From assembly GCF_003945235.1 (NCBI RefSeq), contig NZ_RSDW01000001.1, positions 30,001-62,000 of the forward strand: a DNA stretch of 32,000 bases, in the 5' to 3' direction. The translations under genes were made by a program, and so were the position numbers. Shown in pieces: positions 1 through 32,000 of the stretch. Numbering within the stretch: position 1 is the first letter of the stretch; each line of letters begins with the position of its first letter. Under the pieces are notes generated by a model that searched no databases, had not been told where the DNA came from, and saw only the letters and a program-made list of their open reading frames with translations. Source of the DNA: Edaphobacter aggregans. Lineage in GTDB: Bacteria > Acidobacteriota > Terriglobia > Terriglobales > Acidobacteriaceae.

Positions 1-164
1 ACCATAGTTGTTGTATCCACCTTGGTCTAGTGTAAATCGTGATTGCGGTGGAGGCGGGCGGGAGCATCTGCCGAGGTGCGGGATTTGGGCAGATTTGAGA
101 TGGTTATGATGCGTTGGTGCGAGGTTTGCTATTCTCGCGGTACGTCGTTGCCTGAGGCCCTGAG

Positions 165-1856
165 ATGCTGCTCGAACTACGCGCGGAAAATTATGCGGTA
201 ATCGACCGTGCGGTCGCCAATTTTGGATTGGGATTGAACCTGCTGACCGGTGAGACGGGCGCGGGGAAATCGATCCTGATCGATGCGCTTGCGCTGCTGC
301 TTGGCGGCAAGGCTTCGACCGATGTTGTCCGGCATGGAGCCGAGAAGGCTGTGGTGGGATGCGTCTTCGAGTTGACGCCGGGGGCTGAGGCGATCCTTGA
401 GGCCAATGGCATTGATGTGGAGTCGGATCACATCCTCCTGCGGCGCGAGATTCTGGCGAACGGCAAGGGACGGGTCTTCGTGAATAACCAGCCGGCGACC
501 GTGGGAGTGTTACGACAGCTTGCTCCGGAGCTTGCGCTGGTGCACTCGCAGGGAGAGACGATGGGCTCGTTCGACCAGGCGCAGCAGCGGACTCTGCTGG
601 ATCGCTTTGGCGGATTGAGCCACGATGCTGTTGCCGATGCCTTTGCAGCGTGGCGAGCCACGAAGGACAAGCTTGAGGAGTTGCAGTCCGCCGAGCAGGA
701 TCGTCTGCGGATGGCCGATCTGTGGCGGTTTCAGAACAAGGAGATCGAACAAGCGGCGTTGACTGCGGAGGATGAAAACGTACAGCTCGAGGCGGAGAAG
801 CGTGTACTGGCCAACGCTGAGAAGCTGTACACGGCCGCCATGAGCGCTCATGAGTTGTTGTATGAGTCGGAGAGTTCGGCAGAGACGATCCTGGGCGGGG
901 CGTTGAAGAATCTTGAGGAGCTCGCTCGGTATGATGTGCGGTTTCAGGCTCCGGCACAGCAGTTGGCAGCGGCCAAGGCGATCGTCGAGGATGTGGACGC
1001 CGAGGTGCGTGACTTTGCCGACAACATCAATGCGGCTCCCGGGCGGCTGGAGGAGATTGAAGACCGGTTGGCTGCGCTCGATCGATTGAAGCGGAAGTAT
1101 GGGCAGACTTTGGCTGAGGTGATTGCGTTTGGAGCTGATGCTGCTCGCAAGTTGGCGGAGATCGAGAACCGGGATGCGCTGGTGGTGGAACTTCAGGCAA
1201 AAGAGGCCCAGGATGCCGCGGCTTATCGGGTGGCGTCTGCGCAGTTGAGTTCAGGCAGGGCAGAGGCCGCGAAGAAGCTGGAAAAGATGGCAGAGGCACA
1301 GATCAATGATCTGGCGATGAGCACTCGGTTTCGGATTCAGATTACCCCGGATCAGACACCGGCTAGCTGGACTGCGCATGGGTGGGATCAGGTGGAGTGC
1401 CTGATTGCGACCAATGCTGGGGAGCCGCTGAAGCCGCTCCACGAGATTGCCTCGGGGGGTGAGATGTCCCGCGTGATGCTGGCCCTGAAGGTTACGGTGG
1501 AGGAGGCTGCAAGTGGAGCGGGACGTAAGAAGAAGTCGCCGCTGCCTCGTACGCTGGTGTTTGACGAGATCGACATCGGCATCGGCGGGCGGGCTGCGGA
1601 GGCTGTTGGGCGAAAGCTGAAGACGCTGTCGCGTGGACAACAGGTGCTGTGCATCACGCATCTGCCGCAGATTGCTGCGTTTGGCGACCAGCACTTCCTG
1701 ATCGAGAAGACTGAAAAGCGCGGGCGTACCCAGACCGAGGTTCGACGCATGGAAGATACGGAGCGGACGCAGGAGATAGCCCGGATGCTCAGTGGCGCAA
1801 CGCTGACTGAAACCAGCCTGAAACATGCCGAACATCTGTTAGCAACCAGCCGATAG
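165..1856 (+). CDS. recN: DNA repair protein RecN (SMC-like ATPase)
   Basis: 563-aa ORF. N-terminal Walker A 'GETGAGKS'. Long Ala/Glu/Leu-rich coiled-coil-like middle. C-terminal signature-like 'SGGEMSRVMLAL' and Walker B 'LVFDEIDIGIGG'. Length and layout are typical of RecN. Confidence 0.93.
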   Translation: MLLELRAENYAVIDRAVANFGLGLNLLTGETGAGKSILIDALALLLGGKASTDVVRHGAEKAVVGCVFELTPGAEAILEANGIDVESDHILLRREILANGKGRVFVNNQPATVGVLRQLAPELALVHSQGETMGSFDQAQQRTLLDRFGGLSHDAVADAFAAWRATKDKLEELQSAEQDRLRMADLWRFQNKEIEQAALTAEDENVQLEAEKRVLANAEKLYTAAMSAHELLYESESSAETILGGALKNLEELARYDVRFQAPAQQLAAAKAIVEDVDAEVRDFADNINAAPGRLEEIEDRLAALDRLKRKYGQTLAEVIAFGADAARKLAEIENRDALVVELQAKEAQDAAAYRVASAQLSSGRAEAAKKLEKMAEAQINDLAMSTRFRIQITPDQTPASWTAHGWDQVECLIATNAGEPLKPLHEIASGGEMSRVMLALKVTVEEAASGAGRKKKSPLPRTLVFDEIDIGIGGRAAEAVGRKLKTLSRGQQVLCITHLPQIAAFGDQHFLIEKTEKRGRTQTEVRRMEDTERTQEIARMLSGATLTETSLKHAEHLLATSR

Positions 1857-1914
1857 TGACACATCCCCGACCGACCGACCCGCATCCGACAGTTGCAAAT
1901 GGAGGTGCCGGGCT

Positions 1915-2067
1915 ATGACAACACCATCAGGTCCCCAGAAATGCGCAAAAGAAGGCTGTAGTTGCATGGCGGAACCGGGTAGCAAATATTGTTCAACGCA
2001 GTGCCAGGATGCGAAGAAGTTTATGACGCTGAAGTGTGCTTGCGGCCATCCCGAGTGTTCCCATTGA
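1915..2067 (+). CDS. Small Cys/His-rich protein, probable SmtA/BmtA-type bacterial metallothionein (50 aa)
   Basis: Absent from the supplied ORF track (below 60 aa). ATG at 1915, TGA at 2065-2067, GGAGG at 1901-1905 (9-nt spacer). Translation: MTTPSGPQKCAKEGCSCMAEPGSKYCSTQCQDAKKFMTLKCACGHPECSH, with 8 Cys and 2 His. The blocks KCAxxxCxC / YCSxxC / CxCGHxxC are arranged as I recall for cyanobacterial SmtA (from memory, not searched). Confidence 0.6.
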   Translation: MTTPSGPQKCAKEGCSCMAEPGSKYCSTQCQDAKKFMTLKCACGHPECSH

Positions 2068-2231
2068 TTCGAATGAATTATTAGCAGGAGCCTTAAAGAA
2101 TGAGGCTGTTAGCGTGATGTGGGTGGAAATGACCCGGCTCCGTGAGCGCGGCGTGGAGATATCCTCTGTTGTTGCACCACGGTTGGTTCAATTCTGGGCC
2201 TCGGCGGCCCCAAACGGGGTATACTTGATAG

Positions 2232-3245
2232 GTGACCACTACCACCCTTGACCTGGCTGTAACAAACGAAAACGGCAACACGACAAAGACCAAGCGCGTA
2301 CTTCTCCTTAAGCCCCGTGGCTTTTGTGCGGGTGTTGTGCGGGCTATCGACATTGTCCAGATTGCGCTCGATACTTTCGGCGCGCCGATCTACGTCCGCA
2401 AGGAGATTGTTCACAATAGCTACGTGGTGAATGACCTCGCCAAAAAAGGCGCAATCTTCGTTAACGAACTGGACGAAGTGCCTGAAGGCGCACGGGTTAT
2501 CTATTCGGCCCACGGTGTCTCTCCGGCAGTTCGGGAGCGTGCCAAGGAGCGTGGGTTGAAAGTCATCGATGCGACCTGCCCGCTGGTGACCAAGGTGCAT
2601 GTTGAGGCGATCAAGTTCGCCAAGCAGGGTTATTCGCTGGTGCTGGTTGGGCATCGCGATCACGAGGAAGTCGAGGGAACCCAGGGTGAAGCCCCGGATG
2701 TGACGCAGGTGGTTTCGACCGTCGAAGAGGTTGCGGCTCTGGTTGTTCCCGACCCAAACAAGGTCGCTTATCTCACGCAGACGACGCTTTCGCTGGACGA
2801 GGCTCGCTACATGATCGAGGCCTTGAAGAAGAAATTCCCGAACATTATCGGGCCACACGCGCAGGATATCTGCTACGCGACTGAGAACCGTCAGACTGCG
2901 GTCAAGAATGTCGCTCATGGAGCCGACCTGGTTCTGGTGGTTGGTTCGCGGAACAGTTCGAACTCCAATCGTCTGGTCGAAGTCTCGAAGAATCTCGATA
3001 CGAACTCTTACCTGATCGACACAGCCGATGCCATCCAGCCTGATTGGCTCGACGGCGTCGATACGGTCGCTGTGACCGCGGGCGCTTCTGCTCCCGAGGT
3101 GCTGGTGAAGGATGTTGTTGAGTACCTGCAGGCGAAGGGCTATGGTTCGGTCGATGAGGTGGAGGTCATGCCGGAGAATGTCCGCTTCGGCCTACCGCCC
3201 GAGATCGTCCAAGCTATAGCGTCCGCTCCGCCAGCAGCACGGTAG
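2232..3245 (+). CDS. ispH: 4-hydroxy-3-methylbut-2-enyl diphosphate reductase (IspH/LytB)
   Basis: 337-aa ORF with a GTG start. Motifs 'KPRGFCAGVVRAI', 'DATCPLVTKVH' and 'NSSNSNRL' supply the conserved Cys ligands of the IspH 4Fe-4S cluster. First gene of the same-strand hopanoid operon. Confidence 0.92.
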   Translation: MTTTTLDLAVTNENGNTTKTKRVLLLKPRGFCAGVVRAIDIVQIALDTFGAPIYVRKEIVHNSYVVNDLAKKGAIFVNELDEVPEGARVIYSAHGVSPAVRERAKERGLKVIDATCPLVTKVHVEAIKFAKQGYSLVLVGHRDHEEVEGTQGEAPDVTQVVSTVEEVAALVVPDPNKVAYLTQTTLSLDEARYMIEALKKKFPNIIGPHAQDICYATENRQTAVKNVAHGADLVLVVGSRNSSNSNRLVEVSKNLDTNSYLIDTADAIQPDWLDGVDTVAVTAGASAPEVLVKDVVEYLQAKGYGSVDEVEVMPENVRFGLPPEIVQAIASAPPAAR

Positions 3246-3268
3246 ACGGCCAGAGTTATCCAGAGAGT

Positions 3269-5308
3269 TTGCCTCAGATGAGTGGTCAATCTTCACGCAA
3301 TCCGCAGACGGTCACCCAGCCCGCGCAGCCGCGCTTTGGGCGTATGGACCTTGGCCTGGAGCATGTCGCCAACGGCATCGCTCGCGCCAAGGAGTGGCTG
3401 CTTGGCCAGCAACATCCTGACGGGTACTGGTGTGGAGAGCTTGAAGCGGACAGCATGCTCGAGTCCGACTACATCTTTATGCACACGCTGCTCGGTACCG
3501 GCGACCCGGGCAAAATGGAGCGTGCCATCAACGAGATTCTCCGCCACCAGAATGAAGACGGTGGATGGAGCCTGTATCCGGGTGGACCTTCGAATATTAA
3601 CTACGGAGTCAAAGCGTATCTGTCACTGAAGCTTATGGGCTGGTCGAAGGACCACCCTGTGCTGGTGAAGGCGCGTGAGTGGGTGTTGGCGCACGGTGGT
3701 GTGACCGAGTGCAATACCTTCACTAAGATTTATCTCTGTGCGTTGGGTCAGTATGACTATGACGCTGTGCCGGCTATTCCGCCCGAGATCGTTCTCTTTC
3801 CTAACTGGTTCTACTTCAACATCTACGAGATCTCTTCGTGGTCACGCGGCATTTTGGTTCCGTTGTCGATCATCTACGCGAAGAAGCCGTTCAAGAAGCT
3901 TGCACCAGAACAGGGCATTGAGGAGTTGTTCGTCGGTGGCCGCGAGAACTCAAACCTGCATCTGCGCTGGGACAAGAAGCGTCCCGTCAGTTGGCGAAAT
4001 TTCTTCCTCTTTACCGATCGCATGGTTCACTGGTTTGAGCGCGTACACATTCGCCCGCTGCGTAAGGTCGCGATCAAAAAAGCTGAGAAGTGGATGCTCG
4101 AGCGATTCGAGAAATCGGATGGTTTGGGTGCGATCTATCCCGCGATGCTGAACTCCATCGTTGCGCTGCGATGCCTCGGGCGTTCTGTAGACGATCCGCA
4201 GATGATCCGTGCACTCGACGAATTCGAAAAGTTGGGTATTGATTGCCCCGACGGTACGGAAGACTACCCAACACCCACTTTCCGGATGCAGCCTTGCTTC
4301 CCGCCTGTATGGGATACGGCTCAGGCGATGTATGCTCTTGGCGAGGCAGGAGTCCGAAAGGATGATCCGCGCATGCTGAAGGCGGCTGACTGGATTTTGT
4401 CCAAGGAAGTACGTCAGAAGGGCGACTGGGCCGAGAAGGTCAAGAACGTCGAACCGGGTGGTTGGTACTTCGAGTTCAACAATGAGTTTTACCCGGATGT
4501 TGATGATACCGGGCAAGTTCTGCTGGCGTTGAACTGCGTCGACAATCCTCGCGAGCGCTATCAGTATGACGCTTGTCAGCGTGCGCTGAACTGGATATGG
4601 GCGATGCAGTGCAAGAACGGTGGATGGGCTGCTTTCGATAAGGACAACACCAAAAGCATCTTCCAGTACATCCCGTTTGCCGACCACAACGCGATGCTTG
4701 ATCCACCGACTGTCGACATCACCGGCCGCATGCTGGAGATGTTGGCGCAGTACGGATTTACGAGAAAGGATCCGCGCGTCGAGAAAGCTGTTCAGTTCAT
4801 CCTGAAGGAACAGGAGCCCGACGGAAGCTGGTTCGGGCGATGGGGCGTCAACTATCTCTACGGCACGTTCCTGGTTCTGCGCGGCCTTGAGGCGATGGGC
4901 TTCTGGAACCATGAGCCCGCAGTGCAGCAAGCCGCGGAATGGATTCGCATGGTGCAAAACGCCGATGGCGGATGGGGCGAGACCTGCGGCACGTATGACG
5001 ACCCCAACCAGCGCGGCATTGGGCCGAGCACGCCATCGCAGACGGCATGGGCGGTTCTTGGGCTGCTGGCTGCGGGTGACACGCGTTCCGATTCTGTTGC
5101 GAAGGGCGTTCGTTGGCTAGTGGAGCGCCAGCACAAGGACGGAAGTTGGGATGAACTCGTGCCGGGACGCAACGGCGAGAGCTACTACACGGGAACAGGT
5201 TTTCCGCGCGTCTTTTACCTTGGATATCACTTGTACAAGCAGTACTTCCCCTTGCTGGCGCTGACGACATACGAGCGCGCCATGGGGCGGGAAGAGGCGG
5301 CAGCGTAG
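3269..5308 (+). CDS. shc: Squalene-hopene cyclase
   Basis: 679-aa ORF from TTG 3269. ATG 3278 (MSGQSS...) has better spacing to GAGAG and may be the true start. Catalytic 'DVDDTG' (DxDD) motif. Repeated QW-type motifs (e.g. 'QNEDGGW', 'QCKNGGW', 'QEPDGSWFGRWGVNYLYGT', 'QNADGGWGE', 'QHKDGSW'). 'STPSQTAWA' and 'YTGTGFPRVFYLGY' closely resemble the Alicyclobacillus SHC sequence as I recall it. Confidence 0.96.
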   Translation: MPQMSGQSSRNPQTVTQPAQPRFGRMDLGLEHVANGIARAKEWLLGQQHPDGYWCGELEADSMLESDYIFMHTLLGTGDPGKMERAINEILRHQNEDGGWSLYPGGPSNINYGVKAYLSLKLMGWSKDHPVLVKAREWVLAHGGVTECNTFTKIYLCALGQYDYDAVPAIPPEIVLFPNWFYFNIYEISSWSRGILVPLSIIYAKKPFKKLAPEQGIEELFVGGRENSNLHLRWDKKRPVSWRNFFLFTDRMVHWFERVHIRPLRKVAIKKAEKWMLERFEKSDGLGAIYPAMLNSIVALRCLGRSVDDPQMIRALDEFEKLGIDCPDGTEDYPTPTFRMQPCFPPVWDTAQAMYALGEAGVRKDDPRMLKAADWILSKEVRQKGDWAEKVKNVEPGGWYFEFNNEFYPDVDDTGQVLLALNCVDNPRERYQYDACQRALNWIWAMQCKNGGWAAFDKDNTKSIFQYIPFADHNAMLDPPTVDITGRMLEMLAQYGFTRKDPRVEKAVQFILKEQEPDGSWFGRWGVNYLYGTFLVLRGLEAMGFWNHEPAVQQAAEWIRMVQNADGGWGETCGTYDDPNQRGIGPSTPSQTAWAVLGLLAAGDTRSDSVAKGVRWLVERQHKDGSWDELVPGRNGESYYTGTGFPRVFYLGYHLYKQYFPLLALTTYERAMGREEAAA

Positions 5309-5345
5309 GCCGTTACATTACAGACTTTTTTGGAGGAGACAACGG

Positions 5346-6485
5346 ATGGCAGTTCCAGTCTCGCAAGCTTGGACAGTTGCAACGTACGTTTTAAAACAGA
5401 AATTGATGGGCCGGAAGAGGTATCCGCTCGTGCTGATGCTCGAACCGCTCTTCCGCTGCAACCTGGCTTGCGCCGGCTGCGGCAAGATCCAGTATCCGGC
5501 ACATATCCTGAAGACCGACCTGTCGCCCGAAGAGTGCTTCAAGGCAGTCGAAGAGTGCGGTACGCCGATGGTCTCGATTCCTGGCGGAGAGCCTCTGCTG
5601 CATCCTCAGATGCCGGAGATTGTTGCCGGTCTAGTTGCGCGCAAGAAGTACGTCTACATGTGCACCAACGCCCTGCTGTTGAAAGAGAAGCTGCACCTCT
5701 TCAAGCCGAGCAAGTATCTTTCGTTTTCCGTTCACGTCGACGGCCAGCGCGAGCATCATGACTTCTCCGTCTGTCGAGAGGGTGGGTACGATATCGCGAT
5801 GGAGGGAGTTCGTGCTGCGGTTGCGGCAGGATTCCGCGTTACTACGAACACGACGCTCTTCGATGGTGCCGACCCCAACTCCGTGCGCGCACACTTTGAC
5901 GAGTTGATGGAAGTTGGTGTCGAGAGCATGATGGTCTCGCCCGGCTACACCTACGACAAGGCTCCTGACCAGAATCATTTTCTGGGCAAGGCGAAGTCGC
6001 GCAGGATGTTTCGCGCCATCCTTTCCAACCGTAAGAAGTCCTGGCGCTTCAATACGCATCCGCTCTTCTCCGAGTTTCTGATGGGCAAGCAGAACTTCGA
6101 ATGCACACCTTGGGGCATGCCGACGTTTTCGATCTTCGGCTGGCAGAAGCCGTGCTATTTGCTACAGGATGGTTACGCCGATACGTTCCAGGAACTGATG
6201 GAAACGACGAACTGGCAGAACTACGGTGCAAAGAGCGGCAATCCACAGTGTGCTAACTGCATGGTTCACTCCGGACACGAGGCCTCAGCAGTGGATTACA
6301 ACTTCGGCTCATTGAAGGGGTTCCTGATTACAGCAAAGAAATACATGTTCCCATCGACCTATCCAGACGAGGGCGCGATGAAGCTGTTGAACGAGTGGCG
6401 GCCAGAACATGCCAGCCCGCTGGTCCAGATTAAGGCCTCTGCCGGTACGGCCAACAATGAACTGCAGTCAGTTTCAGGAGATTAG
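5346..6485 (+). CDS. hpnH: Adenosylhopane synthase, radical SAM (HpnH)
   Basis: 379-aa ORF. GGAGGAG at 5333-5339, 6 nt before the ATG. Radical-SAM cluster motif 'CNLACAGCG' (CxxxCxxC). Length and position next to shc, hpnA and hpnG fit the HpnH family. Confidence 0.88.
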   Translation: MAVPVSQAWTVATYVLKQKLMGRKRYPLVLMLEPLFRCNLACAGCGKIQYPAHILKTDLSPEECFKAVEECGTPMVSIPGGEPLLHPQMPEIVAGLVARKKYVYMCTNALLLKEKLHLFKPSKYLSFSVHVDGQREHHDFSVCREGGYDIAMEGVRAAVAAGFRVTTNTTLFDGADPNSVRAHFDELMEVGVESMMVSPGYTYDKAPDQNHFLGKAKSRRMFRAILSNRKKSWRFNTHPLFSEFLMGKQNFECTPWGMPTFSIFGWQKPCYLLQDGYADTFQELMETTNWQNYGAKSGNPQCANCMVHSGHEASAVDYNFGSLKGFLITAKKYMFPSTYPDEGAMKLLNEWRPEHASPLVQIKASAGTANNELQSVSGD

Positions 6486-6490
6486 GCATC

Positions 6491-6937
6491 ATGGCGACTG
6501 AGCAACAGGAGCACCTGAAGATCGAACAACTGCGGCACCAGAGTGCCGACGAGCTCGAACACATCGAAGGTCGCGAACGCGAGAACCTTGAGGGATGGGT
6601 TCCGGCACTGGCTACGGATGCTGAGATTCGTGAGGCGTTGGAGAAGGCCTTTGATTATCGTGGCGATATCACCATCACTCGGAAGGATGGTTCGCAGGTC
6701 ACAGGCTATCTCTTCGACCGTCGCTCAGGCTCTTCGCTGGCGGACTCCTTTGTTCGCATCATTCCATCGAACGCACCGACAAAGGTGAACGTTGCCTACG
6801 CTGACATTGCCGCGCTGGCGTTTACCGGTCGCGACACTGCAGCCGGAAAAACCTTCGAAGCCTGGGTCAAGAAGTACTGGGAGAAGAAGGCAGCGGGCGA
6901 AAAGAACATCCAGATCGAACCCGAAAAGCTGGATTAA
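6491..6937 (+). CDS. Hypothetical soluble protein embedded in the hopanoid operon (no domain recognised)
   Basis: 148-aa ORF starting 5 nt after the hpnH stop, with GGAG inside the hpnH 3' end. No signal peptide, TM helix or cofactor motif. Acidic N-terminus, then a predicted beta-rich core ('DYRGDITITRKDGSQVTGYLFD', 'SFVRIIPSN..KVNVAYADIAALAFTG') and a basic C-terminal helix. Confidence 0.75.
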   Translation: MATEQQEHLKIEQLRHQSADELEHIEGRERENLEGWVPALATDAEIREALEKAFDYRGDITITRKDGSQVTGYLFDRRSGSSLADSFVRIIPSNAPTKVNVAYADIAALAFTGRDTAAGKTFEAWVKKYWEKKAAGEKNIQIEPEKLD

Positions 6938-6978
6938 TTTCCGCTGCAGGGTGAAGAACTCGCTGAATCCGTTCGTCT

Positions 6979-6993
6979 GCAAACTTCGTTTGC
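6979..6993 (+). promoter_or_regulatory. Small hairpin GCAAAC-ttc-GTTTGC in the only gap over 40 nt within the operon
   Basis: Perfect 6-bp stem with a 3-nt loop in the 78-nt gap between orf148 and hpnA. No clear U-tract follows. Possible attenuator or processing site, or chance. Confidence 0.2.
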
Positions 6994-7015
6994 TTCACAC
7001 CAGAGAGACTAAGAA

Positions 7016-8026
7016 GTGCGCGTATTTATTACGGGAGCGACGGGCTTCGTCGGGGCTCATGTGGCCCGAAAGTATGCGTCCGAGGGCGCAAGCCTTCGTT
7101 TATTAACCAGGCAGACGAGCAGGCTGGATGCACTGGCAGGTCTCGATGCAGAGACCGTGGTAGGCGATTTGCGCGAGCCGGAGAAGCTGCGCTCCGCACT
7201 TACGGGATGCGATGCGTTGGTTCATGTCGCCGCCGACTACCGGCTGTGGGTGCGCGATCCGCAGCAGATGTACGCCGCTAACGTCGATGGGACTCGCGAA
7301 TTGCTCCGGCTGGCGCGTGAGACCGGCGTACGGCGCGTGGTATACACGTCGAGCGTCGCCACCATGGGGTTCAAATCCGACGGGACGATAGTGAACGAGG
7401 ACACGCCCGTCTCGATCGTCGATATGATCGGCCATTACAAGCGGTCGAAGTTTCTCGGCGAGCAGGAGGCCATTAAAGCTGCAAAGGCCGGACAGTATGT
7501 GATGATTCTGAATCCGACCACACCCATCGGTCCCGGTGACGCGAAGCCCACGCCGACAGGTCGAATCATCGCCGACTTCCTGAATAAGAAGTTTCCTGCC
7601 TATGTAGATACAGGCCTCAACCTTGTTGACGTCGCTGAGGTGGCACGGATGCATGTTGAAGCTCTGGACCACGGAACTCCGGGCGAGCGGTACATCCTCG
7701 GCGGTGAGAATCTGACCCTCAAGCAAATTCTCGACCGTATGTCCGCGATCACCGGCCTCCCTTCGCCGACCATGAAAGTGCCGCATTCCGTTGCGATGGC
7801 GTTTGCTTTCTTTGACGAGACATTTACAGGCAAAATGCTAGGCAAAGAGCCGCGCGCTACAGTTGAGGCTGTGCGCATGGGGAAGAAGATGATGTTCGCC
7901 ACCTCGATGAAAGCTGAACGCGACCTCGGCTTCAAGGTGCTACCAATCTACAACGCGCTGCGCTCCGCAATCGAATGGTTCGTCGCTAACGACTATGCTC
8001 CTCCTTTCTCCAAGCCCACCCTATGA
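7016..8026 (+). CDS. hpnA: Hopanoid-associated NAD(P)-dependent sugar epimerase/dehydratase-family SDR (HpnA)
   Basis: 336-aa ORF with a GTG start. N-terminal Rossmann 'VFITGATGFVGAHV' and extended-SDR catalytic 'YKRSK' (YxxxK). Sits between hpnH and hpnG. Its stop overlaps the hpnG start (ATGA). Confidence 0.85.
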   Translation: MRVFITGATGFVGAHVARKYASEGASLRLLTRQTSRLDALAGLDAETVVGDLREPEKLRSALTGCDALVHVAADYRLWVRDPQQMYAANVDGTRELLRLARETGVRRVVYTSSVATMGFKSDGTIVNEDTPVSIVDMIGHYKRSKFLGEQEAIKAAKAGQYVMILNPTTPIGPGDAKPTPTGRIIADFLNKKFPAYVDTGLNLVDVAEVARMHVEALDHGTPGERYILGGENLTLKQILDRMSAITGLPSPTMKVPHSVAMAFAFFDETFTGKMLGKEPRATVEAVRMGKKMMFATSMKAERDLGFKVLPIYNALRSAIEWFVANDYAPPFSKPTL

Positions 8027-8703
8027 AAGAGTGTCCCGCCATCATCGCCGCGTTGCCCCGCGAGGTGAAGCATCTGGTACGAGGCTGGAAGCGGGAGCAC
8101 CTACCTGGCAAGATCCATGCCTATACCAACGATTTTGCGGTTGTCGTCTGCGCTGGCATGGGACCTGCACGCGCCACACTTGCCGTTCAGGCGGCGATGT
8201 CGCTTAAGCCTGTAACGGCGCTGCTCTGCGTAGGTGTTGCAGGTGCGTGCGATCCGTCCCTCGCTGTAGGAGACGTCGTTAAGGCAGGTGTTGTCGTAGA
8301 CACACAGTCGGGCGAACGATTCACAGACTCGCCGTTCAGGCAGGTGTTGGTCAGTACGCCAGCCATCGCCAGTGTTCGGGAAAAGCAACGACTCCATGCC
8401 TCGTATGGCGCTGCTGCCGTCGATATGGAGGCTGCAACCGTGGCGCGAATCGCTCAAGCGCACGATCTTGCATTTCATGCGATCAAGGCCATCTCCGACG
8501 ACGCGTCCTTCGAGCTTCATGAACTTGCTCGTTTTGCTACAGATGACGGCCAGTTTCGCGAGGCAGCATTTGCTGCACATGCGCTTCTGCGTCCACAGCT
8601 TTGGAGCAAACTGATACAGCTTGCAGGCAATAGCAAGCGTGCGATCAATGCCCTGACGAAGGAGCTTGAATCGCAGCTAGACTGGTATAGGCGGAGCGCT
8701 TAA
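8023..8703 (+). CDS. hpnG: Hopanoid-associated nucleosidase/phosphorylase, PNP_UDP_1 family (HpnG)
   Basis: 226-aa ORF. MtnN-like motifs 'GVAGACDP' and 'AVDMEAATVA'. 4-nt ATGA overlap with hpnA. The context matches the adenosylhopane nucleosidase step. Confidence 0.8.
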   Translation: MKECPAIIAALPREVKHLVRGWKREHLPGKIHAYTNDFAVVVCAGMGPARATLAVQAAMSLKPVTALLCVGVAGACDPSLAVGDVVKAGVVVDTQSGERFTDSPFRQVLVSTPAIASVREKQRLHASYGAAAVDMEAATVARIAQAHDLAFHAIKAISDDASFELHELARFATDDGQFREAAFAAHALLRPQLWSKLIQLAGNSKRAINALTKELESQLDWYRRSA

Positions 8704-8707
8704 ACGG

Positions 8708-9823
8708 ATGTCAACAGATCAGAACCAGCAAGACCTTACAGTTCCCACAACTATGCGTGCAGCCGTCTACCACGGCGTTAATGATGTGCGCGTTGAAACG
8801 ATTCCAGTTCCTGAAATCAGCCCTGGAGAAGTGTTGGTTAAGATTCATACCTGTGGGATCTGTGGGACCGACCTCAAGAAAATTCACACGGGTTCGCACA
8901 GCGCGCCGCGTGTCTTTGGGCACGAGATGTCGGGAACAATTGTTCGGGTGGGTGAAGGTGTCACAGGCTTCGCGATTGGCGATCGGGTGATGGCTTATCA
9001 CCACATCCCTTGCGGCGAGTGTTACTACTGTCGCAAACAGACGTTCGCGCAGTGCGAGGTCTATAAGAGGGTCGGTTGCACTGCTGGGTTTGCCCCTTCG
9101 GGTGGTGGCTTTGCGGAGTACATTCGTGTAATGGATTGGATCGTCCGGCGCGGGTTGGTGAAGATACCCGACGGTATTCCCTTCGAGCAAGCGGCCTTTA
9201 TCGAGCCGGTGAATACCTGCTACAAGGCGATCCAGTTGCTCAATCTTCAGTCTGACGAGACCGTGTTGGTCATCGGCCAGGGTTCGATTGGGATTCTTCT
9301 CGCAGCGCTGGCAAGAAAGACTGGCGCGACGGTGCTTACCAGCGACTTATATCCTGAGCGTCACGCTGTTGCTGCAAGATTTGGCCTTGATCATCCGCTC
9401 GATGCACGAGGCGATGTCGTGGCGGCTGCTAAAGCAGTTACTGAAGGTCGCGGCGCTGACGTAGCTCTGCTTGCAGTAGGGGGCGACGCGCTCATCAAGA
9501 TTGCAATGAATGCGATTCGACCCGGTGGGCGCGTGATGCTCTTCGCGGCGACGCAACACGGTGAGTCTCCGTTCGATCCTGCGGCCGTATGCATGGACGA
9601 GAAGACCCTTATGGGGTCCTACAGTTCATCGGTGGCGATCAACGACGAGGTTGCGCAGTTGGTGCTCGATGGTTATGACAATGGCTTTGACCTGACGCAG
9701 CTAATCTCTCACAGGTTTTCGATTGAGGATGCTGTGGCAGCAATTGAGCTGGCCTCTCACCCGCAGGCTGATTCGTTGAAGATCGTCATTCAACCTTCGA
9801 CTAATCTCGTGTCCGCTTCTTGA
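8708..9823 (+). CDS. Zinc-dependent medium-chain dehydrogenase/reductase (sorbitol/threonine-dehydrogenase-like), last gene of the hopanoid operon
   Basis: 371-aa ORF starting 4 nt after the hpnG stop. Catalytic-zinc motifs 'CGICGTDLK' and 'GHEMSG'. Structural-zinc 'CGECYYCRKQTFAQC'. Rossmann 'VIGQGSIGIL'. Confidence 0.9.
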   Translation: MSTDQNQQDLTVPTTMRAAVYHGVNDVRVETIPVPEISPGEVLVKIHTCGICGTDLKKIHTGSHSAPRVFGHEMSGTIVRVGEGVTGFAIGDRVMAYHHIPCGECYYCRKQTFAQCEVYKRVGCTAGFAPSGGGFAEYIRVMDWIVRRGLVKIPDGIPFEQAAFIEPVNTCYKAIQLLNLQSDETVLVIGQGSIGILLAALARKTGATVLTSDLYPERHAVAARFGLDHPLDARGDVVAAAKAVTEGRGADVALLAVGGDALIKIAMNAIRPGGRVMLFAATQHGESPFDPAAVCMDEKTLMGSYSSSVAINDEVAQLVLDGYDNGFDLTQLISHRFSIEDAVAAIELASHPQADSLKIVIQPSTNLVSAS

Positions 9824-11246
9824 CCTCAACGCTGAGCCGCTTGATCTTCTGGTTCAACGTTGAAAGCGGAATCCTGAAGTACTCGGCTGCTTCCGTCTGG
9901 TTCCAATGGCAGCGTTCCAGGCGATCTGCAATGATGCGCCGCTCGATCTCCTCCATCAGGTCGAAGAGGGAAGCGTCGGGCTGATGCTCCAGCAGTGTTG
10001 CCGAGTAGGTGTTGCCTGTCAATTGCGCTGGAAGCAACTCGGGCGTGATCATCTTCGAAGTAGAGAGTACGACGCCGCGCTCCATCGCGTTCTCCAGTTC
10101 GCGCACGTTGCCGGGCCACTCGTAGTCCATCAAGACGCGCATCGCCTCCGGTGACAACACCCGCTCACCGGTCTCATTCTCCTCGCCGTAGAACTTGAGG
10201 AAGTGTGCCGCCAGAAGAGGAATATCCTGGCGCCGCGAACGCAGTGGTGGCAGCTCAAGACAGATGACGTTCAAGCGATAGAAGAGGTCTTCCCGGAACC
10301 GACCGGCCCGCACCGCTTCCTGCAGGTTAACATTGGTCGCCGCGATGATCCGCACGTCTACCTGAATCTCCTGCACGCCGCCCAGGTGCATGAAGCGCCG
10401 ATCCTGCAGCACGCGCAAAATCTTGGCCTGCATGTCGAGGCCCATAGTGCCAATTTCATCGAGGAACAGCGTCCCGCCATTAGCGACTTCGAAGAGGCCT
10501 TTCTTAGCAGAGATCGCGGACGTGAACGCACCCTTGACGTGGCCAAACAGCGTGGACTCCAGCAGCTCTGACGGTACGGCACCGGTATTCACGGGAACGA
10601 ACGGACGATCTCGGCGCGGAGAATTTGCGTGGATGGCCTTAGCGAAGAGCTCCTTACCTGTGCCGCTCTCACCCTGCAACAGCACGGTCGAACGACTTGG
10701 AGCGACCTGTGCGATGAGGTCGAAGAGGCGTAGCATTGGCTCGCTCTTGCCGACAATGTTTTCGAAGTTGTACCGCTGCTTGAGCGTCCGTTTAAGCTGG
10801 ATTATCTCTTCTTCGGCGCGATGCTTTGCGATGGCGGTGCGAATGTCCGCGAGCAGCTTCTCGTTGTCCCATGGCTTCTGGACGAAGTTCTCAGCGCCTG
10901 CGCGAATGGCATCGACCACGTTACCAACTGTGCCGAATGCAGTGATCATGATGACCGGCAGGTTGGGCTGCATCTCGATGATGCGGGGCAACAGATCAAG
11001 TCCGCTCTCACCGGGCAATGCAAGGTCCAGCAGCAGCAGATCGAACTCATTGCGCGAGATCAGATCCATGCCCGTCGCGCCATCGCCCGCCATACTGACG
11101 GTGAAACCTTCCAGCGTCAGCAATGTATCGAGCGATTCGCGTATGGCCGCCTCATCATCGATGATCAAAATGCGGGGGCTGCCGGCGATATGCGCCGTAT
11201 CTTGCGGGCGGGCGGACTCTGCGGCCACCGCGGTTGTTTCAGACAT
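9801..11246 (-). CDS. Sigma-54-dependent response regulator (NtrC family: REC, AAA+, Fis-type HTH)
   Basis: The ORF track gives 9801..11279. The ATG at 11246 (MSETTAV...) overlaps the kinase stop as ATGTCTGA, so I call 481 aa. REC domain ('ILIIDDE', acceptor region 'LLLLDLALPG'). Walker A 'GESGTGKE'. Sigma-54 contact loop 'GAFTSA'. 'ESTLFGH'. C-terminal HTH 'NQTEAAEYFRIPLSTLNQKIKR'. Confidence 0.9.
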   Translation of the reverse strand: MSETTAVAAESARPQDTAHIAGSPRILIIDDEAAIRESLDTLLTLEGFTVSMAGDGATGMDLISRNEFDLLLLDLALPGESGLDLLPRIIEMQPNLPVIMITAFGTVGNVVDAIRAGAENFVQKPWDNEKLLADIRTAIAKHRAEEEIIQLKRTLKQRYNFENIVGKSEPMLRLFDLIAQVAPSRSTVLLQGESGTGKELFAKAIHANSPRRDRPFVPVNTGAVPSELLESTLFGHVKGAFTSAISAKKGLFEVANGGTLFLDEIGTMGLDMQAKILRVLQDRRFMHLGGVQEIQVDVRIIAATNVNLQEAVRAGRFREDLFYRLNVICLELPPLRSRRQDIPLLAAHFLKFYGEENETGERVLSPEAMRVLMDYEWPGNVRELENAMERGVVLSTSKMITPELLPAQLTGNTYSATLLEHQPDASLFDLMEEIERRIIADRLERCHWNQTEAAEYFRIPLSTLNQKIKRLSVEVKKRTRD

Positions 11247-14214
11247 GAATCGTCTTCCTCTCCAACTCCTGCGTATCACTTGCGCGCGCGGGCTCGGGGA
11301 TCACAGCAGTCCGGCCGCCGGAGGTAGGGAACTCCAGCTGGAAGGCTGTGCCGATGCCAACCTCGCTCTCGACGTGGATCTTGCCGGCATGCTCCTGCAT
11401 GATCCCATAGCTGACTGCCAACCCAAGGCCTGTGCCTTTATGCGCGCCTTCCTGCGGTTTGGTCTTCGTGGTAAAGAATGGATCGTAGATGCGGTGCAGA
11501 TGCTCGCGTTCGATACCCCCGCCGGAATCCTGAATGCGAACGAGCACCCGTCCCGCCCCACTGAAGGTTGCAATCCGCAGCGTTGCATTGGGGGTGCCTA
11601 GCATAGCGTCCTTCGCGTTCAGCATCAGGTTCAGGATGACCTGCTGCAGCTTGCCGCGGTTTCCATGGATACGCGGGAGCTGCGGGTCAAAATTGGTCTC
11701 GACACGAATCTTCGCCGTCTTCAGCTGATGGTCAAGCAGGGCAATCGTATCGCGTAACAGTTCGTTAAGATCGACGTCGGTGAACTCCGTCCCGCTGGTG
11801 CGAGAGAAGTTCAGCAGTCCGTTAACAATCTCCGACGCGCGGAAGGTCTGCTGCGTAATCTTCTCGAGCACCGGCGCGAGGCGCTCGTCATCTCGCATAT
11901 ATTTGGTCAACATTTGGGCATAGCTGGAGATGACAGCCAGCGGTGTGTTGACCTCGTGCGCGACCCCGGCGGCGAGCAAGCCGATCGAAGAGAGCTTCTC
12001 AGATTGTGTAAGCTGAGCCTCGAGCTGCATCCTGTCTGTAATGTCATCGACCAGAATGATCCGTCCGACAGTGATGAAGTCGCGTGTGACCAGCGGCGCG
12101 ATGGCAATATTGGCGGTCCGCACCTCACCGGTCGGCAGTGCTAGACGGAACTTGTAGAGTGTATGCGTCCCCTGCTCGTCGCGCACGCTGTTGAATCGTG
12201 AGACGAACTCCGGCGGGAAGACAGAGGAGAGCGGCTGGCGCAGCGCATCGATCCGAGGCTTCGCGTACATCGCCTCCATCTGTGCGTTCCAGCTTTCGAT
12301 CCTGTCGTCCAGATCGACCGCGAAGATGCCAATGTTGATCGATTCAACGATGTTCTCGTTGAACTCCTTCAACCGCTCGAAGTCGCTGATCTTCTGCTCA
12401 AGCCGACGGTAGAGCTGCGCGTTTTGAATAGCGATACCGATGTAGCCGGCCAGCGACTCCAGCAGTTCCATGTCTTCGCTGGAGAGGAAGTCTCCGTCAT
12501 CCGTGCGTCCCAGACCGATCACCGCGACCGTCCTGTTGCCGCCTCCCTCGCGATTGGCAACGCGGCAGGGCAGATAGTAGTTCAGGTCGAGCCTGCCTGC
12601 GCTTGAGCGCTGCGCCTCCGGCAGACGTAGTACCTGCTGCGGATTCTCGAGGAAGATATGATTGTTTGCGCCCGGCCGGTCGAAGTCGAAAAAGCGCACG
12701 TCCAGCGCCTTAAGGTCGGTCGCCTGCAGGTTCGTCAGTCCGTGTGATGCCGCCAGTTCAAAGTGTCGCTCGGCAAACGTATCATCGGTCTCCTTAGCAA
12801 GGAAGACCGCGACTCGCGTTACCAGCAGCGTCTGCGGCAAACGCTCGACGATGGAATCGACCAGCGCTCGCAGATCGGTCTGCGAGTTCAGCCCTCGGCC
12901 AAACTCCACCAGGGTCTCGCGGTAGTCGAATCGCTTTTGATCAAAGATCCGATCGACTCGCGCCTGAATCGCCCGCTTCAGCGGATCAAAGACTAGGCCG
13001 GTTACGATGACTGCAGCCAGAAATCCCCACGTACGCAGGCTGGGATTGTTTAGCCGTGCACGAACGACCTCTGCCGTTAACGCAATCACGCCGAAGTACA
13101 AGCCCACGAGCGATGCCGTAGCCAGCGTGTAGGTCACACCGCGCTTGAATATCAGGTCGACGTCCATCAACCGGTAACGCACAATCGCCCAACTGAAGGT
13201 CAGCGGAACAAAGACCAGCGAGAGCCCAGCTAACTTCTGCAGCAGGGTCGGCACGGCCGCATCCGACAGATAGGGGATGACATAAAGGACCGTGAACGGC
13301 GTAATCGCGATCATCGTGCCGCGAGTGAGCCACTTCAATTGCTGCCGCTCCAGCGCAGACTCAGCTCTCTTGTATCGGAACTGGAAGACGATTCCTGCGA
13401 TAACGTAGTAGAGCGCGAGATATCCGACCGCGATCTGGTCTAGACGATGGCGCAACACCTCGGTCGCCGACCAGTAGTGAAGCGCGACAAACTGTAACCC
13501 GATAAGAAAGATTCCCGGCAGGTAGAGGGCTACCGTCAGGAGGCGTCGGCCAAGGCGTTTGCGCTGCTCTCCTGAGGCAAAGCTAATTGCAAAGTGCAGG
13601 AAGAGCGCCGGTTGTAGCGCTCCGGCCGCAATGCGACCCCAGTAGATGATCGAATCAAAGGTGTCGAATTTGGTGGTGTAGTTGAAGGAATACAGCACAA
13701 ACGAGACGAGACAGAAGACGTAGAAATGCGTCGATTTGGGCGCAGTCCATCGTCGGAACAGGACGTAGATCCCGATACACAGGTACACCAGCGCAATAAA
13801 TCGCAGGCCGAGGTTGATGGACCGATCTGTCGGCTCCAGAATCACCTGAATATCGAGCTTAGCCGCACCCGAAAGATCGCTTGCGTGGGGAAGCGGCCTG
13901 AGAATCGAGTAGGTCGCATGGGCCCAGATGCCGCTGTGGAACATCTCGCGGACAAACGGAGCCAGCCGCTCCGTCGGTCTATCGTTGATGCTAACCAGCA
14001 CGTCCCCGGCGCGTACTCCGGCCCGCTGACCTGGTGAATCGGGGGGAACCTGCTCGGCTCGTAGACCACCCTGGGTTTCAACCCACCAGATGCCGTCCGT
14101 CGGTACGTCAAAGCTGCTTTCGCGCTCGAAGTTCATCGCGGCGAGCACACAGGCCGCCACCGTCGCCAAGGCGAGTGCGATAGCCAGAATGCGCGTTTGG
14201 GCAGCGTTCTTCAT
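11239..14214 (-). CDS. Sensor histidine kinase with extracytoplasmic PDZ domain, polytopic membrane region, GAF/PAS-like modules, HisKA and HATPase_c
   Basis: 991-aa ORF. TM1 ('ILAIALALATVAACVLAA'). PDZ-like segment at aa ~41-107 ('GGLRAEQVPPDSPGQRAGVRAGDVLVSINDRP', coordinates ~13894-14094). About nine further hydrophobic helices. Cytoplasmic sensory modules. H-box 'AAGVAHEVNTPLAVI'. ATPase G-boxes 'DSGGGI' and 'GTGLGLAVS'. Confidence 0.9.
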   Translation of the reverse strand: MKNAAQTRILAIALALATVAACVLAAMNFERESSFDVPTDGIWWVETQGGLRAEQVPPDSPGQRAGVRAGDVLVSINDRPTERLAPFVREMFHSGIWAHATYSILRPLPHASDLSGAAKLDIQVILEPTDRSINLGLRFIALVYLCIGIYVLFRRWTAPKSTHFYVFCLVSFVLYSFNYTTKFDTFDSIIYWGRIAAGALQPALFLHFAISFASGEQRKRLGRRLLTVALYLPGIFLIGLQFVALHYWSATEVLRHRLDQIAVGYLALYYVIAGIVFQFRYKRAESALERQQLKWLTRGTMIAITPFTVLYVIPYLSDAAVPTLLQKLAGLSLVFVPLTFSWAIVRYRLMDVDLIFKRGVTYTLATASLVGLYFGVIALTAEVVRARLNNPSLRTWGFLAAVIVTGLVFDPLKRAIQARVDRIFDQKRFDYRETLVEFGRGLNSQTDLRALVDSIVERLPQTLLVTRVAVFLAKETDDTFAERHFELAASHGLTNLQATDLKALDVRFFDFDRPGANNHIFLENPQQVLRLPEAQRSSAGRLDLNYYLPCRVANREGGGNRTVAVIGLGRTDDGDFLSSEDMELLESLAGYIGIAIQNAQLYRRLEQKISDFERLKEFNENIVESINIGIFAVDLDDRIESWNAQMEAMYAKPRIDALRQPLSSVFPPEFVSRFNSVRDEQGTHTLYKFRLALPTGEVRTANIAIAPLVTRDFITVGRIILVDDITDRMQLEAQLTQSEKLSSIGLLAAGVAHEVNTPLAVISSYAQMLTKYMRDDERLAPVLEKITQQTFRASEIVNGLLNFSRTSGTEFTDVDLNELLRDTIALLDHQLKTAKIRVETNFDPQLPRIHGNRGKLQQVILNLMLNAKDAMLGTPNATLRIATFSGAGRVLVRIQDSGGGIEREHLHRIYDPFFTTKTKPQEGAHKGTGLGLAVSYGIMQEHAGKIHVESEVGIGTAFQLEFPTSGGRTAVIPEPARASDTQELERKTIHV

Positions 14215-14233
14215 ACAGCGTCAACCACGTATA

Positions 14234-14249
14234 AGCACATCGAGTTCCA
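14234..14249 (-). promoter_or_regulatory. Sigma-54-like -24/-12 element TGGAAC-N5-GTGCT upstream of the kinase/regulator operon
   Basis: The minus strand reads TGGAACTCGATGTGCT, with GG and GC at the canonical 10-nt spacing. However, GC lies only 20 nt before the ATG (14214), implying a leader of roughly 8-10 nt with no SD. Confidence 0.25.
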
Positions 14250-14338
14250 AACTCGCGTGCAGCCATAAAGCACGGTTGAGCAACAATTCCCCGTGCGATA
14301 GCTACAGAAAATCATAACCGATTCCGTAATTCAGAGAT

Positions 14339-14354
14339 TGGAACTTTGGCCGCT
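14339..14354 (+). promoter_or_regulatory. Second, divergent sigma-54-like element TGGAAC-N5-CCGCT
   Basis: The plus strand reads TGGAACTTTGGCCGCT with correct GG/GC spacing. It shares the octamer TTGGAACT with the minus-strand element. The -12 box is weak (CCGC instead of TTGC). A dyad CGTGC-N9-GCACG (14256-14274) lies 65-85 nt upstream. Confidence 0.2.
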
Positions 14355-14445
14355 TGTTTCAATAAGGTAGACGTTTTCTGTGAAGGCCGGGCCTACACGG
14401 CGGCTATTCCTACCCACGGGTGAAACAATACCCTCAAATATGTTT

Positions 14446-14464
14446 TAACATTGCTGTAACATTG
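14446..14464. repeat. Direct repeat TAACATTG-ctg-TAACATTG (11-bp period) upstream of the hydrolase gene
   Basis: Identical octamers at 14446-14453 and 14457-14464, about 60-75 nt upstream of ATG 14522. Possible regulator site or promoter element. Confidence 0.3.
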
Positions 14465-14521
14465 AGTGGATGGGATCGCGAATCAAGCTTTGGCGTGACC
14501 GAATGGCTAGTCCTTAGGGCA

Positions 14522-15418
14522 ATGGCGATGACATCACGGCATACAGATATCGTTGAAGGATTTGTGTTGGTGGATGGGAAGAAGATCCACTACCAGCGCG
14601 CTGGCCGCGGACGTCCGCTCCTCCTGCTACACGGACTGGTCGGTTCTGCCAGAAATTGGCGCCTGAACATCAGCTTCCTCGCAAGCCACGCCACCGTCTA
14701 TGCCGTTGACCACTTCAATATGGGCGAGTCGGAGCGCGTTCCCGGTCTCGATGCCAGCCTTGCAGCCACCGCCGATCGCGTTGCCGCTTGCATGGATGCC
14801 CTAGGCTTGGCTGAGGCCGATATTGCTGCCCATTCGCACGGTGGCGCCGTCGCCATGATGCTTGCCGCGCGACATCCTGACCGTGTCCGCCGGCTCATTC
14901 TTTTCGCTCCAGCAAATCCCTTCTGCGATCTGGGCCGTCAACTTATCCGCTTCTATCAGACGCGTTTTGGCGTGTGGTTCGCCCGTCAGATTCCCCTCGC
15001 TCCAAGAATGCTCAAGGCGACCGCGCTAAGCCGCATGTACGGCGATCCATCGCGCGTGGAGAAGGGCGCTCTTGAAGGCTACACGGCTGGTCTGCGCGTG
15101 CCGGGCACAATCGATCATGTGCTGCAGATCGTCCGCCGCTGGTCGGTCGACATGGGCCTACTTCGCGAGGCGCTGCCCGTAGTGGCGGAAAAGCCAACGC
15201 TGCTCATCTGGGGAGACCGCGACCGAGCCGTCGGCCTATCCTCGGCCCGCGAGCTTCAGCGCATTCTCTCCCGCGCCAGCCTCATGGTCATTCCCGGGGC
15301 CGGGCACATCGCCTTCGAAGAGATGCCGGACGTATGCAACCGTGCCATGCAGGATTGGATATCGAGCCCCTTGCCCGCCGAGCAAGGTTTTTCTCCAGCC
15401 AAAACAAGCGCAGCCTAG
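14522..15418 (+). CDS. Alpha/beta-fold hydrolase
   Basis: The ORF is open from GTG 14420 (332 aa). I prefer ATG 14522 (MAMTSRH..., 298 aa) because the extension has no recognisable feature. 'LLLLHGLVGSARNW' oxyanion region, nucleophile elbow 'AHSHGG', late 'GAGHIAFEE' His. Confidence 0.8.
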   Translation: MAMTSRHTDIVEGFVLVDGKKIHYQRAGRGRPLLLLHGLVGSARNWRLNISFLASHATVYAVDHFNMGESERVPGLDASLAATADRVAACMDALGLAEADIAAHSHGGAVAMMLAARHPDRVRRLILFAPANPFCDLGRQLIRFYQTRFGVWFARQIPLAPRMLKATALSRMYGDPSRVEKGALEGYTAGLRVPGTIDHVLQIVRRWSVDMGLLREALPVVAEKPTLLIWGDRDRAVGLSSARELQRILSRASLMVIPGAGHIAFEEMPDVCNRAMQDWISSPLPAEQGFSPAKTSAA

Positions 15419-15419
15419 T

Positions 15420-16103
15420 TCAGGCAGAAGTGAGTCCAAACGTCTCCTGCATCCAGGAACGGATCGCTGCCTGCATCTGGTCGAGCTTCGGTCCCGGAGA
15501 TGAAGCCGTCCCCTGAAAGAAGTGCTCCGCGCCCTCGATCCACACCATCCGTTTCGGGTCCGCAGCCCTTGCGAGCATTGGCTCGACAGCATCACGCGGC
15601 CCGAACTGGTCTTCCGTGCCGCTGACGAACAGCTTTGGCTGCGTGCAGTGCGTCAGAAACTCGTACGTGTAACTCCTGCCCTCGGCGCGGTAGGGAACAC
15701 CCAGGCCAATCAAGCCTTTGACCCGCTCATCACCGCAACCAGCACGCATTCCCACGAACGATCCAAACGAAAATCCCGCCAGCAGAATCGGCAGTCGAAG
15801 ATTGCTCTCCATCCACTCCAGCACCGCGCGGGTATCGTCCAATTCACCCAGACCGTCGTCAAACTCACCCTCACTTAGCCCAACGCTGCGGAAGTTGAAC
15901 CGAACCACCGGCAAACCAAACGACGAGAGTGCCTTCATCGCGTGATAGACAACCTTGTTGTGCATCGTCCCGCCGCCCAGCGGATGCGGGTGGCAGACAA
16001 GTGTGGCATACGGAGCATCTTCGCGCCCAGTGTTCAACACTGCTTCCAGCCTGCCCTCTGGCCCCCGCAGATCATCGATCGATCGAATATGTGACTGTGT
16101 CAT
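15420..16103 (-). CDS. Alpha/beta-fold hydrolase (short, COG2945-like)
   Basis: 227-aa ORF. 'LVCHPHPLGGGTMHNKV' and nucleophile elbow 'GFSFGS'. C-terminal 'GAEHFF' His. Converges on the previous hydrolase gene with a 1-nt gap. Confidence 0.75.
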   Translation of the reverse strand: MTQSHIRSIDDLRGPEGRLEAVLNTGREDAPYATLVCHPHPLGGGTMHNKVVYHAMKALSSFGLPVVRFNFRSVGLSEGEFDDGLGELDDTRAVLEWMESNLRLPILLAGFSFGSFVGMRAGCGDERVKGLIGLGVPYRAEGRSYTYEFLTHCTQPKLFVSGTEDQFGPRDAVEPMLARAADPKRMVWIEGAEHFFQGTASSPGPKLDQMQAAIRSWMQETFGLTSA

Positions 16104-16175
16104 CCACCCCAGTTTACGAGGTGCCAGCCCGTCGAACCTATCGGACGAACCAAATCCGTATCGTATGCTGGAGCT

Positions 16176-17219
16176 ATGCCCATCGATCCTATTCAGCTCA
16201 CCAAGCAGCTCGTGGATATTGAGTCCACCACCTATTGCGAGGGGCCAGCGGGAGCTTTTCTCTACGAATACCTAACCGATCAGCGTTACGCAGTCGAGCG
16301 CACCCGTGTCGCCCAGCCCGACCACTCCTGCACTCCCGGCGCCGGCAACGGAGATCGCTTCAACGTCTACGCCGCGCTCCCCGGCGTCACCCCGGACGTC
16401 GTCCTCTCGACCCACATGGATACTGTCCCCCCCTACTTTGGCTGCACCGAGGACGATGAGTTCCTCTACGGCCGCGGCTCCTGCGACGCCAAAGGCATCA
16501 TCGCCGCGCAGGTCGCCGCAGCAGATCGCCTCCGCGAAGCCGGAGTCAAAGTAGGTCTGCTCTTCGTAGTCGGCGAAGAACGTGACTCCGCAGGCGCCGC
16601 CGTCGCGAATCTCCATCCAAAGGGATCGAAGTTTCTGATCAACGGCGAGCCCACAGACAACCGCCTCGCCCTCGCCTCCAAAGGAGCCCTGCGCGTCGAA
16701 CTCCGCGCCAAAGGCAAGATGGCCCACTCGGCCTACCCGGAGCTGGGCGACTCTGCCATCGACAAACTCATCGCCGCTCTCCACGACATCCTCGCCATGC
16801 CGCTACCCGTCGAGCCTGATCTTGGAGAGTCCGGCGCCTCCACCCTGAACATCGGCCTCATCGAAGGGGGCCGCGCTCCCAACGTCATCGCCGACAAGGC
16901 CGAGGCCCACATCCTCATCCGCCTCGTAGGCCCAGCCGACGAGACCAAGCAAAACATCATTAAGACAGTAGGCGACCGCGCCGATGTAACCTTCTCACTC
17001 GAACTACCCTTCGTCCGAATGCGCAAGGTCGGTAACCTGCCGACAATGGTCGCAAAGTTCACCACGGACATCCCTTCGCTGACGAACTGGGGCGAACCGT
17101 TCCTGCTAGGCCCCGGCTCCATCCACGTCGCGCACACACCGAACGAGAAGATCAGCAAGAAAGAGCTGCACGAGGCTGTCGATCTCTACACCGATCTGGC
17201 CGTCAGCCTCGTCAGCTAA
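16176..17219 (+). CDS. M20-family metallohydrolase (ArgE/DapE/acetylornithine-deacetylase-like)
   Basis: 347-aa ORF. Metal ligand motifs 'STHMDTVPP', 'GRGSCDAKG', 'VVGEERDS', 'MAHSAYPELG', 'GSIHVAHTPNE'. GGAG lies 4 nt before the ATG. Confidence 0.85.
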   Translation: MPIDPIQLTKQLVDIESTTYCEGPAGAFLYEYLTDQRYAVERTRVAQPDHSCTPGAGNGDRFNVYAALPGVTPDVVLSTHMDTVPPYFGCTEDDEFLYGRGSCDAKGIIAAQVAAADRLREAGVKVGLLFVVGEERDSAGAAVANLHPKGSKFLINGEPTDNRLALASKGALRVELRAKGKMAHSAYPELGDSAIDKLIAALHDILAMPLPVEPDLGESGASTLNIGLIEGGRAPNVIADKAEAHILIRLVGPADETKQNIIKTVGDRADVTFSLELPFVRMRKVGNLPTMVAKFTTDIPSLTNWGEPFLLGPGSIHVAHTPNEKISKKELHEAVDLYTDLAVSLVS

Positions 17220-17237
17220 AAAGAGACTGGCCCTGAC

Positions 17238-18068
17238 TTACTTTCCGAAAGACTCAGCTTCAATCGACTGCACTGTAAGGTGAGTTTTCTCCTGCAGAAG
17301 AGCAAGAAGCGTTGGATCAATCTCTTTTTGCCGTCCGCGATTGTCGGCAGATGACCAACGGCTGCCATCAGCGAATTCTAAGACGATGGCAGGGCTGTGC
17401 TGGAGAGTGCCATCTCGAAGACGAACTCCGTCGACTGTCAAGACGGTTTTTATGTCGGAATAAGGATGATAGGTGGAGCGTAAGGATGCATATCCGCCGA
17501 TCTTGAGACCATCCTGGTCAAACGATGTATGCAAAGGCAGAGCCAGTAAAGTCAAACAGCCGATTGGTAACGCGACAAAAACTATCAGAATCCTCAAAAC
17601 GCGAGTCGCATTGAAACCCATTTTAGCGTTAGACCAAGCGGCATATTTCATTGCTCGCTGTCTATTTCCAAATGTCGACCAGGCGATAAACGTCAGTTCC
17701 CATGTCAACGAAGCAGCGCCGAATAGGGGAAAGAAACACCATATAGCCCTTTCGGGCAAAAGGGTAAGAATGGCGGGATTGTCTCGACCAGCCAATAATC
17801 CATTAGCCCAAAGAAGGAACGTATAGCTCCCGTAGGCAAACGTTGCCGCGACAAGGATCATTACTAGAGCCAAACCCCACTGCAGTTTAGAGAATTCCTC
17901 TGTGAGTTCACTCGAGACCTGAGTGCTTTCAGGAGGAGGCGGCATATACTTGCGGGCTAATGCAAAGACCAAGGCAACCGCAGCAGGCACAGCAATACGT
18001 CGGGCGATTTCAGCGAAGGCTTGGAGATGACTCATGGAATAGCTCGAGTCTAACCGAAGGAAAGTCAA
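17238..18068 (-). CDS. Hypothetical membrane protein (about 4 TM plus C-terminal soluble domain), low-GC orphan
   Basis: 276-aa ORF; the start may be Met12 (MSHLQAF, 18035). Hydrophobic helices 'IAVPAAVALVFALA', 'GLALVMILVAATFAYGSYTFLLW', 'AIWCFFPLFGAASLTWELTFIAW', 'VLRILIVFVALPIGCLTLLAL'. Lines 17521-17640 count 45% G+C, against 60-65% in neighbouring genes. Confidence 0.6.
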   Translation of the reverse strand: MTFLRLDSSYSMSHLQAFAEIARRIAVPAAVALVFALARKYMPPPPESTQVSSELTEEFSKLQWGLALVMILVAATFAYGSYTFLLWANGLLAGRDNPAILTLLPERAIWCFFPLFGAASLTWELTFIAWSTFGNRQRAMKYAAWSNAKMGFNATRVLRILIVFVALPIGCLTLLALPLHTSFDQDGLKIGGYASLRSTYHPYSDIKTVLTVDGVRLRDGTLQHSPAIVLEFADGSRWSSADNRGRQKEIDPTLLALLQEKTHLTVQSIEAESFGK

Positions 18069-18188
18069 TCACCAATGCAAGAAGAAGTCCGTAAGCGCCG
18101 ACTTCAGCCTAGTCAGCTAGAACCCGCGTCGATACCGGCTGAATTAGGCCCCCGTTTTCCTCACCCGACAGGGGCTTAACATGGAACT

Positions 18189-21100
18189 ATGGCAGCAGAG
18201 TTCACCCACCTCCATCTTCACACCGATTACTCCCTCCTCGATGGTGCCTGCGACGTAGACAAGCTCGCCTCCCACCTCAGCAAAATCGGCCAGACTGCTG
18301 CCGCCATGACCGACCATGGCAACATCTACGGAGCCGTCCACTTCTTCGACGCCATGCAGAAGAAGAACATCAAGCCCATCCTCGGCTGCGAACTCTACCT
18401 CTCCGAGACCGACGACCACCGCGAACTCAGCGGCGGCTATAAGCACTTTCTAGTTCTCGCCGAGAACGAAACCGGCTACAAGAACCTCGTCCGTCTCACC
18501 AGCGAGGCTGCACTCCACGGCTTCTATCGCAAACCCCGCGTCTCCAAAGAATTTCTTTCCCGGCACTCCGAAGGCCTAATCGGCTTCTCTGGCTGCCTCG
18601 CTGGCGAACTCAACCAGAACCTGATGGCGGGTAAGTACGACGAGGCCAAGCGCACCGCAGGCCGGTTCGAAGAGATCTTCGGCAAGGGAAACTTCTTCCT
18701 CGAGATCCAGGACCACGGCCTTCAACCCGATAAAGCCGTCTGCGAAGCGCTCTACAAACTCGAGCGCGACCTTAACATCCCGCTCATCGCAACCAACGAC
18801 AGCCACTACGTCGCCGCAGACGACTCCCGCGCCCACGAGATCCTTCTCTGTGTCCAGACCGCCGGGAGCATGAACGACCCCAACCGGTTCAAGTTCGACA
18901 CGCAGGAGTTCTACATCAAGTCGGCCGACGAGATGCACCGCACCTTCCGCGAGCATCCCGAGGTCTGCACCCGCACCATGCAGTTCATCGACCGCTGCAA
19001 CCTCAAGCTCAGCAAGGTCGACAACCCATTCCCCGAGTTTCCCGTCCCCGAAGGCCACACCCTCGACAGCTACTTCGAGGAGGTCTGCCGCGAGGGCCTC
19101 CGAAAGCGACTCGACACTGCCGTCGCCCACCTGCGCGAACGCGGCCTCCTACGCAAGACAATCGCCGACTACGAAGCGCGCCTCAACCGCGAACTAGACT
19201 GCATCAAACAGATGAAGTTTCCCGGCTATTTCATGATTGTCTGGGACTTTATCCGCTACGCCAAGGAGCAGGGAATCCCCGTAGGACCGGGCCGTGGTTC
19301 CGCCGCCGGCTCGCTCGTCGCCTACGTCATGGAGATCACGGACATCGATCCGCTCCAGAACGAGCTGCTCTTCGAGCGCTTCCTGAACCCCGAGCGAATA
19401 TCGATGCCCGATATCGACATCGACTTCTGCATGAATCGCCGCGGCGAGGTCATCGAGTACGTCAAGCGTCGCTACGGCACCGATCAGGTTGCGCAGATCA
19501 TCACCTTCAATACCATGGCCGCAAAAGCAGCCATCAAAGACGTAGGCCGCGCACTAGAAATGCCCTACGGCGAAGTCGATCGCATCGCGAAGATGATCCC
19601 GACGACCATCGGCATCACCATCGACGAAGCCCTCAAAGACAAAGGCCCGCTCGCCGGCGCCTACGACGCCGACCCAAAGATTAAAGAGCTCATCGACACG
19701 GCAATGCGCCTCGAAGGCCTCGTTCGCGGAGCCGGTGTTCACGCTGCCGGCGTCGTCATCGCACCCAAGCCCCTCACCGAACTCGTCCCCGTAACCCGCA
19801 CCAAGGACGAGGCCATCGTCACCTCCTATGACATGAAGGCCGTCGAAAAAATGGGCCTTCTGAAGATGGACTTCCTTGGCCTCACCACCCTAACCGTCAT
19901 CGACGACTGCCTCAAACTCATCAAGCAGACCACAGGCGAAGACGTCGACATGGCCAAAGTCCCGCTCGACGACCACACCACTTACGAGCAGGTCTTCCAC
20001 CGCGCCCTCACGTCCGGCGTCTTCCAGTTCGAATCCGGCGGCATGCGCGACGTGCTCCGCCGCTACAAGCCCAACACCGTCGAAGACCTCACTGCCCTCA
20101 ACGCGCTCTATCGCCCCGGCCCCATTCAGGGAGGCATGATCGACGACTTCATCGAGCGCAAATGGGGCCGCCGCGCCGTTGAGTTCCTCTTTCCCGAACT
20201 CGAACCCATCCTGCACGAGACCCTCGGCGTCATCGTCTACCAGGAGCAGGTCATGCAGATCAGCTCCGTCATTGGCGGCTACTCCCTCGGTGGCGCCGAT
20301 CTTCTCCGTCGCGCCATGGGTAAAAAAGATCCCGCCGAGATGGCCAAGCAGCGCGACATCTTCATGGCCGGAGCAGCTTCAAGCAAGTTCCCCAAGGACA
20401 AAGCCGGTCAACTCTTCGACCTGATGGAGCAGTTCGCCGGATACGGCTTCAACAAGTCGCACTCCGCCGCCTACGCTCTGCTCGCGTATCACACCGCATG
20501 GCTTAAGACGCACTACCCCGTCGAGTTCATGGCCGCACTCCTCACCAGCGAAACATCAAAGCCCGAAAACGTCGTCAAGTACATCGGCGAGTGCCGCGAG
20601 ATGAACATCGCCGTCGTTCCGCCCAACGTCCAGATATCCGACGCCAACTTTACCCCAATCGTCACCGACAAGGGCAAGGCAATCGGCTTTGGCCTCGCTG
20701 CTATCAAGAACGTCGGCCACAATGCCATCGAATCCATCATCGCCGCCCGCGCCGCACTTCGAGCGGAAGGGAAGCAGGGCTTCGCCAGCCTCTGGGAGTT
20801 CTGCGAAAAGGTTGACCTAAGCCGTCTCAACAAGCGCGTGCTCGAATCGTTGAACAAAGCCGGAGCCATGGACGCATTCGGAGCCCGAGCACAGATCGCC
20901 GGAGCCCTCGACAAGGCAATGGAGCGTGCTCAAAAAGCACAGCGCGACGCCGCAGCCGGACAGCACGGCCTCTTCGGCATTTTCGACTCCGACATCAGTA
21001 CCGATGCCAGTAGCGAAGACGCACTCCCATCCGTAGCCGAGTGGGACGAACATACCCGCCTCCAAAATGAAAAAGAAGTCCTCGGCTTCTTCGTCTCCGG

Positions 21101-21722
21101 CCACCCCATGGACAAGTACCGCGAAAAGCTTCGCAACATGAAGGTCGTCGACACCGCCACCGCAGTCGAAATGAAGCCCGAGCCGCAAGTCTTCCGTCGT
21201 GGCAATCAAGAGCCGCAAAATGAGATCGCCATCGCCGGAGTTATCACCGGCCTCAAAGTCGCCAAATCCAAGCGCTCCGGCGAACTCTACGCCCAGGCCG
21301 CACTCGAAGACACCACCGGCAAGATCGAGCTCATCGCCTTCCCGCAGTCCTACGAGAAGCTAGCCGAAAAACTCAAGATCGACGTTCCCGTCCTCGTCCG
21401 AGGCGTCCTGCGCGGCGAAGAAGACTCAGCCCCCAAACTCGCCATCTCCAGCATCCAGGCCCTCGAAGACGTCAAGCTCAAGCTCCCCGAAGCCCTGCGC
21501 ATCAAGGTACCGCTGCACAATCCCGACGTCGCCCTGCTCGACAAGCTCCACGCCATCCTCGTCAACGCCCCGGGCAAAGGCAAGCTGCTGCTCGACCTCG
21601 AAGAGCCCGGCGAGTTCTGCGCAGTCCTCGAACCCCACGACGTCATGGTCGCCGCCGACCGCCTCTTCATCGACCAAGTCGAAGAGCTCGTAGGCCAGGG
21701 CGGAGTCCGGGTCATCGAATAG
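18189..21722 (+). CDS. dnaE: DNA polymerase III alpha subunit
   Basis: 1177-aa ORF. PHP domain 'FTHLHLHTDYSLLDG'. Polymerase core motifs 'GPGRGSAAGSLVAY', 'MPDIDIDF', 'GYGFNKSHSAAYA'. C-terminal OB-fold region. Normal length, no intein-sized insertion. Confidence 0.97.
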   Translation: MAAEFTHLHLHTDYSLLDGACDVDKLASHLSKIGQTAAAMTDHGNIYGAVHFFDAMQKKNIKPILGCELYLSETDDHRELSGGYKHFLVLAENETGYKNLVRLTSEAALHGFYRKPRVSKEFLSRHSEGLIGFSGCLAGELNQNLMAGKYDEAKRTAGRFEEIFGKGNFFLEIQDHGLQPDKAVCEALYKLERDLNIPLIATNDSHYVAADDSRAHEILLCVQTAGSMNDPNRFKFDTQEFYIKSADEMHRTFREHPEVCTRTMQFIDRCNLKLSKVDNPFPEFPVPEGHTLDSYFEEVCREGLRKRLDTAVAHLRERGLLRKTIADYEARLNRELDCIKQMKFPGYFMIVWDFIRYAKEQGIPVGPGRGSAAGSLVAYVMEITDIDPLQNELLFERFLNPERISMPDIDIDFCMNRRGEVIEYVKRRYGTDQVAQIITFNTMAAKAAIKDVGRALEMPYGEVDRIAKMIPTTIGITIDEALKDKGPLAGAYDADPKIKELIDTAMRLEGLVRGAGVHAAGVVIAPKPLTELVPVTRTKDEAIVTSYDMKAVEKMGLLKMDFLGLTTLTVIDDCLKLIKQTTGEDVDMAKVPLDDHTTYEQVFHRALTSGVFQFESGGMRDVLRRYKPNTVEDLTALNALYRPGPIQGGMIDDFIERKWGRRAVEFLFPELEPILHETLGVIVYQEQVMQISSVIGGYSLGGADLLRRAMGKKDPAEMAKQRDIFMAGAASSKFPKDKAGQLFDLMEQFAGYGFNKSHSAAYALLAYHTAWLKTHYPVEFMAALLTSETSKPENVVKYIGECREMNIAVVPPNVQISDANFTPIVTDKGKAIGFGLAAIKNVGHNAIESIIAARAALRAEGKQGFASLWEFCEKVDLSRLNKRVLESLNKAGAMDAFGARAQIAGALDKAMERAQKAQRDAAAGQHGLFGIFDSDISTDASSEDALPSVAEWDEHTRLQNEKEVLGFFVSGHPMDKYREKLRNMKVVDTATAVEMKPEPQVFRRGNQEPQNEIAIAGVITGLKVAKSKRSGELYAQAALEDTTGKIELIAFPQSYEKLAEKLKIDVPVLVRGVLRGEEDSAPKLAISSIQALEDVKLKLPEALRIKVPLHNPDVALLDKLHAILVNAPGKGKLLLDLEEPGEFCAVLEPHDVMVAADRLFIDQVEELVGQGGVRVIE

Positions 21723-21723
21723 A

Positions 21724-21810
21724 CGATCGCGGACCTCACGGATGAACGCGGATCAAAGCCAGTATTTAAATCGTTTTTAATCCGCGAGATTCCGTGAAGA
21801 TCCGCGGTCG
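21724..21810. repeat. 87-bp imperfect dyad of phased hexamers around an AT-rich core
   Basis: Left arm CGATCGCGGA-cct-CACGGA-tgaa-CGCGGAT (21724-21753). Right arm AATCCGCG-agat-TCCGTG-aaga-TCCGCGGTCG (21780-21810). The hexamers are complementary between arms and the spacers are not. Right-arm hexamers start at 21781, 21791 and 21801 (exact 10-bp period). The 26-nt core is 27% G+C and contains the palindrome ATTTAAAT (21764-21771). Confidence 0.6.
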
Positions 21811-21813
21811 ACC

Positions 21814-23550
21814 ATGTACTGTGTCAGCATGGCCCGTACAGTGAAGCTCTCCGCACTACTCTGCGCCGTCCTGCTCGTCTGCCTCCAACCAGCTCACGCC
21901 GCATTCGATCACTCGAAACTTGAAGCTCTGAGTGCCTCTTTCTGGCAGTGGCGAGCCACCGAGCAGCCCTTCACCAACGACGACATCCCCCGCATCGAAC
22001 GCGCCCCAGACTTCGTCGTCGACTGGTCACCGGCGGCCGTCAAACGCTACCATGCCCGCATCACCGACTTCGAAAAGCAATGGCGCACAATCGACATCAC
22101 CGGCGCGTCCATTCAGGATCAAATCGACTACCGCCTCCTCGGCTCTGCTATCGCCCGCGTCTACTGGGAACTCGACGTCATCCCCGACTGGCGCCGCAAC
22201 CCCGGCTTCTACGTCGATCAGAGCCTCGGCAGCGTCTACGCCGTTCTACTCCCGCCGCCTCCGATTCAGGCAGACCGTCAAAAACAAATCATCGCCCGAC
22301 TGCAACGCATCCCCGCAACACTCACCATCGCTCGCGAAAACCTCGACGACATGCGCGGCCCCTACATGCGCATCACACTCGACTCACTCCAAAACATCGA
22401 AACCCGCCTCCAGACCTTCAAGTCCGCGCTCTTGCCGGAGTTGGCTCCAGAAAATCGCGCTCCCTTCGAGAAGGCCACCGCCGCCGCACAGGACGCCCTC
22501 GTCAGCTATCGTCAATGGCTCCAGACCAAATCCGCGGGCCTGCCCGAGAAGACAGCAGTAGGCCGCGAAGCCTATCTCTACTTCCTCCACAACGTAGCCC
22601 TCATGTCATGGACGCCCGAGCAGATGCTCACCGCCGGTCGTCAGGAGTGGGAGCGTTCTGTCGCCTTCGAGAGCCTCGCCCAAGCAGCCAACACCGGCAA
22701 GCCGCAGCCACCACTCTTTCACAGCCTCGAAGCCCAAATCGCCAGCGGCGAAAGGGAAGAGCTGGCCATGCGCGAGTACCTCGTCAGCCACGGCATCCTC
22801 TCCGTTCCGTCAGACGTCCAGCACTATCACGACATGGCGATGCCCGCCTACATCGTGCCGCTCTCCTTTCTCGGAGTCACCGACGACCTCACCGGGCCAT
22901 CCCGGCTCGATCAAAACAGCGTCAGCTACAAGCGCCCACCCAGCACAAAGCTGGGCTTCTTCGCACTGGTCAGCGCACACGACACCCGCCCACTTATGAT
23001 CCACGAAGGCGTCCCCGGCCACTACTTCCAAATGGCCTGGAGCTGGCACCACCCCGACCCCATCCGCCGTCACTACTACGACTCCGAATCGAACGAAGGC
23101 ATCGGCTTCTACGCCGAAGAGATGATGCTGCAAGCCGGTCTCTTCGACTCCACGCCCCGCATGAAGGAGAGCATCTACAGCATGATGCGGCTCCGCGCCC
23201 TCCGCGTCGAAGTAGACGTCCGCCTCGCACTAGGCGAGTTCACACTCGAGCAAGCCGCAGACTATCTAGCCTTCACCGTCCCCATGGACAAGGGCACAGC
23301 AAGCAGCGAGGCTGCCATGTTCGCCTCCACCCCCGGCCAGGCCATCACCTACCAAATCGGCAAGCTCGACATCATGCGCATGCTCTCCGAAGCCCGCCGC
23401 AAACAAGGCGACAACTTCAAACTCCAGACCTTCCACGACTTCATCTGGCTCAACGGCAACTTACCCTTTTCGCTCCAACGATGGGAGATGCTCAACGATC
23501 CCAGCGACATCCCACCGATCCCCGCAAGCTTCTCCTGGAGCGGCCGATAG
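21814..23550 (+). CDS. Secreted DUF885-family protein (putative metallopeptidase-like)
   Basis: 578-aa ORF (alternative start Met6 at 21829). Signal peptide 'LSALLCAVLLVCLQPAHA|A'. Family-typical 'HEGVPGHYFQ' motif. Confidence 0.8.
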   Translation: MYCVSMARTVKLSALLCAVLLVCLQPAHAAFDHSKLEALSASFWQWRATEQPFTNDDIPRIERAPDFVVDWSPAAVKRYHARITDFEKQWRTIDITGASIQDQIDYRLLGSAIARVYWELDVIPDWRRNPGFYVDQSLGSVYAVLLPPPPIQADRQKQIIARLQRIPATLTIARENLDDMRGPYMRITLDSLQNIETRLQTFKSALLPELAPENRAPFEKATAAAQDALVSYRQWLQTKSAGLPEKTAVGREAYLYFLHNVALMSWTPEQMLTAGRQEWERSVAFESLAQAANTGKPQPPLFHSLEAQIASGEREELAMREYLVSHGILSVPSDVQHYHDMAMPAYIVPLSFLGVTDDLTGPSRLDQNSVSYKRPPSTKLGFFALVSAHDTRPLMIHEGVPGHYFQMAWSWHHPDPIRRHYYDSESNEGIGFYAEEMMLQAGLFDSTPRMKESIYSMMRLRALRVEVDVRLALGEFTLEQAADYLAFTVPMDKGTASSEAAMFASTPGQAITYQIGKLDIMRMLSEARRKQGDNFKLQTFHDFIWLNGNLPFSLQRWEMLNDPSDIPPIPASFSWSGR

Positions 23551-23734
23551 CGTTCTCCAGCTGGCAGACACTTCCAAGTTGCGCAGACTTGCTATTCCAC
23601 CAAAGACGTAGGGAATGGGATGGGCAGAAAAACTGTCTGCACACAACTTCTTCTTTGGCGCTGTGTACTATCAGTGAGCGCAAAAGCAGGCAACTCATTG
23701 TGCAGATCGTCCAGTCGTTAGAAAGGCCCATTAC

Positions 23735-24199
23735 GTGCGTTTTTTTAAATCTCTTATCGTCGCTTTACTCGTCTTCTTTGCCGCTAATCTCTTTGGCGGC
23801 CGTGCTCAGGCCCAGCAGGTACCCGGTCCACATCCGGCTTATCTCCATGCTTTGAGCGATCTCCGTCTTGCCCGTGCGTATCTTGATCAACTGGGACCCA
23901 ATGGACGCGTTGATGACCGCGAGGCTCGGGCGATCGAGCAAATCGACGCTGCTATTGGCGAGATCAAGCGCGCCTCCATCGACGACGGCAAGGACCTGCG
24001 CGACCATCAGCCGATCGATGCACACCTGGCCCGCACAGATCGCTTCCACAATGCGGAGCGGCTCCTCGGCAAAGCGCATAACGACCTCTCCCGTGCCGAA
24101 GACGTACCCTCGTCCCGTGGACTCCGCGACCGCGCTCTCGATCACATTGATCGCGCGTGGCACAACACGCAGGAAGCGCTCAACAGTGCCCTCCAGTAA
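23735..24199 (+). CDS. Hypothetical secreted all-helical protein with internal two-fold repeat
   Basis: 154-aa ORF with a GTG start. Signal peptide 'FFKSLIVALLVFFAANLFGGRAQA|QQ'. Repeated helix pairs ('HPAYLHALSDLRLARAYL' / 'FHNAERLLGKAHNDLSRA' and 'ARAIEQIDAAIGEIKRA' / 'DRALDHIDRAWHNTQEA'). Confidence 0.6.
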   Translation: MRFFKSLIVALLVFFAANLFGGRAQAQQVPGPHPAYLHALSDLRLARAYLDQLGPNGRVDDREARAIEQIDAAIGEIKRASIDDGKDLRDHQPIDAHLARTDRFHNAERLLGKAHNDLSRAEDVPSSRGLRDRALDHIDRAWHNTQEALNSALQ

Positions 24200-24223
24200 C
24201 GATCACTGACAACCGGAACATCC

Positions 24224-25213
24224 ATGAGCATCGCCACCGCGGTGCTCATGCCGTTTAAACTCAACTTTTTTCGGCAGACTCTGAAACCTGACGTACCGCC
24301 CCCGGATATTCTGCTCCGCCGTATACAATCAAATCTGAGCTTTACCGAAATCGACATGGCAGAACACCAAACCAGCAAAGCAGGCCACCACTCTCCCGCT
24401 CCGGCTCCTGTTCCCGAGGCTTGGGTCAAAACAGAGCTGGCGCGGCACCCGCAACGCCCATATCCAATGGACTTCATCGAAGCACTCTTCACCGACTTCA
24501 GCGAGATCCACGGCGACCGTGCCTTTGGCGACGACGGCGCGATGTCCTGCGGTATGGCGAACTTCAACGGCGAACCGGTCCTCGTCGTTGGAAACCTTAA
24601 AGGTCGCACCCTCAAGGAGCGCGTAGCCCGCAAGTTCGGCTCGCCCGATCCCGAAGGCTATCGCAAAGCTCTCCGCTGCATGAGGATCGCCGAAAAATTT
24701 GGCCGCCCCATCTTCACCTTCATCGATCTTGCAGGAGCCAACCCCGGCATCGGTGCCGAAGAGCGTGGTCAGGGCGAAGCCATCGCCCGCAACCTCATCG
24801 AAATGTCGCGCCTCCGCGTCCCCACCATCGCCACCATCACCGGCGAAGGCGGCTCAGGTGGCGCCCTCGCTCTGGCCGTAGCCGACCGGGTCCTCATGCT
24901 CGAGAACGCAATCTATTCGGTCATCTCCCCCGAAGGCTGCGCCTCCATCATGTGGAAAGACGCCGCCAAGAAACAGCAAGCAGCAGCCGCTCTCAAGTAC
25001 ACCGCAACCGACGTTCAGCTACTAGGTTGCGTCGACGATGTCATCCCCGAGCCCGAAGGCGGCACGCAGAACGACCCCGCCGTCGCCATGTCCATCGTCG
25101 GCGAAAAACTCCGTTACCACCTCGGCTCCCTTCGCTCTCTGTCGCTCGATGATCTTCTCGAGCAGCGCTACCAGAAGTTCCGGAATATCGCGCAGTTTTA
25201 CACCACCGCCTAG
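24224..25213 (+). CDS. accA: Acetyl-CoA carboxylase carboxyltransferase alpha subunit
   Basis: 329-aa ORF. 'LARHPQRPYPMDF', 'GSPDPEGYRKALRCMRIAEKFGRPIFTFIDLAGANPGIGAEERGQGEAIARNL' and 'GEGGSGGALA' closely parallel E. coli AccA as I recall it. The start is uncertain: ATG 24356 is possible, but the longer form matches the usual ~65-70 aa preceding the ARHP motif. Confidence 0.93.
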   Translation: MSIATAVLMPFKLNFFRQTLKPDVPPPDILLRRIQSNLSFTEIDMAEHQTSKAGHHSPAPAPVPEAWVKTELARHPQRPYPMDFIEALFTDFSEIHGDRAFGDDGAMSCGMANFNGEPVLVVGNLKGRTLKERVARKFGSPDPEGYRKALRCMRIAEKFGRPIFTFIDLAGANPGIGAEERGQGEAIARNLIEMSRLRVPTIATITGEGGSGGALALAVADRVLMLENAIYSVISPEGCASIMWKDAAKKQQAAAALKYTATDVQLLGCVDDVIPEPEGGTQNDPAVAMSIVGEKLRYHLGSLRSLSLDDLLEQRYQKFRNIAQFYTTA

Positions 25214-25237
25214 CGGTCCAGCACCTCCACGGAGCAC

Positions 25238-26275
25238 TTGCCGTTGTCCGCGCCCGATTCGAATCTGCCAGGCCGCACCACCAGAACGCTGCAGCTTGCG
25301 CTCTTTGCCACATCACTGACATGGTTCGTCTCCTCCCATATCCTCGCGGGGCGGGCTGCACACGGCATCACCCGGCAGTTCAATCTGGAGCCGGGACGCC
25401 CACTTCTTTCGGCCCTTTTCCTGCTCTTCCTGCTCGCCGTAGGTTTCTCGCTGCTCAACACCATCGCCCGTCAACACGGGTCTCTTAGCGCCGTGCTTGG
25501 ACTGCCCAAGCGTCCCACTGCGCGAATCGAGTGGACACAGGGCGCCGCAATCGGATGGGGTATGGCCATCCTCGCCGTTCTTCCGCTTGCTCTCACCCGC
25601 TCTCTGCACGTCAGTCTCTGGATCGCGCCCCGAGCCTTTTGGCTTCTCCTCCTCAACCTCGCGGCCATGGCTGTCGGAACCCTCGCCGAAGAGGTCGTCT
25701 TCCGCGGCTATCCTTTCCGTCGCCTCATCGCGGCCATTGGTCCCGTCGGTGCCACTCTCATCATGTCGCTACTCTTCGGACTGGCCCACGCCTTCAACAC
25801 CGACTCCAGTTGGAGCAGCGTCCTTCTCACCATGCTCGCCGGCATCCTGCTCTCGGTCGCATGGCTCCGAACCCACGGACTTTGGCTCCCCTGGGGCATC
25901 CACTTTGCCTGGAACGCGAGCCTCGGCATTCTCTTCGGACTCCCCGTCAGCGGAGACACCAGTTTCGCGACCATCGTTCTCTCCACCACTCACGGCCCCC
26001 TCTGGCTTACCGGCGGAGACTACGGCCCTGAAGCCGCCTTCTTCACAGGCCTGGTTCTCATCGCTGGAATCATCGTCCTCATCCGCGTTACCCGCGACTA
26101 CGCATGGGACTACACCCATGCGCCCATCGTGCCCGGCGGTTATCCCATGGACGTCGCTCCACCCCCGGCCCACGCCGCAATGGAACAAGAGGCCGCCGCC
26201 CGCCCTCCAGCCCTCGTCCAAATCCTTCCCACCACCCCGCAGAGCCGGTCAGTCGACGAAGAACCAAAGCCCTAA
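25238..26275 (+). CDS. CPBP-family intramembrane glutamic endopeptidase (CAAX protease/Abi-like)
   Basis: 345-aa ORF with a TTG start (exact start uncertain; there is no early in-frame ATG). Multiple TM helices. Motifs 'EEVVFRGYPFR' (EExxxR), 'FGLAHAFN' (FxxxH) and 'HFAWN'. Pro-rich C-terminal tail. Confidence 0.85.
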   Translation: MPLSAPDSNLPGRTTRTLQLALFATSLTWFVSSHILAGRAAHGITRQFNLEPGRPLLSALFLLFLLAVGFSLLNTIARQHGSLSAVLGLPKRPTARIEWTQGAAIGWGMAILAVLPLALTRSLHVSLWIAPRAFWLLLLNLAAMAVGTLAEEVVFRGYPFRRLIAAIGPVGATLIMSLLFGLAHAFNTDSSWSSVLLTMLAGILLSVAWLRTHGLWLPWGIHFAWNASLGILFGLPVSGDTSFATIVLSTTHGPLWLTGGDYGPEAAFFTGLVLIAGIIVLIRVTRDYAWDYTHAPIVPGGYPMDVAPPPAHAAMEQEAAARPPALVQILPTTPQSRSVDEEPKP

Positions 26276-26423
26276 CCAGCCTTCAGCGCATCACTTCGTC
26301 ACAAATCTGCCAGTATTTTGTCAGCAGATTGCAATATCGTTACCGCCTCATCAAACTAAGCACTTGGTCCCCTTGTCAAAAGAGAACGGAAGGCGCAAGC
26401 TGTTGTGTATCTGAGGTGCACCC

Positions 26424-27608
26424 ATGAAACTGCGCACGCACAGATGGGCTCTCATCACCGGTTGTCTGGCCATTACCATCCCGACGGCCTGCCAGGTCTT
26501 TGTCGTTGGCGAAAAGTCCGCAACCGCCGACATCGTCACCGACTTTACCCCCACCAATCTTCCTCTTTCTACCGAGCAGCTCTCCGAACGTGGCCGCCGC
26601 GAACTCGTCCGCAACCTCGAAGCCGAACAAGGATTTGCGCATCGAGCACTCCCCATGGGCGCCGGCATCACTCTCCACGCCAACGGAGCGCTCAGCCCCA
26701 GCGCCGCCGACTACCGCAAGATGATCTTTGAGAAGGGCCAGTCTGCCGCTCCTGGCGACCGAGTCATCATCACCGCAATGACCATCAAGGGTGATCGCAT
26801 CATCTTCGACCTCAACGGCGGCCCCTACGCCAAGCACCGTTTCCTCAGTCACGTTCAGCTCAACGATAACCCTGTCGTCGCCTCGAACGGCGAGCAGCCT
26901 ACCGGAGCTCGCGTCACGCTCGTCTTCAACGGAGCCGTTCCTGAGATCTCTGCGCCCGAAGTCAAAGCCCTCCTCGATCCCGTCATTGATTTCGGCGTCA
27001 AATCCTCCGACCAGGCCTACGCCGACACCCTTCCGTCCAAGCTGAAGGAGGCCATCGCTGCACACGAAGTGCTCGTCGGCATGAACCACCGCATGGTTCT
27101 CGCAGCCCTCGGCGCGCCGGAGAGCAAGGTCCGCGAACAGCAGAGCGGCGACCCCAATGGTACCCGCTACGAAGAGTGGATCTACGGTCATGTCCCCCAG
27201 ACCGTCCGTTTTATCCGCTTCGTCGGTGACCGCGTCACTGTCGTTGAGATCGCCGCACTCGGCAAGCCCGTCGAAATCCACGATAAGCCCGAGATCCAGG
27301 ACTCCGATATCCCCGCTAACATGCGCGAAATTGCCATGGGCGACCGCAAGCCCGATGGCCCCGAAGGAACAGCCGCCCCCGCACCACCCACCCTGCGCCA
27401 ACCCGGAGAGGCCGCGCCTTCACCCAGTCAGGGCGGCCAGGGTCAGGTTCAGTTCCCAAAGGCAAAGAACAACCCCGTCGCGTCGGCCCCTACGGATCCC
27501 TCGGACACGACCGGACCTACCAGCCCTACCGCTCCCCAGACCACCCGGGGTGGTCCCCCATCGCTTGGCCAGCCAGGCGATCCGAACCAGCCTCCGCACC
27601 TCCTATAG
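26424..27608 (+). CDS. Hypothetical exported or lipoprotein with a BamE/SmpA_OmlA-like segment and a Pro/Gly/Gln-rich tail
   Basis: 394-aa ORF. N-terminus 'MKLRTHRWALITGCLAITIPTAC' is signal-like, with Cys14 or Cys23 as candidate lipidation sites. 'VLVGMNHRMVLAALGAPESKVREQ...YEEWIYGH....VRFIRFVGDRVTVVEI' resembles the BamE fold signature. The last ~90 aa are low-complexity and Pro-rich. Confidence 0.65.
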   Translation: MKLRTHRWALITGCLAITIPTACQVFVVGEKSATADIVTDFTPTNLPLSTEQLSERGRRELVRNLEAEQGFAHRALPMGAGITLHANGALSPSAADYRKMIFEKGQSAAPGDRVIITAMTIKGDRIIFDLNGGPYAKHRFLSHVQLNDNPVVASNGEQPTGARVTLVFNGAVPEISAPEVKALLDPVIDFGVKSSDQAYADTLPSKLKEAIAAHEVLVGMNHRMVLAALGAPESKVREQQSGDPNGTRYEEWIYGHVPQTVRFIRFVGDRVTVVEIAALGKPVEIHDKPEIQDSDIPANMREIAMGDRKPDGPEGTAAPAPPTLRQPGEAAPSPSQGGQGQVQFPKAKNNPVASAPTDPSDTTGPTSPTAPQTTRGGPPSLGQPGDPNQPPHLL

Positions 27609-27794
27609 TGGCTTCAGTCGTGTAAACTGGTAGGGAGCACCAACCGCAGTTCTTCTCTCCGATTACCGCCCAGGCCTGTCCCGGACGATCCACACGAGAA
27701 GTTCCGGATGTCATCGAGTCTGCGCGGCCCAAAAGCCCGCAACTCCTATCTCATCCAGCGCGCGAGCCAAACATTAGCACCAGGGAGAACAAGT

Positions 27795-27974
27795 ATGGCA
27801 AAGATTGCCAAGACCGGCGACCGTAAGAAGGTCATGGATACCAACAAGAGCACCGATTGCCCCAAGTGCTCCAAGCCCACCCGCATCGTCAAGCGCGTCA
27901 AGGACCGCGAGCGCGGAACCCCCGGCGGAGTCTACATCTCCTGCTCGACCTGCGACTTCTACGAGAAGCTCTAA
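27795..27974 (+). CDS. Small zinc-ribbon protein (59 aa)
   Basis: The ORF track lists 27708..27974. I prefer the internal ATG 27795, which has GGGAG at 27783-27787. Translation: MAKIAKTGDRKKVMDTNKSTDCPKCSKPTRIVKRVKDRERGTPGGVYISCSTCDFYEKL, with two CxxC knuckles. A strong terminator follows. Confidence 0.6.
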   Translation: MAKIAKTGDRKKVMDTNKSTDCPKCSKPTRIVKRVKDRERGTPGGVYISCSTCDFYEKL

Positions 27975-27994
27975 GCCTTCAACTCCTTACGCAA

Positions 27995-28040
27995 CGCACA
28001 CGACCAATGGCCCGGCGACGGGCTTTTGTCGTGTGCGTTT
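27995..28040 (+). terminator. Rho-independent terminator (composite hairpin)
   Basis: Inner stem GCCCG-gcga-CGGGC (28010-28023) is followed by TTTT. It is nested in a perfect 10-bp outer stem CGCACACGAC/GTCGTGTGCG (27995-28004 / 28028-28037), followed by TTT. It begins 21 nt after the stop codon. Confidence 0.65.
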
Positions 28041-28251
28041 GCCTGCGTCCGGAAGGCCAACCTGAAGCCCCCAGGTTGTATCTCACCCTTAGGTAACGAA
28101 AACGCCATGCTCCTTTCATCTAGCGGTTGTCAAGCTGTTTTGAGCGTGTTTCAGTCGAACCAAAGTTGTACAAAAAATTACTGTTGCACCGCTTGACGAT
28201 CGTCCCTTCAGAAGGGCAGACTCTACAGCGGAAAGTAGGAACTCGGCTTTT

Positions 28252-29166
28252 ATGATTACCAGCAACCCCGTAATATCCACAGTAGTATCCTCCCCCTCGC
28301 ACCTGGCCTCCCTCCCACATTTTGATCGCCCCACTTATCTGATGTGCCCACCCCAGTTTTACGACGTCAACTACGTCATAAACCCCTGGATGGCCGGCAA
28401 TCTTCACCGCCCTTCGCGCGACGCAGCTTTCGCCCAATGGAACAACCTCCACCAGCATCTGCAGCGCATCTCCGACGTCCGTCTCCTCCAGGCTCGTCCC
28501 AACCTGCCCGACATGGTCTTCGTTGCTCACTCCGCCCTCGTGCAACACGGAGTAGCCGCCGTCTCCAGCTTCGCCCATCCACAGCGTCAGGCTGAAGAGC
28601 AGTACCTCCGCCGCTGGTTCCAAACCGCTGGCTTCCTCGTCTGGGAGACCCCCCGCGAGACCGCCTTCGAGGGCGAAGGTGACGCCCTCTTCAACGCCAC
28701 CGGTGACCATCTCTGGGCAGCCCACGGCGTCCGCACCTGCCGCCAGAGCCACCGCCACGTCGCCGACGCCTGGCACACACCCGTGACGTCACTTCACCTC
28801 GTCGATCCACGCTTTTACCACCTGGATACCTGCTTCGCACCACTCAGCGGAGGCCACCTGCTCTACTTCCCGGCAGCCTTCGACGGCCCATCGCTGGCAA
28901 AGATCGAAGCTGCCTACCCAGTAGATAAGCGCATAGCCGTCACCGAGACCGAGGCCACTCACTTCGTCTGCAACCTCATCAACACAGGCAAAAACATCAT
29001 CATGGGCACCGCCGGAACTGACTTGGCCACCCGCCTCACCAAACTCGGCTACGAGGTCGCAGAACTAGACCTCAGCGAGTTCCTACGCGGCGGAGGCTCA
29101 GCCAAAGCTCTGGCCCTGCGCCTGAGCGACACCACCGTAACGAACGCCTTACCCATCAGCATGTAA
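28252..29166 (+). CDS. Guanidino-group-modifying-enzyme-fold protein (amidinotransferase/DDAH-like) lacking the expected C-terminal nucleophile Cys
   Basis: 304-aa ORF. 'YLMCPPQFYDVNYVINPWM', 'FEGEGDALF', 'FYHLDTCF' (retains His/Asp), 'FVCNLIN'. C-terminal 'EFLRGGGSAKALALRL' sits where family members, as I recall them, carry GGG..-C-. Confidence 0.72.
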   Translation: MITSNPVISTVVSSPSHLASLPHFDRPTYLMCPPQFYDVNYVINPWMAGNLHRPSRDAAFAQWNNLHQHLQRISDVRLLQARPNLPDMVFVAHSALVQHGVAAVSSFAHPQRQAEEQYLRRWFQTAGFLVWETPRETAFEGEGDALFNATGDHLWAAHGVRTCRQSHRHVADAWHTPVTSLHLVDPRFYHLDTCFAPLSGGHLLYFPAAFDGPSLAKIEAAYPVDKRIAVTETEATHFVCNLINTGKNIIMGTAGTDLATRLTKLGYEVAELDLSEFLRGGGSAKALALRLSDTTVTNALPISM

Positions 29167-29197
29167 CAAGTAAATACGGATCACCACATAAAGCAGT

Positions 29198-29228
29198 AAA
29201 GTGAGCTCCCGATCAGGGAGCTCACTTT
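29198..29228. terminator. Perfect 13-bp hairpin between convergent genes (bidirectional terminator candidate)
   Basis: AAAGTGAGCTCCC-gatca-GGGAGCTCACTTT. Both arm ends are A/T-rich. The right arm overlaps the stop and last two codons of the minus-strand MBL gene (stop at 29222-29224). Confidence 0.6.
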
Positions 29229-30160
29229 ATTGGAAAGCAATCAAGATCGTTGGCGAATACGATCGGCCCCGAAAACCGGCGCCTTATCTCGGCCTGAGTC
29301 TCATTCTCTTTCCCCAAAGTCCGCAGCATCCGATGCGACAGCACCAATTGCTTCACATGAGCATTCGCAGCGGTCGTTCCAATGACGGAAGGCGGCATAT
29401 GGAGATGCCTCTCCACCCCGGTAGCGCCCTCCGGCACGGCATTATGAGCGACAAATAAATCCGCATTCAACGCCAGCTGAGTCAGGCCCTCTCCTTCGCC
29501 GTTCGTATCTCCACTAAAGACAATCCGCTTGCCGCCAATCTCCACTCGCCAAGCCAGCGCAGGAAACGCACCATGAACGACGCTCACTGCATACAGCGCC
29601 ATATCGGCATTGCGAAACACGAGAACCGGCACTAAGGTAGCCGCAACATCATGCGGCTGCAATTTGTAGCTTCCGTCGGCGCCAGGATCCACGAGGTCGC
29701 TCAGATACCGATAAGCTCCATGCGGATCACTGAAGAGATCGCGCACAAACTCGGTGGTGGAAGGCATGAACTTGTTCCCCGAAGGGCCGTAGATCGGCAG
29801 CGGGCGATTGCGGTCTTCAAACCACGAAGAAAAGATCAAAGCAGGGAAGTCGCTGGTGTGATCGACATGAAAATGGCTGAACAGAAAAACGTCCACCTGC
29901 GACATCTGCGCTCCACTCTCCCCAAACCGAAGAGCGCTGCCGCCTCCTGCATCAACTATCACCCGCGCCTTACCGTTCTCCCATACCAGATAGCTGGTCG
30001 ACGCCCGCTTATCCTGCGACTCCGGGCCGCCTGAGCCGAGCACCTGCACCGAAACACCTACAGCGCCGCATGATTGCGCCGTTACAGGCGAAGCCTTACA
30101 CACACAGAGCAGGGACACAAAAATAAGGAGACCTTTCACCGATAGTCCCAGCGAGTCCAT
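29222..30160 (-). CDS. Secreted metallo-beta-lactamase-fold hydrolase
   Basis: 312-aa ORF. Signal peptide 'LLIFVSLLCVCKASPVTA'. Metal motif 'HFHVDHTSD' (HxHxDH). Later 'VVHG' and 'VLSHR' His ligands. Confidence 0.85.
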   Translation of the reverse strand: MDSLGLSVKGLLIFVSLLCVCKASPVTAQSCGAVGVSVQVLGSGGPESQDKRASTSYLVWENGKARVIVDAGGGSALRFGESGAQMSQVDVFLFSHFHVDHTSDFPALIFSSWFEDRNRPLPIYGPSGNKFMPSTTEFVRDLFSDPHGAYRYLSDLVDPGADGSYKLQPHDVAATLVPVLVFRNADMALYAVSVVHGAFPALAWRVEIGGKRIVFSGDTNGEGEGLTQLALNADLFVAHNAVPEGATGVERHLHMPPSVIGTTAANAHVKQLVLSHRMLRTLGKENETQAEIRRRFSGPIVFANDLDCFPIK

Positions 30161-30264
30161 ATCAGAATCTCAAGCACCATTCGTCTGTCCGAACTTTACC
30201 CGCAGCCTTCTCGTGAGCCGGTCTAGATTTCTCGGATGGGTTCCGATCCCAGTAAGCCATTACA

Positions 30265-30942
30265 TCAGCTCGGTCCTTCGTCATACGCATACCAGCGCCC
30301 ATCAAGCTTCTGGAATGAATAACCTTCCTCTCTCGTATCTGGGTCGTACCGTCGCTCGTCCTTTTCCTTATTCAACATGCAAGGGTAATAGCGATTGGCA
30401 TTAGGAGGGGCCGTTGAAGCGCAGTATACATAGCCGCTTGCGTGGCCTCGATTGAGCAGGCCGACTGAGTCCACCATGATGAACGCATCGCGCGAAGCAT
30501 TACGCTGAATGCCAAGCTTTATTCCGTTCCGACTATAGATCCTGCGATATGCGCCCCAGCGTGACTCTGGCAGTCCCGCTTTTGGATCGTTCTTCATATA
30601 GCGTTCAAAATCGTTTGGGCCATCCGGAGTGCGGTCTAAAAAGTCAGGGGCAATGCGGGAGAACTTCGCATCCTCGTCGGACATGCGCAGAATTGTTTCG
30701 AGATCACCACGCTTCGATGCGAACTCTCGTTGCAGTTCTCCTAACGTAGGTGGCTCTTTTCCGAAGGTGAACCACATAAAAACGCCGAATGCCAAGATCA
30801 GCCAGATAGGGATACTCACAACCCCGGTGCCGATACGAATGTTGCGACGACGAGGCTGCTGTCGCGTCGTAAAGCTCAAAACGAGTCCAGTCACAAGAAT
30901 CAAGAGATAGGCAAGAATTAGAACAGCTGGCCAAGTAATCAC
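30265..30942 (-). CDS. Hypothetical membrane-anchored protein (2 N-terminal TM plus soluble domain)
   Basis: 225-aa ORF. TM helices 'WPAVLILAYLLILVTGLVLSF' and 'VVSIPIWLILAFGVFMWFTF'. C-terminal ~150-aa charged domain with no motif I recognise. Lines counted are 53-55% G+C, slightly below the neighbours. Confidence 0.6.
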   Translation of the reverse strand: MITWPAVLILAYLLILVTGLVLSFTTRQQPRRRNIRIGTGVVSIPIWLILAFGVFMWFTFGKEPPTLGELQREFASKRGDLETILRMSDEDAKFSRIAPDFLDRTPDGPNDFERYMKNDPKAGLPESRWGAYRRIYSRNGIKLGIQRNASRDAFIMVDSVGLLNRGHASGYVYCASTAPPNANRYYPCMLNKEKDERRYDPDTREEGYSFQKLDGRWYAYDEGPS

Positions 30943-31039
30943 TGTGAGAATATTACTGCGGCAATCAGACAGTTAGGGCGTGACGGATTTAGATTGACTC
31001 GAAAGTTTCTGCAACGAGTCATCTCCGCGCCCATCCGCG

Positions 31040-31813
31040 TTAATCGGTGGTCGCTACAACCCGCCCTATCTCTTTAAGAATCGCCCGCGCCGCAGCCCCC
31101 GGATCTGCCGCCTTCGTAATCGGCCGTCCCACCACCAGCATCGAAGCCCCCCGTGCAATCGCCACCTCGGGCGTAGCCACCCGCCGCTGATCCCCTATGT
31201 CGCTCCCCACAGGACGAATCCCAGGAACCACCAGCATCGTCTCCGGCCCCATCACCTTCCGCAGAGCCTCCACCTCGCCAGCTGAGCACACCATCCCATC
31301 AATCCCAGCCGCCTTAGCCAGCCGAGCCAACAGAAGCACCTGATTGCCAGGAGAAGCCGCAACCCCCACCCCCGCCAACTCCTCAGCATCCATGCTCGTC
31401 AGCACCGTAACCGCCAGCAGCCTCGGGCCACCCGGCACATTCGCCGCCTCAGCCGCAGCCCGCATCATGGCCGCCCCACCCCCGGCATGAACCGTAAGCA
31501 ATCCAGCCCCCGCCCGCGTCACCGAACGCACCGCCCCGGCAACCGTATTCGGAATATCGTGCAGCTTTAAATCCAGAAAGACGCTGTACCCCCGCCCCCG
31601 CAAAGCCTCCACCAGCCCATTGCCAGCCGCGTAGTACAGCTCCATCCCAACCTTCAGCCACTGGCAGGCCCCCTCGAGCCGATCCACCAACTTAAGCGCC
31701 TCAGCCGCAGAAGGGAAGTCCAAAGCCACAGTAAGCCGGTCCTTCGCCTCCTGAGCCCCAGGCGGACTCACCAGATCGCTGCTCAAGCCATCATGCAGAA
31801 CACTTTTTGTCAT
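31040..31813 (-). CDS. pyrF: Orotidine 5'-phosphate decarboxylase
   Basis: 257-aa ORF. 'LTVALDF', 'WLKVGMELY', 'VFLDLKLHDIPNTV' (catalytic DxKxxD region) and C-terminal 'MLVVGRPI' are classic PyrF motifs. Confidence 0.93.
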   Translation of the reverse strand: MTKSVLHDGLSSDLVSPPGAQEAKDRLTVALDFPSAAEALKLVDRLEGACQWLKVGMELYYAAGNGLVEALRGRGYSVFLDLKLHDIPNTVAGAVRSVTRAGAGLLTVHAGGGAAMMRAAAEAANVPGGPRLLAVTVLTSMDAEELAGVGVAASPGNQVLLLARLAKAAGIDGMVCSAGEVEALRKVMGPETMLVVPGIRPVGSDIGDQRRVATPEVAIARGASMLVVGRPITKAADPGAAARAILKEIGRVVATTD

Positions 31814-32000
31814 CGTCTCACCCCAATCAGTCTAGAGCAGGTCACTGATGCCAGAGTCTGGAAAAGTAAAGTCTTTCTGAGGCCACCCCAGCTTCAGAAA
31901 AAACCTGTCAAGCCCTCACCGGGCTATCTGGCTGATTCAAAATAACATCGCAGTGCCCGAATAATTCCACCCGATTCGTTAGAATAGAAATAGCAACGAA

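Follow-up and report, generated by a model that had tools for sequence, protein, structure and literature searches.

A predicted Sm-like barrel domain encoded beside or fused to the adenosylhopane synthase HpnH, and its possible role as an HpnH partner

HpnH begins the construction of the side chain on hopanoid membrane lipids and thereby commits them to the extended (C35) series, all bacteriohopanepolyols of which depend on it. These lipids serve as geological biomarkers and are important for membrane robustness. Acidobacteria, in which the gene studied here was found, rank with the most abundant bacteria of soils. In 2020, Sato et al. reportedly found the HpnH of S. coelicolor active alone in vitro; since HpnH of other organisms is thus said to work without the domain described below, that domain would be an optional, lineage-specific accessory. 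In radical-SAM maturases, a small non-catalytic domain, the RiPP recognition element (RRE), occurs fused to the enzyme or as a separate neighbour and aids substrate engagement. By analogy, ug3, the protein considered here, may be another fused-or-separate small domain of a radical-SAM enzyme, although the RRE is a winged helix rather than a predicted Sm-like barrel, is usually N-terminal, and serves enzymes acting on a peptide instead of a triterpene/SAM substrate. WYL domains (as in BrxR, CapW, DriD, and PafBC), which are Sm/SH3-like ligand sensors, offer a second possible analogy, in that they are small barrels serving other proteins as modules for ligand binding, whether attached to them or as partners. 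Their fold matches to ug3 are marginal, however, no match to the Pfam WYL family (PF13280) was obtained, the partner of ug3 is an enzyme, and no helix-turn-helix or transcription-factor architecture occurred among any of the ug3 family architectures examined.

The name ug3 was given by Sinninghe Damsté et al. (2017, Front Microbiol 8:968; PMC5462960) to the gene after hpnH, with its function unassigned, in the “cluster B” (isp gene-shc-hpnH-ug3) of subdivision-1 Acidobacteria. That report stated ug3 to be absent from subdivision 3 and recorded its position alone, with no family, fold, distribution, or function. The open reading frame analysed here is the same gene, and the preliminary description of this locus, which presented it as newly noticed, had therefore been anticipated in 2017. 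Neither a 2026 review of radical-SAM lipid enzymes (PMC13459092) nor a 2025 microsynteny survey (PMC12324291) describes an HpnH accessory factor, and the survey would miss the ug3 family because it is based on domain annotations, of which this family has none. HpnS (MlaA-like) and HpnT (DUF2147), both from that survey, belong to families other than ug3 as judged by comparison with the literature only. What is new here, on sequence evidence, is that the ug3 domain is the C-terminal domain of long HpnH proteins.

The hopanoid locus of Edaphobacter aggregans

The window, a 32,000-nucleotide stretch of the E. aggregans genome, includes a same-strand cluster with the gene order ispH-shc-hpnH-ug3-hpnA-hpnG-ADH. 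Upstream of ug3 on the forward strand lie ispH (2232-3245), shc (3269-5308; TIGR01507, 734.8 bits), and hpnH (5346-6485), which encodes a 379-aa adenosylhopane synthase with radical-SAM and DUF3463 domains (PF04055 and PF11946). Residues 1-316 of this protein match TIGR03470 at 529.5 bits, and it extends ~60 aa past the 318-position model. Downstream, also on the forward strand, are hpnA (7016-8026; TIGR03466, 476.7 bits), an hpnG-like nucleosidase gene (8023-8703) that overlaps hpnA by 4 nt and scores 101.7 bits, below the cut-off of 187.1, and a Zn-dependent alcohol dehydrogenase gene (8708-9823), which is the “ug1” of PMC5462960. The HpnH, SHC, HpnA, and IspH calls were made with NCBIfam, all above curated cut-offs, and no terminator-like site was found between ug3 and the hpnA, hpnG-like, and alcohol dehydrogenase genes.

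ug3 itself occupies positions 6491-6937 of the forward strand, with an ATG start and 148 codons followed by a stop, and its translation matches the one quoted previously. The hpnH stop codon (TAG, 6483-6485) and the ug3 ATG at 6491 are separated by a 5-nt spacer (GCATC), and a Shine-Dalgarno-like AGGAG, read from the sequence, lies on the forward strand at 6476-6480, within the last hpnH codons and 10 nt before the ATG, in agreement with the original reading of a start 5 nt past hpnH and a ribosome-binding site inside it. The homologues of ug3 number in the thousands, and dN/dS was 0.02-0.10 against 11 of the 15 orthologues compared (dS was saturated in the remaining four). By these sequence comparisons, ug3 is a real gene rather than a chance open reading frame, and is under strong purifying selection.

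The domain family comprises 801 clusters at 50% identity and is unannotated. Searches with the protein against Pfam, NCBIfam, and PDB sequences returned no match even at E<=10, it matched nothing in PADLOC, and a 124-sequence family profile and the single protein both came back empty from Pfam, NCBIfam, PADLOC, and PDB chains. Likewise, none of the curated hopanoid models HpnA-R (NCBIfam/TIGRFAM and Pfam, E<=10) was matched, which upholds the initial statement that ug3 corresponds to no described hpn gene or domain.

Linkage and fusion to HpnH

Synteny was counted over the best 80 loci each of a genome scan, queried with an 8-sequence alignment, and a metagenome scan, both locus sets being dominated by Terriglobia. 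Directly upstream of ug3 and on the same strand, hpnH was found in 74 of 77 assessable genome loci and 41 of 42 metagenome loci. Other genes of the cluster were less constant, with shc upstream in 60/70 and 10/23 loci and hpnA downstream in 52/70 and 11/51 (genomes and metagenomes, respectively); hpnH is thus a closer companion of ug3 than either shc or hpnA. The two genes stay side by side even where shc, ispH, hpnA, and hpnG now lie elsewhere, and ug3 is present in essentially all Terriglobales sampled. Among 132 hpnH-ug3 pairs with a callable start, 57 were separated by a gap of 0-20 nt and 44 overlapped, the overlaps including 28 of the 4-nt ATGA type, seven larger ones that derive from upstream-ATG calls, and two fused reading frames. 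Because this synteny sample comes mostly from one class, Terriglobia, adjacency by itself might be a legacy of common descent. In-frame fusions lift the case above shared ancestry, as does a locus from another phylum (Planctomycetales ZRK34) in which a ug3 copy lies between ispH-hpnCDE and shc/hpnR.

Fusions were called where the ug3 domain began after residue 300 in a protein of total length >=430 aa. The domain proved to be an unannotated C-terminal domain of many 465-550-aa proteins named “adenosyl-hopene transferase HpnH”, and 75 HpnH-annotated proteins in the retrieved set carry it after residue 300. In these long forms, the C-terminal ~110 residues are homologous to ug3 and keep all invariant motifs (AFDYRGD, GY.FDR, and F[TS]G.D.A.G.S.E.W), whereas Pfam finds only PF04055 and PF11946. 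They differ from ug3 in being covalently attached through a variable, disordered linker, and in lacking the segment with W36 and P38 that characterises stand-alone members. Named sources include Paraburkholderia megapolitana, Paraburkholderia sp., Bryobacteraceae, and Bryobacterales, and the complete genome of Acidobacteriaceae ZG23-2 encodes a clean 509-aa fusion. Bryobacteraceae and Bryobacterales, which we take to be the subdivision 3 lineage, carry the domain fused to HpnH, and hence the absence previously reported from that subdivision is probably a fusion instead. Two other candidates, P0145 and L031, were discarded because their Arg-rich, garbled linkers point to a frameshift or read-through artefact; fusions P0171 and L061 look genuine. 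In a domain tree, fused forms fell at >=4 separate places amid stand-alone relatives, which implies repeated fusion or fission. A domain repeatedly fused to or split from HpnH offers a well-defined, inexpensive object for genetic and enzymological work, and the family merits a Pfam/InterPro entry, with which long-form HpnH would be annotated correctly.

Relatives outside hopanoid loci were also found, namely a galE-adjacent clade, a trpE neighbour, fusions to cpYpsA/SLOG domains, and an Acidobacteriaceae locus (L063) that, like a second one (L062), carries ug3 without a nearby hpnH. A short-chain dehydrogenase neighbour of a divergent ug3 clade was considered as an HpnA homologue and rejected, as it is GalE. 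Homologues lying mostly outside hopanoid loci had been named at the outset as the finding that would count against a hopanoid role; such members do exist, next to galE or trpE or fused to cpYpsA/SLOG, but they are a minority of the family. The proposed tie between this gene and HpnH or hopanoid biosynthesis is instead strengthened by the near-constant adjacency, the frequent stop/start overlaps, and the C-terminal fusions.

Predicted fold and conserved residues

The AlphaFold2 (AF2) model of ug3 shows a beta core of five strands, preceded by an N-terminal helix of low confidence and followed by a C-terminal helix, much as had been sketched from the sequence. Residues 1-30 (6491-6580, forward strand as for all segments below) form a variable, acidic segment with pLDDT 49-57 that corresponds to the flexible linker of fused proteins. 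Within residues 31-38 (ENLEGWVP; 6581-6604), G35 is kept family-wide, while conservation of W36 (81%) and P38 (86%) is limited to stand-alone, hopanoid-linked members; these two positions are deleted in fusions and read D/F in non-hopanoid members, and we consider the segment a candidate for docking to HpnH. The Sm-like core spans residues 43-111 (6617-6823; pLDDT 81-95), with a helix at 43-53 and strands at 59-64, 69-78, 87-92, 99-102, and 106-111, and includes the invariant AFDYRGD (53-59), GY.FDR (72-77), and R89. It is followed by an invariant loop at residues 112-121 (T-G-R-D-T-A-A-G-K-T; 6824-6853), marked by G113, D115, A117, and G119, and by the C-terminal helix at residues 122-134 (FEAWVKKYWEKKA; 6854-6892), with an invariant W125 and conserved Y129, E131, and K132. 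Across the family, AFDYRGD, G-Y-x-F-D-R, R89, F-x-G-x-D-x-A-x-G, and W125 follow in this order within ~110 residues, at positions that are invariant or >=90% conserved in 124- and 361-sequence alignments, and every one of them is present in the window protein. Conservation of the polar and aromatic residues stays at 90-100% regardless of the partner, a pattern that favours a binding function residing in the domain itself.

Foldseek searches with the ug3 model placed Hfq, LSm/SmAP, and Gemin6/7 proteins at the top and also matched WYL domains, all of them marginal matches (best E 7e-3, none <=1e-3), with the Hfq matches reaching a TM-score relative to the target of 0.72-0.74 and an rmsd of 2.7 Å over ~65 residues. 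The AF2 prediction, confident in its core, is a helix-plus-five-strand Sm-like barrel, the likeness to Sm/Hfq/LSm residing in the predicted N-terminal helix followed by five bent strands. Similarity in sequence was not found, with no Pfam LSM/Hfq match and an hhalign probability of 0.4% (E 0.16) between the family profile and an approximate E. coli Hfq sequence. Compared to Sm/LSm/Hfq proteins, which assemble into rings and bind RNA, ug3 has an additional invariant loop and C-terminal helix, is acidic, and occurs in a context of lipid biosynthesis rather than RNA; its pI of 5.2 argues weakly against RNA binding.

ug3 is also hydrophilic (GRAVY -0.67), and no transmembrane segment was detected (Kyte-Doolittle maximum of 0.77 in a 19-residue window), as initially proposed. 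In contrast, the idea of a membrane-surface adaptor acting through a Lys-rich C-terminal helix found no support: that helix is weakly amphipathic (hydrophobic moment 0.20-0.25), conserved C-terminal positions include the charged E123, E131, K132, and E137, and a membrane-anchoring amphipathic helix was rejected on the low moment. The protein had further been described as having no nucleotide-binding motif. This holds for a canonical Walker A (G-x4-G-K-[ST]), yet the invariant loop G113-R-D-T-A-A-G119-K-T (G-x5-GKT) is only one residue off it, and in the AF2 model it comes after a beta-barrel and not after a Rossmann-like strand. With zero cysteines, and no cofactor motif of any kind, an electron-carrier role is excluded. 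None of the redox or Fe-S accessory features considered (SPASM/twitch, ferredoxin-like, or flavodoxin-like) was recognized in the protein, and none of the 50 top-ranked Foldseek matches listed, out of 1281, has a ferredoxin- or flavodoxin-like fold.

A model of a fused protein (pTM 0.86, overall pLDDT 83.9) shows a disordered linker at 355-372 and a barrel at pLDDT 92-98. In this model, the segment equivalent to ug3 residues 31-38 rises to pLDDT 72-94, and the invariant loop reaches 71 compared to 56 in the isolated model. Such a gain in confidence is what a docked domain would give, and from pTM and pLDDT alone we infer that the barrel may be docked on HpnH. Foldseek matched the fusion model to radical-SAM cores alone (BlsE, SuiB, viperin, and MoaA), and to no solved enzyme with a comparable appended barrel.

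A possible role alongside HpnH

We consider it likely that ug3 is a free-standing, non-catalytic Sm-like barrel domain of ~110 residues that partners HpnH and possibly binds a ligand. The occurrence of the same domain fused to the C-terminus of HpnH in other bacteria suggests that ug3 is an HpnH helper subunit, with the HpnH of the window as its presumed partner. Among the roles listed in the preliminary description, an HpnH accessory subunit is thus the best fit to the natural fusions, the adjacency, and the overlaps. In Terriglobales, ug3 and HpnH would be produced from one transcript and often be translationally coupled; in Bryobacteraceae, in some Paraburkholderia, and in certain other Acidobacteria, the domain is joined through a flexible linker to the C-terminal end of HpnH. 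ug3 would bind HpnH, in the split form probably via the GW.P segment conserved in stand-alone members only, leaving a partner-independent set of residues (Y56, R57, D59, Y73, D76, R77, R89, D115, and W125) to bind a putative ligand or surface. Such binding would assist or regulate diploptene adenosylation.

Our preferred, and speculative, guess for the ligand is an adenosyl or nucleoside moiety, either of a SAM-derived species or of the adenosylhopane product, whose binding might help product handling or hand-off to HpnG, or let ug3 act as a regulatory sensor. cpYpsA belongs to the SLOG family and has been described as a binder of nucleotides or ligands (PMC6459960); its fusion to the ug3 domain is compatible with a nucleoside-type ligand. 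A bolder version, which we put forward tentatively and as improbable in its full form, is that ug3 represents an unrecognised class of adenosyl/nucleoside-binding Sm-like modules. In that version, the module would act as a separable helper to a radical-SAM enzyme that modifies lipids; it would capture either a SAM-derived by-product or the adenosyl end of the adenosylhopane, so as to drive product release or hand-off to HpnG, and unrelated systems would employ it again together with SLOG (cpYpsA) domains that process nucleotides.

The resemblance to ring-forming Sm/Hfq/LSm and Gemin6/7 barrels, the flexible tether of the fusions, and the position of ug3 between hpnH and hpnA-hpnG in many loci would also suit a scaffold, in which rings or dimers organise HpnH, and perhaps HpnG or HpnA, at the membrane without any small ligand. 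We regard this as unlikely, given that the fold matches are marginal and lack sequence homology to Sm/Hfq, that the C-terminal helix is not strongly amphipathic, and that seven invariant charged or aromatic residues shared across unrelated partners resemble a binding site more than an oligomer interface. The same partner-independent residues, along with the Sm-like or WYL-like predicted fold, the cpYpsA/SLOG fusions in non-hopanoid loci, and the stand-alone copies next to galE or trpE, could point to a general WYL- or Hfq-like sensor or regulator of nucleotides, nucleic acids, or other metabolites that was recruited to HpnH in some lineages and that, in Edaphobacter, could act on the hopanoid operon, controlling its expression or activity, without a part in catalysis. 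That possibility appears poor, as sampled members are overwhelmingly adjacent or fused to HpnH, no DNA-binding domain or Pfam WYL/LSM/Hfq match was found, and an acidic pI is ill-suited to nucleic-acid binding. A sensor of an HpnH-related ligand would merge with the HpnH-partner reading.

The HpnH substrate is a membrane-embedded C30 olefin, and the preliminary description had accordingly proposed a carrier or chaperone, here a barrel that would take up diploptene or the hopane moiety, either to bring it to HpnH or to remove it from the enzyme. In Paraburkholderia, the gene directly after the fused hpnH-ug3 gene encodes an SRPBCC/Polyketide_cyc2 protein, a fold that binds lipids, which hints that lipid handling matters in this context. 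Nevertheless, a carrier role seems very improbable for a barrel of ~70 residues with a hydrophilic surface, whose conserved Arg/Asp/Tyr site is poorly suited to enclosing a pentacyclic triterpene, and whose 50 top-scoring Foldseek matches listed, of 1281 in all, include no lipocalin or MlaC-like fold. Finally, although nearly all sampled adjacent pairs come from one bacterial class and two loci carry ug3 away from hpnH, a hitch-hiker with no functional link, held next to hpnH by phylogenetic inertia in Terriglobia, is scarcely credible and already disfavoured by the independent in-frame fusions in several lineages including one betaproteobacterial genus, by an adjacency that outlasts the relocation of the other hopanoid genes, by the planctomycete copy in a hopanoid region, and by the strong purifying selection acting on ug3.

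Natural HpnH fusions and the hpnH neighbourhood

The ORF at 6491–6937 (+ strand, 148 aa), here called ug3, encodes a domain that recurs as a partner of HpnH either in cis or in trans. A search for single ORFs covering both hpnH and ug3 recovered a clean 509-aa HpnH–ug3 fusion in the complete genome of Acidobacteriaceae ZG23-2 (locus L061), and this protein as a query retrieved dozens of 465–550-aa proteins spanning 100% of its length, the named sources including Paraburkholderia megapolitana, Paraburkholderia sp., Bryobacteraceae/Bryobacterales, and unclassified Acidobacteria. These long-form proteins are annotated as HpnH alone, with PF04055 and PF11946 as their only Pfam domains, and carry all ug3 motifs in their C-terminal ~110 residues, with variable, Ala/Pro/Ser-rich linkers. 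A domain HMM identified 75 fusions among the retrieved proteins, and their fused domains fell at four or more separate places amid stand-alone relatives in a rough neighbor-joining tree of the domain, which argues for repeated fusion or fission. Such fusions are classic Rosetta-stone evidence, suggesting that the HpnH and ug3 polypeptides act together. Another apparent fusion (L031, 8840–10447) was rejected as a frameshift artefact, its garbled, Arg-rich “linker” imitating a fusion; hpnH/shc/ug3 matches are broken or frameshifted in this MAG and in those of L020 and L046, whose assemblies look indel-rich, and all three should be kept out of fusion counts.

Bryobacteraceae we take to be Acidobacteria subdivision 3 (SD3). 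The lack of ug3 in SD3 genomes reported by Sinninghe Damsté et al. (PMC5462960) is probably explained by HpnH fusions. The P. megapolitana fusion (L174:10001–11599, 532 aa), 67% identical to that of ZG23-2, lies outside any hopanoid cluster, with no shc within 10 kb and an SRPBCC/Polyketide_cyc2 gene following it, which suggests an extra hpnH copy gained horizontally.

An exhaustive search of 1.84 billion representatives placed ug3 homologues in 801 clusters at E ≤ 1e-3 and 467 at E ≤ 1e-10 (50% identity), sharing the core AFDYRGD ... G-Y-x-F-D-R ... R ... F-x-G-x-D-T-A-A-G-K-S-x-E-x-W. The preliminary description had tied the gene to hpnH, and among the best 80 genome and best 80 metagenome loci, both Terriglobia-dominated, hpnH indeed lay directly upstream on the same strand in 74/77 and 41/42 assessable loci, respectively. 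Upstream shc (60/70 genome and 10/23 metagenome loci) and downstream hpnA (52/70 and 11/51) were less constant, and ug3 therefore tracks hpnH rather than the remaining cluster. The two genes overlap in 44 of the 132 pairs with a callable start (28 by a 4-nt ATGA-type overlap, 7 by larger overlaps reflecting upstream in-frame ATG calls, and 2 as fused ORFs) and are 0–20 nt apart in another 57, a pattern that fits translational coupling. Since the samples are mostly Terriglobia, adjacency by itself could be inherited, and a disfavoured rival reading would make ug3 a mere hitch-hiker. An independent stand-alone copy lies between ispH-hpnC-hpnD-hpnE and shc/hpnR in Planctomycetales ZRK34. Five MAG loci (L017, L020, L022, L043, L056) show the full acidobacterial recN-ispH-shc-hpnH-ug3-hpnA-hpnG-alcohol dehydrogenase order, with ug3 68–82% identical to that of the window; their bins are assigned to Rhodanobacteraceae, Gammaproteobacteria, Sphingomonas, Lichenicola, and Novosphingobium, probably through mis-binning of acidobacterial contigs.

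The proposed hopanoid tie held in that HpnH is numerically the dominant partner, but not for every member. In one clade, the domain is fused C-terminally to cpYpsA (PF12694; L082:10001–10873, L173:8001–8750), a SLOG-superfamily domain described as nucleotide/ligand-binding (PMC6459960), and no hopanoid link was seen at these two loci, which lack hopanoid genes; their conserved neighbourhood comprises a T2SS-E ATPase, a filament-like coiled-coil protein, a lipid A acyltransferase-family gene, and a response regulator. A divergent clade (124–160 aa) is always head-to-head with a gene that on testing proved not HpnA-like but galE (UDP-glucose 4-epimerase, TIGR01179, 377 bits; L084:8912–10375, L170:229–1692, L171:6105–7607), the called genes overlapping at their 5′ ends in L170 and L171; frequent downstream genes encode a GT2 glycosyltransferase and a GMC oxidoreductase. 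One further member adjoins trpE, and in the Acidobacteriaceae MAG L063 ug3 is apart from hpnH. Given these members, the domain is an independent module, with HpnH its most numerous partner.

The ug3 gene of Edaphobacter aggregans

The ug3 product is identical (100%) to EDE15_0031, and the gene is real, as indicated by thousands of homologues and a pairwise dN/dS against orthologues of 0.02–0.10 (with dS near saturation); the domain is under strong constraint. As first described, its ATG follows the hpnH stop (TAG, 6483–6485, +) by five bases; AGGAG (6476–6480, +) lies inside hpnH. The + strand order is recN, ispH, shc, hpnH, ug3, hpnA, an hpnG-like nucleosidase, and a Zn-dependent alcohol dehydrogenase (neighbours by NCBIfam), and no terminator-like site was found between hpnH, ug3, and hpnA in a scan for terminators and promoters whose site count in the window was below that of shuffled sequence. 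The nucleosidase (8023–8703, +), overlapping the hpnA stop by 4 nt (8023–8026), is counted as a divergent HpnG given its 101.7 bits against the TIGR03468 cut-off of 187.1. Elsewhere in the window, a 276-aa ORF (17238–18068, −) matches no Pfam family at E ≤ 1e-3.

Searches of Pfam, NCBIfam, PADLOC, and PDB sequences, including with a 124-sequence profile, returned no match to ug3, in agreement with the initial failure to assign it to a described hpn gene or domain, and all source annotations read “hypothetical protein”. The gene itself is not new, its existence and position having been published in 2017 as “ug3” (Sinninghe Damsté et al., PMC5462960); the hopanoid pathway and the fold class were likewise known. 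Neither ug3 nor a long or fused HpnH is mentioned in a 2026 review of lipid-modifying radical-SAM enzymes (PMC13459092), a 2025 microsynteny preprint that names hpnS and hpnT (PMC12324291), or a 2025 alphaproteobacterial survey (PMC12583986), and a targeted literature search found nothing. What the present analysis adds is that ug3 is homologous to the C-terminal domain left unannotated in long-form HpnH, together with the extent of the family, its predicted Sm-like fold, and the logic of its conservation.

Predicted fold and conserved residues

An AF2 model from a 124-sequence alignment (mean pLDDT 72; 81–95 in the core, residues ~41–110) predicts an Sm-fold topology, with a helix (43–53) and strands at 59–64, 69–78, 87–92, 99–102, and 106–111, followed by a low-confidence invariant loop (112–121) and a helix (122–134). 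The best Foldseek PDB matches were Hfq, LSm/SmAP, Gemin6/7, the Sm-like variant XC5848, and DUF903 lipoproteins, along with WYL domains of BrxR, CapW, DriD, and PafBC. These likenesses are marginal (best E-value 7e-3, none reaching 1e-3) and the family profile showed no sequence relationship to Hfq (probability 0.4%), so we describe ug3 as predicted to be Sm-like in fold and assign it to neither the Sm/Hfq nor the WYL families.

In a model of a 507-aa fusion (P0386; 97-sequence alignment, pLDDT 83.9, pTM 0.86), the barrel (pLDDT 92–98) follows a disordered linker (355–372). As HpnH makes up only ~70% of the chain, so high a pTM suggests that the model docks the barrel on the enzyme with confidence. 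The counterpart of window residues 21–40 rises from pLDDT 49/71 in isolation to 72/94 in the fusion, and the invariant loop from 56 to 71. Foldseek matches of the fusion to solved radical-SAM enzymes extended no further than the catalytic core. The window HpnH (5346–6485, +) has a ~60-residue tail (residues ~317–379) past the 318-position HpnH model, a region that forms helices right before the modelled linker and may be a ug3 docking surface.

Across 361 domain sequences (71 fused, 279 stand-alone, 11 non-hopanoid/cpYpsA), A53, F54, Y56, R57, G58, D59, G72, D76, R77, R89, F111, G113, D115, A117, G119, W125, Y129, and G136 are 90–100% conserved in all three groups, with lower values in one class each for Y73 (81%, Y/F) and E137 (88%). 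These residues may form an intrinsic binding site or meet requirements of the fold itself. Conservation of the “G-W-x-P” segment (W36 81%, P38 86%) is confined to stand-alone hopanoid-linked sequences: fusions lack both residues, and the non-hopanoid group has D and F at the two positions. The segment is a candidate docking element for untethered ug3.

Possible roles

The domain, a small barrel with neither a cofactor motif nor a cysteine, is non-catalytic by all the tests available; the protein is acidic (pI 5.2) and hydrophilic (GRAVY −0.67, maximum 19-residue hydropathy 0.77). We consider it fairly likely that ug3 serves HpnH as an accessory domain in the synthesis of C35 hopanoids, making it an accessory variant in a known pathway and not a new type of system. 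It would bind HpnH, while its conserved Tyr/Arg/Asp site would bind something that all its contexts share. HpnH works with SAM, the 5′-deoxyadenosyl radical, and adenosylhopane (PMC13459092), and the sole other fused partner is the SLOG nucleotide-binding domain, hence the preferred guess that the ligand is adenosyl- or nucleoside-like and that ug3 would help to handle the product, pass it on to HpnG, or exert regulation; these nucleoside-binding specifics are doubtful. Rival roles are those of a scaffold or oligomeriser, a generic sensor, or a lipid carrier. The membrane-surface adaptor first proposed from the Lys-rich C-terminal helix was dropped, since this helix is only weakly amphipathic (muH 0.20–0.25) and charged residues are among those it conserves.

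Directly after hpnA-hpnG, the Zn-dependent alcohol dehydrogenase (8708–9823, +) recurs in most Terriglobales loci examined. As we know of no enzyme reducing ribosylhopane to bacteriohopanetetrol, it is an obvious candidate for this step; the gene was labelled “ug1” by Sinninghe Damsté et al. (PMC5462960). Convergent to it are genes for a sigma-54-dependent response regulator (492 aa) and a 991-aa sensor histidine kinase (9801–14214, −), the regulator's 3′ end overlapping that of the dehydrogenase gene by ~20 nt.

Follow-up and report, generated by a model that had tools for sequence, protein, structure and literature searches.

The gene that follows hpnG in the hopanoid operon of the soil acidobacterium Edaphobacter aggregans, ug1, encodes an intact member of the zinc-dependent MDR superfamily, with both zinc sites predicted from its sequence. 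The neighbour conserved at greatest depth is a second, paralogous MDR gene, ug2, usually followed in turn by hpnCDE, an association that is new here. Chance falls far short of explaining how well the clustering of ug1 with hopanoid genes is conserved, and ug1 probably takes part, jointly with ug2, in the redox chemistry of the hopanoid pathway. The reading we favour, with somewhat less than even confidence, is that ug1 is the NAD(H)-type zinc MDR of the Acidobacteriota hopanoid supercluster and would act together with ug2 in redox chemistry on an oxygenated hopanoid intermediate. Since its constant partners are ug2 and the squalene genes and not hpnG, ug1 is just one among three candidates for the conversion of ribosylhopane to bacteriohopanetetrol (BHT); it is a possible enzyme of that step, no better supported than ug2 or HpnA. 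The stretch of DNA analysed, called the window below, comprises 32,000 nucleotides (positions 30,001 to 62,000 of contig NZ_RSDW01000001.1).

Table 1. Genes of the operon region and sequence motifs of ug1, in window coordinates
Feature	Positions	Strand	Basis
ispH	2232..3245	+	Pfam LYTB, E 1.4e-96; NCBIfam NF002189, 459 bits (cutoff 444)
shc, squalene-hopene cyclase	3269..5308	+	TIGR01507, 734.8 bits (cutoff 431)
hpnH, radical-SAM adenosylhopane synthase	5346..6485	+	TIGR03470, 529.5 bits (cutoff 225)
ug3, soluble protein of 148 aa after hpnH	6491..6937	+	Position conserved in Acidobacteriaceae, 46-92% identity
hpnA, extended-SDR "hopanoid-associated sugar epimerase"	7016..8026	+	TIGR03466, 476.7 bits (cutoff 367.65)
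hpnG-like gene, nucleoside phosphorylase family (adenine removal from adenosylhopane)	8023..8703	+	Pfam PNP_UDP_1; TIGR03468 best NCBIfam match
ug1, zinc-dependent MDR dehydrogenase, 371 aa, ATG start	8708..9823	+	ORF, Pfam, NCBIfam, AlphaFold, Foldseek
ug1 CGICGTD, aa 49-55; predicted catalytic-zinc Cys C52, additional Cys C49	8852..8872	+	Sequence, clade alignment
ug1 GHEMSG, aa 71-76; predicted catalytic-zinc ligands H72 and E73	8918..8935	+	Sequence, clade alignment
ug1 predicted structural zinc lobe C102-x2-C105-x2-C108-x7-C116, CGECYYCRKQTFAQC, aa 102-116	9011..9055	+	Read from sequence
ug1 E166 (IEPVNT), second Glu of TDH/polyol-DH-type zinc site	9203..9205	+	Clade alignment
ug1 GQGSIG, Rossmann dinucleotide-binding motif, aa 190-195	9275..9292	+	Clade alignment
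ug1 D213...R218, end of beta2, predicted NAD(H)-type cofactor determinant	9344..9361	+	Clade alignment
Convergent sigma-54-dependent response regulator	9801..11279	-	Pfam Sigma54_activat, Response_reg, HTH_8

The ug1 protein and its relatives

Two Pfam domains are recognised in the ug1 product above their gathering scores, ADH_N (98.6 bits, E 3e-28) and ADH_zinc_N (72.9 bits, E 3e-20), and the protein is 100% identical to an NCBI entry labelled "L-iditol 2-dehydrogenase [Edaphobacter aggregans]". A preliminary description of this DNA had reported a complete zinc-dependent MDR with catalytic and structural zinc motifs and a GxGxxG fingerprint, and every one of these motifs was found where it had been placed. 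Among 60 sequences of the ug1 clade, G50, C52, D55, G71, H72, E73 and G76 of the zinc-binding region are invariant, as are E166, P167, N169, G190, G192 and G195, while C102, C105, C108 and C116 are each at least 90% conserved. D213 and R218 are likewise invariant in these 60 sequences, down to 41% identity, and D213 falls in the same alignment column as the Asp in Thermus TADH (4cpd). The clade also has invariant residues of its own, namely K57, K58, R68, H98, H99 and the segment YK..G.TAGF.P.GGGFAEY. The AlphaFold model has a pLDDT of 93.9; the top 50 Foldseek matches to it are all MDRs, with TM scores of about 0.8 and at most 30% identity. A sequence check found no membrane segment.

From what is known of the family and from the residues conserved here, the catalytic Zn2+ would be bound by C52, H72 and E73, with E166 near, and would polarise the hydroxyl or carbonyl oxygen of the substrate. 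Hydride would pass between the substrate carbon and the C4 atom of the cofactor; this NAD(H) is expected to be bound by the GQGSIG Rossmann fold and read by D213/R218, and the Cys4 zinc lobe is predicted to be structural. At the cofactor-determinant position, ug2 carries V-K-R or G-R-R in place of the D213/R218 of ug1, and the end of beta2 in HpnA (LRLLTRQTS) is without an acidic residue. Thus ug1 looks NAD(H)-type, and ug2 and HpnA look NADP(H)-type.

To judge from model scores, no curated enzyme family claims ug1. The preliminary description had raised the case of orthology to a known threonine or sorbitol dehydrogenase, and none was seen: ug1 misses the cutoffs for L-threonine 3-dehydrogenase (TIGR00692, 157.9 versus 458.35 bits; NF003808, 162.6 versus 380 bits) and for the scyllo-inosose 3-dehydrogenase IolM (NF041097, 163.8 versus 450 bits), the latter two being its best NCBIfam matches, and matches no SDH-specific NCBIfam model above its cutoff. 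The fold resembles that of the polyol/sorbitol (L-iditol 2-) dehydrogenase and TDH branch, represented by human SDH (1PL6), whitefly ketose reductase (1E3J) and Pyrococcus TDH (2DFV), at TM scores of about 0.8. With this branch ug1 shares the Cys-His-Glu(-Glu) catalytic site, and it has a Cys4 lobe like TDH and an NAD-type Asp like SDH; both the Asp and the Cys-His-Glu site are in common with the human, sheep and whitefly SDH-type enzymes, to which ug1 is 25-27% identical. However, identity to the branch as a whole is only 25-30%, and the clade-specific invariant residues set ug1 apart from it.

For ug1 and ug2 alike, the nearest solved fold, which also ranks among the best sequence matches, is a structural-genomics target, the putative zinc-binding dehydrogenase of Sinorhizobium meliloti (PDB 4EJ6/4EJM). 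It is 29% identical to ug1, is itself uncharacterised, and has S-T-R at the cofactor position, like ug2 and unlike ug1. We considered assigning a substrate to ug1 from structure and rejected this, as the nearest solved neighbours are uncharacterised or diverse in specificity and all are at most 30% identical.

Genomic context: hpnG, ug2 and hpnCDE

In the window the gene order is ispH-shc-hpnH-ug3-hpnA-hpnG-ug1. The HpnG of the window scores 101.7 bits against TIGR03468, below the curated cutoff of 187.1, and so does every acidobacterial HpnG variant tested fall below it. ug3, already named in Table S1 of PMC5462960, has no match in Pfam or NCBIfam. The start of hpnG overlaps the stop of hpnA by 4 nt (8023-8026). 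The TAA of hpnG ends at 8703 and the ATG of ug1 lies at 8708, which bears out the gap of 4 nt given in the preliminary description. Since the convergent sigma-54 regulator gene overlaps the 3' end of ug1 (by 23 nt), ug1 is the last operon gene in this genome. That ug1 closes the operon, as had also been claimed, holds only in the Edaphobacter/Granulicella/Terriglobus branch, the only one in which this downstream regulator is conserved; elsewhere ug2-hpnCDE follow directly. Consensus scans for promoters and terminators as operon signals gave matches no more numerous than in shuffled sequence.

The linkage of hpnG and ug1 was already on record. This very gene, for a Zn-dependent alcohol dehydrogenase (about 370 aa), had been described by Sinninghe Damste et al. 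(2017, Front Microbiol 8:968; PMC5462960) under the name ug1 in cluster C (hpnA-hpnG-ug1) of Acidobacteria subdivisions 1, 2 and 3, with its function "not established" and no reaction proposed. They placed ug2 in cluster A, and noted neither the tandem pair nor the differing cofactor signatures.

Scanning genome contigs with ug1 left 80 loci, all from Acidobacteriaceae and 68-88% identical, and a metagenome scan with the protein P0122 returned peat Acidobacteriaceae loci only. hpnG lies directly upstream of ug1 in 78 of the 80 species genomes and in all 69 metagenome loci. Across the family the identity of ug1 (67-88%) is comparable to that of Shc, HpnH and HpnA, whereas that of HpnG is far lower (30-77%); counted from this identity, ug1 appears to be under purifying selection. 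Beyond Acidobacteriaceae, only one of ten informative contexts has hpnG next to ug1 (L166), and hpnG is absent beside ug1 in L031, L075, L167, L169, L170 and L172. L170 has an otherwise complete cluster in which hpnA is followed by ug1 without hpnG, and its hpnA/ug1 and ug1/ug2 junctions each overlap by 4 nt; in L169, L172 and L031, hpnG, hpnH and hpnA are all absent within 10 kb. The coupling of the dehydrogenase to hpnG put forward in the preliminary description stands for Acidobacteriaceae and is largely lost beyond them, the hpnG-ug1 junction being mainly an Acidobacteriaceae arrangement. That description had named a lack of hpn linkage of orthologues in other genomes as a telling case; such linkage is kept down to about 47% identity, alongside the unlinked clade members described below. 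L170 derives from MAGs named Acidobacteria, and the DUF1559/N_methyl and sulfatase genes in L167 hint weakly at Planctomycetota.

The more durable association is that with ug2, which directly follows ug1 in 42 of 80 genome loci, all 56 of 56 metagenome loci and 9 of 11 informative distant contexts. From one lineage to another, ug1-like proteins and ug2-like proteins each have their own kind as reciprocal best match, and the two fall into separate clades. Distant lineages of about 47-63% identity retain ug1-ug2-hpnCDE (L165, L166, L167, L169, L170 and L172), and in these as in about 100 Acidobacteriaceae loci the hpn-linked pair always abuts hpnC on its upstream side. In the Edaphobacter branch ug1 has been kept with hpnA-hpnG, and ug2-hpnCDE are located elsewhere. 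Two further candidates were discarded. A protein of 586 aa matching both ug1 and ug2 (P0271) was rejected as a natural fusion and hence as Rosetta-stone evidence; it is an assembly artefact, because frameshifts riddle its locus (L164), where shc is split in three and hpnA, hpnC and hpnD are fragmented. A conserved small partner gene of the pair was not upheld either: neither the 142-aa ORF that precedes the pair in L171 nor the QueF-like genes in L083 and L168 are related to ug3.

Within Acidobacteriota, then, ug1 shows conserved clustering with established hopanoid genes; across phyla it appears to be neither restricted to hopanoid producers nor general among them. Some members of the clade are found away from hpn genes (L081, L082, L083, L168 and L171). 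In three of these loci (L083, L168 and L171, from GCA_964628275.1, ERZ27267809 and ERZ25072999) the ug1-ug2 pair is present and the surrounding 8-10 kb contain no hpn gene, and lone homologues lie in unrelated contexts in one cyanobacterium and one Chthonomonadaceae genome. The L083 and L168 pairs lie near nucleoside-catabolism genes.

Which reaction ug1 might catalyse

The literature still assigns no enzyme to the step from ribosylhopane to BHT (PMC12583986), in agreement with the preliminary description. That description named HpnA as the competing candidate; HpnA is indeed the published one (PMC5462960), and ug2 is a third that it missed. Like ug1, HpnA is an uncharacterised nicotinamide-dependent oxidoreductase of the same operon; unlike ug1, it is a metal-free SDR, predicted to be NADP-type and common among hopanoid producers outside Acidobacteriota. 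Burkholderia reportedly does not need it to make BHT, and Rhodopseudomonas lacks it (PMC5462960). A search of the literature found no mutant or in vitro evidence of a hopanoid substrate for ug1. If ug1 and ug2 do act on an oxygenated hopanoid intermediate, as we favour, their most plausible target would be the ribose-derived C32-C35 head group from HpnH and HpnG. Against this reading stand the three pairs without a nearby hpn gene and the single homologues in the cyanobacterium and Chthonomonadaceae genomes.

According to the preliminary description, ug1 itself would be a candidate to reduce the ring-opened ribosylhopane aldehyde, the product of HpnG, to BHT with a nicotinamide cofactor. ug1 could be this reductase: it lies directly after hpnG (at 4 nt here) in nearly all Acidobacteriaceae loci, it is an intact enzyme that, by model scores, is no orthologue of known TDH, SDH or IolM, the step has no assigned enzyme (PMC12583986, PMC5462960), and only tetrafunctionalised BHPs are found in cultured E. 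aggregans and other subdivision-1 strains (PMC5462960). We nevertheless consider it unlikely, given that adjacency to hpnG is lost outside Acidobacteriaceae (L170, L031 and L075 among others) and that coupling to hpnG/hpnH does not hold wherever ug1 occurs. Cell-free reduction of ribosylhopane in M. organophilum (Bodlenner 2015) reportedly used NADPH, and these are said to be the only biochemical data on that step; the predicted NAD(H)-type signature D213/R218 may sit poorly with this, so that on cofactor grounds the step would fit ug2 or HpnA, with their NADP-type signatures, at least as well as ug1. Secondary alcohols and ketones are the usual substrates of TDH/polyol-DH-type MDRs, some of which oxidise C1 of aldoses to the lactone, so that aldose reduction would be atypical of them. 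Additionally, no candidate gene turned up near the hpn clusters of 48 hpnH-containing Alphaproteobacteria (PMC12583986), and therefore ug1 cannot be the universal enzyme.

That the hpn-linked pair always abuts hpnC could equally point away from the C35 side chain, to squalene or precursor chemistry tied to HpnCDE and acting on, for example, farnesol/farnesal, hydroxysqualene or another squalene-derived lipid. The loci with no hpnG, hpnH or hpnA within 10 kb (L169, L172 and L031) are in keeping with this idea, to which we likewise give little probability: we know of no step in the HpnCDE squalene route that needs a zinc alcohol dehydrogenase, ug1 of the Edaphobacter branch stayed with hpnA-hpnG when ug2-hpnCDE moved away, and HpnC, HpnD and HpnE alone are enough for squalene synthesis in E. 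coli (summarised in PMC5462960). It is quite improbable that ug1 is a common soluble dehydrogenase of polyols, sugars or amino alcohols in central metabolism, a passenger of the operon with no hopanoid substrate. Its best family similarities (scyllo-inosose 3-, threonine 3-, galactitol-1-P and xylitol/sorbitol dehydrogenases), the lack of a membrane segment, the clade members in non-hpn contexts and the nucleoside-catabolism genes near the L083 and L168 pairs would suit such a role, but hopanoid synteny holds from 100% to about 47% identity with frames overlapping or nearly abutting, and every curated equivalog cutoff is missed by a wide margin.

A more specific proposal, and a highly improbable one, is that the two enzymes form a redox couple on the polyol head group: the NAD+-type ug1 would, in the manner of sorbitol dehydrogenases, oxidise C-34 of BHT, the carbinol adjacent to the terminal CH2OH, and the NADPH-type ug2 would re-reduce the 34-ketone from the other face, which would yield 34R/34S BHT pairs. 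SDHs prefer 2S,4R polyols, and the 34S,32R configuration of BHT resembles that preference. As a less exotic variant, ug1 or ug2 may be the missing ribosylhopane reductase.

Implications for hopanoid biosynthesis

Bacteriohopanepolyols are among the major lipids of bacterial membranes, and geohopane biomarkers derive from them. Since 2010-2015 an enzyme for the conversion of ribosylhopane to BHT has been lacking, and the step is even shown as non-enzymatic in some reviews. With HpnA, ug1 and ug2, three uncharacterised nicotinamide oxidoreductases occur in one Acidobacteriota supercluster, and the search is thus narrowed to a small, testable set. The conserved ug1-ug2 pair, with its opposite predicted cofactor preferences, provides a concrete basis for experimental design. 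If the proposed oxidation and re-reduction at C-34 were true, the couple would be the enzymatic origin of the widespread 34R/34S BHT stereoisomer pairs used as biomarkers; if neither ug1 nor ug2 acts on the side chain, their tight link with hpnCDE would point to new chemistry around bacterial squalene synthesis.

ug1 in the hopanoid operon of the window

The operon that carries ug1, the gene for a zinc-dependent MDR dehydrogenase, was the only place in the window where hopanoid genes were found; promoter and terminator scans were uninformative. The ug1 protein is 100% identical to the NCBI entry 'L-iditol 2-dehydrogenase [Edaphobacter aggregans]' and, as the preliminary description had it, is a complete enzyme with both domains and every motif named (amino acids 49-55, 71-76, 102-116 and 190-195), its ATG following the hpnG stop after a confirmed 4 nt gap. 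A convergent sigma-54 response-regulator gene overlaps the 3' end of ug1, making ug1 the operon's last gene in this genome; elsewhere, however, ug2-hpnCDE come next, so that the claim that ug1 closes the operon does not hold generally.

Features of the window and neighbourhoods of distant ug1 homologues (percentages are identities to ug1)
Sequence	Feature	Position	Strand	Remarks
Window	ispH	2232-3245	+	first gene of hopanoid operon
Window	shc	3269-5308	+	hopanoid operon
Window	hpnH	5346-6485	+	hopanoid operon
Window	ug3	6491-6937	+	148 aa; no Pfam or NCBIfam family
Window	hpnA	7016-8026	+	hopanoid operon
Window	hpnG-like phosphorylase gene	8023-8703	+	best family TIGR03468
Window	ug1	8708-9823	+	371 aa; Pfam ADH_N and ADH_zinc_N
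Window	sigma-54 response regulator and large 7TM-PDZ-GAF-PAS histidine kinase	9801-14214	-	convergent to hopanoid operon
L165	ug1-ug2-hpnCDE			63%; contig begins at ug1
L166	hpnG-like gene-ug1-ug2-hpnCDE			52%; HpnG-like identity backed by TIGR03468
L167	ug1-ug2-hpnCDE	1-6107		53%
L169	ug1-ug2-hpnCDE			~47%
L172	ug1-ug2-hpnCDE			~50%
L170 (MAGs named Acidobacteria)	ispH-shc-hpnH-hpnA-ug1-ug2-hpnCDE			~50%; no hpnG; 4-nt overlap at each of the two ug1 junctions
L083, L168, L171	ug1-ug2 alone	L083 7601-10102; L168 8769-12114		~48-53%; no hpn gene within 8-10 kb
L081 (Phormidium)	lone homologue	5678-9056		42%; unrelated context
L082 (Chthonomonadaceae)	lone homologue			48%; unrelated context
L164	acidobacterial cluster copy	10001-11761 ('fusion')		63%; full of frameshifts

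Sinninghe Damste et al. 2017 (PMC5462960) described acidobacterial clusters A (ug2-hpnC-hpnD-hpnE), B (ispH-shc-hpnH-ug3) and C (hpnA-hpnG-ug1); the gene and its hopanoid clustering are thus prior art, published in 2017 as ug1. In their Table S1, ug1 appears as 'Zn-dependent alcohol dehydrogenase (ca. 370 AA)', and the entry for ug2 reads 'Zn-binding alcohol dehydrogenase (ca. 350 AA)'; each function is given as 'not established'. For the step forming bacteriohopanetetrol (BHT) they suggested HpnA rather than ug1. That this step lacks an assigned enzyme agrees with a 2025 survey, where the enzyme converting ribosylhopane to BHT 'has not yet been established' (PMC12583986); a 2026 review shows a scheme with the step as non-enzymatic (PMC13459092). 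Our literature search found no paper giving ug1 or ug2 a reaction, and as far as it shows a reaction hypothesis for ug1 would be new.

The regulator/kinase pair downstream of ug1 (62-91% identity) is kept only in the Edaphobacter/Granulicella/Terriglobus branch, precisely the one whose ug1 locus lacks ug2-hpnCDE. The acidic, soluble ug3 product is entered as 'ug3, hypothetical protein' in PMC5462960. Almost every Acidobacteriaceae locus has ug3 right behind hpnH (46-92% identity); the distant cluster L170 lacks it.

The HpnG of the window matches TIGR03468 best but scores 101.7 bits where the cutoff is 187.1, and the same goes for all acidobacterial variants tested (80-101 bits). Among the copies upstream of ug1 in the window, L001, L005, L007, L019, L038 and L059, there are at least two strongly divergent types, with ~40% mutual identity, between flanking genes that are 84-88% identical. 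Copies in L001-L004, L011 and L014 are 71-77% identical to that of the window, and those of the L038 type have a ~60-aa insertion. Within this conserved operon, hpnG looks like a case of allele replacement or very fast evolution. In the type strain E. aggregans DSM 19364 (L005, NZ_JQKI01000016.1), identity to the window is 84% for HpnA, about 87-88% for ug1 and only 41% for HpnG, and on the latter two values the window's source genome probably belongs to a different species despite the shared name.

A conserved pair of dehydrogenase genes

A genome scan for ug1 yielded 80 species-representative Acidobacteriaceae loci (68-88% identity). With the window proteins as tblastn queries, hpnG was detected directly upstream of ug1 in 78 of these, L031 and L075 being the two in which it was not found, and hpnA lies upstream in ~73. 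The hpnA-hpnG-ug1 trio is also kept in loci that lack shc and hpnH, for example L029, L032 and L046, and hpnG-ug1 alone was detected in L026. Conservation of ug1 across loci (67-88%) is on a par with Shc, HpnH and HpnA; that of HpnG is 30-77%. A metagenome scan seeded with a 69% representative gave 80 peat loci, and hpnG precedes ug1 in all 69 with sufficient flank, bearing out the linkage of ug1 orthologues to hpn genes in other genomes.

The second MDR gene, ug2, lies 0-280 nt downstream of ug1 in 42/80 genome loci and likewise follows it in 56/56 metagenome loci with sufficient downstream DNA. After ug2 come two SQS_PSY genes and an amine-oxidase-family gene, that is hpnC-hpnD-hpnE, which gives the full order ispH-shc-hpnH-ug3-hpnA-hpnG-ug1-ug2-hpnC-hpnD-hpnE; in Edaphobacter, Granulicella and Terriglobus, the window's branch, the cluster is broken after ug1. 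Proteins of the ug2 type form a separate clade: in L083 the first MDR is 48% identical to ug1 versus 33% to ug2, and the second 47% to ug2 versus 39% to ug1.

We compared the neighbourhoods of more distant clade members at 12 loci (see table). Most of these keep ug1 next to ug2, so that what is conserved is the tandem of the two genes, to which hpnCDE are often attached. The hpnG-ug1 junction is largely a family-level trait: the proposed coupling of ug1 to hpnG stands within Acidobacteriaceae, but is lineage-specific and not a general rule. Locus comparison shows ug1 embedded in the hopanoid supercluster and paired with ug2, and reveals a conserved two-dehydrogenase module.

Several distant loci have features of their own. 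In L167, a B12-binding radical-SAM gene, a YdjC-family gene and a GT21-family glycosyltransferase gene accompany the cluster, domain families that would fit HpnJ, HpnK and HpnI; DUF1559/N_methyl and sulfatase genes suggest a planctomycete-like genome, in which case the pair is linked to hopanoid genes in a second phylum. In the related non-hpn loci L083 and L168, a QueF-family gene and WYL/EAL regulators (in L168 also ProDH) stand before the pair, and a divergent block of nucleoside-catabolism genes (cytidine deaminase, PNP, NupC-type transporter, pyrimidine-nucleoside phosphorylase) lies ~4 kb away, a weak hint that in those organisms the pair may act on a ribose-derived substrate. The Phormidium gene, divergent from an adjoining gene for a 636-aa FAD-dependent oxidoreductase (PF12831), is followed downstream by genes for APS kinase and polysaccharide export; the sequences from cyanobacteria group tightly in a branch of their own, ~42% identical to ug1. 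Apparent ug1-ug2 'fusion proteins' (586 aa; entries P0271, also P0415) are artefacts of frameshift-rich long-read assemblies: L164 is frameshift-ridden, with shc split into three ORFs, and they are no evidence of gene fusion.

Enzyme family and predicted cofactors

No curated NCBIfam equivalog claims ug1. Its best scores against cutoff are 164/450 for IolM (scyllo-inosose 3-dehydrogenase), 163/380 and 158/458 for Tdh and 144/550 for GatD, the Tdh values setting it apart from the curated threonine dehydrogenases. Against 1.84 billion cluster representatives, matches drop from 69% to 47% and then to generic MDRs at ~35%, which lack the clade signature (HHxPC, AQC..YK..G.TAGF.P.GGGFAEY, EPVNTC.KA, GSYS) seen down to ~40% identity. 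Among 60 clade members, C52, H72, E73 and E166, a zinc site of the threonine/polyol dehydrogenase type, are invariant, as are D213, R218, K57, K58, R68, H98 and H99. The solved structures closest in sequence share ~30-35% identity across the aligned stretch. An AlphaFold model from a 60-sequence alignment (pLDDT 93.9, pTM 0.92) has as nearest PDB fold neighbours, each at <=30% identity, an uncharacterised S. meliloti dehydrogenase (4EJ6/4EJM), butanediol dehydrogenase, Pyrococcus threonine dehydrogenase and whitefly ketose reductase. The ug1 product is an intact MDR, its gene is under purifying selection, and it is an uncharacterised new member of a known enzyme kind.

In MDRs, an Asp at the end of strand beta2 (Asp223 in horse liver ADH, Asp203 in human sorbitol dehydrogenase) confers use of NAD(H). 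D213 of ug1 occupies this position in the Rossmann fold, aligned with the Asp of Thermus TADH (4cpd), so that NAD(H), not NADP(H), is the predicted cofactor. The T-S-D213 of ug1 is replaced by V-K-R, G-R-R or G-R-G/N in each of the seven ug2 sequences examined, aligning with S-T-R of 4EJ6, whose second deposit, 4EJM, has a bound ligand, reportedly NADP. The beta2 strand of HpnA ends in LRLLTR-QTS or LLVRK-TS, with no acidic residue. From these signatures, ug1 is predicted to be an NAD(H) enzyme, and ug2 and HpnA NADP(H) enzymes.

Possible reactions of ug1

Our preferred reading, held tentatively at slightly below an even chance, is that ug1 is a hopanoid-pathway redox enzyme acting with ug2. 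With NAD(H) as hydride donor or acceptor, it would act on an oxygenated carbon in a pathway intermediate, most plausibly in the ribose-derived C32-C35 head group, which is favoured because it is a polyol/lactol of the kind handled by this MDR branch and because ug1 remained with hpnA-hpnG when the cluster broke. The constant adjacency of the pair to hpnC would instead suit a squalene- or precursor-level role for ug1-ug2, which we consider improbable. Given this placement in the supercluster, that ug1 is a housekeeping passenger gene in the operon seems very unlikely.

The narrower proposal that ug1 itself reduces ring-opened ribosylhopane to BHT draws support from the intact MDR and the hopanoid linkage, but is weakened by the lineage-specific hpnG coupling, the NAD(H)-type signature and the overlooked ug2, and now appears unlikely. 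HpnA, named as the competing candidate, remains a rival in the operon, predicted to be of NADP(H) type, and ug2 is a third, missed candidate. Bodlenner et al. in 2015 reportedly carried out ribosylhopane reduction in M. organophilum cell-free extract with NADPH, to our knowledge the sole biochemical demonstration of that reduction. If so, ug2 and HpnA are more obvious candidates than ug1 for a biosynthetic reduction, although ug1 may perform an NADH-driven one.

By analogy, ug1 might alternatively oxidise the ribosylhopane lactol to ribonylhopane, as MDR glucose dehydrogenases catalyse the analogous lactol to lactone reaction. It could also oxidise the C-34 carbinol for re-reduction by ug2, a candidate epimerisation; BHT often occurs as 34R/34S pairs, and the literature searched names no gene behind them. 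Ribonylhopane lactone is mentioned for certain R. palustris mutants in PMC4263297, which also cites studies of the C35 skeleton in Nitrosomonas. The BHT-reductase problem is not solved by ug1, but is narrowed to a short, testable list of candidates.
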